Shown: one piece after another, positions 1 to 64,000 of the stretch | Layout: each line of letters begins with the position of its first letter | Position numbering within the stretch: the first letter of the stretch is position 1 | Virus record (IMG/VR): IMGVR_UViG_3300008122_000001 | Coordinates: 119,706 to 183,705 of that record | Reading direction: 5' to 3' (one strand) | Length of the DNA stretch: 64,000 bases | Origin: a virus | Taxonomy: Duplodnaviria; Heunggongvirae; Uroviricota; Caudoviricetes | The notes under the pieces: generated by a model | Databases searched by the model: none | What the model saw: the letters and a program-made list of their open reading frames with translations, nothing else | What the model was told of the DNA's origin: nothing | Position numbers and translations under genes: made by a program

Positions 1-591
1 GGTTGGTTTCGTACTATGTTTAATCGTAATACTGATTTACGTTATGCAGGTAAAGAACATATTCATCGAATTGGTAGTGACATTGGCGATATTAAAAGTC
101 AACGTGATACTCTTGTAGGTCAAGGTATTGTTCTTTCAAACGATATTAAAGCCCAAAAAGAAACAGTAGATGAATTATTAGCTGCTATTAAGCAACATAA
201 AGATACTGGTAATGAAGATTTAAAAAATAAAGCTTATGCAGAATATGTTAAAGCTCAAACTAAATTAAATACTTTAATTAAACGTGAAGATACTATTAAA
301 GGTCAAATTGATGTTTTAAATACACAAATTGATACTTTAGAATCATCTAAAGATAATGTACAAGATACTTTATCTGAAGCTGCTAATACTCAATTAGTAG
401 GTAAAGCAATGACTAAAGTTGAAGATGTACATACTAATTTAGCTGAAGGTCCATTAGCTGGTGCTATTGAAGAATCTAAGTTAATGGCTGCTACTGCCGA
501 AGGTAAACGTCTGGCACGTGAAGCTAAAGATAATAGTGATATCTTTGCTTATAAAAATCCAACTAATGTTAAATCATTAGATGAAATTTAA
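1..591 (+). CDS. coiled-coil protein, 5'-truncated at window edge
   Basis: frame is open from position 1 (GWFRT precedes the first Met at 16); K/E/Q/L-rich heptad-like sequence; TAA stop at 589-591. Confidence 0.5.
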   Translation, partial: GWFRTMFNRNTDLRYAGKEHIHRIGSDIGDIKSQRDTLVGQGIVLSNDIKAQKETVDELLAAIKQHKDTGNEDLKNKAYAEYVKAQTKLNTLIKREDTIKGQIDVLNTQIDTLESSKDNVQDTLSEAANTQLVGKAMTKVEDVHTNLAEGPLAGAIEESKLMAATAEGKRLAREAKDNSDIFAYKNPTNVKSLDEI

Positions 592-628
592 ACATTAAAT
601 AATCTTTATTTTTAAAGGATATTAAGTA

Positions 629-1333
629 ATGATTAAGCAGTTTATTTTGTTTATCTTACTTAGCTTAGGTAGTGTAACAACTACCTTTGCTATACCAACT
701 GTTTCTGAAATTGAATCTACTATTGGTAGTGGAGATTATAAAGAAGCTAAATCTAAATTAAATGAAGTATTAAAAGTACATCCTGATTCTGTAGTTGCTA
801 ACAAATATATGTTAGAAATTATTAAAATCGAATATGCTGGTTCTTTACAGCCTTCAGTTGAATTTAAAATTTATGAAGATAAATTAAAACAAATTGAAGT
901 AAAGAAACAGGAAAAACTTTTAAAAGAACAAGAAGCTTTAGCTGAAAAAAAGCGAGCTGAGTTCAAGGCTAAAGTTAAATCATTCTTTAATTTTATATTA
1001 GTTCTTTGTATATTTGCTATTATTTTCTATGGTCTTTATTTAGTGTTTATTAAGCATTATAATAAAATAGTAGAAAATATGAAACATGCTAAATGGAAAT
1101 CCAAAGTAGTATCAGAAACTAATCATTTTAATACTATTTTTTCTAAACATTTAGAAAATCCTGATTTAATTGTTCAAAAATATGATCAATCTATTTTAGA
1201 TGATATGAATTATCTCCATTTAGATAACAATGATTTTATTAAATCTTTAGTATTAAATGATTATAATGTTGATAAAATTAATCGTCATATTAAACATTCT
1301 TATGATTTTTTAGATCAATACGGATTTGAATAA
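629..1333 (+). CDS. membrane protein with N-terminal signal peptide and one internal TM helix
   Basis: ORF track; RBS aaaggata upstream; hydrophobic N-terminus MIKQFILFILLSLGSVTTTFA; TM FNFILVLCIFAIIFYGLYLVFI. Confidence 0.55.
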   Translation: MIKQFILFILLSLGSVTTTFAIPTVSEIESTIGSGDYKEAKSKLNEVLKVHPDSVVANKYMLEIIKIEYAGSLQPSVEFKIYEDKLKQIEVKKQEKLLKEQEALAEKKRAEFKAKVKSFFNFILVLCIFAIIFYGLYLVFIKHYNKIVENMKHAKWKSKVVSETNHFNTIFSKHLENPDLIVQKYDQSILDDMNYLHLDNNDFIKSLVLNDYNVDKINRHIKHSYDFLDQYGFE

Positions 1334-2037
1334 TGAAAAAGTTTATTATTTTATGTTTATCTTCTGTATTATCTTTTTCTTTTACTCCTGTAGTACTAGC
1401 TAAAAGTTCATATAGTAAATCAACTTCATCTTCTAATCGTTATAGTAGTAGTTCTACACGACCTTCTCGTTATGAATCTCGTTCTACTAACTATAATTCT
1501 TCAACTTCTAAACCAAGTTATACTCCTTCTAAACCTAGTACTACTACTACTTATACTTCTAGTCCTAAACCTTCTCGTTCTAGTAATAATACATCTTCAT
1601 CTAGTAGTTATACTCAACGTTCTTCTGCTTCTTCTAATAGTTCATCATATAAGTCTTCTAATAACTCTAGTTCGAGTTATAAGCCGTCTAGCACCTCTAG
1701 TACGTCCAATACCTCTAGTGCTCTTGCAGTAGGCGCTATCGCTGCTGTAGCCACTACTGTAGCTTTAGCTGACGATAGTGACAGTGATGATTCAACATAC
1801 TATCCTACTGAAGAAGAGTTACGTCAACAACATATTCAAGAGGAAGAACAACGTCTTCGTCGTGCTGAAATTGAACGTCAAGAAGCTTTAGAACGTAAAC
1901 GTGTTGCTGCTGAACAAGCAGAAAAGAAACGTTTAGAAGAACAAGCTTGGTTAAATATGACTCCTCAACAACGTCAAGGCATTGCTATTAAAAAAATGTG
2001 GATTAGTCCATGTAAAGAATGGTTATGTCAAAATTAA
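1333..2037 (+). CDS. Ser/Thr-rich mucin-like type-I membrane protein (signal peptide, TM, acidic patch, charged coiled-coil tail)
   Basis: ATGA overlap with upstream stop; signal peptide MKKFIILCLSSVLSFSFTPVVLA; ~120 aa S/T/N-rich low complexity; ALAVGAIAAVATTVALA TM; EEQRLRRAEIERQEALERKR tail. Confidence 0.55.
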   Translation: MKKFIILCLSSVLSFSFTPVVLAKSSYSKSTSSSNRYSSSSTRPSRYESRSTNYNSSTSKPSYTPSKPSTTTTYTSSPKPSRSSNNTSSSSSYTQRSSASSNSSSYKSSNNSSSSYKPSSTSSTSNTSSALAVGAIAAVATTVALADDSDSDDSTYYPTEEELRQQHIQEEEQRLRRAEIERQEALERKRVAAEQAEKKRLEEQAWLNMTPQQRQGIAIKKMWISPCKEWLCQN

Positions 2038-2055
2038 ATTTTATTGGAAATACAA

Positions 2056-2325
2056 ATGAGTAAGCTTCGCCCTTTATGTAATAAACTTGTAGTCCGTCGT
2101 TTAAAAAACGAATCTCTTACTTCTTCAGGTATTATTTTAAATCAATCTTCTTTAGAACTTTCAAATAAGGGCGAAGTTCTTGCTATTGGTATTAAAGTTG
2201 TAGATATTAAAGAACAAGATATTGTTCTATTTAATAATGATGAAACTGTACAAATTGTAAAAGTTAATAATGAAGAATTTTTAATTATTAAAGATTCAGA
2301 TATTTTAGCTATTGTTGAAAATTAA
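2056..2325 (+). CDS. groES: co-chaperonin GroES (Hsp10) homologue
   Basis: LRPLxxKLVVRR...SGIIL...GEVLAIG...DILAIVE matches the GroES/cpn10 signature; ATG at 2056 preferred over TTG at 2044. Confidence 0.75.
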   Translation: MSKLRPLCNKLVVRRLKNESLTSSGIILNQSSLELSNKGEVLAIGIKVVDIKEQDIVLFNNDETVQIVKVNNEEFLIIKDSDILAIVEN

Positions 2326-2338
2326 TTAGGTATATATT

Positions 2339-2878
2339 ATGAAATTACATAATCCTGCACATCCATCTGAAATTCTTTTAGAATATTACTTAGATAATCC
2401 TTCTTTTGTTGTATCTTCAGGAAAAGTAAATTTATTACGTCATCTTATTTTAGAAAAATCTTCTATTAATAAAGGTATTGCAGATACTTTAGCTGGCATT
2501 TTTCAAACTAGTTCTGATTTTTGGCTAAATCTTCAAAAACAATATGATGAAGCTGAAAAAGAAGAACCTTTAGAAGATAAATCTATTCTTTGTGATACTT
2601 TGGATTTAGCTGTAATTTCTTTACAAGAAACAGGTCGTCCTTCTAATTATCAAGGTATGTATCTTCTTTCTGAACAATCTTATAAATATCTTATTTCTAA
2701 TCTTACTCAAGATGAAGAATGGGATTTAGGTTGGTTAGGTGCATCTGAAAAATATGCAATTGCTAAAAAAATGCCTAAAGCATTAGTTGAAGCTATTGAT
2801 AAATTGAAAACAACTAAGTCTGTTGATTATGTTAAACAGAAGTTTAATAAATTAACTACAAACTTATTAAATAACTAA
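2339..2878 (+). CDS. hypothetical protein
   Basis: ORF track; ATG with purine-rich RBS; tight co-directional packing. Confidence 0.55.
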   Translation: MKLHNPAHPSEILLEYYLDNPSFVVSSGKVNLLRHLILEKSSINKGIADTLAGIFQTSSDFWLNLQKQYDEAEKEEPLEDKSILCDTLDLAVISLQETGRPSNYQGMYLLSEQSYKYLISNLTQDEEWDLGWLGASEKYAIAKKMPKALVEAIDKLKTTKSVDYVKQKFNKLTTNLLNN

Positions 2879-2886
2879 TTGGAAAT

Positions 2887-3906
2887 ATGTATATGAGCAA
2901 TATTACTCTTCAAAATTCATTACCATTAATAAATACAACTAATTTTATTAATGATTTTCTTGATACTTTGTTAGAAGAGTATTGCTCTCAACATTATAAA
3001 GAAAATACTGTCATAAGTGAAGGTATTAAATTACCTACATTAGTTACTTTACTTCGTTATAAATATCCTAATTATAAATTAATTTCTCCTGGTGTTTTAG
3101 GTCATATTTATACAACTGAAGTAAAAGTTATTTATAAAGATAAATACCATGATCAACTTGTTAATGCATTAAATCATAAATTAAGTATTCTTTTTACACA
3201 ATATACTCCAAAAAATATTTCAACAATATCGTTTTCTACATATTCAAATCATTTAGAAAGTAGAATAGTATCACGGTTATCTTCTCCTTATATTTACTAT
3301 AAGCAATTAACTACAATTAATTTAGTTAGAAAATATGTAAAACAATATAATGTAAGTATAGAAAATCATGATCATTTAAAAGATCTATATTTATGTTTAT
3401 ATACTCTTTTACCTGTAACTGTTATTTATAAACCTACTGTAGAAACATTAAAAGAAATTAATAATCAATTTTTAAAATCAAATGAAGAAGTTTTTAATAA
3501 TTTTGATTTTACTTCTTTTAATTTCGAATCATGGATGATTTCCTTATATATTACTCTTTCTTCTGAAGAACAATTAGAAGATATTAAAAATAATATTTCT
3601 TTAGATTATTTTAATAATTTATTTATTAAATGTTCTGAATATTTAATTCAATTTAAAAGTGAATTTAGTGATTATCTAGACAAATATTTTAAATTGAAAA
3701 GAGAAATAGTTAAAGAAATTGAAGAACCACTAAATTTACTTAATGAATTAAATAACCAACCTAAAGTAATAGTAGAAACTATTATTGAAGATAAAAAAGA
3801 AGTAGAAGATCAATCTCATTTAGATCTTACTCCAAAAGAATTATTTTGGTTAAGAATTATTGTAAGTATTCTTGTATTAGCTTGTATTTATTTTATATTT
3901 AAATGA
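2887..3906 (+). CDS. hypothetical protein with C-terminal TM anchor
   Basis: ORF track; C-terminal WLRIIVSILVLACIYFIF hydrophobic segment. Confidence 0.55.
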   Translation: MYMSNITLQNSLPLINTTNFINDFLDTLLEEYCSQHYKENTVISEGIKLPTLVTLLRYKYPNYKLISPGVLGHIYTTEVKVIYKDKYHDQLVNALNHKLSILFTQYTPKNISTISFSTYSNHLESRIVSRLSSPYIYYKQLTTINLVRKYVKQYNVSIENHDHLKDLYLCLYTLLPVTVIYKPTVETLKEINNQFLKSNEEVFNNFDFTSFNFESWMISLYITLSSEEQLEDIKNNISLDYFNNLFIKCSEYLIQFKSEFSDYLDKYFKLKREIVKEIEEPLNLLNELNNQPKVIVETIIEDKKEVEDQSHLDLTPKELFWLRIIVSILVLACIYFIFK

Positions 3907-3914
3907 GGTAAAAA

Positions 3915-4154
3915 ATGTCGAAATTAGATCATGGTTGTTTTGAATCTAATGATTATACTCATGGAGTATTAGATTTAGAATCAATGAATAATGATCCTTT
4001 AAAGTATGCTACACATTGTTTAAAAGCTAATGAAACTCAATTAGTAATTGAATCAACTGAAACATGTCCTCAGCTTTTATTCATTAATGGTTCTTGGCAA
4101 CCTAGTAACATTTATAAAGGTATCTTAAAACCTATTGAAAAGGAAGTGAAATGA
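3915..4154 (+). CDS. hypothetical protein
   Basis: ORF track; RBS gaggtaaaaa upstream; ATGA overlap with next gene. Confidence 0.5.
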   Translation: MSKLDHGCFESNDYTHGVLDLESMNNDPLKYATHCLKANETQLVIESTETCPQLLFINGSWQPSNIYKGILKPIEKEVK

Positions 4155-4609
4155 GTAATCAAGATCACGCTCTTAAAAATATTTTATATTTAACTTCTTG
4201 TGTATTAGAAGAAGATTCTAATCGAAATTATGGTAATAGAGATTCTTTTTTATTTAAATTACATAATAGTTGGGAAGAATTTATTAATAACTCTCCTTTA
4301 GGGTTAGACCCTTATCAGACTTTTAAAGATACATTTGTAATTAAAGAAGAATCTCAAGATTTAGATATTGAAATCTTATCTAAAATGAACAAGAAGCCTT
4401 GGAAATATTCTACTCATTCCGATTTTTCTTGTTCTACTTTTTATATGAATTTAAATTCTATTTGGTTATATTTTGATTTAAGTTCTCTTTGTTGGAAACA
4501 ATCTTCTATTAAAGCTGAGTATTTAGTTTCTCAATTAGAAAATAGTGATAAACAAAGATTTAAACAAAATCTTTATAAATTAGAACAATATTTAAAAGGA
4601 AAGAAATAA
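4151..4609 (+). CDS. hypothetical protein
   Basis: ORF track; start overlaps upstream stop (ATGA). Confidence 0.5.
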   Translation: MSNQDHALKNILYLTSCVLEEDSNRNYGNRDSFLFKLHNSWEEFINNSPLGLDPYQTFKDTFVIKEESQDLDIEILSKMNKKPWKYSTHSDFSCSTFYMNLNSIWLYFDLSSLCWKQSSIKAEYLVSQLENSDKQRFKQNLYKLEQYLKGKK

Positions 4610-4611
4610 CT

Positions 4612-5340
4612 ATGTGGTATTTCCTTTTAACATTAATTTCTATTGTTATTGGTGTTTATTTTGTTAATAAACATATTTATAAAGAAACTGAGAAAGAACT
4701 TGAAAAAAAGTTAAATATTCCAGTAAAAAATCAAATAGTTAACTTACCTAAACAAGATAAATTAACTTATGATTTAACTTCTTCTGATTATTTTTCAAAA
4801 TTATTTTTATTAAATTTACAAAAGAATACAACATTATATTCTGTTAATAAAGATAATTCTGAAGTAATTGAAAGGATTAAATTTATTGTCTTTGTATTAG
4901 ATAAAAAATCTAATTTATTTTTAAAACCTTTTCGATTTACTTCAGAAGGAGAAGGCTATAACAGTTATAAATATCAAACATGTAAAGATATTAATACTTT
5001 TATTGGATTATTAAAAGATAAAAATGATTATTTAAATAATTATTTTTCTTTTATTTCTAAATTAAATGTTCTTTTAGGTAGTAGTAATTTCTTTAGTAAA
5101 GAATATTCTAATGGTTATTTAATTGCTTCTTTATCTTTATTTGAAGCTTTTAAGCAAGTAATAGAAAATGATTCTAAAGAAATAGTTTCAAAAGATTATT
5201 TAGATGATCTTTTGAAAGAACTGAAAATAGTTGTAAAAAAATCTAATTTTATTAATTCTAAATTTGTTTTTTTACGTGATATGAAAATTGATATTAATGA
5301 TTCAACTGTCATCAAATCTATCAATTTATTTAAATCTTAA
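4612..5340 (+). CDS. hypothetical protein with N-terminal TM helix
   Basis: ORF track; MWYFLLTLISIVIGVYFV hydrophobic N-terminus. Confidence 0.5.
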   Translation: MWYFLLTLISIVIGVYFVNKHIYKETEKELEKKLNIPVKNQIVNLPKQDKLTYDLTSSDYFSKLFLLNLQKNTTLYSVNKDNSEVIERIKFIVFVLDKKSNLFLKPFRFTSEGEGYNSYKYQTCKDINTFIGLLKDKNDYLNNYFSFISKLNVLLGSSNFFSKEYSNGYLIASLSLFEAFKQVIENDSKEIVSKDYLDDLLKELKIVVKKSNFINSKFVFLRDMKIDINDSTVIKSINLFKS

Positions 5341-5351
5341 GAGTATATATT

Positions 5352-6035
5352 ATGTCTATTGCTAAATTTATTAATCGTTTCTTTTCTTCTGCAAATGTTA
5401 AAGCTCATGCTGCAATGGAAAAAGCTGATCAAAAAATTGATATTCAACAACATGCTAGTTATTTATTAGCTCAACAGAAAGAAAACGAAGTTAAAGTTAC
5501 TAATTCTCGTAATACTTTAATTAAACAACAACAAACTTTACTTAAAAATATTGAAACTAAACAAAATCGTTTAGATCTTATTGAAAAAATTGTTATTGCT
5601 GATCAAGATAAGCCTAAACGTGAAAAAACTACAGATTATACTCAAAAGTTTTTAACTGCTATTCATGAAGGTCCTTTGTTACAACAAAGTATTAATTCAA
5701 TGAAATTAAATTTAGAAGTAGTTAATAATGCTATTGATAAAACAATTGAAGATTTAGGTAAAATTGAACGTAATACTATTACTATTGAATCTCGTTTAGA
5801 AACATTAAAAACTAAAGATACATTAGCAACTATTAAATCTACTACTTATACTATTTCAGAAGCTAATCACTATTTCAGTATTGAAAAGTTAGAAGCTATT
5901 GTAGAAAATAAAGAAGTAGAAGCTAATACTGCTGAAAAAATCTTTGAAATGGATTCTCCTCTTTCATTAGAATCTGAAGTAACTAGTAATGATTTTATTA
6001 AATCAGTATTAGCTAAAAATTCTAAAAAGGATTAA
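5352..6035 (+). CDS. PspA/IM30 (phage-shock protein A / Vipp1)-like coiled-coil protein
   Basis: N-terminus MSIAKFINRFFSSANVKAHAAMEKADQKIDIQQ resembles the PspA N-terminus (M-x-I-x-x-RF-x-x-I-x-x-AN-x-x-A-x-x-x-KAEDP); length 227 aa close to PspA ~222 aa; coiled-coil throughout. Confidence 0.45.
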   Translation: MSIAKFINRFFSSANVKAHAAMEKADQKIDIQQHASYLLAQQKENEVKVTNSRNTLIKQQQTLLKNIETKQNRLDLIEKIVIADQDKPKREKTTDYTQKFLTAIHEGPLLQQSINSMKLNLEVVNNAIDKTIEDLGKIERNTITIESRLETLKTKDTLATIKSTTYTISEANHYFSIEKLEAIVENKEVEANTAEKIFEMDSPLSLESEVTSNDFIKSVLAKNSKKD

Positions 6036-6089
6036 TTAATCCTTTTAACTTGTAACAACAAAGTCTATATTTATTATTAAGGAATTATT

Positions 6090-6488
6090 ATGTCTAATTT
6101 AACTGTTACTTTTTTTGAATACAATGGCGCAATTGGTGCTGAAATTGATATTGATAAAGGTACATTTTTAAATGATCCTAAAGCCCCAGGTCAAATGGGA
6201 ACAGTTACTGATACTAAATATATTGGTATGCCTGAAGAAGTTAAACAAGCTATCCTAACACGTTATAAACGTGAAGGTGGTTCTTTCGCTTCTATGATGA
6301 TTTCTAAATCATCTAAAGGTGATAATATTGGTATTCTTGGTGGATATAAAGCTTGTTTAGCAACTTCTAAAACAGCTAATATTGAAATCAGTCGTGATTG
6401 TGATCTTTCAGTTTTAGATTCTTGTGTTAAAATTGAAAACAATCCTCCACAAGATTTTAAAGATTATATTGATTCTTTATCTAAATAA
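6090..6488 (+). CDS. hypothetical protein
   Basis: ORF track; RBS aaggaatta upstream. Confidence 0.5.
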   Translation: MSNLTVTFFEYNGAIGAEIDIDKGTFLNDPKAPGQMGTVTDTKYIGMPEEVKQAILTRYKREGGSFASMMISKSSKGDNIGILGGYKACLATSKTANIEISRDCDLSVLDSCVKIENNPPQDFKDYIDSLSK

Positions 6489-6498
6489 GGATATAGGT

Positions 6499-6732
6499 AT
6501 GAAACTATATGCAGTAATGTGTACAGAAAGTGAACAGCCTACTCATTTAGTAATTGCATTTAAAGAGTCAGAACTATTTTCAAAATTACATAGTATGTAT
6601 GAAATTAGTGAAAAATCTTTTAATGAGTTACGTGATACAAATTCAGCTCATGTTGAATATATAGATCCTTATGGTGGTACAGATTCTATTACAAAATATG
6701 TTCAATTATTTTTAGACACTACAGAATTTTAA
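6499..6732 (+). CDS. hypothetical protein
   Basis: ATG 6499 preceded by aaggatataggt RBS, just after the upstream stop (the track start at 6424 overlaps the previous gene). Confidence 0.45.
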   Translation: MKLYAVMCTESEQPTHLVIAFKESELFSKLHSMYEISEKSFNELRDTNSAHVEYIDPYGGTDSITKYVQLFLDTTEF

Positions 6733-6742
6733 AGGAAAATAT

Positions 6743-7381
6743 ATGTCTACACCTATTGTTCCATATAGCGATGCAACAGCTCTATTAGGTCAAGTTCATT
6801 CTACATTACAAAATCGTGATGCAGTACACGTTGCTTGTATTCAAGTAGAATTAGCAGAATCTTATCATATTGATAGTCCTGCTCAAATGCTTCGTATGAA
6901 TAATGAAGGTAAGTTTGTTCCTACAACAAATCGTGAACAAGCTTTAGGTATTTTAGATCCATTTATTACTAATTTTTATGATTTAAATGATGGTGATAAA
7001 GTTTGGTTAATTTTATTTCCAGGTATGATTCGTTCTTTATCTCATTATTGGGAACATGAAGCTTTTCCTCCTGCTCCTGTAGAACAATCTTTTACTGATT
7101 TTGTTTTAAAACAAAAAACAGATAAAGAAGCTTCAATTCCTCAAAATAAACTTTCAAGTTATCAATATTTAATTCGAATTGCTGAAAACTTAGAAATGAG
7201 TCTTGATCGTCTTCTTGCAGAAGCTCATGAAAAAGTATTAAATAATAATCATTATTATATTGGTAATTCGGAAGCAGAAGGTTATAGTGTTGGATCAGAT
7301 TTTTGGTTTCATTATGAAAATTATACTGAAACTCAAGTACCTGAGTCTCATAAAGAAAACTTTATTTCTTGTTCTTGTTAA
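6743..7381 (+). CDS. hypothetical protein
   Basis: ORF track; RBS aaaggaaaat upstream. Confidence 0.55.
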   Translation: MSTPIVPYSDATALLGQVHSTLQNRDAVHVACIQVELAESYHIDSPAQMLRMNNEGKFVPTTNREQALGILDPFITNFYDLNDGDKVWLILFPGMIRSLSHYWEHEAFPPAPVEQSFTDFVLKQKTDKEASIPQNKLSSYQYLIRIAENLEMSLDRLLAEAHEKVLNNNHYYIGNSEAEGYSVGSDFWFHYENYTETQVPESHKENFISCSC

Positions 7382-7451
7382 AAAGTAAATAAATTTATAA
7401 CTATTCTTTAATAGAGTAGTTATATGTGTATTTATTTAAAAAGGTATTAAT

Positions 7452-7889
7452 ATGCAATTTAATTTATTAATAGACAAACATCCTCTGTCTGTTACTATAC
7501 CTCAATCACAATTAAGTTTTAATGGGTTTAAAGATAAAGATTTAGTTGCTGTTTTATTTAATGGTAGTAATATTATAGCTGGATATTTAATGTTTTTATC
7601 TGAATTAAATATTAGTTATCCTGTTTTAATTAATTTAAAAGGTGAAGCAATAGAACTAATAAATATATATGGTATTAGTCATATTTCTACTGTCCCATTT
7701 GTTGAATTAAATAAAAATATTACTTCAGAAACATATCTTGAATATATTACCTTTAAATATTTAAATATAAATAATAATCCTTGTAGTGGTTATACTTTAG
7801 GTCAAATTTTAGATAAGATTAAAAAGGAATATGGTAATTTACAATTTAAATATAAAATTGTAAATAAACATATTTATTGTAATGTTTAA
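7452..7889 (+). CDS. hypothetical protein
   Basis: ORF track; 70-nt AT-rich leader upstream. Confidence 0.5.
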   Translation: MQFNLLIDKHPLSVTIPQSQLSFNGFKDKDLVAVLFNGSNIIAGYLMFLSELNISYPVLINLKGEAIELINIYGISHISTVPFVELNKNITSETYLEYITFKYLNINNNPCSGYTLGQILDKIKKEYGNLQFKYKIVNKHIYCNV

Positions 7890-7903
7890 TATTGGATTAA
7901 ATT

Positions 7904-8299
7904 ATGAAAATTAATGCTCTTGAATTATTAGGTAAACATAAAGATTGTATTTTAGCTCATTTAATACTAGAAGCAGGTAGTATAAGTGAGTATAAAAAAC
8001 AATTTGAAGAAGTTACCAAAACAATACATGAATCTAAAGATAAACTTTTAGATATTAAAATTGTTTATAATGGTATTGAATTTGATGGTCAAATTTTAGA
8101 AAACTTAATTCAAGAGCAATGGAATCATGTAGTTAAAAAGTTAGAAAATAAATATTCTGATCTTGATAAATTAGCGGAACAAAAAGCTGATGTATTATTT
8201 AATCAACGAATTAACGACTTAAAACAACCTACTATAGAAAAATTATATAAAATTCAATCTATGGTAGATAAAGTTTATACTGAATTGGATGTTCTTTAA
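7904..8299 (+). CDS. hypothetical protein
   Basis: ORF track. Confidence 0.5.
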   Translation: MKINALELLGKHKDCILAHLILEAGSISEYKKQFEEVTKTIHESKDKLLDIKIVYNGIEFDGQILENLIQEQWNHVVKKLENKYSDLDKLAEQKADVLFNQRINDLKQPTIEKLYKIQSMVDKVYTELDVL

Positions 8300-8301
8300 T
8301 C

Positions 8302-8970
8302 ATGTTAAAATTTAATACAGAACAGATATTATTAATAGGTAATATTAATAATTTTCGTATTACAGATATTTTGAAAACTTATACAGGAGATTCATTAAAT
8401 TCTCCTTTATTTAGTTTTAAAATAGAGTTACGTTTTAATTCTTTATTACCTTCTGCTAAATTATTATCTAATTTAGATAATTCTTGGTTTAAACCTAATA
8501 ATTACACTTTAAAAGATATAATTGTATCTTTTGATACTTTATTAGAATTATTAGAATATTTAAATCCTAATGAAGGTATTAAAATTGAATTATTAAATCA
8601 TCAAAGTGATATTAAATTGTTCAATTTATTATTAGCAATGACTGATGAACAACCTTTTAAAGTTTCATTTAATAGCTTATGTCTAAAGTATAAAAATGTT
8701 ATTTACATTATCTATGATACTAATGAACGTACTTATTTTAGACATATTATTTCAGAAGATTTGAAACATACTTTTAAAAAGAATTTTGATATTAAAAATC
8801 AATTAACTTTTCATATTGTAAAAGCAATTGAAAGTATTTATAAAGATCCGTCACTTGTTGTATTAGATAATGGTCACATTGTTTATAAAGGTGTTGAATA
8901 CTTAAATCATAAAAAAATTATTTATTCAACTAATTTTATTAAAGATTACTTTTTAAATATTAATTGGTAA
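8302..8970 (+). CDS. hypothetical protein
   Basis: ORF track; 2-nt spacing from upstream gene. Confidence 0.5.
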   Translation: MLKFNTEQILLIGNINNFRITDILKTYTGDSLNSPLFSFKIELRFNSLLPSAKLLSNLDNSWFKPNNYTLKDIIVSFDTLLELLEYLNPNEGIKIELLNHQSDIKLFNLLLAMTDEQPFKVSFNSLCLKYKNVIYIIYDTNERTYFRHIISEDLKHTFKKNFDIKNQLTFHIVKAIESIYKDPSLVVLDNGHIVYKGVEYLNHKKIIYSTNFIKDYFLNINW

Positions 8971-8974
8971 TGTT

Positions 8975-9184
8975 ATGACATCTATTCATGTTGTTATGGT
9001 TGTTTCTCCAAGAGGAACATTATTTGATAAGTATCAAATAATAAATGAATTTGATACTATGTTAGATGATATGAAATTTAAATTTCCTATACTAACAGAT
9101 GAGAATTTATTAGATATGGTTAAAACAGGTAAGTATATTTCTGAAAGAAATTTTACTTTTTTATATCATGAATTTAAGTGTTAA
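8975..9184 (+). CDS. hypothetical protein
   Basis: ORF track. Confidence 0.45.
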   Translation: MTSIHVVMVVSPRGTLFDKYQIINEFDTMLDDMKFKFPILTDENLLDMVKTGKYISERNFTFLYHEFKC

Positions 9185-9188
9185 TTTT

Positions 9189-9647
9189 ATGTATAATGAA
9201 CATTTATTAAATAATTGGCAAATTAATCATGATCCAAATATTTTAATTGAATTTATTAAAAAGTTTCGTGATAATATTTGGCCATATTATTCTCCTTCTG
9301 GACATTGGACTCCAGAACAAGAAGAAGGTATTTCTAAATTTTGTAATCCACCTTTAAATGGTATGTATCATACTACTTATTATGATGGTAAAATTTTACA
9401 TTGTTCTGTAGGTGAAGTTGAAATTTCTTTTCAAAAAGGATCAGCTTCTATGTGTTTTTATTTTCCTAATATTGATATATTAATTTATTCTGATTATCTC
9501 TACTATGGTTCTGAAACAATTTATAATGATAGTCATTCAGATATTCGATATGATTCTCCTCTTAAAGGTTTTGAAGAATTATTGAATATTCAAGAATGTG
9601 AGGAGAGAAGATTAGTAACTGTTTCTATAACCGTAAGAGGTAAATAA
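9189..9647 (+). CDS. hypothetical protein
   Basis: ATG 9189 lies just after the upstream stop; the track's alternative start at 9168 overlaps the previous gene by 17 nt. Confidence 0.5.
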   Translation: MYNEHLLNNWQINHDPNILIEFIKKFRDNIWPYYSPSGHWTPEQEEGISKFCNPPLNGMYHTTYYDGKILHCSVGEVEISFQKGSASMCFYFPNIDILIYSDYLYYGSETIYNDSHSDIRYDSPLKGFEELLNIQECEERRLVTVSITVRGK

Positions 9648-10037
9648 ATGATTTATGGTTTACCAACTTTTAATGTATTTTCAAATTATAATTTTTCATT
9701 AGATTCTAATTTAAATTTATTATTTGTTGATCATTTAATTACTACTGATAATGTTCTTTCTATCTTACAATTAGAAGAAGATCAATATTTTATTTTAGAA
9801 CTTAATCGAGGACTTTATTTTAAAGGGTTTCAATCACAAAGAATTAAATTTATAAAATTTGAAGATCATATTTTAATGGTAATTCTAGATTGCGATCAAG
9901 ATGGTAAAAGAATAGGTCGTATTTCTTCTTTTACAATTAATGCTATTTCTTTTGAAGATCGTATTTATAAAATTAGCCATAATAAACTAATTGTATTTAA
10001 TAAAATGTTAGAAATAGCATCAAGTGGATTATTTTAA
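9648..10037 (+). CDS. hypothetical protein
   Basis: ORF track; starts directly after upstream TAA. Confidence 0.5.
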   Translation: MIYGLPTFNVFSNYNFSLDSNLNLLFVDHLITTDNVLSILQLEEDQYFILELNRGLYFKGFQSQRIKFIKFEDHILMVILDCDQDGKRIGRISSFTINAISFEDRIYKISHNKLIVFNKMLEIASSGLF

Positions 10038-11041
10038 TGTTAACATCATCTCAAATTTTAGCTTTTACTTTGTATAATCAATTATTTTCAGATGATGAAA
10101 ATGTTGCAAAGAAACAAAGACGTTCTTTATTAAATAAATGGCATCCTGATTCTAATAAGGATCAGGATGCTGAAAAAGTATTTATTCATATTAATTATTT
10201 ATATGGATTAAATAATGTTAAAGTAGTTGAAAATGTTCTTGAAATTAATGGTAAAGAATATCATTATTATTTTTCAATTGTTAATGATATCTTTACTTTA
10301 TATTATTTAACATCATTTAAACTTTTAATTAAATTTAATTTCAAGCAAGAAGAACTTAAACTAAATTTTGTAAAAAATCGAAATAAATTAGATTTATTTT
10401 TAGATTCTAAAGATTTTAAAAGTCGTTATCAAGACATTTTAAATTTAAAGATTTTAAGTTCTTCTAATGGTGAATATTTATATATTGATTTATCACCTAA
10501 TTATTTACCATTATCTTTGATTCTTCAGTATATTAAAGAATTTAAAGATTGGAAAATGAGTGCTTGGATTATTTCACGTTATTACGATTCTGCTTTGTTG
10601 TATCAACATTCGGATTTAAAATATATTGGATGTGATTTTAATTTAGTGTTTGTCGATACTAAAAAACATTTAATTATTGATTTATCTGCTTTATTCTTTT
10701 CTGTTAAAGATACAATGTTATTATTAACTAATAATCAACATAAATTCTTTACTCATTCCGCTATATCATCTAAAAAATGTGATGATGAATCTATTAATTC
10801 TTTAATTAAGTTTTCATCTATTTTATTAGCAGGTGATACTACTCAAACTGGTAATTTTAATTTAATTGAAGATATTGAAGTTAATAAAGAATTAATTCAA
10901 CAACTTCTTTTAATTAATTCTTCTCGTTCTTTATTAGATAATTATAAAGAATGGCAAGAACAAACAATTACTAAAGTTTTTTCTCAACGTTCTTTTTATA
11001 AAAAAGAACTTACTTTTAATGATCTTAAACAATATATTTAA
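10037..11041 (+). CDS. J-domain (DnaJ-like, HPD motif) protein
   Basis: N-terminal AKKQRRSLLNKWHPDSNKDQDAEKVFIHINYLYG resembles the J-domain helix II-HPD-helix III region (KYHPDKN consensus). Confidence 0.5.
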   Translation: MLTSSQILAFTLYNQLFSDDENVAKKQRRSLLNKWHPDSNKDQDAEKVFIHINYLYGLNNVKVVENVLEINGKEYHYYFSIVNDIFTLYYLTSFKLLIKFNFKQEELKLNFVKNRNKLDLFLDSKDFKSRYQDILNLKILSSSNGEYLYIDLSPNYLPLSLILQYIKEFKDWKMSAWIISRYYDSALLYQHSDLKYIGCDFNLVFVDTKKHLIIDLSALFFSVKDTMLLLTNNQHKFFTHSAISSKKCDDESINSLIKFSSILLAGDTTQTGNFNLIEDIEVNKELIQQLLLINSSRSLLDNYKEWQEQTITKVFSQRSFYKKELTFNDLKQYI

Positions 11042-11052
11042 GGATATATACT

Positions 11053-11979
11053 ATGGGTGGTTCAAGTTTTTCTACAGCAGACTGGTCTCGTGCTTCTTCT
11101 ACAGTTCGTGATCAACCTTTACATAAGACAAATGTTTCATCTTCATTAAAAGATGAATTAAATCCTGCTCTTATGAAAAATAATTGTCGTGAATCTTGTG
11201 ATTCTGTACATAATCCTAATTCTACAGCTATTATTATTGGTCTAGATATGACTGGTAGTATGAGCAGTATTATTTCTCAAATTATGGGTAAAAGTTTAGG
11301 TACTTTATTTGAATATATTTATGATCGTAAACCTGTATCAGATCCACAAGTATTATTTTGTGCTGTTGGTGATGAAATGGCAGGCGATCCTGCTCCGTTT
11401 CAAGTAGGTCAATTTGAATCTGAATGTGGTCGTTTAATGACTACTCTTAAAGATTTCTGGGTTGATGGTTGTCGTGGTGGTAATAATGATGTTGAATCTT
11501 ATGATTTACCATATTTCTTTGCATCACATATGACTAAAATTGATTGTATGAAAAAACGTAATCAAAAAGGTTTTATCTTTACAATTGGTGATGAACCACC
11601 TCCATCTACATTAAGTCCAAAAACTGTTAAACGTGTATTTGGAATTGATATTCAAAAAGAAATTTCTTTTAAAGATTTAATTCAATTAACTTCACAATCA
11701 TACATTCCTTTTCATATTATTATGTCTGAAGGTTTCCATCCTAAATTACATGGTATTAACTCTGTATTACAGCCGTGGCAAAATCTTTTAGGTGAAAATG
11801 CAATTGTATGTGATGATTCAACTAAATTATCTGAAGTTATTACTAGTATTTTAGAAATTAAAGCTGGTAAAAATAAAACTGAAGTAATTAATAGTTGGGA
11901 TTCTACTACTACTCTTGTAGTACAAAAAGCTGTAGGCAACTTACCAGCTCAACAATCTGGTGGTCTTGTTTTTAATTAA
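11053..11979 (+). CDS. von Willebrand factor A (vWA) domain protein
   Basis: MIDAS motif IIIGLDMTGSMSS (DxSGS) followed by the beta-alpha pattern typical of a vWA fold. Confidence 0.6.
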   Translation: MGGSSFSTADWSRASSTVRDQPLHKTNVSSSLKDELNPALMKNNCRESCDSVHNPNSTAIIIGLDMTGSMSSIISQIMGKSLGTLFEYIYDRKPVSDPQVLFCAVGDEMAGDPAPFQVGQFESECGRLMTTLKDFWVDGCRGGNNDVESYDLPYFFASHMTKIDCMKKRNQKGFIFTIGDEPPPSTLSPKTVKRVFGIDIQKEISFKDLIQLTSQSYIPFHIIMSEGFHPKLHGINSVLQPWQNLLGENAIVCDDSTKLSEVITSILEIKAGKNKTEVINSWDSTTTLVVQKAVGNLPAQQSGGLVFN

Positions 11980-12000
11980 TTAATGTTTTAAGGTTCTACA

Positions 12001-13221
12001 ATGGAAAATGCAGTAGTTATTGGTTCTAATTATGGTGATGAATCTAAAGGTCGTACTACAGATTATTTAGTTAAACAAATGTTGAATCAGAAATTAAACC
12101 CTATTGTTGTACGTTTTAGTGGTTCTAATAATGCTTCACATACTGTATATCTAAATGAAACTACTTATCATGCTTTTAGTAGTATTGGTAGTGGAAGTTT
12201 CCGTAATGTTCCAACTTATCTTTCTGAGTTTTTTGCTGTAGAACCTCAAGCATTGATTAATGAATTAAATAGTTTTAAGTCTAAGTTTAATTATACTTCT
12301 ACTATCTTTATTGATCCAAATTGTTTATTGGTTACTCCTTATGATGTTGCTCTTAATCGTTTAAAAGAAACATTAAAGGGTAATCATAAACATGGTTCAA
12401 CTGGTTCTGGTTTAAATGAATGTAAACAACGTAGCAAAACGCATCCATTCTATATTAAGGATTTGTTAACTGGACAAAATACTGAATTATTTAATAATAT
12501 TTATGCTTATTTTATTAAGCAGTTACAATATTTAATTGATCAATATAAATTAGATATCGAAACATTAGATTCTGATTTAAAAGATTTACTTTATATTACA
12601 CTTAATATGAAGTTTATTGATGCATTCTATTCTCATTATTCTAGTTTACTAGATAACCCTCATATTACCTTAGAAACTCCTGATTTAAAAGAATACTCTT
12701 GTGTATTTGAAGGTTCTCAAGGTTTAGCATTAGAGGAAGATTATCATAATTTTCCTTATGTTACTCACTCAAAAACTGGTATTCGAAATGTTCTAGAAAT
12801 TTGTGTAAAACATGGTATTGAACTTACTGATGTTTATTACCTCTCTCGCACTTATCTCTCTCGTCACGGTTTCGATCCAAACTTTAATACTTGTCATCAC
12901 AAAAATGTGTTAGAAGATTTTAATATCTTTGATGTAACTAATGTATATAATCCTTGGCAAGGTTCTATGGTATTTAATTATCTAAATATTAATGAATTAG
13001 AATCTCGAATTAATACTGATTTTAAACATTGTTTAGAAGTCTTTCCTAATTGTTTAGAACATCGTGTATTCTCTTGTGTAGATCAAATTAAAGGTAAATA
13101 TAAAGTAGTTATTGATAATACACTACACGTATTTCCTTCATTCAATGATTTTTTAAATTTGTATATGGAACAGTTTAAAATTTCTTTTGTTACTTCTTTC
13201 ACTTCCCCTATTAATAGTTAG
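12001..13221 (+). CDS. adenylosuccinate synthetase family protein (PurA/PurZ-like)
   Basis: P-loop VVIGSNYGDESKGRTTDYL (PurA GDEGKGK), SNNASHTVY (PurA NAGHT catalytic His) and GSTGSGLNE (PurA GTTGRGIGP) all present in the right order. Confidence 0.75.
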   Translation: MENAVVIGSNYGDESKGRTTDYLVKQMLNQKLNPIVVRFSGSNNASHTVYLNETTYHAFSSIGSGSFRNVPTYLSEFFAVEPQALINELNSFKSKFNYTSTIFIDPNCLLVTPYDVALNRLKETLKGNHKHGSTGSGLNECKQRSKTHPFYIKDLLTGQNTELFNNIYAYFIKQLQYLIDQYKLDIETLDSDLKDLLYITLNMKFIDAFYSHYSSLLDNPHITLETPDLKEYSCVFEGSQGLALEEDYHNFPYVTHSKTGIRNVLEICVKHGIELTDVYYLSRTYLSRHGFDPNFNTCHHKNVLEDFNIFDVTNVYNPWQGSMVFNYLNINELESRINTDFKHCLEVFPNCLEHRVFSCVDQIKGKYKVVIDNTLHVFPSFNDFLNLYMEQFKISFVTSFTSPINS

Positions 13222-13230
13222 GAGCTTCTT

Positions 13231-13512
13231 ATGTCTGATTTAAAAATGAAAGTTTTTCTTGTAAATGAAATTGAATCTGAAGCTGGTTGGGGTTCTCGTG
13301 ACTCTGCTCAATATGTTTTTCCTAGTGAAGAGTTAGCTTTAGAATTTTGTAAAAAATATCATGCTGAAAATAACAATTTAAGTTATGTTCCAGATACTTA
13401 TTATCGTCAAGAATATAAAGGTACAGTAAAGATTACTGAATCTCAGTTCAATAAACATAAGTATAAAGGTGATTTAATTGTTATGCCTGAATGGAATTTT
13501 ACTGGAACTTAA
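13231..13512 (+). CDS. hypothetical protein
   Basis: ORF track; in frame with and 9 nt downstream of the TAG stop of the PurA-like gene. Confidence 0.5.
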   Translation: MSDLKMKVFLVNEIESEAGWGSRDSAQYVFPSEELALEFCKKYHAENNNLSYVPDTYYRQEYKGTVKITESQFNKHKYKGDLIVMPEWNFTGT

Positions 13513-13513
13513 T

Positions 13514-13957
13514 ATGATTATTGAAACAATCAAAAAAGATATTTTTCAATCTGTATTAAATTCTGAATTTGATTTATTTGCACATGGTTGTAACTGTTTT
13601 CATTCTTTTGGAAAAGGTATTGCATTAACTGTAAAAGATACTTTTCCAAAAGCATATGTTGCAGATAAAGCTACAGCATATGGTTCTAAAGATAAATTAG
13701 GAACTTATTCTTTTGCTGAATATGATTGTGTAAAAGTTATCAATGCTTATACTCAATTTAATTATGGTTATGGAAAAAGAAATGCAGATTATAATGCTAT
13801 TAAAAAAGTATTTGAAACATTAAACTTAGAGTATCCTGGTTTAACTTTAGCTATTCCTAAAATTGGTGCTGGTTTAGCTAAAGGTGATTGGAATATTATT
13901 CAAGATATTATCAATGAATCAACTCCTGATTTAAAAGTATCTTTATTTTATTTATAG
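13514..13957 (+). CDS. macro domain protein (ADP-ribose binding / hydrolase)
   Basis: DLFAHGCNCFHSFGKGIALTV and IPKIGAGLAKGDW match the macro-domain core motifs; ATG 13514 directly follows the upstream stop. Confidence 0.7.
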   Translation: MIIETIKKDIFQSVLNSEFDLFAHGCNCFHSFGKGIALTVKDTFPKAYVADKATAYGSKDKLGTYSFAEYDCVKVINAYTQFNYGYGKRNADYNAIKKVFETLNLEYPGLTLAIPKIGAGLAKGDWNIIQDIINESTPDLKVSLFYL

Positions 13958-13966
13958 GTAACTATA

Positions 13967-14287
13967 ATGATATCTAATGAAGAATGGTGTTGGGATTCAG
14001 AAGAACCTCAACAACTTAGTTCTTATCCTTTAGCACATAAATCAAATGAAGTAGCACTACTTGTTCAACGAAATGGTGTTATTTTTATTCGTCTCCATTC
14101 TAAGTGTTTAAGATACGCTTATGAATGGGGGATTAATACAAGAGATGCTCGTACTACTTGGCAACTTGAATGTCAAAAATCTCGTTTAATTAATGAAGGG
14201 TTTAAAATTAATTGGGATAATTACCAATTAATTCTTCAAATGTTTAATCAACGTTTTAAACTGTATGCTCCCTATTTAGGTAAATAA
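13967..14287 (+). CDS. hypothetical protein
   Basis: ORF track. Confidence 0.5.
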   Translation: MISNEEWCWDSEEPQQLSSYPLAHKSNEVALLVQRNGVIFIRLHSKCLRYAYEWGINTRDARTTWQLECQKSRLINEGFKINWDNYQLILQMFNQRFKLYAPYLGK

Positions 14288-14288
14288 T

Positions 14289-14486
14289 ATGAATATTGTA
14301 TATCTTGTTTTATTTGTAATTGGTTCTAGTGGAATAACTTCACAATCTATTCCTCAAGCAAATATGGCTCAATGTCAAATTAATGCTAAACAATTTAATA
14401 CTGGAAATAATAGAAATATTGTTTCTAATAGTTATACTAGTGATGCAAAAACACAAGCAGCTTTGTGTATAGTAGGAATTAAATAA
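14289..14486 (+). CDS. small secreted/membrane protein
   Basis: ORF track; hydrophobic N-terminus MNIVYLVLFVIGSSG. Confidence 0.45.
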   Translation: MNIVYLVLFVIGSSGITSQSIPQANMAQCQINAKQFNTGNNRNIVSNSYTSDAKTQAALCIVGIK

Positions 14487-14488
14487 AT

Positions 14489-14686
14489 ATGGAACAATTA
14501 TTAACGCATTCTTGTCCTGTTATTAAATCTAGAACTAAAGTTGAAATCCTTCGTGTATTCAATTTTCCTGCTACTGATAAACAATTTGTAACTATTAAAG
14601 ATTTAGAAAATTTTACTCTAAATCATAAGGGACATAAAGAAGATATTATTAGTACTATTGAATTAACTCTTGATACTTTTGTGTAG
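14489..14686 (+). CDS. hypothetical protein
   Basis: ORF track. Confidence 0.45.
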   Translation: MEQLLTHSCPVIKSRTKVEILRVFNFPATDKQFVTIKDLENFTLNHKGHKEDIISTIELTLDTFV

Positions 14687-14694
14687 ATCATTAA

Positions 14695-15135
14695 ATGAAA
14701 CGTTATTCGATATTGTCTATGTATAAATGGACTGGAGAAGAATTTTCTATTTTTAATTCAGATGATTTTTCAAGTATTATGTCTAAATATAATTTTATAT
14801 TGAAACATATAAAATACATGAAAGTTTTATCTCCATCTAAATCTAATCATCGTATTAGTAATTTACAAGTATTCAAAAAAATATATAAAGAATTACATAC
14901 AAATTCTTCTTTATACCCTTGTGATTTATTAGATCCTAATATTATTGTTTTACGTGATAATAAAACTAATTTAATAATTAGTAATTTTAGGTTTCATAAA
15001 TTAATGGGAGGATTAATTCCTAATGAAATTACTCCAGAATATTTAACAGAACAGAAAGAAGTAAATCAAATTCTTTCTTCTATTTGGCAAGATTATACTA
15101 AATGTTATTCATTTAAATATTTTAGAATATATTAA
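14695..15135 (+). CDS. hypothetical protein
   Basis: ORF track. Confidence 0.5.
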   Translation: MKRYSILSMYKWTGEEFSIFNSDDFSSIMSKYNFILKHIKYMKVLSPSKSNHRISNLQVFKKIYKELHTNSSLYPCDLLDPNIIVLRDNKTNLIISNFRFHKLMGGLIPNEITPEYLTEQKEVNQILSSIWQDYTKCYSFKYFRIY

Positions 15136-15145
15136 AGGTAATATT

Positions 15146-15715
15146 ATGAAACGTTTTTTTAATGTTAAAGCTTTATGTAATTATTACGATGAAGTTAAAA
15201 AAGTTGAAGTTTTAAGTTATGATCGTAATAAACATTGTACTGTTCGTTTTGAAGATGGAACAACAGATGATGTAAAAAAATATAGTTTATATAATTTACC
15301 TAAAGGTTTTAAATTTAATTTATTACCTTATGATTATGAAGAAACTATTACTAGTAAAGAAATTGCTAAAGATCTTCGTAATCATAACCGTTATTATTTT
15401 AAATTATTTAATAAATTTAAAACAGGTATTACTGTTAAATTTTTTAAATCAGATGATTTTAAATATAATAATGTAGATTATGAAATTAAAGGCACTCGTA
15501 AAGAAATTATTAAACATTTTAATTCTTTACCTAAAGATAAAATTAATAATTTTTCTTTACATTTAAATTTTTATAAAAAAAATTCTTTAGTTTCAGGTTC
15601 TTGTTTCTCTTATAAAAACAAGAAAACCACTATTTATTGTTTCAGAGATAAAGAACAAAATAAATTTATTAAACAATTATTACGATCTTTGTTTAAAATT
15701 AAGGTTAAAGATTAA
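15146..15715 (+). CDS. hypothetical protein
   Basis: ORF track; RBS aaaggtaatatt upstream. Confidence 0.5.
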   Translation: MKRFFNVKALCNYYDEVKKVEVLSYDRNKHCTVRFEDGTTDDVKKYSLYNLPKGFKFNLLPYDYEETITSKEIAKDLRNHNRYYFKLFNKFKTGITVKFFKSDDFKYNNVDYEIKGTRKEIIKHFNSLPKDKINNFSLHLNFYKKNSLVSGSCFSYKNKKTTIYCFRDKEQNKFIKQLLRSLFKIKVKD

Positions 15716-15717
15716 AC

Positions 15718-15960
15718 ATGGAAATGTGTGATGGATGGTATAGTATGGGTACTTCAGATAATTCTAAATTTTTAGTTATACAACAAAATTTAGAAACAAA
15801 ACTCAATGAAAAACTATTTTATGTTTCTTCTACTGTTGAATTACGTAATGTTTTAGATATTAATAAAACTCAATATGATCAGTTATTGTCTAAACTATTC
15901 GTTGATAATAATGGTTATCGTTATTCAATTATGCAGATTCCTTATTGGATGCAAAAATGA
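15718..15960 (+). CDS. hypothetical protein
   Basis: ORF track. Confidence 0.45.
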   Translation: MEMCDGWYSMGTSDNSKFLVIQQNLETKLNEKLFYVSSTVELRNVLDINKTQYDQLLSKLFVDNNGYRYSIMQIPYWMQK

Positions 15961-16394
15961 ATTATAAAAGCATTGAAGAACTAAGTATTATATACTTAGA
16001 AGCTATTGGTTTTAAACATAATGATCATGTTTGTGTTTTATTTAAAAACGGTGATGTACAACATGGCAAATTAAATTTTCATGGTTCTTTTATTAAATTA
16101 AATCCTACTGAAAATATTGTTATTCCTATGTACAATGCAATAGCTCTTTATCATGTTAATTTTATTAAACCAACTTCTTCTCAATCTGAATTATATAATT
16201 TAAAAGGTACATATACAGTAACTTGTAAATTATTAAATATTCATTCTCAAGTAATTTCAGACGTTACTCCTAAACAAGTATTCAATGAAATAAGATGTTT
16301 AAAACCTTCTTATTGGTACAATATGGATATAGATATTGAAAAGAAGACTATTAAAGTTTTCACTTGTTCTCGTGAAGATAATCTAGATATTTAA
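15957..16394 (+). CDS. hypothetical protein
   Basis: ATG 15957 forms an ATGA overlap with the upstream stop; the track start at 15945 is an alternative. Confidence 0.5.
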   Translation: MNYKSIEELSIIYLEAIGFKHNDHVCVLFKNGDVQHGKLNFHGSFIKLNPTENIVIPMYNAIALYHVNFIKPTSSQSELYNLKGTYTVTCKLLNIHSQVISDVTPKQVFNEIRCLKPSYWYNMDIDIEKKTIKVFTCSREDNLDI

Positions 16395-16404
16395 GGTATT
16401 ATAT

Positions 16405-16896
16405 ATGTACATCAAAAATACAGTTATTAATGATAATTTTGTTGTTTTTTGGAACAGCATTTTTAGTAACTTTCTTCCATGTGATTTTGTATTTAAAGGT
16501 TTAAAATTTAAATACTCAGAACATGGACTCATGTGGTGTAAAGCTATTCACTTTGGTGACACCAAAATAGCAGAAGAAATTCTTGTAGCTCCAACTCCTA
16601 AAAAAGCTAAAGAATTAGGTCGTTTAGTTAAAAATTTTGATGAAAAAGAATGGAATGAAGTTCGTTTACAATACATGGTTGATGTACTTGTTTGTAAATT
16701 TGGACAAAATCCTTCATTAAAGAAAACTCTTTTAAGTACTGGTTCTCGTAAATTTGTAGAAGGATCTCCTTTCGATATCCATTGGGGTATTGGTATCCAT
16801 TGGCAAAATTCAGATTGTTTAGATGAATCTAAATGGAAAGGTCAAAATTTACTTGGTAAAGCTTTAGACCAAACAAAAGAAATTTTAAAAGGATAA
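16405..16896 (+). CDS. NADAR (YbiA-like, DUF1768) domain protein, predicted ADP-ribose N-glycosidase
   Basis: FVVFWNSIFSNFLPCDFVFKGLKFKYSEHGLMWCKAIHFGD matches the NADAR N-terminal signature (F-x-G-x-x-SNF; Y-x-S-x-EH); length ~160 aa fits. Confidence 0.65.
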   Translation: MYIKNTVINDNFVVFWNSIFSNFLPCDFVFKGLKFKYSEHGLMWCKAIHFGDTKIAEEILVAPTPKKAKELGRLVKNFDEKEWNEVRLQYMVDVLVCKFGQNPSLKKTLLSTGSRKFVEGSPFDIHWGIGIHWQNSDCLDESKWKGQNLLGKALDQTKEILKG

Positions 16897-16901
16897 GTCT
16901 A

Positions 16902-17468
16902 ATGAATCAAATAATGTACGAACGAGCTTGTGAAGTATTGCAAGAAAAGAAATTCAAACTAACTTTTGCTAAACTCTGTAAACTAATTAGTACAGAATTT
17001 GAAGAAATAGATGTAGAAAGTATAGGAATGGCAATTAATTGGGGTAGAAGTTTATATCGTATGAAACTTCCTCGTAATGCTAATGCTTATATTCCTTTTG
17101 AAACTCATGTATTACCTTTATATATAGATAATGAACATGGTTCTATCTATCGTATAAATAAAAATGGAAAAATTAAAGAAGTTCCTTTAGATTTAACTAA
17201 AAAATATGATATTCGTCATCTTTATGAAAATAAAGATACTTCTTTTGAATATTTTAATGTTAATACTTATACTATAAATGGTAAAGATATTCGTAATTGG
17301 TTGCCTATTCGTCGTAAACAAATTGGAACTTTTAAAACCCCAATTGCAAACCAACTTGTAGAACAAAATCAATATCAAATTGAATTTTGGTATAATGATT
17401 CTTGGTTAAGTCTTTTAGAACATTCAGCTATTTATAAAAATTATTCTTTTAAAGAATTATGTAATTAA
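16902..17468 (+). CDS. hypothetical protein
   Basis: ORF track. Confidence 0.5.
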   Translation: MNQIMYERACEVLQEKKFKLTFAKLCKLISTEFEEIDVESIGMAINWGRSLYRMKLPRNANAYIPFETHVLPLYIDNEHGSIYRINKNGKIKEVPLDLTKKYDIRHLYENKDTSFEYFNVNTYTINGKDIRNWLPIRRKQIGTFKTPIANQLVEQNQYQIEFWYNDSWLSLLEHSAIYKNYSFKELCN

Positions 17469-17477
17469 GGTACTGTT

Positions 17478-17903
17478 ATGGGTATGTTTGATACGTATGT
17501 TCCTTGTAAAAAGTTAATTGATATTTTATCTAAAGAAACTTTTCTTAAAGATTTTAATTGGCAAACTAAATCTTTAGAATGTGAACTTTTAGATTTAAAT
17601 ATTAATGAAAATTTACAAATTACTCAAGATGGTTGTCATTATCAATTTAATTCTGACCATTTCATTGATAATCCTTATGTAAATAAAGGAACACTACTTC
17701 TTGAATTTGTAAATAATGAACTAAATTCTATTTTACATATTAATAATTCAATTGATGAATATGGTTCTGTTAAAGTACCAGATGTATTAATTGAATTTAA
17801 AAATATTGATTCATATGAAGTTTCTAAAATTTATGATTTTGATCATAAATGTAAAGCTTTAATTAAACGTAATTATCTTTACAATTTATACTTGTATGGT
17901 TAA
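17478..17903 (+). CDS. hypothetical protein
   Basis: ORF track. Confidence 0.5.
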   Translation: MGMFDTYVPCKKLIDILSKETFLKDFNWQTKSLECELLDLNINENLQITQDGCHYQFNSDHFIDNPYVNKGTLLLEFVNNELNSILHINNSIDEYGSVKVPDVLIEFKNIDSYEVSKIYDFDHKCKALIKRNYLYNLYLYG

Positions 17904-17997
17904 AAAGGAAAAACTATGTGTTTTAATTATAAAAACATATTACTTTTAATGTAGGTTCACTTAATTCTGAGTGAACATAACATTAAAGGATAATATT

Positions 17998-18756
17998 ATG
18001 ATTCATCAAAACCAAATTGAAAAATTTGAACATTTACCAAAACGTGAAAAAGTTGGATTTGATCGTATAACTAAATCTTGGTATGAAGAAGATTTTCAAA
18101 AATCTGCAAATGAATACTATGGTTTAGGTAAAATTTATTTTGTTAATTGTGGAAATAAACATGTCGGCAAACCTGTTCAACAATTAATTCATAAGTTAAA
18201 ATCTAATTCTAATTATATATATAATAAATCTTTCAGAAAAGCTGTAAATGATTTGATTTTTACTGATCTTATATCAAAAACTCATGATCCTCGCATTCCT
18301 GGAAATTATAGAAATAGAAATGATTGGTTTTATGTAGACTCTAATAATTTAGTTCAGAAAAAGACAGATTTAGCGTACTTTGATACTCAAAGTCATTCTA
18401 ATTGTTATGTTCAAAGCACTGAATATGTTAAAGAATACTATCCTCAGTATGTTTCTATTGCTAAAACTTTATGGCGTTTACATATTCTTAAAATAACTGA
18501 CAAAGTTCTTGAATATTATCATTCAACGTTTAAGTATATTGTTCGCTATAATGGATTACATTATTATGTAAGTAATGAAAAATTAGATTTATACGATATT
18601 GAATATAAATATGTTCCTCGTTTAAAAGCATCACATCAAGTTGTTATCAACAATGCTTTGAATGAATTACAACTTCTTAAATTATCTGTTAATGATTTAA
18701 AATATCATGGATTAATAGATGTTAAAGAAAATATTCAACATAAAATAAATTTTTAA
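17998..18756 (+). CDS. hypothetical protein
   Basis: ATG 17998 preceded by aaaggataat RBS and a 7-bp hairpin (gttcact/agtgaac) in the 94-nt leader; the track start at 17971 would lie in the hairpin. Confidence 0.5.
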   Translation: MIHQNQIEKFEHLPKREKVGFDRITKSWYEEDFQKSANEYYGLGKIYFVNCGNKHVGKPVQQLIHKLKSNSNYIYNKSFRKAVNDLIFTDLISKTHDPRIPGNYRNRNDWFYVDSNNLVQKKTDLAYFDTQSHSNCYVQSTEYVKEYYPQYVSIAKTLWRLHILKITDKVLEYYHSTFKYIVRYNGLHYYVSNEKLDLYDIEYKYVPRLKASHQVVINNALNELQLLKLSVNDLKYHGLIDVKENIQHKINF

Positions 18757-18766
18757 AGGTAATTAA

Positions 18767-19642
18767 ATGTCTAAATTTCTTCATTCTAATCAATATAAAG
18801 CTATTCTATCTGATCTTCAAGATCCTTATTATTCTTTTCCTGAACATTTTAAAAAACCTCTTCCTTTGAATCCTTATGTTACTAAACATTTACATGGACA
18901 TTTAAAAAGAGGTAATTTAAAAACTCATTTAAAAGATAATGGAGTATCTTCTTGGGATTATGTAGATAAAAAATGTAAATATCATCGTAGAGATTCTGGA
19001 CAAGGTTGGGATATTGCTGAAAAAATCTTTAAGAAACATGTAGGTAAAACCTATAAAGAAATTAAAGAAATTATTTTAAAGAAGCGTTGTAGACATTTCT
19101 TTGAAATGAGTTTATTAGATCAGTTAGAAAAAGCTTATACAAATACTCATGATATTTATACTTTTAATTCTGATAACAAATTGGAATTAAAAGAAAAAAT
19201 TATTACAACTAAAAACGAATATAATCCTTACCTTTATCGTAAATTAGATTTATCTTCATTTTCTAATTTTAATAAGTCTCTAAAGAATAATCTACCAATG
19301 TTAGAACGTTTTGAAAAATTTATTCAAATGTTAGAATATAACGGTTATGAAGTAGAGATTTATGAACTGTTTTGTTCTTTTAAAGGTAAAGGTATTCGTG
19401 GATACATTAATGTAGATTCTAATACTCCCTCTTATTGTGGATTAGTCTTTGCAGAGTATTATGAATACTTTAATAAAGTTAGTCGTTGTTCTTTAGTTTT
19501 TGATATTCCTAAATCTAAATTAGGATGTGATTCTGCTTTAAAAGAATTAGTTTACTTAGGTACTAAATCTGCTAAAAAAGAATTATACAATGAAACTTAT
19601 CAACCAAAACATGTTAATCCAGTAAGCTGGTGGGATAGATAA
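18767..19642 (+). CDS. hypothetical protein
   Basis: ORF track. Confidence 0.5.
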   Translation: MSKFLHSNQYKAILSDLQDPYYSFPEHFKKPLPLNPYVTKHLHGHLKRGNLKTHLKDNGVSSWDYVDKKCKYHRRDSGQGWDIAEKIFKKHVGKTYKEIKEIILKKRCRHFFEMSLLDQLEKAYTNTHDIYTFNSDNKLELKEKIITTKNEYNPYLYRKLDLSSFSNFNKSLKNNLPMLERFEKFIQMLEYNGYEVEIYELFCSFKGKGIRGYINVDSNTPSYCGLVFAEYYEYFNKVSRCSLVFDIPKSKLGCDSALKELVYLGTKSAKKELYNETYQPKHVNPVSWWDR

Positions 19643-19998
19643 TGAGTTTAGATATTTATTTTCAAGACCCTGAAACTGAAGATTATTTAGAAATTGATGG
19701 TGATACTAATATCACACACAATCTAAATAAAATAGCTCAAGAATTATGTTTTTATGAAATTTTATGGAGACCAGAAACAACTGTTGGTCTTTTTAAAAAC
19801 CCATCAAAAATTCTTGCTTCTGAAATTTTACCTTATTATCGTGAAGCACTTGATATAGTATTAAAAGAAGGTGATAGTGTTAAACATTTATTACCTTCTA
19901 ATGGTTGGGGTACTTTAGATTGCTTTAATCGTGTATTAACATCATGTATTAATGCTTGTATAAAATACCCTGATTCTATTATTGTAATATCTAGATAG
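19642..19998 (+). CDS. hypothetical protein
   Basis: ORF track; ATGA overlap; TAG stop. Confidence 0.5.
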   Translation: MSLDIYFQDPETEDYLEIDGDTNITHNLNKIAQELCFYEILWRPETTVGLFKNPSKILASEILPYYREALDIVLKEGDSVKHLLPSNGWGTLDCFNRVLTSCINACIKYPDSIIVISR

Positions 19999-20058
19999 TT
20001 AATTTATAGGAATTCTTTATGAGTTCCTATATGTGAATTATTTAATGGAATAATTGTT

Positions 20059-20475
20059 ATGTCTTCTATTTTTAAATTTAATTTTAAAGAAGCATTAAGT
20101 GCGTCTACTATCCGTATTGAAAATGAAAATTTTTATATTTATTTAAAATCTTTAGATCTTGAGTTAATAGCTCTAATACAAGGTAATAAATACATTACTT
20201 CTTCCATTGTCTTAGAGTTAAGTAAATCAGAATATGAGTATTTTAAATACTACAGAGAAAATGTAAATATGATTAAATCACTTAATAAAGATATAACTAT
20301 TGATAAATATTATCATGGTTATGTTAAATTCCCTAAAGGAACTAAAGTTCGAATTCTTCAAAATCAAGAAGGACAAAACTTTACTTTTATTGAAGTAGAA
20401 CCTTTAGAAACAATTGATAATGAACAACCTAAAACTTTTTTAATTGATATTAAAGATTTAGAAGATGAAGTCTAA
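20059..20475 (+). CDS. hypothetical protein
   Basis: ORF track. Confidence 0.5.
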   Translation: MSSIFKFNFKEALSASTIRIENENFYIYLKSLDLELIALIQGNKYITSSIVLELSKSEYEYFKYYRENVNMIKSLNKDITIDKYYHGYVKFPKGTKVRILQNQEGQNFTFIEVEPLETIDNEQPKTFLIDIKDLEDEV

Positions 20476-20616
20476 TGTTTATTTGATATTATGTATTGTA
20501 TTTTTAATAGCTATTTTACCTATTAATGATATGTATGGTCTATTATATGCTATTATGATTATATTAATAATGCTTTTATTTTATGTATTAGCATTATTAA
20601 ATGTTTAAGGAATAAA

Positions 20617-20859
20617 ATGAAATCTATTGAAAAAATTGTTGTTTATTGTAAAGATGATGACGAAGTATCAAAAGCACTATTAATTTTTAATAGTTATGGA
20701 TTTACTTTACGAAATGGTACATTAGAGTATTCTAAAAACGATAACTATCATTTCGTTGGTTATTATATTCAAGAACGTAGAATATATCTTGATAAAAAAT
20801 TAAATCCAAATTTAAAACAAACTGTAATAAATTTTGAAGATTTTGTTAAACAATATTGA
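20617..20859 (+). CDS. small protein, outlying member of the LLxIL-SYG paralogue family
   Basis: VSKALLIFNSYGFTLRN core resembles the arrays at 43-46 kb. Confidence 0.5.
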   Translation: MKSIEKIVVYCKDDDEVSKALLIFNSYGFTLRNGTLEYSKNDNYHFVGYYIQERRIYLDKKLNPNLKQTVINFEDFVKQY

Positions 20860-20868
20860 GTATAAAAA

Positions 20869-21348
20869 ATGGAAATTAATGAAAAAGACTTAAAAGTGTC
20901 TCAAACTTTTAATAAAGTTAGTGAACATTTAGAACAAATTAAAGTAAATACAGAAGAAAAATTAAAAGTATCTTTATCTGATACTCAAGAAGTTAATTTA
21001 TTATTACATAAATATTCTCAAGAATTAAAAACTAAATTTAAATATAATAAATATTTATGTAGTACAGATGATATTAAAAAGTTTTTATTAGAAAACTTTC
21101 CAAATGCTAAAATTGGATTTTTTAAATTATTAAAATTAGGTTTTATTGATTTTGGAAAGTTTTTTCTTATTCTTTATTTTATTTTAGCTCCTATATATTT
21201 ATTAATTATTCTTAATTTTACAGTATATTCTCTTCAAACTAGTATATTTGGTTCTATTTTATTATCTTTATTTACTAGTACTATGATTACTCTTCCATTA
21301 TATCCTTCCGAAATTAAAGCAACAAGAGGTCAATTTAAAATTGAGTAA
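20869..21348 (+). CDS. membrane protein, member of the 'E-x-DLKLS' two-TM paralogue family
   Basis: MEINEKDLKVSQTF N-terminus and two C-terminal TM helices, like 29278, 29719, 30177 and 42091. Confidence 0.5.
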   Translation: MEINEKDLKVSQTFNKVSEHLEQIKVNTEEKLKVSLSDTQEVNLLLHKYSQELKTKFKYNKYLCSTDDIKKFLLENFPNAKIGFFKLLKLGFIDFGKFFLILYFILAPIYLLIILNFTVYSLQTSIFGSILLSLFTSTMITLPLYPSEIKATRGQFKIE

Positions 21349-21850
21349 TAATTATTTTTGTGCAGATCTTCATTTAGATCAACCTTCTATTATTAAATTT
21401 AGAAATCAATTTACTGATCATAAAGAACATGATCTTTTTTTAAAAGAAAATTATCATAAAGTTGTTCGTCCTAAAGATTATGTAAATATGGTTGGTGATA
21501 TTTGTATGTCACCAGCTGCCATTGAAGAATTACGTACTTGGAATGGTATTAAAAGTATTTATTTAGGTAATCACGATAATGCTGAATTTAAAAAACGTGG
21601 TGTATCTTTAGAGATGTTACAATCAGTATTTGAAGATCGTATTTATGGATTTACTCGTAAACATGGTTTTTGGGTGTCTCATTGTCCTATTCATCCTGTA
21701 GAACTTCGTAATCGTAATTGTGTTCATGGACATGTTCATTCAAACAATATAGATGATCTTCGCTATTTTAATGTATCAATGGAAAATATTGATTATACTC
21801 CGATTTCTTTAGAAGAAATTAGATCTATATTTAAGTCTAGAGGTTTATAA
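21341..21850 (+). CDS. calcineurin-like metallophosphoesterase (Ser/Thr phosphatase / ApaH-like)
   Basis: CADLHLD, GDICMSP, GNHDN and VHGHVHS fit metallophosphoesterase motifs I-V. Confidence 0.6.
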   Translation: MSNNYFCADLHLDQPSIIKFRNQFTDHKEHDLFLKENYHKVVRPKDYVNMVGDICMSPAAIEELRTWNGIKSIYLGNHDNAEFKKRGVSLEMLQSVFEDRIYGFTRKHGFWVSHCPIHPVELRNRNCVHGHVHSNNIDDLRYFNVSMENIDYTPISLEEIRSIFKSRGL

Positions 21851-22128
21851 TGGATAATTTTAATATTAATACTCATTGGCGTTGTGTAATTGAAAATGAA
21901 TTACAATTAAAAAAATTACAATTAATTTTTCCTTTATATTTTAATAAATCACGATATAGAATACATGAATGTAGTATTAAACATATATATGGATATCCTT
22001 GTTGTATTTACAATGGATTTAATTTTATAGAACTTTATCCTATAACTAGATTTAAACAACTCCAAGATTTTAAAGAAATTGATATTAATCTTTTATTAAA
22101 TTACGATGCTCCTATCTTGTATCCATGA
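21850..22128 (+). CDS. hypothetical protein
   Basis: ORF track; ATGG overlap. Confidence 0.45.
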   Translation: MDNFNINTHWRCVIENELQLKKLQLIFPLYFNKSRYRIHECSIKHIYGYPCCIYNGFNFIELYPITRFKQLQDFKEIDINLLLNYDAPILYP

Positions 22129-22504
22129 GTACTTTATGTTTAGTTATCTTAATCATTGTAAAGAACATTTAACTTATGGAAAATTTATTAATTCTTTAAA
22201 TTTTAAAGATGGGTATTGTAAATTTAGTTTATCTAAAAGTTATATTGGTTCTGGATACATTATTGCTGATTTTGAATTAAACTTAATTAAAGAATATAAA
22301 GAAAAATTGTTATCAGATGGGTATATTTTAAAAACTAAAGATGAAAGTAATAATTTTTTTAGAGATGATATAGATACTTATATATACATTCCTAGTATTT
22401 ATTTTAATACTCAATTTAAAGAATGGTTTTCTTATGTTAATTGTTTTTTTACTTTAGCTTTTTTTAGTGTTTTTTGTTCTTTAATCTTAGAGTATTCAAA
22501 ATGA
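22106..22504 (+). CDS. hypothetical membrane-anchored protein
   Basis: ORF track; alternative ATG at 22136; C-terminal hydrophobic FFTLAFFSVFCSLIL. Confidence 0.45.
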   Translation: MLLSCIHEYFMFSYLNHCKEHLTYGKFINSLNFKDGYCKFSLSKSYIGSGYIIADFELNLIKEYKEKLLSDGYILKTKDESNNFFRDDIDTYIYIPSIYFNTQFKEWFSYVNCFFTLAFFSVFCSLILEYSK

Positions 22505-22743
22505 TCAAAAATAAACAATGGTATTGTATTATTCAGAATATTGAAGATTATCAAAAAGCTAAACTAATATTAGAATTTAATGGACTAGAATCAAAGTTAA
22601 ATTCTTATCCTACTAGTTTCCCTTTAGTTATTGTTAATGGTAATATGTTTTTAGTTGTTCTTTATGAATCATATAGTCTATATCAAAAAATAATAACTAA
22701 TTGGAAACAAATAGATTTAAGTGATATTCTTAAACATCAATAG
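22501..22743 (+). CDS. small protein, LLxIL-SYG-like family
   Basis: ATG 22501 in ATGA overlap; KQWYCIIQNIEDYQKAKLILEFNGL core. Confidence 0.5.
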   Translation: MIKNKQWYCIIQNIEDYQKAKLILEFNGLESKLNSYPTSFPLVIVNGNMFLVVLYESYSLYQKIITNWKQIDLSDILKHQ

Positions 22744-23090
22744 TGAGTAAAGTTATGTCTTTTCAAATATTAAATACTGAACCTGTTTATGATTATATCT
22801 CTGAAAGTTATAATTGGACTTTTTATAATATTATTCAGTTAAAACAATATCAACTTACTAATGGTAATGTTAAGTATTGTTTAATAATTGGGTTTAAAAA
22901 TCCAGAAGTAATTTATACTACTGAACAAAAAGATCCAACTGAAAAAGAATTTTATAAAATCACTGGTTTAGTTATGTTAAAAGTTTGGAAATATTTAGAA
23001 AAAGAAGCTAATCAAGCTAATTTGAATTTCAATACTTTTAATAAATATTGTCTTGAATTAGAAAAACAAGGTAAGGTCAAAAAGGAATAA
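22743..23090 (+). CDS. hypothetical protein
   Basis: ORF track. Confidence 0.5.
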   Translation: MSKVMSFQILNTEPVYDYISESYNWTFYNIIQLKQYQLTNGNVKYCLIIGFKNPEVIYTTEQKDPTEKEFYKITGLVMLKVWKYLEKEANQANLNFNTFNKYCLELEKQGKVKKE

Positions 23091-23092
23091 TT

Positions 23093-23521
23093 ATGACTAT
23101 TAAAATAGTTCATATGAAACGAAGTGGTTTAACTGTTCCTAAAGATCAATTATTTGATTTAAGTAGAGGTAGTAAAAAGTATTATTTATTAAGTAATGAA
23201 TATACTCATTTACCTCTACATAAAACTAAAGCTAAATACCAAGTAAAAACAGTTGAAGATGCTATAAGTAATTATACAACTTCATTAAAAAATCGTTTAA
23301 TGAAAGAGTTTAAATTACCTTATCAACAAACTCCTTATCGTTCATTATTACTTTCTTTATATAATGCATATATTGAACTTAAAGAGCAAAATAAAGAAAT
23401 GTATTTTGGATGTTGGTGTAAAGATGAATTAAATCCTAAACCATATGATCATGATTGTCATTGTGATTATGTTAAAGAATTAATATATAAACGTTATAAT
23501 ACTTTAAATAAGGTGCAGTAA
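23093..23521 (+). CDS. hypothetical protein with CWC...CHCD Cys/His motif
   Basis: MYFGCWCKDELNPKPYDHDCHCDYV, a compact putative metal-binding motif. Confidence 0.5.
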   Translation: MTIKIVHMKRSGLTVPKDQLFDLSRGSKKYYLLSNEYTHLPLHKTKAKYQVKTVEDAISNYTTSLKNRLMKEFKLPYQQTPYRSLLLSLYNAYIELKEQNKEMYFGCWCKDELNPKPYDHDCHCDYVKELIYKRYNTLNKVQ

Positions 23522-23700
23522 ATGTTAAAGAAAGATATTTTTATTGGTCAATCAGTTGGTTTCACTTATAAAGGAACTAAGATCTTAGGTACAATAAAAG
23601 GATTTTGTGCTCAATATTCTGAAACACATGTTTTCGTAGATATTGGACATGATGTAATACGAAAACGTTTTGATACTATGTTAGGCGTAGTGCAATAAAA
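23521..23700 (+). CDS. small hypothetical protein (59 aa)
   Basis: own translation MLKKDIFIGQSVGFTYKGTKILGTIKGF...; ATG overlaps upstream stop; below the track size cutoff. Confidence 0.4.
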
Positions 23701-23837
23701 GTTTTAAAACTAATTACTGTAGAGTTTTGGAAAAATAACGAAACTAAAACTCTACTAGTATTTAAACAAGTTATATTTTTGTTTAGATATAACTTCTTTA
23801 GATATAAATTTCTTTATTATAAACAAGGTTGTGTTAA

Positions 23838-26800
23838 ATGAATACTCAAATTGGGTTAAAAGGTAATTTTAAATCTGTTCCTTATATTCCAGAAAATCTA
23901 TCACCTAAAGATATAGGTCAACTATTTCCGCCAGGTTTTGATGATATTATTGAATATTCTGTAGATGAATTTACTAAATCTATTAATATCACAATTTTAA
24001 CAGACACTAACAAAGAAAATACAATTATTACTCTTAGTGAAAATCTGTATAACCCGTCAAAGAACAAATGTTTCTTTCCTAAATTCCTCATTGAACAACA
24101 TCACAATTTTCCTAAAATTAATTACTTAACTGATCAACGTGATCGTTTTGTTTTTAATCAAAATGAATTGTTTTATATCTGTTTACAACACCGTTTAGTA
24201 GACTTTAAACGTTTTAAAGATGCTTATGGTAACTTAGTAAATAATGATATTAAATCTATTATGAATTTTATTGGTTATATTCCTAATACTGCATACAATG
24301 CTATTCAACGTGATAAGCATTCGTATATTTTATTAGATATTTATGACGATAAAACTAAAGCTTTAAAAGTTGTATCTAAAAAACAATGTTTAGGTAATAT
24401 CTTAAAACATCGTAAATATCACCCTACTAAAGAGAAGTTAAAAGCTTTATTGCCTACACTTCCTTTACATTTTTCTTCAGAATCTATGGGTGAAAAATCT
24501 AAGTATGTTTTACATGATTATAACTCTCCTTTATACCGTTCTGTAGGTTATAAAATGGAGTTAGATTCAAAAAATAATCCTTATGTTTTAAGTCTATTTC
24601 CACCTAAACAAAATATTCCTGCTCGTAATAAAACGCATGTAACTTCAGATGCATGTGCTTTAGCAAATTTTGTACCAACTTCGAAATTTATTCAAGATTA
24701 TCTTCCAAATTTGGAAGAACAACGTTTTGATCCTAAAGATCATTGTTATAAAAAATCTTTATGTGTTATTCATCCGATGTTGGAAAATGGTAAATTTTTA
24801 TATGGTGAAATTTATGCTTCTGAATCTTTTGTATCTACTGAAGTAATTGTTCGTGAAACAATTAAAGATCAATTTGAAGAGATTTTCATTGAAGAAAACA
24901 AAACATATTATTCAGATAGTAACAATCAAATTAAAGTTGGTTTAAATATTGAAAACCAACCATTATATTTGGAAAATTGTATTTCTGCTAAATTAACAAG
25001 TGTTCAAATCTTGGGTACTTTAGGTGTACAGAAATTAGTTTTTGATGTTGTACGTCATGCTGGTAATGCTCGTATTGATTCTAATACTGGTTTAAAAGGT
25101 GTAACAACTTGTCGTAATAATCTTGGTACTATCCATATTCCTGAACTTAATAAAGAATTAAAACCAGATCTAGTATTTGGTATGAACTCTTTTAAAGCTA
25201 AAGGAAATGGTATTATATTAGCTCGTGCTGCTCTTGCAGTAGAATTAGGTTTATATCGTCCATCAAATGTATTTGGTTATTTAAATACATGGGATACAGA
25301 TGAAATCAATCGTGCTTCTAATTCATTACCAGAATATTATTATATTGATGATTTAGGTAACAAACAAACAGTACAAATTGGTATTGTATATGCTCGTTTT
25401 ACTGAATTATGTTATATCTATAAGTCATATAAACCTAACAAGCCATTTAGTTTTGAATCAGGTCGTGTATTACAAAGCTTAACAGACAATCGTTTGTTTA
25501 CTAATATTTGGGAAAATTATGTTTCTGAAGATTATAAATCAATTGTAATTGAATTAGAAAAGATTCTTTTAGATAAAAAGAATATTTTTGAAGATGAAAT
25601 TCCAATTTATACAGTTGAAGGGATTCGAAATAAAAAGATTTTTAGTCATAAAGATCTGATTTTAAATATCCGAACATCAACTGAATCTTTATCTTGTTTA
25701 CTTGATGAAGATTGGAATAAAGGATTTATTATTAATTTTGTCCCTAATGGTGGAAAATGTGTACGTATTCCTTGTGCAAAAACTCTTAAATTATTCTGTA
25801 CTCAAACAGATGATAAAATGTACATGTACCCATCTTTATTAATTGAAATTTCTAAAATGATTAATTCCATTTTAAATAATTCAATTCAATTGTTGTTTCC
25901 TCGTACAGAAACAAATTATGCAAAAAATAATACACCAGTAATTCGTTATTATCGTGAAGTTAAAGGTTTATTGTTTTCTTCTGAAGAAGCTTCTGTAATG
26001 TTAATTCAAAAGCTTTCTCGTCCAGAAATTCCTGGATTTGCATTTAAACAAGTAACTGATTATATTTTACCAGATAACACTTGTGTACTTATGTGTAATA
26101 AGACATATAATAAAGCTATTGAAAATGCTTTAGGTGAAGATGCTGATTTACATGCTTTAACTTATAACTTCTATGGTTTACATGTTCGTGCTCCTTCTCT
26201 TTGGCGTAAACAGAACATTCCAGTTAAGATTTGGAATCAAGATGATTTTCGTATTTATCTTTGGTCTAAATTTGGTATTAAGTTAGAAAACTATATTAAT
26301 ACTAAATGGAATAATGACGTTGTAATCTTTAGTAATAATGTATGTCGTAACAGTCAATCGGATATTGATGGCGATCATAGTACTGTATTTACACCAGAAG
26401 GATTAGAAGTTCAAGAATGTCTTCGTACTTATAAAGACGATCATGTTGTAGAAGCTGAACATGAATGGATTCAAGATTACATTAAAGGCGAAATGGAGTC
26501 TAATGAAGATTTAATTAATGAAGATGGTACTTTAGTTAATCATGTTTATACTTTATATACAGTATATTTACATGATGTTAAAGTAAATCGTAAAGAAGTT
26601 AAAACTGGTTTCTCAACTTTCTTATATCGTGCTATTACAGCTAAAGCTAACATTGGTTTAAGTACTAATGATGGCTGGATCTTTAATATGATTCTTGATT
26701 TATACCAAAAGTATTATCAAGCTAATGATGGTAAATACCAAGTTACTGAAACATCTGAAGAAAAAGCAATGTATCGCTTATCTGAAGATCAACGTGATGA

Positions 26801-27257
26801 AATTTCATTTGTTTATACTAAAGCTCTACAAGATTTTGTAGTACGTGGCGTTAAACATACTGATAATGGTAGTGAAGATTTTGAAGTATTATTCTTGAAG
26901 AATATTTGGAAAGCTGATAATGCTAAAAATGTCTTTAAGTTATTAACTAACGATCTACGATTACCTAATATGTTGGCATCTAAAATGATGTTTATTATTA
27001 CTTGGGCACAAGACATGGGCTTCTTATTAGGTTGTTCAGCATTCCTTAAGTTGTATAACAAAGGAACTATTCCTACAGGTGATGCTGCTGTAGCTTTAGA
27101 ACAACATGAATCGTTTATTCAATCTAATACTTACTTTGGTACATTACTTGAACCTGTTTACAAATTACGTCAACAGGCTAAAGATTATACTCAAGTTAAG
27201 AAAGTAGAACGAAAACAAGTGACTTATGTAGATCCTTTAGCTGCAATGGGTTTTTAA
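23838..27257 (+). CDS. large protein, candidate single-chain two-barrel (DPBB) RNA polymerase
   Basis: 1139 aa; FGMNSFKAKGNGIIL (cf. beta-subunit RHGNKGV) at ~aa 445 and NVCRNSQSDIDGDHSTVF (cf. beta-prime NADFDGD) at ~aa 860, in the beta-then-beta-prime order of YonO/crAss-like/RdRP-type enzymes. Confidence 0.45.
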   Translation: MNTQIGLKGNFKSVPYIPENLSPKDIGQLFPPGFDDIIEYSVDEFTKSINITILTDTNKENTIITLSENLYNPSKNKCFFPKFLIEQHHNFPKINYLTDQRDRFVFNQNELFYICLQHRLVDFKRFKDAYGNLVNNDIKSIMNFIGYIPNTAYNAIQRDKHSYILLDIYDDKTKALKVVSKKQCLGNILKHRKYHPTKEKLKALLPTLPLHFSSESMGEKSKYVLHDYNSPLYRSVGYKMELDSKNNPYVLSLFPPKQNIPARNKTHVTSDACALANFVPTSKFIQDYLPNLEEQRFDPKDHCYKKSLCVIHPMLENGKFLYGEIYASESFVSTEVIVRETIKDQFEEIFIEENKTYYSDSNNQIKVGLNIENQPLYLENCISAKLTSVQILGTLGVQKLVFDVVRHAGNARIDSNTGLKGVTTCRNNLGTIHIPELNKELKPDLVFGMNSFKAKGNGIILARAALAVELGLYRPSNVFGYLNTWDTDEINRASNSLPEYYYIDDLGNKQTVQIGIVYARFTELCYIYKSYKPNKPFSFESGRVLQSLTDNRLFTNIWENYVSEDYKSIVIELEKILLDKKNIFEDEIPIYTVEGIRNKKIFSHKDLILNIRTSTESLSCLLDEDWNKGFIINFVPNGGKCVRIPCAKTLKLFCTQTDDKMYMYPSLLIEISKMINSILNNSIQLLFPRTETNYAKNNTPVIRYYREVKGLLFSSEEASVMLIQKLSRPEIPGFAFKQVTDYILPDNTCVLMCNKTYNKAIENALGEDADLHALTYNFYGLHVRAPSLWRKQNIPVKIWNQDDFRIYLWSKFGIKLENYINTKWNNDVVIFSNNVCRNSQSDIDGDHSTVFTPEGLEVQECLRTYKDDHVVEAEHEWIQDYIKGEMESNEDLINEDGTLVNHVYTLYTVYLHDVKVNRKEVKTGFSTFLYRAITAKANIGLSTNDGWIFNMILDLYQKYYQANDGKYQVTETSEEKAMYRLSEDQRDEISFVYTKALQDFVVRGVKHTDNGSEDFEVLFLKNIWKADNAKNVFKLLTNDLRLPNMLASKMMFIITWAQDMGFLLGCSAFLKLYNKGTIPTGDAAVALEQHESFIQSNTYFGTLLEPVYKLRQQAKDYTQVKKVERKQVTYVDPLAAMGF

Positions 27258-27274
27258 TTTGATTATATGCCTAC

Positions 27275-27601
27275 TTGAAATATAGTAGGCATTTTAAGGA
27301 AATTATGAAATACAATGTAAAATATATTATTAAACTTGTTCCTATAAAATATGGTTTGTTTTATAGACATACTAAAATGATACCTGCAATTGTTAAAGTT
27401 GAATGGAACTATACATATTATAGAGGTATGGATTTACATGATTCTAGACTTGAATATTCATTTGCTAACTATGAATATTTACAAATGAAAGAAACAGTTG
27501 TGTTAAAACATAAGTGTGAAGAAAAGATAAAAGAATTACTTAAAAAGTATAAATCTGATTATAAAGACAGCAGATTAATCAATAAACATATTGATTTTTA
27601 A
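27275..27601 (+). CDS. hypothetical protein
   Basis: ORF track. Confidence 0.5.
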   Translation: MKYSRHFKEIMKYNVKYIIKLVPIKYGLFYRHTKMIPAIVKVEWNYTYYRGMDLHDSRLEYSFANYEYLQMKETVVLKHKCEEKIKELLKKYKSDYKDSRLINKHIDF

Positions 27602-27771
27602 GTAGTTTTTAAAATGTAATGTTAATTATGTAGGTATATATATGTTATACAACATTACATTTAACATATTAATGTTCTTATCTTAACATTTTGTTATATA
27701 ATAGTGACTGAATCCAAAAGTTTCAAACTAATTAATGAATTTTTCCTTTTACTACACTAGAGTACTAAAAA

Positions 27772-28155
27772 ATGGCTAAACAACCTGTTCAAAAAACTGT
27801 AAAAACATTTAACTACGGTATTAACCGTTTAAAGAAAATTCAAAAACATTTGAAAAAACATCCTAATGATCGTCAAGCAACTGTTGCTTTGAACGAAAAC
27901 AAAACACAATCTAACCGTAAAGCACCAAATGCTAAATTAGGTTGGATGTCTACTAATAAAGAAGTAGAGTCAATTCTACGTACTAAATTTGTAGGTACTA
28001 TTACTAAAGAATCTTTAAATATCCATGCAAAGATCCTTAAGTTAGTTAAAAAATCTCCTTTCCGTTTAACACCTACTTTGATTAAAACTGAAGATGGTGT
28101 TGGTCTAGGTTTTAAACATTTATCTAAATTATCTAACTTTAAAGAAGTAGCATAA
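27772..28155 (+). CDS. small basic (Lys-rich) protein, probably highly expressed
   Basis: flanked by a 170-nt AT-rich leader containing TATAAT and by a strong intrinsic terminator; pI clearly basic. Confidence 0.6.
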   Translation: MAKQPVQKTVKTFNYGINRLKKIQKHLKKHPNDRQATVALNENKTQSNRKAPNAKLGWMSTNKEVESILRTKFVGTITKESLNIHAKILKLVKKSPFRLTPTLIKTEDGVGLGFKHLSKLSNFKEVA

Positions 28156-28279
28156 TTTAATTAAAGTTTGACTCAAATATTGAGCGCAATACAGATGCTT
28201 TCAAGAGCTTTAATCTGTAACGGTGCTTCACAATACTTGATTTTATTGGATGAAGCGAAACCTTAATATTTGAGTTATA

Positions 28280-28312
28280 GGCGATAATTTTTTTAAATTA
28301 TCGCCTTTTTTT
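28280..28312 (+). terminator. rho-independent terminator
   Basis: perfect 11-bp stem GGCGATAATTT/AAATTATCGCC, 4-nt loop, followed by TTTTTTT. Confidence 0.8.
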
Positions 28313-28328
28313 ATTTAAAGGTAATACA

Positions 28329-28688
28329 ATGAATAATCTTATATATAATATTAAGTATGAAGCTTATTTAAATTTATTATCATCGATAGAAAATAAGTTT
28401 AATTCTTATAAAGCTTCTTTATTAGGTTTTAATCTTAAATTAGTACACCCTTCTCTTCTTAAAGATACTTCTCTTCATCAACACATCTCAATTGTTGAAA
28501 AACATTTCTATCAAGAATCAATTAAATTTGGTACTCCACTTAATTTTTTAAATGCATTACATTTAATTAATTATCATCTTGGAAGTGTTTTACAAATTTC
28601 TGAAATTAAACAAATTAGTTCAAATATTGATTCTATTTCAATTTCTGTTGAAGATCTTTTGATTATTGAATCTTTTAAAGATTTGTGA
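28329..28688 (+). CDS. hypothetical protein
   Basis: ORF track; RBS aaaggtaata upstream. Confidence 0.5.
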   Translation: MNNLIYNIKYEAYLNLLSSIENKFNSYKASLLGFNLKLVHPSLLKDTSLHQHISIVEKHFYQESIKFGTPLNFLNALHLINYHLGSVLQISEIKQISSNIDSISISVEDLLIIESFKDL

Positions 28689-28712
28689 GTTTTTTTAATT
28701 TTAAAAAATTTT

Positions 28713-29294
28713 TTGAGCCAAAGACTAGTTCGGATTTTAAATATGTTTTTTATTTCACATGGATCTACTAAAACAGTAGACAATACAGATTACCAATTTG
28801 ATGCCAAATCTTTTCAATGGCAAATTGTACCAAAAGATCCAATGAAGTTTGAACAATTTGCTAAAGATCTTGTATCTTTGGATTCTGAATGGTTTGATAA
28901 TAATTGTCATCCTGAAGGTTTTCTAAAATGTCCTCGTTGTTATAGAAAACATAATGTAGTAGATAATTTTGATCTACTATGTGATGGTTGTACAATTCTA
29001 TTAAAAGACTATCACTCTTATGGCTTGTCATTTGAGTTTACAGAGCGATTTAACCAGTGGTATACAAATGTACCTACTGATGTAGTAAACGCTCGTCTAG
29101 CGCTTCGTATGGAGCTATACAAAGTATATACATCTAAATTTGTGTTCCATGAAGAAAGACCATTAACTATCTTAAGAGATCCTTTAAAAAATAATGGTGA
29201 TCTAGAAGTCTGTTACTCTGATTTAGATATTACCGATAAAAAAAATCGTTTTATTTTAAATATTAAAGAGATGTCTTATGGAAGTAAAGGATGA
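28713..29294 (+). CDS. hypothetical protein with zinc-ribbon-like CPRC...CDGC motif
   Basis: ORF track; CPRCYRKHNVVDNFDLLCDGC. Confidence 0.5.
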   Translation: MSQRLVRILNMFFISHGSTKTVDNTDYQFDAKSFQWQIVPKDPMKFEQFAKDLVSLDSEWFDNNCHPEGFLKCPRCYRKHNVVDNFDLLCDGCTILLKDYHSYGLSFEFTERFNQWYTNVPTDVVNARLALRMELYKVYTSKFVFHEERPLTILRDPLKNNGDLEVCYSDLDITDKKNRFILNIKEMSYGSKG

Positions 29295-29697
29295 AGATCT
29301 TCAATTAAGTCCTCAATTTAAGAAAGCTATATTAGAAGCTCAAAAACAAGGTACTCAAAATAAGAATAATTTAAAAACGCAACTTAGTAAAAAAGTTGAG
29401 TTAAAATTATTCTTTAAACAAACTAAGCTTATTAAAGATTTGTATATACATAATCCTAAACAAAAGTATACTATTTTACATTCATTTCTTGTTGATAATT
29501 TTAAATTAACTGATAGTCAAGCTGATATTGAATTATTAAAAAGATTTTATTTTGATATGGATTTGTTTAAACCCATTCTTAGTATTTTATCACTTCTAAT
29601 TATTTGTATAGTATTTGCAATAGTTGGACCTAATGCTATGTCTATTTTTGCTCTTATACTTACAGTGATATTCTTTATAGCGTTTGTATTAGACTGA
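29278..29697 (+). CDS. membrane protein, 'E-x-DLKLS' two-TM paralogue family
   Basis: MEVKDEDLQLSPQF N-terminus; C-terminal two TM helices. Confidence 0.5.
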   Translation: MEVKDEDLQLSPQFKKAILEAQKQGTQNKNNLKTQLSKKVELKLFFKQTKLIKDLYIHNPKQKYTILHSFLVDNFKLTDSQADIELLKRFYFDMDLFKPILSILSLLIICIVFAIVGPNAMSIFALILTVIFFIAFVLD

Positions 29698-29718
29698 TTA
29701 TTATAATGGAATAAAAGT

Positions 29719-30171
29719 ATGCACGTAGATGAAACAGACTTAGAGCTAAGTAGTAAATATCATTCTTTAATGAAAAAAGCTACAACTATAAATCAATGTA
29801 ATATTGATCTATATAAGAAAAAACTTTCAGATAAAGTAGAGATTAATCTTTTTTTAAATCAAAAAGATTTACTTAAGAAAATAACTTTATATAAAGAAGA
29901 TAAAGCAATAGTTTTATATGATCTTATAAAAGATGAATATAATTTTAGGGGTTATAAATTAAAATTAATGTTACTTAAAAAAGGGTATTTAGTTTATAGT
30001 ATTAGACATTTTATACCTAGCTTCTTAACATTTATTAGTGCTTTAATTGGTTTTATTATCTGTTTTAAATTGTTGTTATCTTTTATTTATCTTATGATAT
30101 TAGCTATAGTTATTGCTTTATCTTTTTTAAGGTCAATATATTATTTTAATTCTTTTCTTTATAATGAGTAA
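29719..30171 (+). CDS. membrane protein, 'E-x-DLKLS' two-TM paralogue family
   Basis: MHVDETDLELSSKY N-terminus; C-terminal TM helices. Confidence 0.5.
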   Translation: MHVDETDLELSSKYHSLMKKATTINQCNIDLYKKKLSDKVEINLFLNQKDLLKKITLYKEDKAIVLYDLIKDEYNFRGYKLKLMLLKKGYLVYSIRHFIPSFLTFISALIGFIICFKLLLSFIYLMILAIVIALSFLRSIYYFNSFLYNE

Positions 30172-30176
30172 TTACT

Positions 30177-30629
30177 GTGAATGTTAATGAAAAAGATTTA
30201 AAACTTTCTGATAATTATTTAAAAGCTGTAAAAGAAAGTCGAATTATTTTTGATAAAAAAGAATCAAAAGTTAAACAAATACTTTCTGAATATCAAGAAG
30301 TAAAATTATTTTTATCTGATTATAATAATATTCGTAATTTAATTAAATATGAATCATATTTTAGTTCTTACTCAATATTATTAAATTTTATTGAAGATAA
30401 TTTTAATATTAATAATATCCGTAGTAGTGTACGCTTTTTACTATTACGTAAAGGATACATTTATCCTTTTTATTTTTTACCTCTTATATTCGCAATACTT
30501 TTAGGTGTATCACTTTATTTTATGAGTGGAATACCTTGGTTAGGATTTTGGGCAACTATTTTCGCTCTTCTTCTTCTTATTTCTAGTTTTATTTCAGTAG
30601 TTGGATTATTCAGTCCAACTAAAAATTAA
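30177..30629 (+). CDS. membrane protein, 'E-x-DLKLS' two-TM paralogue family
   Basis: GTG start gives (M)NVNEKDLKLSDNY, consistent with the paralogues; C-terminal TM helices. Confidence 0.5.
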   Translation: MNVNEKDLKLSDNYLKAVKESRIIFDKKESKVKQILSEYQEVKLFLSDYNNIRNLIKYESYFSSYSILLNFIEDNFNINNIRSSVRFLLLRKGYIYPFYFLPLIFAILLGVSLYFMSGIPWLGFWATIFALLLLISSFISVVGLFSPTKN

Positions 30630-30651
30630 CTTATCTTTAAAGGTAGTTGTT

Positions 30652-31866
30652 ATGGAATTGTTACAAAAAGTAAAAGCTCAGACTAGCCCTTTGGTTACGA
30701 AAGAGTTTATTAAAGATGATATTCAAAAAGCATTAGAATTATCATTAAGTACTTCACAAACATATGAACTCTTTGCTCCAACACAAGAAGAAATTCAACA
30801 TGTTAGTGTATTATTTAAAAATCGTAAATTAGATAATATTAATGTTATTACTTATAAAGTAGTATCAGAAATTGCTAAACCTGAATTTGTTGCATTAAAT
30901 AATCAATTAAAGCAATTTACTTCTAAGATTTCATCAATTAAAGCTCCAGGTTTATTTACTCTATTAGATGAATTATCTAAAGGTGTAAATGATGCAGACT
31001 TAGAACAAATTTGGGAACGTACTGTTAATGCTAAGCCTAGTTTAATGGCTCGCTTCCTCTCTGTATTCAATCCTAAAGCTATTGGCACTAATCTACAAAC
31101 TCAGTATGAAAGTGTCTATAAGCTTCTTACAGAGCGTAGTAAAGGCTTAGAAGTTAAGCTTGGTGCTATTGAAAAACAATTAGTACTTCAAAAACATGAA
31201 CAAGAAAACAATATTGCTGCTTTAACTAGTAGCTTTGAAATGTATTTCAATAGTTTTCAAAATGTTCGTACAGAATTCATCTTTACTTTATATTTAGAAG
31301 AATTCTATAAACAAGAAATTGAAAAATTTAAATTAAATAACCCTAATTTACAAGATCTACAATTTACTAGACAATTAAGTGAATATGAAAGTGTTCTAAG
31401 TGATATTGAAAATAAACGTTTAGTATTACATGGTGCATTAATTAAATTCCCTATTATTGTAAAACAAAATGAAAACTTAATTAATGTAAGTAAAAACATT
31501 TTAAAAGAAATTGATAATACTTTGTTAAATAACTTTACAAGTATTCGTAGTAACTTAATGGGTCTTGGTATTTCTTTAAATGCTCAACAAGCTCTTTTAG
31601 GTACTAATCAAGCTAAACTTTTAGATGAACAATCTTCTAAACTTTCTAGTAAAATTGTTGGTGATTTAAGTGTTAAAGCTGAAAAATTTGCTAGTGAATC
31701 TCGTTTACGTGAAGCTGAAAATATCAAAAAATTAGTTGGTGATATCCGAGTAATTAATGATAAAGTTCAACAAGCTAAAGAAGAAAACAAAGCAGATATG
31801 GCTAAAGCTCAAGAAATCTTGAATGATGCTACTGAAGAACTTAAACAAATCTTAGGACAAAGTTAA
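30652..31866 (+). CDS. coiled-coil protein
   Basis: ATG 30652 preceded by aaaggtag RBS (the track start at 30601 overlaps the previous gene); extended predicted helical/coiled-coil sequence. Confidence 0.5.
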   Translation: MELLQKVKAQTSPLVTKEFIKDDIQKALELSLSTSQTYELFAPTQEEIQHVSVLFKNRKLDNINVITYKVVSEIAKPEFVALNNQLKQFTSKISSIKAPGLFTLLDELSKGVNDADLEQIWERTVNAKPSLMARFLSVFNPKAIGTNLQTQYESVYKLLTERSKGLEVKLGAIEKQLVLQKHEQENNIAALTSSFEMYFNSFQNVRTEFIFTLYLEEFYKQEIEKFKLNNPNLQDLQFTRQLSEYESVLSDIENKRLVLHGALIKFPIIVKQNENLINVSKNILKEIDNTLLNNFTSIRSNLMGLGISLNAQQALLGTNQAKLLDEQSSKLSSKIVGDLSVKAEKFASESRLREAENIKKLVGDIRVINDKVQQAKEENKADMAKAQEILNDATEELKQILGQS

Positions 31867-31867
31867 T

Positions 31868-32158
31868 ATGCAATTTATTCCCGATAGTTATTTTTTAACA
31901 ACCGAAGTAGATGTTGATTTAAGTCATATCTATGAAGGTTTGCGCCTTAAAATTCAACAACCAATTGATGTTAAATTTATTGTACTAGATGCATCAAATA
32001 CACTAATTGGTTATGAACAAGAACCTGTACAAGCTGGTAACTATTATCACCCACAACCTGGTACTGATTTTGTTATTCTTGGTCAATTGTTTGATAATGA
32101 TGGTAGTGTGTTACCACTATTAGATAAACAACATTTACTAGGTTCTATAGTATCTTAA
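31868..32158 (+). CDS. hypothetical protein
   Basis: ORF track; followed by a terminator hairpin. Confidence 0.5.
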   Translation: MQFIPDSYFLTTEVDVDLSHIYEGLRLKIQQPIDVKFIVLDASNTLIGYEQEPVQAGNYYHPQPGTDFVILGQLFDNDGSVLPLLDKQHLLGSIVS

Positions 32159-32170
32159 TAATTAAATATA

Positions 32171-32205
32171 AAAGAGAGTTATTAAGTTAGCTCTCTTTTT
32201 AATTA
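32171..32205 (+). terminator. putative intrinsic terminator
   Basis: 8-bp stem AAAGAGAG/CTCTCTTT with 12-nt loop, then TTTAATT. Confidence 0.5.
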
Positions 32206-32216
32206 TAGGTTTTATT

Positions 32217-32717
32217 ATGAAATTTAGAGATTCAAGTGGAAGATCTACAGATAATCCATTTCATTTTTTACAACAAACTAAAAAATATCCTGTTAAAATT
32301 AAAGTACAAGAATTAAGTGAAAGAGAAAAAGCTGAAATAGATTTTGAATTAGATTACATGGTTACAGACTATCAAAATAATAAATGTATTTCTAAAATTA
32401 TTATGGAATATTTTCCTCATTTTTGTAAAAAACATAAATTAAATATTCAAATAATAAAAGCAGAATATATGGAGCAACAAAATTTTACAGGACAAGGATG
32501 GATTCATTACACTTATCCAAATATTCTAAAAATAGAATTAAAGAAAAAAGATTTTGATTTTGAAAATCAATTAAAATACTTTTTAAGTTTATTTTTAGGG
32601 TCAAGTAAGACAGCCCATCTTAATTCTTATGATTTTACTTCTTATTATTTAACTCTTTATCCAAGAAATGAGCGATCTACTTTAGCTGATTTTTATAGAA
32701 TGATGTATGCATACTGA
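32217..32717 (+). CDS. hypothetical protein
   Basis: ORF track. Confidence 0.5.
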   Translation: MKFRDSSGRSTDNPFHFLQQTKKYPVKIKVQELSEREKAEIDFELDYMVTDYQNNKCISKIIMEYFPHFCKKHKLNIQIIKAEYMEQQNFTGQGWIHYTYPNILKIELKKKDFDFENQLKYFLSLFLGSSKTAHLNSYDFTSYYLTLYPRNERSTLADFYRMMYAY

Positions 32718-33000
32718 TACATATGAAATCTACGAAGTACAGTATAAAGGTATAACTATTTATATTGGAAGTGGAAAAACTGGAAGACATTTACATGTTA
32801 AATCTGGTAAAAGTCATAATCCTAAACTAAATGAATTATTCTTTACTGATCCTGATAATATCTTAGTACAAGTATTAAGAGAAGGATTGACTAAAGAAGA
32901 AAGCTTAGAATATGAAAAAGAATATATTCAAGCTATAAGTCCTGAGTATAATATTGTACATACTCGTAAAAATAAAAAAGTAGGTAAATATTGGAAATAA
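32707..33000 (+). CDS. GIY-YIG domain protein (small freestanding nuclease / homing-endonuclease-like)
   Basis: YEIYEV...KGITIYIGSGKTGRHLHVK fits the GIY-(x10)-YIG core plus the conserved Arg; ends with EYNIVHTR. Confidence 0.55.
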   Translation: MHTDTYEIYEVQYKGITIYIGSGKTGRHLHVKSGKSHNPKLNELFFTDPDNILVQVLREGLTKEESLEYEKEYIQAISPEYNIVHTRKNKKVGKYWK

Positions 33001-33001
33001 A

Positions 33002-33334
33002 ATGTTAGACAAACTATTAGTTCAAGAATGGTTATCTGAGTTTGTAGATACATTTTTAAAATCTAGGTATGAACTACAATATACAGATTTTTTATTATCT
33101 GAAAATAGTGGTTATTTTTATATTAAATTTAAAGATAAACTACAACATCTTTATGTATTAAATGGTAATTATAAATTTAATACTCATTTAGTTCTTCGAT
33201 GCCCTTCTTCAAATATTTATAATAAACCTGATAAACACGGGTTATATACTTATTTACATTCTTTATTAGACAACTCAGATGTCTATTCACAATATTTAGT
33301 GAGATTATATAATGTCCCTTTACCAACAAATTAA
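33002..33334 (+). CDS. hypothetical protein
   Basis: ORF track. Confidence 0.5.
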   Translation: MLDKLLVQEWLSEFVDTFLKSRYELQYTDFLLSENSGYFYIKFKDKLQHLYVLNGNYKFNTHLVLRCPSSNIYNKPDKHGLYTYLHSLLDNSDVYSQYLVRLYNVPLPTN

Positions 33335-33746
33335 AACTGAACAATTAGAAGCACGTAAAGCTAAGATTACATTACATACAAATTTGTATACTACTTTACT
33401 TGGTGAAATTCAAACAGCAACTGCTGGTCTTAAAAATGGTTCATCTGAAATTTCAGATTCAGACGTTCTTCGTGTTATTACAAAATTTATAAAAAATGCT
33501 AAAGATTCTCTTGCATTACGTCCTGATAATACTACTGTAAGTTTAGAATTAAAATTGTTAGAAACTTTTTTACCTAAACAATTAACAGACGAACAACTTA
33601 CTGCAATTATTGTAGAAGTTAAAACTCAATGCCATGCTAATTTACAACCTAATGCGATTATAGGTTTTGTAATGAAGCATCTTAAAGCTAACTATGAAAA
33701 TCAGTACGATGCTTCTAAAGTTAAAGATATTGTATTAGGTTTATAA
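33312..33746 (+). CDS. GatB/YqeY-domain protein
   Basis: LLETFLPKQLTDEQL and IGFVMKHLKANYENQYDASKVKDIV match the YqeY consensus (yLP-qLseeEl ... mGkvMg ... gkaDgk-v). Confidence 0.55.
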   Translation: MSLYQQIKTEQLEARKAKITLHTNLYTTLLGEIQTATAGLKNGSSEISDSDVLRVITKFIKNAKDSLALRPDNTTVSLELKLLETFLPKQLTDEQLTAIIVEVKTQCHANLQPNAIIGFVMKHLKANYENQYDASKVKDIVLGL

Positions 33747-33832
33747 TATGGTTAGTAAAGATTTAGGATTAATTGCAAGTAATGGTAAATATTATTCTCC
33801 TAAATATTGGACTTAAATAAGGAAATACAAGA

Positions 33833-34069
33833 ATGTATAAAGTTAAAGATCATGGTGGTGAAAAACTATCAAACAATTTTGTATCAATTGCTTTTAATCG
33901 ACATGATGATACTTATCACATTATTTGGAATAGTCGTTTTAAAACACCATTAAATAAAACATATCGTTTAAGTAATGATTATGATTTTGGATCTATTGAT
34001 GTTAAAGATGCGTTAGTAGAAGCATATCAGAACCCTTCTCTTGTAGCTCCTGGATTAACTTTAATATGA
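33833..34069 (+). CDS. hypothetical protein
   Basis: ORF track. Confidence 0.5.
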   Translation: MYKVKDHGGEKLSNNFVSIAFNRHDDTYHIIWNSRFKTPLNKTYRLSNDYDFGSIDVKDALVEAYQNPSLVAPGLTLI

Positions 34070-34842
34070 AATATGAATTAAAAACAATTGTTACTGCTTT
34101 TAATAGTATAAAAGAAGTGGTAGGTAATAGAAATTTAGGTATTACTAAACAGCTTTATTCTGTTATTGTTTCTTTACCAGATAATCCAATTTATTATCTT
34201 ATTTTTAATAATACTCGACATAAGTATAAAGTATTATTAGAACAAGATGAAGAAATTATTTTAGATACTAAAATATTTATTTCAACACTTAAACCTTTAA
34301 AAGCATATAAATTATCTATTAATGATCAAAAAATAGATACTGGGTTTGCTACAATACAGACTTCTTCTAATAAGCAGAAAATTACAGAAGAAGAAGTTTG
34401 TATTGGTAATATTCAACAAGAACATTTAAATCATTATTTAGACAATAGTTTATATTTAAATACTAATATAGATTTTAGTGAATATTTATATTCTTATAAA
34501 ATAGAAGAAGAAATTTTACAAAAGATTTCTTTTGTAAATATTGAAACTAATGTTTTTATTACTCTTTGTGAAGACAAAACAAGTAATTTAATGAATACTC
34601 ATTTACATGATGGTGTACTTTATTCTAATAATATTGTTCGAATAGAACAAGTTATGAAAAGAATTAAAGATTTCATCCCAACTAAATTAGCAACTCAGTT
34701 AAAAATTCAACGTTCTCAGTATGTAAGTCGATTACAACAAATATATGTAATGTATAGTAATGTAGATGTACATACTTTACCAGATCGTGCTCTGTTTAAT
34801 TCTCTTTGTGATGAACTTGAAATGATAATTCACCCTAAATAG
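34066..34842 (+). CDS. hypothetical protein
   Basis: ORF track; ATGA overlap. Confidence 0.5.
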   Translation: MKYELKTIVTAFNSIKEVVGNRNLGITKQLYSVIVSLPDNPIYYLIFNNTRHKYKVLLEQDEEIILDTKIFISTLKPLKAYKLSINDQKIDTGFATIQTSSNKQKITEEEVCIGNIQQEHLNHYLDNSLYLNTNIDFSEYLYSYKIEEEILQKISFVNIETNVFITLCEDKTSNLMNTHLHDGVLYSNNIVRIEQVMKRIKDFIPTKLATQLKIQRSQYVSRLQQIYVMYSNVDVHTLPDRALFNSLCDELEMIIHPK

Positions 34843-34986
34843 GATACTATAATGTTTATCTTTAATCTTTTAAAAAACTTTGCTTTAGGTTTTATCCAAA
34901 ATATTATTGGAAAGTTTTTTATAAAACTTATTTTTCATTAATAATAGTTAAAAACTATTTGTTGAAATTTAATTAATAGGTAGTTT

Positions 34987-35271
34987 ATGAAATCAGATAA
35001 AGATGCTTATCGTTTTATTTTATTATTTAGACAGTTTATGTTAGTAAATAATAAAACAAAATTTAGTTCTATTGAATTAAAAGATATAAGCAATCAATTA
35101 ATTTCAATTCTAAAATTAAATAAAAAATATTCTCCTCAGTATATTATTTTATTATTAGAGAAATATGGAATTAAAGATATTTTAAATAAACATTCAAAAT
35201 CAAATCGTGGTAAACTTTGGTTTTGTGAACCTTTAAATCCGCAAACTTTGAAGGTTAAAATAAATGTATGA
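34987..35271 (+). CDS. hypothetical protein
   Basis: ORF track. Confidence 0.5.
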   Translation: MKSDKDAYRFILLFRQFMLVNNKTKFSSIELKDISNQLISILKLNKKYSPQYIILLLEKYGIKDILNKHSKSNRGKLWFCEPLNPQTLKVKINV

Positions 35272-35518
35272 TTTAAACATTTTAGAAGATTTTAGAATAG
35301 AATTAAAAGAAGAACTCTCTCAAGAAGATCGTCATAAACTTCTTTTAATTCTTTTTTCATATGGTTTCTTTTGGATAGCTGGTATTAAAGATGAATTATC
35401 TGAAGTAAAATCTTTTGTTTATATTGCAAACAGAAAGATTTATCATACTGATTCTTTCTATTCTTCTTGGGAACATTTTCCTCTACTTACGTATGAGGAA
35501 ATTATTAATGGAAATTGA
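35264..35518 (+). CDS. small protein, LLxIL-SYG paralogue family
   Basis: HKLLLILFSYGFFW core. Confidence 0.5.
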   Translation: MYDLNILEDFRIELKEELSQEDRHKLLLILFSYGFFWIAGIKDELSEVKSFVYIANRKIYHTDSFYSSWEHFPLLTYEEIINGN

Positions 35519-35762
35519 TTTCCATACCATTGAAAATTTTAAGATCCATTTGCCCCACACCCTTTCAAAAGTAGATAGAGATAAAATCCAATTAGTACTA
35601 ATGTCTTATGGTATTAATTGGGACACTAAACATAAAAAACTTTTAGATTTACAAGATATTGTATATGTTAAAGACAGAAATATGTATCATAGTGAGAGTC
35701 TTTTTTACCGTTGGGAACATTTTCTTAAGATAGATTATAAGGATGTTTTAGATGGATATTAA
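35508..35762 (+). CDS. small protein, LLxIL-SYG paralogue family
   Basis: ATG 35508 overlaps the upstream stop; DKIQLVLMSYGINW core. Confidence 0.5.
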   Translation: MEIDFHTIENFKIHLPHTLSKVDRDKIQLVLMSYGINWDTKHKKLLDLQDIVYVKDRNMYHSESLFYRWEHFLKIDYKDVLDGY

Positions 35763-36000
35763 TTTAAATAAGATGGGTTTTAATCTTGAAGGTGTACCAT
35801 TAAATATTCGTCAAAAATTAGAACTTATTTTATTATCATATGATAATATTAATTGGTGTGCTACTAAAAAAAGATTAGATACACATTTACATGAACATGT
35901 CTCAATATATATTGAACGAGGTCAGATTTATGCTTCTTGTTCTCCTTTAACTTCATATTTTACAGAATTAAACATAAATGATTTTATTAAAAATCATTAA
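35752..36000 (+). CDS. small protein, LLxIL-SYG paralogue family
   Basis: QKLELILLSYDNINW core. Confidence 0.5.
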   Translation: MDINLNKMGFNLEGVPLNIRQKLELILLSYDNINWCATKKRLDTHLHEHVSIYIERGQIYASCSPLTSYFTELNINDFIKNH

Positions 36001-36009
36001 GGAAATAAC

Positions 36010-37047
36010 ATGACACAAACAGTTAGTGTACCAGGTACAGAACATAACTTAGGACGTACTGTAGCAGACTTTATGTATGTAGAAGCTACAGGCAAACCTA
36101 AATTAAATAAGCGTTCATATCAAAATAAAATGAACATTGCTTTTAAACAAACAGAAGCTGAATTAAATAAAGACTTAACTAAGTTTTTTCAAGATTCAGG
36201 ATTAGTCTTAAAACATTTTAAAGTATATCATAGTAGTCATTTACTAAGTAAAGATCTACGTATTGCTAATTTCCGTTCTTTTGCAAATGGTTTAACTTTT
36301 ATTGTATTTGAATTTGAAAATAATGCACCATTATTCTACTTCACTATTTGCTCTAAAGACGATAACTTTAGTCGATTAGAAGGTCGTGTATATGCTAAAC
36401 GTAAAGCATTACGTGCATTAACTACTGAAGGTATTGCTGGTCTATTTTCTTATCCTACAGATCCACAATATACATCTAGTATTAATCCATTGAAAATTGG
36501 TAATTGGATTGTTAAACATCATATCTTACCAGAAAAAGAAAAGAAAATTGTTCCAGTAAATGCTTTAAAATACCAAGATGAAGAAAAACTTCTAGGTATG
36601 GCTAAAGAAGTATTAGGTACTAAATATAAATTAGATCCTTCTACATTTAAACTTACTTCTCAATATATTCGTTTCTATCGTAATAAAACTTTTGCTCATG
36701 GTTTAGTTTGTACTCCTGAATGGTTTAAAACACTAGATCAAGAAGGTAAAGAACTCATCTCTAATGGTGGCTATACAGTCTATTCTATGGTAGGTGTTGA
36801 AAAAGAAACTGGGAAACGTTTTGCTGTTGTAACTTTTGCTATCTGTTCTAAAGATGAAGCATTTACTAAATCTTATGGACGTAAGCAATGTTTAATCAAC
36901 TTTATTAAAGATAAAGTTGAAGTGTTCTCTATGGAAAAAGAAGTACCTTCAATGAAAAATGCTTTAATTTCTTTAGCTGAAACTTCTTTACAACATGCTA
37001 TTAATGTTAAAATTGAACCAAAAGAAGCACCCCCTTTAGTGTCTTAA
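36010..37047 (+). CDS. hypothetical protein with internal duplication, probably highly expressed
   Basis: FTICSKDDNFSRLEGRVYAKRKAL repeated as FAICSKDEAFTKSYGRKQCL; good RBS; followed by terminator. Confidence 0.6.
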   Translation: MTQTVSVPGTEHNLGRTVADFMYVEATGKPKLNKRSYQNKMNIAFKQTEAELNKDLTKFFQDSGLVLKHFKVYHSSHLLSKDLRIANFRSFANGLTFIVFEFENNAPLFYFTICSKDDNFSRLEGRVYAKRKALRALTTEGIAGLFSYPTDPQYTSSINPLKIGNWIVKHHILPEKEKKIVPVNALKYQDEEKLLGMAKEVLGTKYKLDPSTFKLTSQYIRFYRNKTFAHGLVCTPEWFKTLDQEGKELISNGGYTVYSMVGVEKETGKRFAVVTFAICSKDEAFTKSYGRKQCLINFIKDKVEVFSMEKEVPSMKNALISLAETSLQHAINVKIEPKEAPPLVS

Positions 37048-37053
37048 TAGATT

Positions 37054-37081
37054 AAGGGGATAAACACTATCCCCTTATTTA
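37054..37081 (+). terminator. putative intrinsic terminator
   Basis: 9-bp stem AAGGGGATA/TATCCCCTT with 5-nt loop, then ATTTA. Confidence 0.55.
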
Positions 37082-37101
37082 TACTGTAAAGGAATTATAC
37101 T

Positions 37102-37497
37102 ATGTCTGAAACCAAAATATTCACTATGTTTATAACAAGTGCATTATTAATTGCTTTTTTAATAATTAAAGGTTTTAATTATTTAGATGATAAAAAAGAT
37201 TATTATGAATTGTTAAAAGAACTAAATAGTGTAGAAGAAACATTAGCTATTTTAAAAGCTAAAAACGAATTGAAACAAATTGAATCAAAACAACCTCAAA
37301 TTAATAAGTTAGTAGCGTATTGTTTACGTAATGTAACTGAACCTGTTCTTGTTTCAGATATGACTAAATGTAAAGATGATGCAATTAAGTTTTTAGGTTA
37401 TGATGAATCTTTTACATCTATTAAAAATAAGTCTAATACTCTTGTTAAATTAGATTTAGAAACGTATTTAAAATTAAAGGAAAAGCATGGTTTCTAA
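37102..37497 (+). CDS. hypothetical protein with N-terminal TM helix
   Basis: ORF track; IFTMFITSALLIAFLII. Confidence 0.5.
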   Translation: MSETKIFTMFITSALLIAFLIIKGFNYLDDKKDYYELLKELNSVEETLAILKAKNELKQIESKQPQINKLVAYCLRNVTEPVLVSDMTKCKDDAIKFLGYDESFTSIKNKSNTLVKLDLETYLKLKEKHGF

Positions 37498-37891
37498 AAA
37501 CATAATATTTACTACTATAGGTGTAATGTTTGTTTTAGTTCTTGTTATTTTAAATAACTCTCTTGTTGAATCTTCAAAAATTAAAGCAGAAGAATTAAAG
37601 GCTAAAAAGTATTTATATTCTTCTGCTGAAATTATACATGCTAGAAAAGTTTTAAATGAAATAAAAATAGCAGAAGAAAATAAAGAAATGTATGACCTTT
37701 GTTTAACAGACGCTAGAGAGTTTCAAGAAAACAAACAAGCATCTAATATATTTATTAATCAATATTGTAAACAAAGAGTTAGACGTTATTTTGGATTACC
37801 TTCTACAGAAGAAGAGTACACAAAATTAAAAGAGATTGCATCAAGACCTTTACCACAATCTATAACGTACAATCAAGAAAAAGATCTCTAA
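37487..37891 (+). CDS. hypothetical protein with N-terminal TM helix
   Basis: ORF track; IIFTTIGVMFVLVLVIL. Confidence 0.5.
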   Translation: MVSKNIIFTTIGVMFVLVLVILNNSLVESSKIKAEELKAKKYLYSSAEIIHARKVLNEIKIAEENKEMYDLCLTDAREFQENKQASNIFINQYCKQRVRRYFGLPSTEEEYTKLKEIASRPLPQSITYNQEKDL

Positions 37892-37905
37892 TTTTAAGGA
37901 GACTT

Positions 37906-38097
37906 ATGTATACTTTTTTTCAGGTTAAAAATTTACAAATCAATGATTTTAATTATTTTTGCTATTCTTTAGGTTATACTTATAAAGTAAAAACTAAAAA
38001 AGAAAAAGAAATTTTAGATAAATGTATTAATGCTATGCATAATGCACGATTACTTTATAATATTAATTATAGAAAATATTTTGAAGCAAATCCATGA
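37906..38097 (+). CDS. hypothetical protein
   Basis: ORF track. Confidence 0.45.
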   Translation: MYTFFQVKNLQINDFNYFCYSLGYTYKVKTKKEKEILDKCINAMHNARLLYNINYRKYFEANP

Positions 38098-38375
38098 AAA
38101 TTTTAGGCGATAAAAGTTACGTTGTGTATAACAAACAAGATTGGCAAAAATTATTACTTATATTATGGCCTCATCTTAATTATAAATTTACTGATCGTTT
38201 ACTTACTCTTGCAAATGTTAAAAATGCAGTATATATACGTATAGTATTAAATAGTATTGATGGGTTAGATTTTGATGGTTGGGGTCAATTGGCAGATTAT
38301 GATTCCTATAATCCTTCTACAATTACTAAAATTGATTGTAAAGATGGATTACCAGATTGGATTACTAACTTATGA
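38094..38375 (+). CDS. small protein, 'NxEDW-LLLIL' paralogue family
   Basis: VVYNKQDWQKLLLILWPHL core; ATGA overlap. Confidence 0.5.
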   Translation: MKILGDKSYVVYNKQDWQKLLLILWPHLNYKFTDRLLTLANVKNAVYIRIVLNSIDGLDFDGWGQLADYDSYNPSTITKIDCKDGLPDWITNL

Positions 38376-38680
38376 TAGATAATACTATTCTTAATAATTT
38401 TCATAATAAAGCTTTTATTATATATACAAATGAAGACTGGTGTAGTTTTTTATTAAAAATAAATCCTTATTTATACAGACCTTTCCATTCAGATTTATTA
38501 GAAAGTTTTAATCAATTTTCAAAACCTTTGTATCTTAGAATGTATGTAGATCCAGATGATAATACCTTACGAATTGATGGATGGGATTTATCATCTAATT
38601 TTAAACGTTTTAATGACCCTACAAAAATAACTCAAGTTGATTGTAGAGAAGGGTTTCCTGATTGGCTTTTGAAATTATGA
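38372..38680 (+). CDS. small protein, 'NxEDW-LLLIL' paralogue family
   Basis: IIYTNEDWCSFLLKINPYL core; shares C-terminal DCxxGxPDW with 38094. Confidence 0.5.
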   Translation: MIDNTILNNFHNKAFIIYTNEDWCSFLLKINPYLYRPFHSDLLESFNQFSKPLYLRMYVDPDDNTLRIDGWDLSSNFKRFNDPTKITQVDCREGFPDWLLKL

Positions 38681-38982
38681 AAAATATTACAGAAATAAAA
38701 ATATTATTAGCTAATAAATCTTTTGTAATAACAAATGAATCAGATTTTTTAAAATTTGTATTAAAGATTTCTCCTTACTTACCTATTGATTCTCAAAACT
38801 CTCTAAGTTCTCTTTTAAAAATAGCTAAAGGTAGTTTACCTATTTATTTGCGTTTTAAATCTGGTCTTAGTCCTCTTGTGTACTATGATGGCTGGTCTGA
38901 AATGGAAAATTATAATAAATATAATAATCCTAAACATTTTGAAAGAATAGATAATCTAACCCCTTATTTGGAAATGTTATGA
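38677..38982 (+). CDS. small protein, 'NxEDW-LLLIL' paralogue family
   Basis: ATG 38677 in ATGA overlap; FVITNESDFLKFVLKISPYL. Confidence 0.5.
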   Translation: MKNITEIKILLANKSFVITNESDFLKFVLKISPYLPIDSQNSLSSLLKIAKGSLPIYLRFKSGLSPLVYYDGWSEMENYNKYNNPKHFERIDNLTPYLEML

Positions 38983-39392
38983 AAACACTTATATTATTAG
39001 ATGATGAAAGAACTTTAAAAGATATTACTTGGGTTAATTATCCCCAATATAAAGAAGTAATTCACTTTAAATTTTTTGAAGAATTTACTAATTTTTGTGA
39101 TAATGTTTTCGGTGGTTTTCTTGGAACTCCTTTAAATTTTAATAATTTAGATTTTTCTTTTGACCATGATATTCAAAGTTTTGATAAGTATGGTAATGAA
39201 TGGACAGGGTATAGTTGTTTAAAATATTTATTGGATACTACTTATTTAATAGATCTTGAATCTTTAATATATACTAAAGAAAAAAATAATATTAATAATT
39301 CTACTTTTTTCTTTCATACAAAAAATCCTGTAGGAAAAGAAAATATGGAAAAATATTATCAAAATTTTATCAAGTTTATTAATGAAAACTAA
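38979..39392 (+). CDS. hypothetical protein
   Basis: ORF track; ATGA overlap. Confidence 0.5.
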   Translation: MKTLILLDDERTLKDITWVNYPQYKEVIHFKFFEEFTNFCDNVFGGFLGTPLNFNNLDFSFDHDIQSFDKYGNEWTGYSCLKYLLDTTYLIDLESLIYTKEKNNINNSTFFFHTKNPVGKENMEKYYQNFIKFINEN

Positions 39393-39654
39393 ACAAGACT
39401 TATTAGGAAAATTTTTAATTTGTTATAATGAAGAAGATTGGTATAAGACTGTTTTAATTTTAAGTGTTTATACTAAAACTCCTCTTTGTGATTTTTTTCC
39501 AACTTTAAACTGGGATTCTTTAAATAAATACCAATATGTTTATATTAAACTAGATGGTACATTAGGTTATGGAGATTCTAGACATATTGATTTAAAATTT
39601 GTAACTGAAAATCTTACAGAAATATGTTTAAAAGATTTTTTTGTAGAATATTAA
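39382..39654 (+). CDS. small protein, 'NxEDW-LLLIL' paralogue family
   Basis: FLICYNEEDWYKTVLILSVY. Confidence 0.5.
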   Translation: MKTKQDLLGKFLICYNEEDWYKTVLILSVYTKTPLCDFFPTLNWDSLNKYQYVYIKLDGTLGYGDSRHIDLKFVTENLTEICLKDFFVEY

Positions 39655-39655
39655 T

Positions 39656-56946: not shown

Positions 56947-57298
56947 CTTAGATTTGCAGAAACTGTATTGATAAAACATCTCAAAGAAGTATCTATGGAA
57001 TACTTAATGCTCAAGGTAAAGTAATTAGATTTACTTTTTCTAAATCCTTAGCATTATTTTTATGTACTTATGATCCCACTTATACTCATAGAAAATTTAG
57101 ATTTAAAGTTGGTGATATAGCTAACCCAAGTTCTAAAGATTGTGTGTTTGCTATTGTTTCATATACTGGTGCTGTTTTAAGAATGGCTACTACTTATGAT
57201 AGAGCAGAAGTATTGTGTGATAATAATTATAGATTTGTTTTTGAAGCTAAAATCAAAATGAAATAAATTAATTTATATATGGGTTTTGAAAGTAATTG

Positions 57299-57373
57299 TA
57301 TAGTGTAACTCAGTTGGTAGAGTAGTCTTCCCTTTCGGAGGAAAAGTCGCTGGTTCGAGTCCAGTCTTATATG
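57299..57373 (+). ncRNA. tRNA-like element (canonical D- and T-arms, non-canonical anticodon region and acceptor)
   Basis: D-arm ACTC-AGTTGGTA-GAGT and T-arm GCTGG-TTCGAGT-CCAGT are textbook; the middle segment forms TCTTC-CCTTTCG-GAGGA (C33, UUU, C37) and the acceptor does not pair. Confidence 0.3.
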
Positions 57374-57416
57374 GAGATTAGTAAGAACTCATCTACAAAT
57401 TAATAAGGTTAATCTC

Positions 57417-57620
57417 GTGAAATATTTAATATTACCTTTCATTATTTTACTATCTTCTTGTAGACTAGAAAGTAATGTAAGTACAGAATATAAAGAACCA
57501 CCTGAAACTGTTGAAGAATATTGTGAAAATTATTCTTCCCATTTAGTTGAAGGAAGTAAAAAAGATAATAGTTATCAAGGATGTGTTACAAAATACTCCG
57601 ATGATTTTGAAAAGGAATAA
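57417..57620 (+). CDS. small lipoprotein
   Basis: MKYLILPFIILLSSC lipobox (LSSC). Confidence 0.5.
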   Translation: MKYLILPFIILLSSCRLESNVSTEYKEPPETVEEYCENYSSHLVEGSKKDNSYQGCVTKYSDDFEKE

Positions 57621-57623
57621 AAT

Positions 57624-57848
57624 ATGCCTAGTCATATAGTATTAAATATAGGTGCAACTTTTTTAGCTATTATTAATACAGCTCTAATTTTGTATTATAT
57701 TTATGTATCATGTGTTGTAAATATATATTCAACACCTTTATTTATAACACTTATTGGATATATTTTTGCTGGTGTATCTTTAGTCTTTCTTTATTTTACT
57801 TGGTTTTTAATTTATAAAATATGGAAAATACCTTATTCAAAAGATTAA
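57624..57848 (+). CDS. small two-TM membrane protein
   Basis: ORF track; two long hydrophobic helices. Confidence 0.45.
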   Translation: MPSHIVLNIGATFLAIINTALILYYIYVSCVVNIYSTPLFITLIGYIFAGVSLVFLYFTWFLIYKIWKIPYSKD

Positions 57849-57860
57849 TTAACACTTTAT

Positions 57861-58009
57861 GGAGATAGCTATAAACATTTGTTCTAGACAATGTAAGCTT
57901 TATAGAAGGTAGCTCCTGATTGTCTCCGCCCTACATAGAAGAGATAGCTTAAAAGATGAAAGCAGAGTATTATGCTCAAGATCGAGGTTTGACTCCTTAC
58001 TCTTCTCCA
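57861..58009 (+). ncRNA. structured intergenic RNA candidates (two tRNA-like/hairpin elements)
   Basis: GGAGATA...TGTCTCC 7-bp closing stem around an elongated hairpin (57861-57928); second element with acceptor-like AGAAGAG/CTCTTCT + CCA (57938-58009) but non-canonical inner arms. Confidence 0.25.
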
Positions 58010-58028
58010 GAATAATTAGGAATAAATT

Positions 58029-58604
58029 ATGGGATTATTTATATTAGATCGTTCTGATAAACCTAATATTAAAACTCGTTTAGAAACAGCTAAAGAAAAT
58101 TTAAACTTATTTTTAAAACATAATAAAAGTGATTACAATTATCTTATTACTGATTTTGCTTTAACATATTTAAATGATGTTAAAACTGGATTATCTAAAT
58201 TAACGAATTGGCATAAAATAGACCCTTCTCAACAAACTATTGATAAATTTTGGGAAGAATTTAAAGAATCAAGTAAACATTCTCAAAGTTGTCATTCAAT
58301 TTTTGTTTCTGCTTTTCAGTCTGCATTATATGATCATCTAAACGATTTAAATCTAATAGAAAATAGTGGTTCAGATTATATATTAGTAGAAAAAGAAGAA
58401 TATTATCAAAATATTGTAGTACCTATTAATGACTTTGTTACCCTACGTTCTAATAAACATTTCCCTTCTGGGAAATATACAAATAAAGTAATAGGTTATA
58501 CTTCTCATCCTGAAACAAAAAAACTTTCTTATGTTTTTGAAGATGATGAAATAACAGAAATTACAAAATGTATTTCTTTAAATGATAAACACATAAAAAT
58601 ATAA
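58029..58604 (+). CDS. hypothetical protein
   Basis: ORF track; RBS aggaataaatt. Confidence 0.5.
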   Translation: MGLFILDRSDKPNIKTRLETAKENLNLFLKHNKSDYNYLITDFALTYLNDVKTGLSKLTNWHKIDPSQQTIDKFWEEFKESSKHSQSCHSIFVSAFQSALYDHLNDLNLIENSGSDYILVEKEEYYQNIVVPINDFVTLRSNKHFPSGKYTNKVIGYTSHPETKKLSYVFEDDEITEITKCISLNDKHIKI

Positions 58605-58615
58605 TAAAGTTTCTA

Positions 58616-58960
58616 ATGATTAAAATGAATTTTAAAACTATACTCTCTACACAATATTGTATTGAACCTATTCAAAAGAATCTTTTTAAATTAGGTTTTA
58701 CTTGGGAAGATAAAACAACTAAAGTATATCCTTGGAATGAAATTTCTGAGTATTATTTATTTCTTGATATGAAAAATAAAATTTTATATTTAAGATCTAA
58801 ATATATGAGTATACATACTTTTTTTAAATCTGAAGCTCAATATATTGATTACAGTAATCTTCTTTATGGTTTAGATCGAATCAAAAAATATGATTGGGAT
58901 CAAAAACAGTATGAGAATATGGTTTACTGGGAAAAAGAAGGCTATAAATATGAAATATAA
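58616..58960 (+). CDS. hypothetical protein
   Basis: ORF track. Confidence 0.5.
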   Translation: MIKMNFKTILSTQYCIEPIQKNLFKLGFTWEDKTTKVYPWNEISEYYLFLDMKNKILYLRSKYMSIHTFFKSEAQYIDYSNLLYGLDRIKKYDWDQKQYENMVYWEKEGYKYEI

Positions 58961-59013
58961 TAAGGCCTCTAATAATTAAAAGGTTAGTTATAATAAATAT
59001 AGGGTAATTTTAA

Positions 59014-59256
59014 ATGTGGTCAGAATTAATAATGTTTTTTAAAACTATTGATACGAAATTAACTGTATTTGAAAACATTAATACATTATATTATATCGTT
59101 AATTTTAATCCTACTTCATTGTACTGCCATTTGTATATAGTATTACAAAAATACTATAATAATTATACATATGATGTAGCAAGAGATGGTAGTTGGATTA
59201 AAATTAATAATATTAAATATTATTTTGATAATACTAAAAGCTTAATTGTAAGTTAA
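59014..59256 (+). CDS. hypothetical protein
   Basis: ORF track. Confidence 0.45.
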   Translation: MWSELIMFFKTIDTKLTVFENINTLYYIVNFNPTSLYCHLYIVLQKYYNNYTYDVARDGSWIKINNIKYYFDNTKSLIVS

Positions 59257-59354
59257 TGCAGAATAAAAGATCTAGAAGGAATAGGCTAGGTTAATGATAA
59301 TTGCAATCCCTGTTTGGCTCGAACCCAATATTCTGCCCATATAAAGGTAATAAA

Positions 59355-59732
59355 ATGTGTGTTAAAAAATATGCTGTTTGTGCATTAGTATTAAACAGTG
59401 AAGGTCTTATTCTTGGTGTCAGTCGTAAAGATGACCATACTGCTTTTGGTGTTCCTGGTGGTAAAGTAGAAGATAATGAAACAGTAGAAGAAGCACTTCA
59501 TCGAGAAATGCTAGAAGAAACTGGTTATCATATTATTATAGGGGATGAACTCCCTTTTATTTCTGATGTAGATGGTTATACAACTGCTACATTTAAAGTA
59601 AAAATAGATACAGATGCTATTCAATATCAAGTTACTGAAACTGGTGTTGTTAAATATGTATCAAAACAAACCTTATTAGATGGTCCTTTTGGTCAGTATA
59701 ATAAACAACTTTTTGAATTCTTTAATATTTAA
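59355..59732 (+). CDS. Nudix hydrolase
   Basis: GVPGGKVEDNETVEEALHREMLEETG is a complete Nudix box (GX5EX7REUXEEXGU); ATG 59355 with aaaggtaataaa RBS preferred over 59301. Confidence 0.65.
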   Translation: MCVKKYAVCALVLNSEGLILGVSRKDDHTAFGVPGGKVEDNETVEEALHREMLEETGYHIIIGDELPFISDVDGYTTATFKVKIDTDAIQYQVTETGVVKYVSKQTLLDGPFGQYNKQLFEFFNI

Positions 59733-59914
59733 TGAATGATTATAAATCAAGAAAAGAAAAAAGAACTAAGTATTTTTATGAACATATTTATAAAAAGAAA
59801 TTAATACCATGTACAGCATGTAATGGAAGTGGTTGGTATGATAATACTAGAGCTGATGGTTCTAGTATTTCTTGTAGCTCTTGTGACGGAAAAGGAAAAT
59901 ATCGTGAGAATTAA
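59732..59914 (+). CDS. small zinc-ribbon protein
   Basis: CTACNGSG ... CSSCDGKG. Confidence 0.5.
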   Translation: MNDYKSRKEKRTKYFYEHIYKKKLIPCTACNGSGWYDNTRADGSSISCSSCDGKGKYREN

Positions 59915-59930
59915 TCTTGATGGTTGGGAA

Positions 59931-60122
59931 ATGACTAAAGGTTCTTTCTACAATAAAGAACATGATATAACTATTCATCGTACTTGGGATTATTATTCTA
60001 AAAAAGCTTATTGGATATGTAAACATCCAGGATTTAAAACAGAAGATTTTCCTACTGTTTTTGAAGCTATTTTAAAAGTTCAGAGAAGATTCGATGCAAA
60101 ACATTCTAATAAAAATGGTTAA
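59931..60122 (+). CDS. small hypothetical protein
   Basis: in-frame ATG after the upstream stop (the track start at 59823 overlaps the previous gene); a GTG at 59904 is an alternative. Confidence 0.4.
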   Translation: MTKGSFYNKEHDITIHRTWDYYSKKAYWICKHPGFKTEDFPTVFEAILKVQRRFDAKHSNKNG

Positions 60123-60128
60123 ACTAAC

Positions 60129-60302
60129 ATGACGTATGATCAAATAGTAAGTGAATATAAAAAATTAATGGATAATGGTTATAATCCAAATATTATCTTT
60201 GTGGAAGTAGATTCTGAAGGGTATATTGTTCAACAACGTGGTCCTGAATTACCATATAAAATAAAACCTGAAGATATTGAATTTAAGAATCCCTCTGTCT
60301 AG
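60129..60302 (+). CDS. small hypothetical protein (57 aa)
   Basis: own translation MTYDQIVSEYKKLMDNGYNPNIIFVEVDSEGYIVQQRGPELPYKIKPEDIEFKNPSV; TAG stop. Confidence 0.35.
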   Translation: MTYDQIVSEYKKLMDNGYNPNIIFVEVDSEGYIVQQRGPELPYKIKPEDIEFKNPSV

Positions 60303-60648
60303 TATATACAAGCATACATACAGCACTATATTATACGTAATATAGGTTAGTATGGTAGGTCGCTCCTACAAATTATACTGAAGTTTATCAGATCTTCTAA
60401 AAACTGCTGCTAAGAGAGAAGCATAGACTAGTCTGGTTCTATGTGGTGATTATTATAGACTTAGAGTATTAATAAATACAATTGGTTATTAATACAATCT
60501 ATAATCGGGATAACGTAACATAAGACGTTAGGATGTTACAGTTCGTGGGAGCTTTAAGCCACAGTCAAAACCCTTGACTAAACGTGATTGACAGATGGGT
60601 GACTTTAATGGGACTTAATTTTGAAAGTAAAATTGTCCTATCTTTTAT

Positions 60649-60795
60649 GGAAAACGACTAAAGGAATTGTAATAATTGTGCACAAATTTTTATATGAACT
60701 TATGTGGTCAGTCAGGAAAGAAAAACTTATTATTTTAGAATGCATTCTGTTTAATATAGTTCTATTTTTACTAGGTTCGACTCCTAGGTTTTCCT
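60649..60795 (+). ncRNA. possible structured RNA ending in a tRNA-like T-arm/acceptor module
   Basis: CTAGG-TTCGACT-CCTAG followed by GTTTTCC; perfect complement GGAAAAC lies 140 nt upstream (60649-60655), a near-complement GGAAAGA 74 nt upstream; lies in a 520-bp ORF-free, GC-richer intergenic region. Confidence 0.25.
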
Positions 60796-60820
60796 ACTAA
60801 TTTATTAAAGAGTTTTATTA

Positions 60821-61018
60821 ATGACAAATAAAAAAATAAAAGTTGAAGTTTTTTCTGCTCAAAAATATAAAGATTTAGAAGTTCAAATTAATTCTTGGCT
60901 TAAAAATAAACAACCTGAAGAAATAAAAAATATACACTACTCAACTTCTTTAGCAGAAGGACCTCATACTATGTCTAGTATGTACTCTGCTTTAATTACT
61001 TACACTACTTATGAGTAA
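60821..61018 (+). CDS. hypothetical protein
   Basis: ORF track. Confidence 0.45.
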   Translation: MTNKKIKVEVFSAQKYKDLEVQINSWLKNKQPEEIKNIHYSTSLAEGPHTMSSMYSALITYTTYE

Positions 61019-61181
61019 TAGAAATGGCAGAAGGGCTAAGCCTAATAAAAAACATAAATTTCATCTAGCAAATAAAATCTGCCCTGTTTGTCAAAACAGT
61101 TTAGATAAGTGTGGTATACATGATCATAAAGGTCATGGACATCATAGAATATGTAAAACTTGTAATTATTCTAATTTTTAA
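61011..61181 (+). CDS. small basic zinc-finger protein (56 aa)
   Basis: own translation MSNRNGRRAKPNKKHKFHLANKICPVCQNSLDKCGIHDHKGHGHHRICKTCNYSNF; ATG overlaps the upstream stop (TTATGAGTAA). Confidence 0.4.
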   Translation: MSNRNGRRAKPNKKHKFHLANKICPVCQNSLDKCGIHDHKGHGHHRICKTCNYSNF

Positions 61182-61192
61182 AGGATTATAAT

Positions 61193-61393
61193 ATGAATTT
61201 AAAAGAATATAATTATTGTAAACGACATCATCCTTATGCTTTGTCTCGTTACCTTAATATAAAAATTAATAGAATTACTTCTTATAATCCTGATGCAATG
61301 ATACATGATGCAGGTACATATCTGCCTAAATCAGATGCTACTTATCACTATTTAAATATTCCTAGATTTATTACATTAAATTATTTAATTTGA
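61193..61393 (+). CDS. hypothetical protein
   Basis: ORF track. Confidence 0.45.
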   Translation: MNLKEYNYCKRHHPYALSRYLNIKINRITSYNPDAMIHDAGTYLPKSDATYHYLNIPRFITLNYLI

Positions 61394-61400
61394 GAAAATT

Positions 61401-61763
61401 ATGACTATCTATTCTGAAACTCATCCTACAGAACTCTCAAAAGAATTTTGTGATTCTATGTTTAAAGAACATGGATTATTTAAACCTATTCTTGATCCTG
61501 CTACTTCTTTTATGAAAGATACTGAGTATGTGTTTGTAAGAGTTAAAACTTGTGATATTTGTAATAAATTTGATGTAACTAAACTTTGTATGCCAACAAG
61601 AAATCAAGAAATCTTTTTAAAGATTTATCATATTTGTTATAACTGTCATTGGGACTTAACTAATTATGCTATTAATCCTAGTACAATAGATTATTGTCGT
61701 TTTATTAAAGAAGCTTCTATAAATATCTTAAAGAAAAAAAGTACAGTATTTAACTATGAATAA
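61401..61763 (+). CDS. hypothetical Cys-rich protein
   Basis: CDICNKFD ... CYNCHWD. Confidence 0.5.
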   Translation: MTIYSETHPTELSKEFCDSMFKEHGLFKPILDPATSFMKDTEYVFVRVKTCDICNKFDVTKLCMPTRNQEIFLKIYHICYNCHWDLTNYAINPSTIDYCRFIKEASINILKKKSTVFNYE

Positions 61764-62601
61764 TTTTAAAGATAAATTTGATGGCTGTTTTTTTGGTTCT
61801 ATTGTAGGTGATGCTTTAGGTATGCCTTATGAATTTAAACATCCATCTATTATTACTTATATTCCAGATATGATTCCTGGTGGTCCTTTTAATCTTCCTA
61901 AAGGTTGTTGGACAGATGATACTTCTATGATGCTTTGTTTAGCTGATTCTTTAATTGCTAAAAAAGGTTTTGACCCTCAAGATCAATTATTGAAATATCT
62001 TCGTTGGTATCAAGATGGATATAATTCAGCTATTGATGGTTGTTTTGATATTGGTAATCAAACACAAGATTCATTAGAAAGATTTGATAAAGATATTAAT
62101 TTAGTAGTAGCTCCCCCTACAACTTTTAAAGCTGGTAATGGGGCGTTAATGCGTATTAACCCTATTCCTTTAGTGTATATTAACTTAACAGATTTATTAG
62201 AGTATTCTAAAGCTAGTACAATTACTACTCATAATAATGAAACGTGTATTAATTATAGTAATTTATATTGTAATGCTATACGTGATCAATTATTAACAAA
62301 TCAAAAACTAACAATCAATTCTGCTGGATATGGTAACTGTTCTGGTTATGTAAAAGATTCTTATTATCTTGCCATTGATGCATTTAATAATACTACTTCT
62401 TTTGAAGACTGTATGGAATTTGTAATCAAGAAAGGTGGAGATACAGATACTAATGCTTGTATTGCTGGTATGTTAGCTGGAGCTTATTACGGATTAAGTG
62501 GTATTCCTTCTGATTGGGTTTCTAGTTTAATTGATGTTAAAGATTTACAAAAAACTTGTGATTCTTTATATAATTTACGTTTGGAATTAAATCAACAATG
62601 A
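61756..62601 (+). CDS. ADP-ribosylglycohydrolase (ARH/DraG family)
   Basis: FFGSIVGDALGMPYEF and GCWTDDTSMMLCLADSL match the ARH N-terminal metal-site motifs; C-terminal GGDTDTNACIAGMLAGAYYG matches the second ARH metal-site motif. Confidence 0.7.
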   Translation: MNNFKDKFDGCFFGSIVGDALGMPYEFKHPSIITYIPDMIPGGPFNLPKGCWTDDTSMMLCLADSLIAKKGFDPQDQLLKYLRWYQDGYNSAIDGCFDIGNQTQDSLERFDKDINLVVAPPTTFKAGNGALMRINPIPLVYINLTDLLEYSKASTITTHNNETCINYSNLYCNAIRDQLLTNQKLTINSAGYGNCSGYVKDSYYLAIDAFNNTTSFEDCMEFVIKKGGDTDTNACIAGMLAGAYYGLSGIPSDWVSSLIDVKDLQKTCDSLYNLRLELNQQ

Positions 62602-62819
62602 TTATTGTATATCAAGGTGAAAAGGAAACTCATCCTATAAATTTAGTTGTTGAATATGATTTAAATAAGAGTAACTGTAAAGATGAAAATTCTTATTTAA
62701 AACATTTACAAGAATTAGCTAAAGATCATAGTTGGGATAATTTACCTGATTATAAAAAAGCTATTTACAGTTATATAAAAGAAAATTATCCTTACCCTAC
62801 TATTTTAAATATCTTTTAA
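62598..62819 (+). CDS. hypothetical protein
   Basis: ORF track; ATGA overlap. Confidence 0.45.
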   Translation: MIIVYQGEKETHPINLVVEYDLNKSNCKDENSYLKHLQELAKDHSWDNLPDYKKAIYSYIKENYPYPTILNIF

Positions 62820-62831
62820 AAAGGAAGTAGC

Positions 62832-63191
62832 ATGTTAAGTGCAGCTCAACATCAAGAAATCTTATTTAAAGAAGCTAATGAAAAATTAGCTTCTAGTTTT
62901 TACCGTCATTCAGATGACATCGGACAAAACGTTCAAAATTTAGCTAAAGAACCTTTAGTTAAACCTTCATTAACTATAACTTATTTACACTCTGTACGTG
63001 AAGTAGTAAATGCTCATAACAAAGTTCTAGCTTTAATTTCACGAAAGAAATCATATTATTCTTATGAAGTTTATCGTAAAGATAATCCTAGTAAGGTTAT
63101 TGAAACTTTTAAATGTATTAAAAAAGCATATAATTTATCTAATAAATTAAATGAAACAGATGTGCTTGTTGTTACTAAACCTGTGGAATAA
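62832..63191 (+). CDS. hypothetical protein
   Basis: ORF track; RBS aaaggaagtag. Confidence 0.5.
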   Translation: MLSAAQHQEILFKEANEKLASSFYRHSDDIGQNVQNLAKEPLVKPSLTITYLHSVREVVNAHNKVLALISRKKSYYSYEVYRKDNPSKVIETFKCIKKAYNLSNKLNETDVLVVTKPVE

Positions 63192-63193
63192 TT

Positions 63194-63442
63194 ATGCAAG
63201 TTCAATATCATCATTTTAAAATAGAATTTTATCGTAGTGGTTTATTTCATGAACTACACGATGCTTGTAAAATAACTCACAAACTATCTGGTGAATCTGT
63301 AGAAAGTAATACTGAACCTTATATTTATAATAATAAGTTAAAAGCTTTTCAAGAACTTTTTACTAAATTAAATATAAATCAAAAGTTTCTAATGGATTTT
63401 GTCAATCAACCTGATATACCGAATTTTAAATATGCGCTTTAA
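63194..63442 (+). CDS. hypothetical protein
   Basis: ORF track. Confidence 0.5.
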   Translation: MQVQYHHFKIEFYRSGLFHELHDACKITHKLSGESVESNTEPYIYNNKLKAFQELFTKLNINQKFLMDFVNQPDIPNFKYAL

Positions 63443-63635
63443 TCTCATTCTTGTTGCACTTGTACTTCTTGTTTCTTTTGTAGTTATTTCTAAATACAAA
63501 CCAGAACCTAAGCCAATCTTAACCACTGAACAAATTAATAAAGCTTGTGAAGATTATTCACAAAAATCTACAGGTGATAAGCTTAAAGTTAAACAATTAT
63601 GTATTGATTATAAGCTTTATAATACGAGTAAATAA
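63432..63635 (+). CDS. small secreted/membrane protein
   Basis: ATG 63432 (MRFNLILVALVLLVSFVV signal/TM); the track start at 63399 is an in-frame alternative. Confidence 0.45.
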   Translation: MRFNLILVALVLLVSFVVISKYKPEPKPILTTEQINKACEDYSQKSTGDKLKVKQLCIDYKLYNTSK

Positions 63636-63637
63636 TT

Positions 63638-63889
63638 ATGTTATTTAATGTATTCTTAATAGGTCTTTTTGTTCTTTTTTTAATTTGTTATGTTATTTAC
63701 AAAGAATCTAAAGACTTATATGACACTAAAGAAGCAACTAAAAAAGCTTTTGTTATTACTTCTTGGAAACCATTTAAAATGGAAAAACAAGATTTTCCTT
63801 ATGTTGAATTAGTTAAAAGTCCTAATGGAAAATACTATAATAACGCTAGGAAAAAGAAAGAAGTAAAAGTTACTTTTATTTCTGTTTAA
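63638..63889 (+). CDS. small membrane-anchored protein
   Basis: MLFNVFLIGLFVLFLICYVIY N-terminal TM. Confidence 0.5.
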   Translation: MLFNVFLIGLFVLFLICYVIYKESKDLYDTKEATKKAFVITSWKPFKMEKQDFPYVELVKSPNGKYYNNARKKKEVKVTFISV

Positions 63890-63896
63890 TAATATC

Positions 63897-63925
63897 TTCT
63901 AGGAAACTAAACATTTCCTAGAAGT
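63897..63925 (+). terminator. hairpin / possible terminator
   Basis: 11-bp stem CTTCTAGGAAA/TTTCCTAGAAG with 7-nt loop; weak T-tract after it. Confidence 0.4.
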
Positions 63926-64000
63926 TAATTAAAGATGGGTATTTAGCCAAATGTGTGCTAGATATTCATCTTTAATTAATTTTTAAAAGAGAAACCTTAT

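Follow-up and report, generated by a model that had tools for sequence, protein, structure and literature searches.

The PurA-like gene and its surroundings

The window, by which we mean the whole 64,000-nucleotide stretch of phage DNA that was analyzed, carries an ORF for a protein of the adenylosuccinate synthetase (PurA) superfamily as the last gene of a same-strand trio, followed by a short ORF, a macro-domain gene and a NADAR gene:

10037..11041, + strand: fusion of a J-domain and a kinase-like domain, first gene of the trio; HPD motif present as KWHPD, catalytic Asp absent from the kinase-like domain
11053..11979, + strand: vWA/integrin-beta-I-like protein with an intact MIDAS (D65, T67, S69, T161, D180)
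12001..13221, + strand: PurA-superfamily enzyme of a distinct clade, 406 aa, ATG to TAG
13219..13230, + strand: AGGAG Shine-Dalgarno motif overlapping the TAG, with a 6-nt spacer before the next ATG, as read from the sequence
13231..13512, + strand: 93-aa ORF between the PurA-like and macro genes, with weak PHROG matches only
13514..13957, + strand: macro-domain protein, DarG-like or ADP-ribose-phosphate phosphatase-like (phrog_335, 2.9e-52; PADLOC DarG, 9.8e-9; Pfam Macro, 0.031)
16405..16896, + strand: NADAR-domain protein, 3.2 kb downstream of the PurA-like gene (Pfam NADAR, 1.3e-42)

The GC content of the window is about 25%. A megablast search with positions 11000-15000 against 50,697 phage records gave no match, and so no near-identical known phage, and a scan of positions 9000-15000 for promoters and terminators gave no signal above that of shuffled sequences.

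A distinct branch of the PurA superfamily

The ORF and its three motifs are present exactly as an earlier note on this DNA had given them (G12-D13-E14-S15-K16-G17, N44-A45-S46-H47-T48 and G132-S133-T134-G135-S136-G137). Membership of the PurA/PurZ superfamily, which the same note had proposed, is borne out both by a match to Pfam PF00709 (E = 7.3e-38; 130.8 bits, the cutoff being 27), which spans only positions 1-271 of the 416 in the model, and by a PurA-type fold in the AF2 model (pLDDT 94.3). The top Foldseek matches of this model were bacterial and eukaryotic PurA (E = 8e-22 to 1e-16), followed at lower ranks by archaeal PurA (6.5e-15), PurZ0 (7VF6, 3e-13) and PurZ (7ODX, 9e-13; 6FM1, 4e-11), PurZ and PurZ0 thus standing beneath every PurA; TMq values were 0.69-0.72 and the alignments covered about 460 columns.

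Members of the PurA-like family are 393-409 aa long, and in a neighbor-joining tree they were monophyletic (100/100 bootstrap), lay outside PurZ plus PurZ0 and grouped with canonical PurA, not PurZ. The window protein is about 21% identical to PurA and missed by far the cutoffs of the canonical-PurA equivalog models NCBIfam NF002223 (110.7 against 402 bits) and TIGR00184 (105 against 395.55 bits). It also missed that of the NCBIfam PurZ model NF038379 (43.7 against 300 bits). The gene is neither PurZ nor a canonical, housekeeping PurA, and represents a distinct, uncharacterised branch of the superfamily.

Active-site residues

Active-site positions were surveyed in 124 sequences of the family, using E. 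coli PurA numbering. When compared with the E. coli enzyme (EC 6.3.4.4; 1ADE, 1CG0), with which it shares the fold (Foldseek E = 8e-22, TM about 0.7), the window protein has the whole canonical catalytic set of Asp13, Lys16, Asn38, His41 and Gln224, its residues D13, K16, N44, H47, Q240 and D361 being equivalent to E. coli D13, K16, N38, H41, Q224 and D333. The likeness includes the GDExKG P-loop, the Asn38/His41 motif, Thr239 and Arg272. Asp13 is kept in 124/124 family members, as are H41, Q224, K16, E221 and R272, and the Asn38 position is occupied by Gln in 76 sequences and by Asn in 47. In the base-recognition motif, (S/T)KxD in general and S-C-V-D361 in the window protein, the Asp333 that specifies guanine, and hence GTP, is kept in 118 of the 124 members, which suggests that the PurA-like enzyme would recognize GTP; Lys331 is replaced by Cys in 101.

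The GATTGRRRR aspartate loop, conserved among bacterial PurA proteins and retained by PurZ and PurZ0 as TT..RR, has been replaced in the family, and T300, T301, R303 and R305 are absent in 124/124 members. The corresponding loop of the window protein reads D-V-T-N-V-Y-N-P-W-Q-G-S-M-V-F, with T313-N314..N317..Q320-G321 in place of the aspartate loop, and contains no Arg or Lys at all; other members have at most one, and the single basic residue that most of them keep is missing here. In addition, the E. coli Val273 position is His in 124/124 sequences (His289 in the window protein) and Arg131 is lost. The earlier note had reasoned that a place firmly inside host-like PurA with intact IMP-binding residues would speak against PurZ. 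The IMP and phosphotransfer residues are indeed intact, but the protein has its own clade and a different aspartate loop.

A conserved module with a vWA protein and a J-domain pseudokinase

Gene neighborhoods were compared across 166 related loci (85 viral and 81 bacterial), using simple six-frame ORFs and single-linkage BLAST clusters. Of the 166 loci, 158 have a same-strand vWA/MIDAS gene, which lies directly upstream of the PurA-like gene in 122, and the pairing held in 4/4 cases when checked reciprocally. The product of the window gene has a vWA fold in which the DxSxS...T...D metal site is present, and a flexible but conserved C-terminal tail; at the other end, the first residues of its AF2 model have a pLDDT of about 79 and a helix begins at residue 8. 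The vWA partner comprises 874 representatives at 50% identity. Almost all partners (272/278) start with Met1-Gly2, very distant ones from mycobacteriophage and CPR bacteria included. A survey of domain fusions revealed one partner fused to U-box domains and otherwise a few unexplained extensions.

The third component, a J-domain pseudokinase, was present in 80 of the 166 loci. In the window protein the Pfam DnaJ match (1.2e-4) covers residues 24-56, and the protein is 44% identical to its counterpart in related locus L002 and 23% identical (E = 3e-13) to that of C. beijerinckii, while the mycobacteriophage counterpart matches both Pkinase (6e-9) and DnaJ and falls in phrog_3043, named 'kinase'. 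Of 77 members, 67 have the HPD motif, and most have A, G or S in place of the HRD Asp. Complete in the window (10037-13221), the trio of J-domain pseudokinase, vWA/MIDAS protein and PurA-like enzyme is a conserved module carried by many large phages and by bacteria from many phyla. None of its three proteins had a PADLOC match among known defense systems. We found no description of the module in the literature on PurA-like proteins with vWA, NrtR, NAD or anti-defense, or in surveys of NARP3, aRES, jumbo phages and NAD-ADPr.

Among known systems, pairs of an NTPase and a vWA protein (MoxR-vWA, CobS-CobT, BchI-BchD, NorQ-NorD) resemble the module in that a P-loop NTP-using protein is encoded beside a MIDAS vWA protein. 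In those pairs, however, the NTPase is of the AAA+ type, whereas here it is a putative ligase of the PurA type, whose active site for nucleotide-O6 chemistry is complete. The likeness of these pairs and of TerY-P extends to a kinase-like protein that is sometimes present and to an occurrence in conflict or stress loci. The TerY-P triad, which Anantharaman, Iyer and Aravind reportedly described in 2012, is said to consist of a vWA protein, a kinase and a phosphatase; the module differs from it in that its kinase lacks the catalytic Asp and carries a J-domain, and in that there is no phosphatase.

The NAD and ADP-ribose neighborhood

Genes linked to NAD or ADP-ribose were counted within 10 kb of the PurA-like gene in the same 166 loci, and their enrichment was judged solely by how seldom genes of this kind occur in general. 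At least one was present in 57/166 loci, two thirds having none within 10 kb. NrtR was the most frequent (46 loci), followed by NAMPT (18), Prs-like (10), NADAR and macro (9 each) and ARH (7). In Flavobacterium, same-strand clusters contain NrtR, Prs, vWA, PurA-like, NADAR, macro-ARH and NAMPT genes, and NADAR directly adjoins the PurA-like gene in the operons examined. In C. beijerinckii the order is NrtR, Prs, PncA and NAMPT, followed by the trio. No purine operon surrounded the PurA-like gene in any of the loci examined.

The window itself has the macro and NADAR genes listed above, with ARH and Nudix genes further along; NrtR, NAMPT and Prs are missing from it, and so are Pfam matches for Pribosyl_synth, NAPRTase and NMNAT, which do occur in some related loci. 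Of the nucleotide-handling enzymes that had been noted nearby, the Nudix protein (59301-59732; 8.3e-13) and the dUTPase (45178-45543; PF00692, 6.7e-16) are real; the theme of such genes is mostly ADP-ribose/NAD (macro, NADAR, ARH, Nudix) and not purine replacement. A proposed metallophosphoesterase (21341-21850) shows DxH, GNHD and GHxH motifs by eye but had no Pfam match at E <= 0.001, using a concatenated query.

The presence of Prs-like, NAMPT-like, macro and NrtR genes in this company is reminiscent of the phage NAD+ reconstitution pathways NARP1 (Adps and Namat, in some cases together with the macro phosphatase Adpp), NARP2 and NARP3. The described NARPs, however, have no PurA-like, vWA or J-domain component, and the core genes of NARP1 or NARP2 (Adps plus Namat, or NAMPT plus NMNAT) are not found in the window. 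An unstudied operon is conserved across phages and bacteria from many phyla, and lies repeatedly within NrtR/NAMPT/macro/NADAR clusters, often ones for NAD salvage or ADP-ribose processing under NrtR control. This makes the module a concrete candidate for supplying a so far undescribed enzymatic step to the phage-host conflict over NAD+/ADP-ribose.

Proposed function and alternative explanations

We lean, if only slightly, towards the view that this distinct PurA branch, working within the J/vWA module, is a GTP-dependent ligase that would join IMP to some amine that is not free aspartate, in a conflict linked to NAD and ADP-ribose. GTP use and O6 phosphorylation are probably retained because D13, K16, H41, Q224 and Asp333 are invariant or nearly so. 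GTP would thus probably serve to phosphorylate IMP, or a closely related hypoxanthine nucleotide, at O6, and an amine would then displace the phosphate from the activated nucleotide. Since T300, T301, R303 and R305 are gone, and since there are a new invariant His273, a loop Gln/Gly and a Thr-Asn, the amine, or the mode of its binding, may be presumed to differ from that in PurA. The vWA partner may be required for the reaction or for the use made of it, and the role would most likely lie in a phage-host conflict centered on NAD+/ADP-ribose rather than in DNA base replacement.

It could also be that the protein is an adenylosuccinate synthetase in the true sense, using IMP, Asp and GTP and encoded by an auxiliary metabolic gene, the vWA and J proteins being assembly or regulatory partners only, a possibility that we take seriously while holding it to be on the unlikely side. 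The aspartate-loop alignment between the family and PurA is one between distant sequences, so a differently built aspartate site, and therefore a true synthetase, is conceivable. The phosphotransfer residues, those for O6 activation of IMP and the guanine-specifying Asp are all kept, the fold is that of PurA, and the tree puts the family with canonical PurA rather than PurZ. In a metagenomic study, moreover, PF00709 genes on unmodified phage contigs grouped with E. coli PurA (bioRxiv 10.1101/2025.10.22.683976). The benefit could be more adenylate, either for a 75% A+T genome, in keeping with the GC content of the window, or for rebuilding NAD+. On the other hand, no family member has retained the four loop residues, the equivalog score is far below its cutoff, and nothing in purine biosynthesis corresponds to the obligate pairing with a MIDAS protein. 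In addition, the bacterial carriers (Clostridium, Flavobacterium, Massilia) presumably have their own housekeeping purA besides.

A bolder version of the ligase reading, rather unlikely as a whole, would have the PurA-like and vWA proteins carry out an undescribed ligation of a nucleotide to a protein or metabolite, in which GTP-activated IMP reacts with a non-aspartate amine, possibly the N-terminal Gly of the partner, and which would serve the NAD+/ADP-ribose arms race, for example as counter-defense or as a signal. In its specific form, the alpha-amine of that Gly, exposed by removal of Met, would act as nucleophile in place of aspartate, and the purine nucleotide would become joined through N6, leaving an 'N6-adenylyl' mark of +330 Da on the partner. 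The near-universal Met1-Gly2 start and the inseparability of the two genes are consistent with this, as is the loss of the arginines for the two carboxylates of aspartate, which is what one would expect for a donor without free carboxylates. The site where PurA binds aspartate is taken up by hadacidin, which derives from glycine, going by the titles of PDB entries 1cg3, 5k7x and 6zxq. The specific form is nevertheless improbable: it is pure inference, a stoichiometric self-modifying reaction would be unusual, the AF2 model of the vWA protein has no long free N-terminal tail, and conservation of Gly2 could instead serve Met excision, stability or MIDAS contacts.

By analogy with MoxR-vWA pairs, the PurA-like protein could be a SIMIBI-type GTPase switch or chaperone without ligase chemistry, with the vWA protein as co-chaperone and the J protein as adaptor for host DnaK. 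Pairs of an NTPase and a vWA/MIDAS protein are a recurring chaperone design (PMC7824862), the J-domain has its HPD motif, one vWA partner is fused to a U-box, and the weaker fold matches include Get3, another SIMIBI NTPase. What makes this quite improbable is that the base Asp13, the acid His41 and Gln224, kept in every sequence of the census, serve nucleotide-O6 chemistry, beyond what GTP hydrolysis requires.

PurZ and the Z-genome reading

Phage genes for 'adenylosuccinate synthetase' are now often read as markers of a Z genome, and some PurA-like genes already bear PurZ names in RefSeq and PHROGs. The corresponding reading of the window gene, in which PurZ or PurZ0 would channel dGMP into the making of 2-aminoadenine and the genome would carry Z instead of A, has next to no chance of being right. 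It can draw on a common superfamily (PF00709) with the phage-borne PurZ and PurZ0 (6FM1, 7ODX, 7VF6), on the PurZ-type name of PHROG 1211 and on a dUTPase-like gene 32 kb off, DutZ being a Dut-like enzyme of PurZ0 phages (PMC12884076). The PurA-like protein also shares with PurZ0 an Asp at the NTP-base position.

The earlier note held PurA and PurZ to be indistinguishable by sequence alone, which is incorrect, since the Asp/Ser position of the P-loop separates them (PMC12884076; bioRxiv 10.1101/2025.10.22.683976). The position of PurA Asp13 is Ser in 100% of 147 phage PurZ/PurZ0 (PMC12884076), and PurZ selectivity is abolished by S14D (bioRxiv 10.1101/2025.10.22.683976). It is the position that accommodates the 2-amino group. 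In our alignment S-2L, phiVC8, HunterDalle and Sapo have Ser, whereas the PurA-like family has Asp. PurZ proteins are also shorter (340-390 aa), keep the TT..RR loop and are about 17% identical to the PurA-like protein, which in addition falls far below the PurZ model cutoff and belongs to a separate clade. When the PurA-like protein was used as a tblastn query, Mycobacterium and Rhizobium phages were retrieved, as against Arthrobacter, Vibrio and Microbacterium phages for S-2L PurZ, the two groups being mostly different.

PurZ is accompanied by DatZ/MazZ/DpoZ or DutZ/DmtZ. A search for DatZ, MazZ and DpoZ had been proposed as a check on the Z-genome idea, and none was found within the 64-kb window: phmmer searches with S-2L DatZ and MazZ gave no match there or in the 166 related loci, and the window ORFs of 85 aa or longer gave no match to the HD, MazG or DNA_pol_A Pfam domains. 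DutZ and DmtZ are likewise missing from the window, where the dUTPase looks ordinary. On the strength of Asp13, the clade, the HMM scores and the Z-cluster genes not found in the window, the PurZ/Z-genome reading is rejected. A large share of the phage genes annotated as adenylosuccinate synthetase belongs to a third branch, recognizable by Asp13, an RHG motif, a TNxxNxWQG loop and a vWA neighbor, and ought to be left out when Z-genome markers are counted.

The TAG stop codon and the following ORF

As had been pointed out, the ATG at 13231 and the TAG at 13219-13221 share a reading frame, and the CUA-anticodon tRNA at 56696-56767 is real (ARAGORN; Rfam, 56.8 bits); a Rfam search for ncRNAs (Y-RNA etc.) near the TROVE gene of the window and in a 2.2-kb ORF-free stretch gave two tRNAs and nothing else. 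It is highly improbable, however, that the TAG is read by the phage tRNA(CUA) to give a 503-aa fusion with the next ORF. That ORF has a start of its own (AGGAG, 6-nt spacer, ATG), an in-frame arrangement has a one-in-three chance of occurring, and family members are 393-409 aa long. On the standard code the window is 87% coding on the + strand, to which TAG read-through adds little. Read-through or recoding is rejected for the PurA-like gene, and its TAG is an ordinary stop, as judged by comparison with its homologues: in two of these, 55% and 43% identical, a TAA stands where the TAG aligns, and what comes after it is non-coding DNA, with a spacer or a hairpin, before unrelated genes begin. 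The 93-aa ORF is not conserved beside the more distant homologues; it is found again in L183, a 98% relative, which has the same TAG/AGGAG/ATG arrangement.

PurA-like protein of the window and its separation from PurZ

Reading of the sequence confirmed that the gene singled out in the earlier note is PurA-like and carries three PurA motifs:

12001-13221, + strand, PurA-like ORF, ATG to TAG, 406 aa

The window has a G+C content of about 25%, with nearly every gene on the + strand, and the standard code fits it well (87% coding); no close relative at the DNA level was found among known phages. The motifs of the protein are G12-D13-E14-S15-K16-G17, N44-A45-S46-H47-T48 and G132-S133-T134-G135-S136-G137; its match to Pfam Adenylsucc_synt (PF00709) has an E-value of 7.3e-38 and is confined to the initial 271 of the model's 416 positions. 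Bacterial PurA enzymes are its top relatives of solved structure by sequence (1.5e-21). The AlphaFold model (pLDDT 94.3, pTM 0.93) shows the PurA fold along its full length, and Foldseek places bacterial and eukaryotic PurA ahead of archaeal PurA, which in turn precedes PurZ0 and PurZ.

It had been proposed that the gene might be a PurZ, marking a 2-aminoadenine (Z) genome, and that sequence alone could not separate PurA from PurZ. The position of Asp13 does discriminate: the residue is kept in 99% of canonical PurA in a 767-sequence study and is replaced by Ser in 147 of 147 phage PurZ/PurZ0 (PMC12884076), and PurZ selectivity is lost when that Ser is mutated to Asp (bioRxiv 10.1101/2025.10.22.683976). 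In our alignment, Ser occupies the position in S-2L PurZ, phiVC8 PurZ, HunterDalle PurZ0 and Sapo PurZ0, and Asp13 is present in the window protein and all 124 aligned members of its family. The protein scores 43.7 bits against the NCBIfam PurZ model (cutoff 300) and 105-111 bits against the PurA equivalog models (cutoffs 395-402), and is therefore neither PurZ nor canonical PurA. In a neighbor-joining tree (42 sequences, 364 columns, 100 bootstraps) the PurA-like family was monophyletic in 100/100 replicates, separate from canonical PurA and PurZ/PurZ0. Searches by tblastn with the window protein retrieved Mycobacterium (Bixzunavirus), Rhizobium and some Vibrio phages, and those with S-2L PurZ retrieved Arthrobacter, Vibrio (phiVC8-like), Microbacterium, Acinetobacter and Gordonia phages, mostly different groups. 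Neither the window nor any of 166 related loci has a homologue of DatZ or MazZ, and no HD, MazG or PolA domain was found among the window ORFs. Given Asp13, the model scores, the clade and the lack of DatZ and MazZ in the window and the related loci, the Z-genome reading is not upheld, and the protein is almost certainly a member of a separate clade of the PurA superfamily and not a PurZ.

RefSeq names the PurA-like genes of Bixzunavirus (e.g. NC_041901.1, NC_054717.1, NC_021346.1) '2-aminooxy adenylosuccinate synthetase', and PHROG 1211 bears the same PurZ-type name. The single Bixzunavirus protein aligned, from Mycobacterium phage FoxtrotP1, is a member of the vWA-paired clade with Asp13 in place; the label probably over-annotates these genes. 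A divergent 537-aa 'adenylosuccinate synthetase' of a Rhizobium sp. Kim5 plasmid (L180 3443-5056), adjoining a RelA/SpoT-domain gene, does not group with the vWA-paired family, canonical PurA or PurZ in the tree and may be a further unexplored PurA-like lineage.

A conserved module with vWA and J-pseudokinase genes

The PurA-like gene is the last of a trio that recurs on a 299-kb phage-like contig and the Clostridium beijerinckii chromosome; in the window its other two genes are:

10037-11041, first gene, J-pseudokinase, 334 aa
11053-11979, second gene, vWA partner, 308 aa, phrog_2971, no Pfam family

At least 80 IMG/VR loci and at least 80 loci from GTDB genomes were fetched with the family profile, and every ORF within 7 kb was clustered (166 loci in all). 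The vWA partner was found in 157-158 of these, always on the same strand and in 122 directly upstream; in most loci lacking it, the PurA-like gene lies near a contig end. In the reciprocal direction, four vWA-type proteins encoded on long contigs were taken as starting points, and a PF00709 gene lay just downstream of each (4/4). A profile search of 1.84 billion representatives gave 874 vWA partners at E <= 1e-30. About 277 of 278 sequences keep the MIDAS residues D65, T67, S69, T161 and D180, and 272 of 278 keep the Met1-Gly2 start, also in cases where the longest ORF begins further upstream; conservation extends to a flexible C-terminal G-phi-phi-(R/K)-(F/L) tail. A functional tie between the PurA-like protein and a MIDAS vWA protein is nearly certain. 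The FoxtrotP1 vWA partner (L007 5930-7714; 594 aa versus about 305) is interrupted by an intein-like insert with weak Hint/intein-splicing matches, which argues for the importance of the protein to the phage.

The 334-aa gene, present in 80 of the 166 loci, encodes a J-domain (HPD in 67/77) joined to a kinase-like domain; in most members the catalytic Asp of the latter has been replaced. Its position is taken in many viral loci by a Met/Gly-rich protein of 200-240 aa and in Flavobacterium by a 111-aa protein. U-box domains are eukaryote-type E3-ligase/Hsp70-associated modules; the vWA partner of a Gammaproteobacteria MAG (L117 3354-4964) ends in two of them (Pfam U-box 5e-24), a fusion that is intriguing given the J-domain gene at other loci. 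PADLOC holds no model for any of the three proteins, and no description of the module was found in the part of the literature covered. The window carries a member of a widespread, apparently uncharacterised PurA-like/vWA/J-pseudokinase module.

Proposed chemistry

The family (n = 124) was mapped onto E. coli PurA numbering. D13, K16, G17, H41, E221, Q224, L228 and R272 are invariant, T239 is kept in 122/124 and the guanine-specifying D333 in 118/124. V273 is His in all 124 ('RHG' replacing 'RVG'), K331 is Cys in 101/124, and R131 is lost. Whereas bacterial PurA, and PurZ/PurZ0 as TT..RR, retain the Thr and Arg that hold aspartate, the loop G298-A-T-T-G-R-R-R-R306 has here given way to a shorter T-N-x-x-N-x-W-Q-G-x-x-(R/K), in which Gln is invariant and Thr-Asn near-invariant; the single basic loop residue left in most members is Val in the window protein. 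From the residues kept and changed we infer that phosphotransfer may be retained and the third substrate, or its binding mode, altered. Tentatively, and with somewhat less than even confidence, the enzyme would use GTP to phosphorylate O6 of IMP or a close relative (a 6-oxopurine nucleotide), as in PurA, and an amine other than free aspartate bound in PurA fashion would then attack. The main rival is an adenylosuccinate synthetase of the ordinary kind whose aspartate site has been rebuilt; we regard it as unlikely. Within the non-PurA-style scheme, a speculative and quite improbable candidate for the attacking amine is the invariant N-terminal glycine of the vWA partner, which would account for the loss of the arginines that bind carboxylates as well as for the inseparability of the two genes.

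NAD+ and ADP-ribose neighbourhood

Besides the trio, the commonest neighbours of the module are NAD and ADP-ribose genes: NrtR (Nudix plus NrtR winged helix, Pfam-confirmed) in 46 of the 166 loci, NAMPT in 18, Prs-like in 10, NADAR in 9, macro in 9 and ADP-ribosylglycohydrolase (ARH) in 7, with at least one of them in 57. Same-strand clusters in Flavobacterium run NrtR, Prs, a small protein, vWA, PurA-like, NADAR, macro-ARH, more genes and finally NDT-NAMPT; the order in C. beijerinckii is NrtR, Prs, PncA, NAMPT, then the trio. The window itself holds four ADP-ribose-handling genes:

13514-13957, macro-domain gene, 300 bases downstream of the PurA-like gene (phrog_335; DarG-like 1e-8)
16405-16896, NADAR
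59301-59732, Nudix
61756-62601, ADP-ribosylglycohydrolase

This suggests heavy phage investment in reversing ADP-ribosylation or in ADPR turnover. No terminator-like site was found in 9020-15000. These neighbours place the module in the NAD+/ADP-ribose arena, and it rather probably acts in physiology or phage-host conflict linked to these molecules. It differs from the described phage NAD+ reconstitution pathways NARP1, NARP1-AP, NARP2 and NARP3, none of which includes a PurA-like, vWA or J-domain protein.

TAG stop and suppressor-type tRNA

The TAG at 13219-13221 is overlapped by AGGAG, six bases ahead of the ATG at 13231. A 55%-identical homologue ends in '...RSAIN' and TAA, behind which lie a 48-nt stop-rich spacer and an unrelated gene, and a 43%-identical one ends in TAA, with a hairpin after it; family lengths range from 393 to 409 aa. 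Of the 128 + strand ORFs in the window that reach 60 aa, 11 end in TAG; 5 of 9 TAG-ended ORFs share the frame of the following ORF, a number that is not significant. The CUA-anticodon element noticed earlier proved to be a genuine tRNA:

56696-56767, tRNA(CUA), amber-suppressor anticodon (Rfam 56.8 bits)
57297-57374, tRNA-Arg(TCG), weaker (Rfam 30.2 bits)

No gene in the window needs tRNA(CUA), and TAG recoding, if any, would have to concern genes outside it.

Other features of the window

A 2.2-kb stretch at 52263-54434 lacks any ORF of at least 60 aa on both strands under any single stop-codon reassignment; its G+C is 0.27-0.33 versus about 0.25 elsewhere, no Rfam match was found in it at E <= 1, and it may represent a large non-coding RNA or else a gene in decay. 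The gene at 48099-49433 has a TROVE (Ro60-like) match below the Pfam cutoff (1.7e-4) and a C-terminal part with a vWA-type DxSGS motif; no Y-RNA-like partner was detected near it. Vibrio phage phiKT1024 has a TROVE gene (L006 11391-12899) a few kb from its PurA-like gene. The 1139-aa protein at 23838-27257, without a Pfam match, contains the motif 'SDIDGDH', which recalls the catalytic DxDGD of beta-prime in multisubunit RNA polymerase; taken with Cpn10 (2044-2325), this suggests a jumbo-phage-like genome. Five paralogous small proteins (20869-21348, 29278-30629 and 42091-42558) start with 'M..(V/I)(N/D/K)E.DL.(L/V)S' and have two C-terminal transmembrane helices, and a separate long run of paralogous ORFs of about 85-100 aa each is found within 37900-46300.

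Follow-up and report, generated by a model that had tools for sequence, protein, structure and literature searches.

A window of 64 kb (the whole stretch of DNA analysed here) from a large phage genome encodes three enzymes that belong to families of ADP-ribosylation erasers, a macrodomain protein, a NADAR protein and an ADP-ribosylglycohydrolase (ARH), all with intact active sites, together with a small Nudix hydrolase. As judged from the sequences, a counter-defence function of these genes is plausible. The reading that we prefer, with slightly better than even confidence, is that the three are erasers of the orphan-antitoxin type that would counter ADP-ribosyltransferase (ART) defences of the host, the Nudix protein being probably unrelated.

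The phage genome, hitherto undescribed, is very AT-rich (approx. 25% GC), and nothing in the INPHARED and IMG/VR collections matches it closely. The assemblies of its relatives measure 170–253 kb; the genome itself is probably about 250 kb in size, and the window probably covers about one-quarter of it. All four open reading frames (ORFs) reported in the first-pass annotation are present on the + strand in our ORF calls, and the boundaries of the four genes agree with those called independently on public contigs of identical sequence. The enzymes are separately encoded, stand-alone proteins, spread among densely packed accessory gene arrays. The first-pass annotation had counted all four as ADP-ribose-processing families; this stands for the macro, NADAR and ARH proteins, which are true erasers, but not for the substrate of the Nudix protein. 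Among the Pfam families named there, NADAR, ADP_ribosyl_GH and NUDIX score above their cutoffs and Macro is sub-threshold; the catalytic residues named there, the Gly-rich loop of the macrodomain and the metal-binding Asp/Thr of ARH, are both present. The window also has an RNA-maintenance flavour, with a Ro60-like protein, TilS, a GatB/YqeY-like protein and tRNAs.

The macro gene (13514..13957, + strand) codes for a stand-alone macrodomain protein of 147 aa. Its score against Pfam Macro (PF01661; E 0.031, 14.6 bits) lies under the cutoff of 22 bits; most of its close homologues are assigned to PF01661. The macro assignment stands despite this score, because the protein matches PHROG 335 (E 2.9e-52; a family of 2963 phage records) and is 39% identical over its full length to T4 Tk.4 (147/155 aa, E 2e-27), and because structural comparisons agree. 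The family profile recovers BT1257 (7e-16), SCO6735 (2e-13), Mtb DarG (5e-11), Poa1p and TARG1 from the PDB, with E-values from 7e-16 to 8e-8. The AF2 model (pLDDT 90.8, pTM 0.87) has the three-layer alpha/beta/alpha macro fold, and Foldseek against the PDB places TARG1 first (1.4e-9, TM 0.76/0.80), followed by Poa1p, BT1257, DarG and SCO6735, with TM values of 0.71–0.80 for TARG1, Poa1p and DarG. The sole NCBIfam and PADLOC match of the protein is DarG.

Five residues (N27, G33, G35, G118 and G120) are invariant across 35 macro homologues, and both the conserved Asn N27 and the Gly-rich diphosphate-binding loop G118-A-G120 are present. An invariant Gln, Gln81, aligns where the catalytic Lys sits in other macrodomains (DarG K80, TARG1 K84, PhiKZ K78); Gln is also found at this position in SCO6735 (Q85) and in T4 Tk.4, within the motif YTQF. 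The protein is predicted to be a macrodomain of the TARG1/DarG/SCO6735 class (ALC1/TARG1-like) with an SCO6735-type active site (H24, N27, K34, Q81, G118). Identity with the DarG2/PhiKZ type of AdfM was rejected, since Gln81 replaces the catalytic Lys. By full-length homology and shared membership of PHROG 335, the protein belongs to the T4 Tk.4/AdfM family.

T4 Tk.4 is the anti-DarTG2 factor AdfM (anti-DarT factor macro), and its loss sensitises T4 to DarTG2, its biochemistry being inferred rather than measured (2025 preprint, bioRxiv 10.1101/2025.11.20.689424). The two proteins are of the same size, stand alone and have the motifs AHGCNCFH, G-x-G, YTQF and P(K/R)IGAG in common; they come from phages of different lineages and hosts. 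A second validated phage anti-DarT2 macro is the AdfM of PhiKZ, gp104 (PMC13309987). This protein and DarG2 (PDB 5m31, 5m3i) are of the same macro class and share the conserved Asn (N27 in the window, N22/N23 there), but have Lys (DarG K80, PhiKZ K78) in place of Gln81. In addition, the window protein lacks the DarT-binding C-terminal domain of DarG2 and, unlike PhiKZ, the window phage gives no sign of a phage nucleus. The active site is the same as in SCO6735 (PDB 5e3b) and BT1257 (2fg1, 2afc): H24, N27, K34, Q81 and G118 correspond to H24, N27, K34, Q85 and G126 of SCO6735, and Ala occupies the position of TARG1 D125. However, identity to these two proteins is only about 20–25%, K89 of SCO6735 is not strictly conserved, and SCO6735 is a cellular, not a phage, protein. 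Both dT-ADPr and protein ADPr linked through Glu are taken off by SCO6735, which also rescues cells from DarT; the Q85A mutant is inactive (PMC9411070).

The NADAR gene (16405..16896, + strand) codes for a stand-alone protein of 163 aa, clearly recognized by Pfam NADAR (PF08719; E 5e-44, 150.9 bits, cutoff 35.1) and matching PnNADAR (PDB 8bau, 1.5e-18) better than YbiA (2b3w, 1.3e-10). The predicted catalytic residues E39 (YSEH) and E119 (VEGS) align with E43 and E125 of PnNADAR, with an inferred offset of 2 in chain numbering and residue roles taken from PMC11543638 and PMC11125620. Because Glu119 lies in the last strand, the protein is, by its sequence, of the YbiA (Glu) type. It does not belong to the AdfN(T4)/gp30.3 subfamily, which has His at this position, nor is it a DarG1 (BC4488) of a DarTG1 system: the residue is Glu and not Asp, the 163-aa domain is 'naked', without the N-terminal extension, and no DarT was found among its neighbours. 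It also passes TIGR02464, the model for the riboflavin-intermediate N-glycosidase (147.9 bits, cutoff 73.7). With E. coli YbiA, it shares the 'naked' fold without extensions and the last-strand Glu; it differs in being phage-encoded, in having no riboflavin genes nearby and in being closer to PnNADAR than to YbiA. The phage AdfN NADARs (T4 gp30.3, Bas32, Bas60; PMC11825919) likewise stand alone with conserved catalytic residues, and hydrolysis of guanine-ADPr would be expected, but the residue equivalent to Glu119 is His in gp30.3 and Asp in DarG1. In that study, only one phage NADAR lay near the YbiA group (PMC11825919).

The first-pass annotation took this protein for an eraser of guanine ADP-ribosylation. 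In favour, guanine-ADPr is hydrolysed in vitro by all tested NADAR classes, YbiA and phage proteins included, and three unrelated phage NADARs counter DarTG1. Against it, the window protein is YbiA-like and passes the riboflavin model, and neither E. coli YbiA nor T4 gp30.3, each expressed alone, rescues cells from DarT1.

The ARH gene (61756..62601, + strand) codes for an ADP-ribosylglycohydrolase of the ARH/DraG/Tri1 family (281 aa) and overlaps by 8 nt a 120-aa Cys-rich ORF upstream (61401-61763). Family membership is clear from Pfam ADP_ribosyl_GH (PF03747; E 1.2e-62, 212.7 bits, cutoff 26.2) and from PDB matches to 2cwc (7e-49), Tri1 (6dre, 8e-36) and DraG (2woc, 2.5e-25). The residues D19, E26, T53-D54-D55, T158-H159, D229 and D231-T232 are invariant in 26 ARH sequences, and the binuclear-metal site and TH motif are complete. 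The best structural relative, 2cwc of T. thermophilus, is uncharacterised; the nearest characterised ones are the Arg-specific Tri1 and DraG. Identity with either equivalog was rejected on the NCBIfam scores, which are far below the cutoffs (Tri1 176.7 against 490; DraG 124.1 against 337). The protein has the fold family and all the metal-binding and TH residues of Tri1 (Serratia; PDB 6dre) and DraG, but no Tre1- or DraT-like writer lies beside it. ARH genes are rare in phages (57 of 50,697 records); the literature searched describes none of proven function in a phage, and this enzyme is the least understood part of the set.

The Nudix gene (59355..59732, + strand) codes for a small hydrolase of 125 aa with a good match to Pfam NUDIX (PF00293; E 2.5e-14, 53.9 bits, cutoff 21.1). 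Its Nudix box, GKVEDNETVEEALHREMLEETGY, read from the sequence, fits GX5EX7REUXEEXGU and is intact. Membership of the Nudix family does not by itself imply an ADP-ribose substrate. All NCBIfam matches are far below cutoff, the best being of the MutT, RppH and NudI types, ahead of NudE (2.7e-4) and YffH (2.4e-3). The closest phage relatives (42–44% identity) belong to Acinetobacter T4-like phages, in which the gene is annotated 'nudE'. Similarity to T4 NudE itself is confined to the box region (16/39 residues matching), and identity as an ADP-ribose pyrophosphatase (T4 NudE, or the NudE/NudF/YffH types) was rejected, as no similarity extends beyond the box. Because of this box-only likeness and the MutT, RppH and NudI scores, the place given to this protein in an ADP-ribose toolkit is unproven.

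The first-pass annotation had further combined the four genes into one counter-defence module, which the gene arrangement contradicts. The genes form two loose pairs, macro–NADAR (2.4 kb apart) and Nudix–ARH (2.0 kb apart), separated by 42.5 kb, and only close relatives retain the linkage, within general synteny. A single co-located module or operon was rejected, as the genes are not adjacent and their linkage is not conserved across lineages. The macro–NADAR block is kept only in the close relatives L022 and L023; distant relatives have only a single query gene in common, and the Nudix gene is not near ARH in contigs L024, L025 or L021. Between the macro and NADAR genes, seven small ORFs (13967..16394, + strand) are tightly packed. 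Four of the seven are found in the same order in L022/L023 (80–97% amino-acid identity, tblastn); a fifth (13967-14287) is 59% identical and located upstream of the macro gene there. Pfam, PHROG and PADLOC gave no assignment for the seven except phrog_15182 (unknown function). Elsewhere in phages, the macro family lies beside NadV (Acinetobacter phages), and ARH lies beside a PARP-like protein, SIR2, or RNA ligase plus PNKP; these neighbourhoods point to other roles.

Stand-alone Macro, NADAR and Nudix proteins co-occur above chance in large myovirus-like phages (Iyer, Burroughs, Anantharaman, Aravind 2022; PMC9503650). In the same survey, NADAR is found in approximately 48% of medium and jumbo phages and ARG in approximately 5% of jumbo phages, and its authors argue that small ADPr derivatives are the main targets of Macro and NADAR in phages. 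The viral NAD+-ADPr network described there is exactly the Macro/NADAR/Nudix pattern of the window; the window genome is new and, beyond these three, encodes the rarer ARH.

In the reading that we prefer, the three orphan-antitoxin-type erasers would strip ADP-ribose placed on phage molecules by host ART defences, each on a predicted substrate. The macro protein, as an AdfM/Tk.4-type enzyme, would reverse the DarT2-type modification, ADP-ribose on thymidine of single-stranded phage DNA, by an SCO6735-like, lysine-independent mechanism in which Gln81 would position substrate and water. The NADAR protein would act on guanine in DNA or RNA (DarT1/YarT/ScARP-type) via the pair Glu39/Glu119. ARH would release ADP-ribose from a protein side chain, most likely arginine because of its affinity to Tri1 and DraG, and the Nudix protein, probably an unrelated pyrophosphohydrolase, would at most degrade the ADP-ribose released. 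The broad counter-defence against host ARTs proposed in the first-pass annotation thus keeps its three intact erasers and a macro protein of the DarTG2-protective Tk.4/AdfM family, and loses the module, the place of the Nudix protein being unproven; the NADAR type also weakens it. We count against it the macrodomain without the Lys of DarG, TARG1 and PhiKZ AdfM, the YbiA-type NADAR that passes the riboflavin model, the failure of YbiA and gp30.3 against DarT1, the small-derivative view of Iyer et al. and the neighbourhoods of the macro family and ARH in other phages.

The erasers might instead partner a writer encoded by the phage outside the window, such as a sirtuin or a virion protein of the Alt-like or PARP-like kind. 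They would then restrict, undo or time the modification that the phage itself makes on host or phage proteins, or protect the phage from self-modification. We regard this as unlikely, though credible. PHROGs, precomputed Pfam, PADLOC and direct searches agree with the first-pass annotation in finding no ART in the 64-kb window, as expected for orphan erasers, and neither ART nor sirtuin came to light there or over the 10 kb past the right end of the window; the part visible, however, is about one-quarter of the probable genome. On L021, an unrelated AT-rich phage contig (27% GC), two macro paralogues (34% and 55% identical to the window macro) and an ARH (43% identical) are clustered within 11 kb of a 1494-aa protein with a C-terminal PARP domain (29.6 bits against a cutoff of 26.7 for the Pfam PARP catalytic domain; H-Y-E motifs FHGT, GIYLAE and LFEVEV). 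This is one observation. A SIR2 gene lies 1.9 kb from ARH in the relative L024, Aeromonas phage phiAS5 combines an Alt-like ART, Tk.4 and ARH in one genome, and several T4-like phages express NADARs with ARTs (Iyer et al. 2022, PMC9503650). Yet the phenotype of T4 Tk.4 is specific to host DarTG2, and T4, with its Alt, ModA and ModB, does without an ARH, so ARTs do not depend on one. More speculative, and rather improbable, is the idea either that a lineage of very AT-rich jumbo phages runs its own reversible ADP-ribosylation circuit, written by a sirtuin or by the PARP-like domain of a giant, probably virion-delivered protein and erased by a Tk.4-type macro and ARH, or that phage ARH is the first ARH-family counter-defence enzyme, directed against a host defence acting by ADP-ribosylation of arginine in phage proteins.

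Small molecules rather than macromolecules could also be the substrates: the enzymes would break down immune signals or toxins derived from ADP-ribose (Thoeris/TIR products, O-acetyl-ADPr, ADPr-1''-phosphate from RNA repair), or might recycle ADP-ribose after attack by host NADases, with the Nudix protein cutting the ADPr pyrophosphate. Iyer et al. (PMC9503650) propose such a role as the main one for the Macro, NADAR and Nudix proteins of phages, and it agrees with the annotation of the macro family as phosphatase or A1pp, its likeness to Poa1p, the adjacent NadV in Acinetobacter phages, the ARH relatives near RNA ligase plus PNKP (L025) or Rnl1 (L021), and the RNA-maintenance genes of the window. 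Nevertheless, we judge it decidedly unlikely: KptA/Tpt1, RNA ligase, NadV, Nmnat and further genes of NAD reconstitution are all absent from the window, the closest validated macro homologue counters a DNA-modifying system, and the Nudix protein has no ADPRase-specific similarity. That the four are unrelated accessory genes of a gene-rich jumbo phage, some with housekeeping roles (the NADAR as an N-glycosidase acting on riboflavin intermediates, the Nudix protein as a MutT/RppH-like pyrophosphohydrolase of nucleotides or RNA ends), would fit the TIGR02464 score, the best Nudix matches, the 42.5 kb between the pairs and the Nudix–ARH proximity not kept in relatives; NADAR being so common in medium and jumbo phages, several such genes would be expected. 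This is very unlikely in our view, given three mechanistically distinct erasers with intact active sites, the rarity of ARH, the independent linkage of macro and ARH on L021, the above-chance co-occurrence of the families and the absence of riboflavin pathway genes from the window.

At least two of the four enzymes resemble phage proteins proven against bacterial DNA ADP-ribosylation defences, and the window is therefore a good further example of a strategy already known in phages, not a new kind of system. The pattern of eraser families is already documented, and published work covers the anti-DarT roles of NADAR and macro proteins from phages, so the known picture is extended, not overturned. 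The Gln-type macro, the Glu-type phage NADAR and the ARH are natural variants for enzymology; of these, the ARH offers the best lead, since the literature searched gave no phage ARH of demonstrated function and the L021 gene lies beside macro genes and a PARP-like protein. If the predicted activities hold, a single phage would be equipped to erase ADP-ribose from thymine, guanine and protein, its host or the host's community would use several ADP-ribosylating defences, and the AdfM and AdfN classes of counter-defence would extend to a distant, uncultured phage group.

The genes for the macro (13514–13957), NADAR (16405–16896), Nudix (59355–59732) and ARH (61756–62601) proteins lie exactly where the first-pass annotation placed them, and independent gene calls concur. 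Pfam recovers NADAR (E = 5e-44), ADP_ribosyl_GH (1.2e-62) and NUDIX (2.5e-14) above their gathering scores, but the Macro model remains below its own (14.6 versus 22 bits). The catalytic residues are in place: N27 and the glycine loop in the macro protein, a perfect Nudix box, and metal-site residues and a TH motif that are invariant in 26 ARH homologues (40–76% identity). Profile recovery, the check that the annotation had itself named, thus confirms three of the four genes; the macro gene required further work.

The macro protein matches PHROG 335, labelled 'phosphatase' (E = 2.9e-52), and among 50,697 phage records tblastn detects relatives of it in 2963, the tk.4 genes of T4-like phages being some of them. 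It aligns over its whole length with T4 Tk.4 (39% identity, E = 2e-27), and the motifs AHGCNCFH, G-x-G, YTQF and P(K/R)IGAG are common to both. A profile built from 35 homologues matches the solved macrodomains BT1257 (7e-16), SCO6735 of Streptomyces coelicolor (2e-13) and DarG of M. tuberculosis (5e-11), as well as Poa1p, TARG1 and the DarG of T. aquaticus. AlphaFold models the protein with confidence (pLDDT 90.8), and the best PDB matches of the model are TARG1, Poa1p, BT1257, DarG and SCO6735, with TM scores of 0.71–0.80. DarG is also the sole match in NCBIfam and in PADLOC. The protein is therefore a genuine macrodomain of the ALC1/TARG1-like class.

Residues H24, N27, K34, Q81 and G118 of this macrodomain correspond to H24, N27, K34, Q85 and G126 of SCO6735, the arrangement to which its predicted active site belongs. 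The invariant Q81 stands where DarG (K80), TARG1 (K84) and the anti-DarT factor AdfM of phage PhiKZ (K78) have the catalytic lysine; T4 Tk.4 likewise carries a glutamine at this position. SCO6735 efficiently removes thymidine-linked ADP-ribose (ADPr) from DNA and rescues cells from DarT, and mutation of Q85 abolishes all of its activity (PMC9411070). According to a 2025 preprint, tk.4, named adfM there, is the single T4 gene required for resistance to DarTG2 (bioRxiv 10.1101/2025.11.20.689424). An anti-DarT2 role is thus predicted for the window macro protein, and this prediction is well founded by its homology to the SCO6735-type macrodomain and to T4 Tk.4.

The nearest structure to the NADAR protein is the Phytophthora enzyme PnNADAR (8bau, 1.5e-18), followed by E. 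coli YbiA (1.3e-10). Its residues E39 and E119 align with E43 and E125 of PnNADAR, the glutamates that hold the distal ribose (PMC11543638). A residue of the last strand sets the NADAR subfamily, with Glu in the YbiA type, Asp in the DarT1-linked type and His in phage proteins of the T4 gp30.3 type (PMC11543638, PMC11125620). The window protein is of the Glu type, and it passes the NCBI curated model for the riboflavin-intermediate N-glycosidase domain (147.9 versus 73.7 bits). These two features weaken a simple 'anti-DarT1' label. All NADARs tested, YbiA included, hydrolyse guanine-linked ADPr in vitro; E. coli YbiA or T4 gp30.3 expressed alone does not protect cells from DarT1, and a myxobacterial YbiA neutralizes its own ART (ADP-ribosyltransferase) toxin, YarT (PMC11125620). 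Three unrelated phage NADARs counter DarTG1 (PMC11825919). The window NADAR has relatives in 889 phage records, mainly those of large myoviruses with hosts among Staphylococcus, Listeria, Bacillus, Enterococcus and enterobacteria. A link to the validated phage NADAR AdfN(Bas60) found no support: the E. coli phage match checked for it, muut, belongs to the Stephanstirmvirinae, not the Vequintavirinae.

The best structural relatives of the ARH protein are T. thermophilus 2cwc (7e-49) and the ADP-ribosylarginine hydrolase Tri1 (8e-36), with Listeria Lmo0067 and DraG also matched. It scores far below the NCBIfam equivalog cutoffs for both Tri1 and DraG. Few phages carry this family (57 of 50,697 records, mostly phages of 180–500 kb), and a frequency of about 5% has been given for jumbo phages (Iyer et al.; PMC9503650). 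A literature search returned no demonstrated function for any phage ARH. A cysteine-rich ORF of 120 aa (CxxC...CxxC, 61401–61763) runs 8 nt into the ARH gene, across its start codon, an overlap that points to translational coupling. No family matches this ORF, and in the relatives it has no homologue beside ARH.

The Nudix protein was proposed as a fourth member of an ADP-ribose toolkit. T4 NudE is the phage Nudix enzyme known to cleave ADP-ribose. Orthology with it was rejected, the likeness being confined to the Nudix box, and the best NCBIfam and PDB matches are of the MutT, RppH and NudI types, all below cutoffs; a place in the toolkit is therefore unsupported. Among phage proteins, the window Nudix is closest to small ones from T4-like phages of Acinetobacter, annotated 'nudE'. 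That name is no evidence of orthology, because the Acj9 gene lies between pseT and cd, whereas the T4 gene adjoins e, and because T4 NudE matches the box only.

The macro and NADAR genes are 2.4 kb apart in an unbroken gene array with spacers of 1–21 nt. The Nudix and ARH genes, 2.0 kb apart, belong to arrays separated by a gap of about 0.5 kb (60303–60820), in which the sole plus-strand ORF, of 59 aa with a TTG start, is missing from the public gene call. The two pairs are separated by 42.5 kb. Two close relatives of the window, contigs L022 and L023, have many genes in common with it (50–97% identity) and keep the order macro, ORFs of 65, 146, 189 and 80 aa, NADAR; this is ordinary synteny among relatives. 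The more distant relatives of NADAR or ARH, taken from IMG/VR, have no other window gene within 10 kb, and the ARH-bearing contigs L024 and L025 have no Nudix gene near ARH. The distance between the pairs, the restriction of synteny to the close relatives and the missing Nudix neighbour thus leave no conserved four-gene module. A promoter and terminator scan of positions 11–18 kb offered no guide to transcription, giving fewer promoter-like sites than shuffled sequences and no terminators.

Several features of these neighbourhoods deserve mention. In L022 (12983–13918) and L023 (8613–9548), NADAR is followed by an opposite-strand DUF723 gene and a 47-aa duplicate of the NADAR C-terminus, which looks like an insertion of the homing-endonuclease type. 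A SIR2-family gene (3703–4470) lies 1.9 kb from ARH in L024, and genes for an RNA ligase and PNKP (16807–19147) lie 6–8 kb from ARH in L025.

The GC content is 22–29% across the whole 64 kb. About 131 genes are predicted, and just one non-overlapping minus-strand ORF reaches at least 100 aa. Very few of the genes match known phage families in PHROGs. At the DNA level the INPHARED phage collection contains no close record, and close relatives of NADAR or ARH are absent from the IMG/VR contigs; identical pieces are found in the NCBI assembly GCA_031546405.1 and in Logan run SRR7182493. Phage contigs sharing an ARH of 65–69% identity and a few other genes are 170 and 253 kb long, the related contigs SRR25400092_896 and SRR25833178_1273 being of this size, so the window most likely belongs to a phage genome of jumbo size.

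Upstream of the macro gene, and separated from it by one 93-aa ORF (13231–13512), is a gene (12001–13221) for a divergent 406-aa protein of the PurA/PurZ superfamily (PHROG 1211, E = 7.6e-46). Its C-terminal 110 or so residues do not align with PurA, and a PurZ (Z-base) identity is unsupported (PurZ 43.7 versus 300 bits, PurA 110 versus 402). A protein encoded at 11053–11979 matches phrog_2971 and appears vWA-like by eye. A Ro60/TROVE-like RNA-binding protein (48099–49433) matches phrog_850, and its C-terminal half was judged by eye to be of the vWA type. A homologue of the GatB/YqeY-like 'tRNA amidotransferase' is encoded at 33312–33746, and the N-terminal domain of TilS, the tRNA lysidine synthetase, at 42564–43187 (111.7 bits against a curated cutoff of 93.6); TilS would plausibly fit a very AT-rich genome relying on AUA codons. 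A tRNA whose CTA anticodon would pair with UAG and a tRNA-Arg(TCG) occur at 56697–56766 and 57297–57374. The former is labelled tRNA-Pyl by ARAGORN, scores 56.8 bits with the Rfam tRNA model and may be a suppressor tRNA, since TAG ends just 10 of the 131 predicted genes.

A stretch of 2.2 kb (52263–54434) has no ORF of at least 45 aa in any frame. Stop-codon recoding was rejected as the cause, none appearing even when any one stop is read through; the stretch matches no Rfam family and holds a perfect 21-nt inverted repeat (54127–54147/54246–54266). Paralogous families, of 11 members of 81–106 aa and five members of 139–159 aa, the latter with hydrophobic C-termini, are found at 38094–46016 and also at 20869–21348, 29278–30629 and 42091–42558. 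Searches of PHROGs, NCBIfam and PDB sequences gave nothing for the largest ORF (23838–27257, 1139 aa); a motif seen in it by eye, SDIDGDH, recalls the metal-binding motif of the RNA polymerase beta-prime subunit.

The macro, NADAR and ARH proteins may act as independent orphan erasers, removing ADPr added by host ADP-ribosylating defences, a reading that we favour by a modest degree. In its main rival, which we regard as unlikely, the erasers partner a writer encoded by the phage itself elsewhere in its genome. Regulation of a phage-encoded ART, the alternative named in the first-pass annotation, is still conceivable because the window represents about a quarter of a genome of probably some 250 kb and three-quarters lie outside it. 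Relevant gene combinations are seen in other phages. In L021, an unrelated 71-kb phage contig of 27% GC from a different sample, a tandem pair of Tk.4-type macro genes and an ARH gene (43% identical to that of the window) lie within 3 kb, 4 kb downstream of a gene for a 1494-aa protein. The C-terminus of this protein passes the Pfam model of the PARP catalytic domain and has the H-Y-E motifs. The PARP-like protein, both macro genes and ARH are thus encoded within 11 kb (1613–12546), with Rnl1 downstream; the PARP domain, used as a query for homologues, retrieved one fragment and nothing else. Aeromonas phage phiAS5 combines an Alt-like ART with Tk.4 and ARH, and Serratia phage BF has NADAR and ARH together.

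Against a phage writer, no ART, sirtuin or NAD-salvage gene was found in the window by PHROGs (nearly all predicted plus-strand ORFs of at least 45 aa, concatenated, with some small paralogues and separately scanned genes omitted), precomputed Pfam (on identical public contigs), PADLOC (on neighbour genes), tblastn (the L021 gene set against the window) or phmmer. The phmmer search, run with --max, compared the L021 PARP domain and the phiAS5 Alt protein with all six-frame ORFs of the window and gave a best E value of 0.15. Ranking next, and in our estimate improbable, is that the enzymes act on small ADP-ribose derivatives. The four genes noted in the first-pass annotation are thus confirmed, and the toolkit that it proposed survives in part, as three credible erasers, with the Nudix protein unassigned, no module and no writer found in the window.

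In viral NAD+–ADPr systems, Macro, NADAR, SLOG and Nudix usually occur as stand-alone proteins and are found together in DNA viruses more often than by chance; about 48% of medium and jumbo phages have a NADAR, and ARG domains are rarer and have been proposed to act on macromolecular adducts (PMC9503650). Experiments in T4, BASEL phages and PhiKZ have established counter-defence by phage AdfN and AdfM as orphan antitoxins (PMC11825919, PMC13309987, bioRxiv 10.1101/2025.11.20.689424). The combination of families is already described in the viral survey (PMC9503650). The leads most worth following are ARH and the macro/ARH/PARP-like cluster of L021; what the window adds is a new, distant phage lineage with both NADAR and macro types plus ARH.

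Follow-up and report, generated by a model that had tools for sequence, protein, structure and literature searches.

An unrecognised 1139-residue phage protein with the predicted fold of a single-chain two-barrel RNA polymerase

Results

The 1139-aa protein encoded at positions 23838..27257 (+) of the analysed stretch of phage DNA (64,000 nucleotides in total, hereafter referred to as the window) is, in our reading, a single-polypeptide two-barrel nucleotide polymerase and most probably the DNA-dependent, non-virion RNA polymerase (RNAP) of an ME3-related phage; we put the probability of this reading at roughly 0.8, there being no biochemical data. As enzymes of transcription, two-barrel RNA polymerases are universal, and their minimal single-chain versions are prized for the study of core requirements and evolution. 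An earlier note, made from the DNA alone, had described the protein as a candidate of this kind, which is supported by the fold and by residue conservation. The gene is complete and uninterrupted, starts with ATG and has exactly the extent and length given there. The phage from which it stems is most probably large, AT-rich and related to the Acinetobacter jumbo phage ME3.

Predicted fold and domain layout

According to the structure model, the protein has the fold of an RNAP catalytic core, with the beta-like and the beta-prime-like halves joined in one chain. The structures matched by this predicted fold were exclusively RNAPs, and the structural alignments with the catalytic subunits of multisubunit RNAPs had 8-13% identity. 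The structural similarity to archaeal PolD DP2 was not closer than that to RNAPs, as membership in that group would require. The chain (all feature coordinates below are on the plus strand) begins with an alpha/beta region without assigned equivalent (aa 1-295, 23838..24722, approximate boundary, from the secondary structure of the model), in which R263 is one of the invariant columns of the homolog alignment. It is followed by the beta-like double-psi beta-barrel DPBB-B (aa ~296-470, 24723..25247; aa ~335-407 form a beta-rich insert), a flexible inter-module linker with a pLDDT <50 (aa 715-719, 25980..25994) and the beta-prime-like barrel DPBB-A (aa ~730-851, 26025..26390). The earlier note would have been refuted by a model without such barrels or by an aspartate loop outside of them; two DPBB domains form the predicted catalytic core, and the aspartate triad sits in barrel A.

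Conservation of the catalytic residues

Barrel A contains S-D-I-D-G-D (aa 841-846, 26358..26375), the predicted magnesium-binding aspartate triad as judged from conservation and alignment to beta-prime. The surrounding motif SQSDIDGDHSTVF, which had been likened to the magnesium-binding loop of beta-prime, was found at aa 839-851 with DIDGD at 842-846, about 20 residues away from the previously indicated position of ~860. DIDGD is the single match to the pattern D.D.D in the whole protein, D842, D844, G845 and D846 were observed in 42/42 full-length homologs, and the triad aligns with D460/D462/D464 of beta-prime, which fulfils the expectation of an invariant DxDxD triad in barrel A. A second hallmark is an invariant R-x-P that precedes the triad by 20-100 residues (Rpb1 R446/P448; PMC2919709, PMC10770324). 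It corresponds to RAPSLW (aa 784-789, 26187..26204), the equivalent of NRAPTLH in beta-prime, in which R784, P786 and W789 are invariant (R784 and P786 in 42/42) and P786 is separated from D842 by 55 residues; the pattern [RK]xPx{20,100}DxDxD was passed by all 42 members.

Barrel B of known enzymes contributes two invariant basic residues (Rpb2 K979/K987; beta K1065/K1073). They are matched by R412 (42/42) and K420 (41/42 full-length homologs) in the loop RIDSNTGLKGV (aa 412-422, 25071..25103), the equivalent of GDK-MAGRHGN-K-GV of beta. In hhalign, R412 was aligned with K1065 and K420 with K1073, with the same spacing of eight residues, albeit at a weak score (E 0.03-0.05). Thus, R412 and K420 are the two predicted basic catalytic residues, their role in catalysis being inferred from sequence. 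The motif FGMNSFKAKGNGIIL, previously reported at ~445 as a counterpart of RHGNKGV, is present at aa 447-461 (25176..25220) and contains K453, which is invariant in the 42 full-length homologs; it aligns with beta 1098-1113 (LNPLGVPSRMNIGQIL). Barrel B is further expected to contain an acidic residue (Rpb2 D837; QDE-1 D709). The candidate for this residue, the eighth of the universal ones, is E324 (24807..24809), the sole conserved acidic position within this barrel, which adjoins the invariant G323 and is E in 39, D in one and C in two of the 42 sequences; it is Glu and not Asp, and its register to beta E813/D814 remains unproven. Since D842, D844, G845, D846, R784, P786, W789, R412 and K453 are invariant across 42 full-length homologs with identities as low as 18%, the catalytic motifs are far beyond chance.

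The region after barrel A was interpreted from the secondary structure of the model and from invariant columns. A 38-residue helix (aa 925-962, 26610..26723) with the invariant residues K936, T943 and W947 is proposed as bridge helix, and a helix-loop-helix (aa 983-1016, 26784..26885), at the end of which K1006 is invariant and H1007 occurs in 40/42 sequences, is, by its position only, a putative trigger-loop equivalent. Sequence homology was not significant for these elements, as hhalign to beta-prime 740-960 was no better than the reversed control (E 0.28 versus 0.38 for the control), and the likeness of 'STNDGW' to 'KTANSGY' of beta-prime exists by eye only. The all-helical C-terminal domain (aa 1020-1139, 26895..27254) is possibly a clamp element, by analogy with the layouts of single-chain two-barrel RNAPs in PMC10770324.

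Distribution of the family

The 1139-aa protein had no Pfam hits, even at E<=10, and in particular no Rpb1 or Rpb2 domain. Its lone match in PHROGs was phrog_23609, of unknown function (E 0.005), searches of the PDB sequences by phmmer and with the family profile gave noise only, and whole-protein hhalign to known RNAPs was weak (E 0.012 and 0.047). The family is invisible to these three types of search and is named by no source. It comprises 149 representative clusters at 50% identity, on contigs of up to ~250 kb, none of which was identified as YonO-like; P0176 and P0180, the weakest of the profile hits, were without matches in Pfam and PHROGs and could not be assigned to a known family, P0176 also being without tblastn matches in the phage collection. 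For the exact protein of the window, the longest recorded contig measures 183.7 kb. Among 185,579 representative genomes of bacteria and archaea, no relatives were detected, IMG/VR contained just two, and a megablast search of the phage collection with 24 kb of the window gave no matches.

The sole cultured phage with a family member is Acinetobacter phage vB_AbaM_ME3, whose gp152 and gp154 together constitute a true homolog, 99% of the query being aligned at 43% identity; their BFVD models were matched at E 1e-73 and 2e-19. The phage itself has reportedly been lost (PMC8878043). Both are annotated as hypothetical proteins, and the gene is interrupted in ME3, whereas it is uninterrupted in the window.

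Group I introns and split genes in relatives

The interruption in ME3 consists of a group I intron of ~1.27 kb carrying the endonuclease gp153, inserted after the codon equivalent to S787, and because of it the gene is annotated as two unrelated hypothetical proteins. Projected onto the window gene, which is without intron, this insertion point lies after nt 26198 within RAPSLW, and those of the introns in the relatives L002 and L003 lie after nt 26363 (D842 codon) and nt 26369 (D844 codon), respectively. In L002, positions 11258-11585 matched Rfam RF00028 with 58.4 bits (gathering score 50, E 7e-13). For ME3, a first scan over 2.4 kb was empty and a narrower one matched at L001 9256-9621 with 45.9 bits, which is under the gathering score (E 1.2e-10). 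The junctions, GAT/AAAC... and ...TTCG/GTA in L002 and AGT/TAAT... and ...TTCG/TTA in ME3, have a 5' exon ending in U and an intron ending in G, and thus, together with the RF00028 matches, meet the definition of group I introns. The landing of several such introns in catalytic codons explains why the gene was missed by annotation and motif filters.

In another relative, L009, two ORFs take the place of the single gene, the first ending at query aa 717 and the second resuming at aa 726. This form occurs in one clade, and the break falls at the flexible linker (aa 715-719). A 739-aa form was present in 9/11 members of a cluster, from independent sources.

Comparison with known polymerases

Multisubunit RNAPs, i.e. 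bacterial beta/beta-prime, Rpb2/Rpb1 and the non-virion RNAPs of phiKZ and AR9, comprise ~2,750 aa in at least two subunits as compared to one chain of 1139 aa; membership in this group was rejected on the grounds of the missing Pfam Rpb1/Rpb2 match and the single chain (the two-ORF form occurring in one clade). SPbeta YonO, a DNA-dependent two-barrel RNAP (PMC5467207), resembles the 1139-aa protein in being a single phage polypeptide, with the beta-like barrel before the beta-prime-like one, a DxDGD-type triad and, as predicted for the 1139-aa protein from gene position, no association with the virion. YonO differs in length (839 aa), and membership in its family was likewise rejected, since hhalign of the family profile aligned an unrelated segment (E 0.71) and BLASTP was empty. 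The non-virion RNAPs P23-45 gp64 and P74-26 gp62 and the virion RNAP P23-45 gp96 (PMC10770324) have ~9-11% identity, and the 1139-aa protein is nearly double the length of gp62. There is no sequence-level match to these RNAPs, as the family profile finds nothing among the PDB sequences. In all, PMC10770324 comprises 23 curated families of two-barrel enzymes. Identities to crAss-like phage phi14:2 gp66 and to QDE-1 and RDR2 were 8-13%; QDE-1 and RDR2, eukaryotic RNAi polymerases, use RNA or single-stranded templates.

Proposed role and alternative explanations

We propose that the polymerase would be synthesised after infection and not carried in the virion. The basic residues R412 and K420, along with K453 and probably E324, would come from the N-terminal beta-like barrel. 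The C-terminal beta-prime-like barrel would provide R784-x-P786 and D842/D844/D846, the triad expected to bind the catalytic magnesium ions. The helix at aa 925-962 may act as bridge helix and the helix-loop-helix with K1006-H1007 as trigger loop. In this way, phage middle or late genes could be transcribed without the host enzyme. The data show the fold of the model, the conservation of residues, the distribution of the family and the introns and split gene of relatives; catalysis, DNA template, RNA product, timing of expression and host-independent transcription of these genes are all inferred. Points against the proposal are the weak sequence-level links to known RNAPs, the uncertain register of E324, the lack of sequence support for bridge helix and trigger loop, the absence of a recurring promoter motif in the window and the failure to trace the putative ME3 virion RNAP (gp036, see below) to the lineage of the window phage.

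Alternatively, the enzyme could be packaged in the virion and injected with the DNA for transcription of the earliest genes, like crAss gp66, P23-45 gp96 and the phiKZ virion RNAP. We regard this as unlikely, as the gene is neither in nor near a virion module (the window holds accessory genes only, and the ME3 homolog is located ~175 kb away from the head and tail genes) and its product has no giant ejection or tape-measure protein as fusion partner. Membership in the gp66 type, described as a virion protein of 2,166 residues that carries DFDxD, was rejected by inference from the length of 1139 aa and the same gene positions. A better candidate for a virion RNAP in ME3 is the tail-module protein gp036, with REPAQG...DHDQD. 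The C-terminal half of gp036, the putative virion RNAP, had no homologs in other phages and could not be traced to the lineage of the window phage, and hhalign of gp036 against the 1139-aa polymerase family found nothing.

It appears improbable to us that the two-barrel polymerase serves a purpose other than transcription, whether as a QDE-1-like RNA-dependent RNA polymerase, as a primase in replication or as a DNA polymerase of the PolD type. Coincidental motifs or a catalytically dead structural relative, for which only the failure of every sequence library to recognise the protein can be cited, are hardly conceivable and effectively refuted by conservation, since a dead enzyme would not retain DxDGD, RxP and the basic residues unchanged in homologs of as little as 18% identity. 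Moreover, no catalytic-site residue varies in the family of 149 representative clusters, the introns target exactly the catalytic codons and the fold matches are exclusive to RNAPs.

Returning to a non-virion RNAP, ME3 is listed among the jumbo phages without RNAP (PMC7824862), and the non-nucleus-forming jumbo phages of its group were classed in 2021 as dependent on host RNAP and sigma factors. The polymerase fold in an unrecognised protein means that giant phages of one group, thought to lack a transcription enzyme of their own, very probably have one and, if the protein is active, it alters the understanding of transcription in the ME3-type group. More tentatively, the family might be a miniaturised beta-like/beta-prime-like fusion nearer to the cellular multisubunit lineage than to that of YonO, QDE-1 and crAss, with fused and two-ORF forms extant, which together with the gp036 domain would provide host-independent transcription in non-nucleus-forming jumbo phages. 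A compact enzyme of 1139 aa with natural fused and split forms would be useful for structural and biotechnological study.

Genomic context and upstream region

Genes in the window are oriented in one direction, as had been remarked before, with 39/40 ORFs of at least 150 aa on the plus strand. Alpha, omega and sigma partners were not evident in the window. The 'near absence of sigma70-like promoters' stated in the earlier note is unsupported: 64 consensus sites were found in 20-30 kb as compared to 77 +/- 8.8 in shuffles, and as the scan is at chance level in DNA of 25% GC, nothing can be concluded from it. Two candidates for phage-specific promoters, TTAGATATAA and TTTAAACAAGTTATAT, were not enriched in the window (51 matches versus 42 expected and 13 versus 14.5, respectively), and intergenic k-mer enrichment, including ATAGCTA, revealed no shared context and no recurring promoter consensus there. 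For the ORF-free stretch at 52263-54434, TAG recoding was ruled out, as every type of stop codon occurs densely in each of the six frames.

Directly upstream of the polymerase gene lies an ORF (23522..23698) of 58 aa, and not 59 as noted earlier, which is conserved in close relatives only: at the same position, L003 has a version of 90% identity and L002 one of 31%, and the ORF was undetectable in ME3 and L006. The 9-bp hairpin described after it has the perfect core TAGAGTTTT/AAAACTCTA and extends to a 12-bp stem (23719..23755; stem 23719-23730/23744-23755), the sequence of which is not conserved in L002. An inverted repeat, AAGTTATAT...ATATAACTT (23758..23805), is located 35-80 nt upstream of the ATG; it is gene-specific, the block TATTTAAACAAGTTATAT not recurring in the window (13 matches versus 14.5 expected). 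The leader of 139 nt folds at -30.2 kcal/mol (z = -3.58), and TATTTAAACAAGTTATAT is preserved without any change in a relative that has a protein of just 71% identity (alignment A3).

Identification and fold of a probable polymerase

The open reading frame at 23838..27257 on the + strand was found exactly as the earlier note had claimed, with an ATG start and a product of 1139 amino acids. The note proposed a single-chain two-barrel RNA polymerase (RNAP) with beta-like and beta-prime-like double-psi beta-barrels (DPBBs), and its underlying observation was confirmed with small positional corrections. The second motif, SQSDIDGDHSTVF, spans aa 839-851, and its DIDGD (aa 842-846), about 20 residues earlier than had been estimated, is the only match to D.D.D in the whole protein. 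The first motif, FGMNSFKAKGNGIIL (aa 447-461), lies in the correct barrel but corresponds to beta LNPLGVPSRMNIGQIL rather than to the RHGNKGV loop for which it had been taken. The gene contains only short minus-strand ORFs (57 and 82 aa), and the window, with a GC content of ~25%, carries 39 of its 40 ORFs of at least 150 aa on the + strand.

Sequence searches with this protein were largely unproductive. Pfam gave no match even at E<=10, PHROGs a single weak match to a family of unknown function, and phmmer against PDB sequences only noise; a family profile built from 42 full-length members did not match any PDB sequence either. An AlphaFold2 model was calculated from a 37-sequence family alignment without templates and reached a mean pLDDT of 90.0 and a pTM of 0.86, with aa 715-719 as its sole internal low-confidence segment. 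Foldseek of the model against the PDB returned 49 matches at E<=1e-3 (best 7d58_B, 6.8e-8), all of which were beta/Rpb2-type or bacterial beta-prime chains. Structural comparison scores were highest for plastid PEP beta (13.1), M. tuberculosis beta-prime and Pol IV/V subunit 2 (12.0 each), RPA1 (11.9) and the phiKZ non-virion RNAP (11.7), followed by P74-26 gp62 (11.2), the AR9 non-virion RNAP (11.0), P23-45 gp96 and crAss phi14:2 gp66 (10.6 each), QDE-1 (10.4) and RDR2 (8.7); below these came isolated DPBB domains at 7.2 and under, and archaeal PolD DP2 scored 6.0. The proposal would have been refuted by missing DPBBs or by a DxD motif in another context; since the fold matches are to RNAP chains, this is not the case, and the interpretation is supported. 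We put the probability that the protein is a two-barrel nucleotide polymerase at about 0.95.

Predicted catalytic residues

Two-barrel enzymes share eight universal residues, R-x-P and D-x-D-x-D in one barrel and two basic residues plus one Asp in the other (PMC2919709, PMC10770324). In an alignment of the 42 full-length members, with identities down to 18%, the invariant columns were R263, G323, R412, K453 (inside FGMNSFKAKGNGIIL), G515, P645, R784, P786, W789, D842, D844, G845, D846, K936, T943, W947 and K1006; K420 (41 of 42) and H1007 (40 of 42) were nearly so. Comparison of the family profile with authentic E. coli RpoC and RpoB by hhalign gave one alignment apiece, each on the catalytic loops. 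Residues 779-868 aligned with beta-prime 420-486 (E 0.012), pairing RAPSLW with RAPTLH and SDIDGD with ADFDGD, and residues 398-457 aligned with beta 1050-1108 (E 0.047), placing R412 opposite K1065 and K420 opposite K1073 with the 8-residue spacing of the cellular enzymes. A focused comparison of residues 700-870 with beta-prime 300-500 reached E 4.6e-4 over 124 columns, against 0.75 for the reversed template. Conservation and registers together therefore account for seven of the eight universal residues, all of them invariant or almost invariant in the family. For the remaining one, E324 (39 Glu, 1 Asp and 2 Cys in the 42 members) is the probable candidate, although its register is uncertain.

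A 38-residue helix (aa 925-962) carries K936, T943 and W947, and a helix-loop-helix ends in K1006-H1007. These elements lie where the bridge helix and the trigger loop are expected; the assignment is inferred from position only, since sequence comparison for them was no better than the control.

Family distribution and relation to known enzymes

A word-indexed search recovered 44 homologs, unnamed in every source and on contigs of up to 249 kb, and when 1.84 billion representatives were searched in full with a HMMER profile, 149 clusters emerged at E<=1e-3, among them a distant clade of ~1,000-1,040 aa; 79 of the clusters reached E<=1e-30. Contigs of up to 183.7 kb from NCBI assembly GCA_031546405.1 and from JGI encode the identical protein, again without a name. 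In the phage collection, the Acinetobacter jumbo phage vB_AbaM_ME3 (234.9 kb) matched in two pieces, which cover 99% of the query at 43% identity, and the sole other match was a partial, unannotated record of Acinetobacter phage PBAB25. IMG/VR contained only two relatives, ME3 and a 242.6-kb genome (IMGVR_UViG_3300048571_000088), and a search of 185,579 representative genomes of bacteria and archaea found none.

The YonO sequence of the SPbeta record showed no similarity to either the family profile or the window protein; the two proteins share an architecture but are not the same family by sequence. All solved two-barrel RNAPs are about equally distant from the window protein in structure (8-13% identity). 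That E. coli beta and beta-prime, but not YonO, can be aligned with its loops hints at, without proving, a position nearer the multisubunit lineage.

We regard these proteins as a new family of the two-barrel RNAP superfamily, an orphan at the sequence level. No literature linking ME3 or Metrivirus to two-barrel polymerases was found, and such an enzyme is also absent from a 2026 jumbo-phage review. ME3, assigned to jumbo-phage group 2.2 (Iyer et al. 2021), is not listed in a 2024 table; little weight attaches to this, since entry in the table requires that two polypeptides be detected, and in the annotated ME3 products RxP and DxDxD are set apart by the intron. A prior description is not fully excluded, as the search did not extend to the Nature version of Drobysheva et al. 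or to the 23 curated family alignments.

Introns and split forms

Many homologs terminate within the catalytic motif, and in relatives group I introns, some with homing-endonuclease ORFs, interrupt the DxDGD and RxPSLW codons. In one contig (L002; protein 71% identical), exon 1 ends in ...SQSD and exon 2 starts with VDGDH ~1.1 kb further on; the interruption (L002 10521-11634, equivalent to a site after window nt 26363) contains an ORF of T5orf172 type along with a group I intron recognized by Rfam (58.4 bits, gathering threshold 50, E 7e-13). In a 98% identical relative (L003), an insertion from 2874 follows the D844 codon (after window nt 26369). The ME3 intron (45.9 bits, E 1.2e-10; 8395-~9690 of region L001, after window nt 26198) follows the S787-equivalent codon inside RxPSLW and carries the annotated endonuclease gp153. 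Counted among the representatives, ends fall at profile positions 842-846 in ~16 and at 786-788 in 6, and starts at 843-845 in 7 and at 785-787 in 8. Five small proteins cover exactly 786/787 to 843/845 and, judged by these boundaries, would be the mini-exon between two occupied intron sites. Since the cluster at >=90% identity to the window protein contains 1139/1140-aa, 846-aa, 787-aa and 297-aa forms, alleles with and without introns exist side by side in a single phage population, the window carrying the uninterrupted one. Phage group I introns typically target highly conserved sequences of essential genes, and their location here thus fits a strong constraint on these codons. Many cluster members of 134 aa hint at a further break near aa 134.

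In the 242.6-kb genome, the gene consists of two adjacent ORFs, 3977-6157 (query aa 10-717) and 6167-7465 (aa 726-1124, with RHPCLW...ADSDGD), and the break falls at the flexible linker of the model between the beta-like and beta-prime-like halves. A 739-aa N-terminal form makes up 9 of 11 cluster members and comes from NCBI, Logan and JGI, so the split is no assembly error. The two ORFs share one frame, with TAA and three codons between them, and this clade could have either a genuine two-subunit form or stop-codon read-through, which is not excluded.

Upstream region

The ORF upstream of the gene (23522..23698) is present as reported, with 58 rather than 59 aa, and is conserved among close relatives only. 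The 9-bp hairpin described there proved to be the core of a longer, 12-bp stem; the sequence of the hairpin 3' of the ORF is not kept in L002. An inverted repeat at 23758-23805 holds a 19-nt block that is identical in L002. This block occurs only once in the window, which suggests an operator or leader structure specific to this gene, possibly autoregulatory, and not a general promoter. A search for promoter motifs repeated across the window found none, and a sigma-70-type scan was at chance level, so the near absence of sigma70-like promoters, which had been invoked in favor of a phage-encoded polymerase, is not supported.

Genomic context and possible role

Among the 113 other called ORFs of the window, neither a sigma factor nor a DNA polymerase nor a virion module was found; one ORF, not mapped, weakly matches (7e-9) a PHROG family with the annotation portal protein. 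In ME3, the polymerase gene is found at 222-227 kb, surrounded by small and accessory genes and followed closely by one for a 2OG-Fe(II) oxygenase; the virion module, with annotated similarity to Bacillus phage 0305phi8-36, occupies 5-50 kb. A Foldseek search of viral models (BFVD) picked up another ME3 protein as well (A0A172Q021 segment 2, E 2.5e-6), whose size fits gp036. This protein of 1,603 aa is encoded at 33172-37983 of ME3 region L007, between a tape-measure-like protein and the baseplate hub, and has a single DxDxD (GGDHDQDQAAV, aa 1217) ~45 residues after an RxP-like REPAQG; no homologs were recovered. We regard gp036 as a candidate virion-packaged two-barrel RNAP. By analogy to P23-45, phiKZ and crAss-like phages (PMC10770324), the window protein would most likely be produced after infection as a non-virion RNAP, with the earliest transcription possibly left to a separate enzyme of the tail module. 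The combined claim of a DNA-dependent RNAP with a non-virion role appears likely to us, with less confidence in the timing.

The accessory genes of the window encode an ADP-ribosylglycohydrolase (1e-62), NADAR (5e-44), NUDIX, dUTPase, a PP-loop/QueC-like enzyme, a PAPS-reductase-like protein, GroES, a 2OG-Fe(II) oxygenase, endonuclease V, a PurA/PurZ-like synthetase and TROVE/Ro60; a bulk scan of the 113 ORFs added a Bax-inhibitor-like protein and a cREC_REC domain. NAD/ADP-ribose and nucleotide-related genes are abundant, and in ME3, genes for an NAD synthetase and for a protein with a macro domain (Appr-1-p processing) lie near the polymerase gene. The adenylosuccinate-synthetase homolog (406 aa, 12001-13221, + strand; Pfam 7e-38) has a PurZ-type '2-aminooxy adenylosuccinate synthetase' as best PHROG (8e-46); PurZ and PurA were not discriminated, and the phage might make 2-aminoadenine (Z) DNA. 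Z DNA could be a reason for a phage to carry its own polymerase. The TROVE/Ro60-like RNA-binding protein (444 aa, 48099-49433, + strand; Pfam 2.9e-5, phrog_850 8e-12) is encoded ~7 kb upstream of two tRNA genes (56697-56766 and 57297-57374, both + strand), one of which has the amber-suppressor-type anticodon CUA (ARAGORN label 'Pyl'). TAG is the rarest stop codon (10 of 130 called ORFs), and no TAG-interrupted gene was seen in the regions examined. Finally, a 2.2-kb stretch (52263-54434) without ORFs in six frames and of slightly higher GC content (0.29) has no Rfam match at E<=0.1, and its repeats are all short, one of them being a perfect inverted repeat of 21 nt (54127-54147 / 54246-54266).
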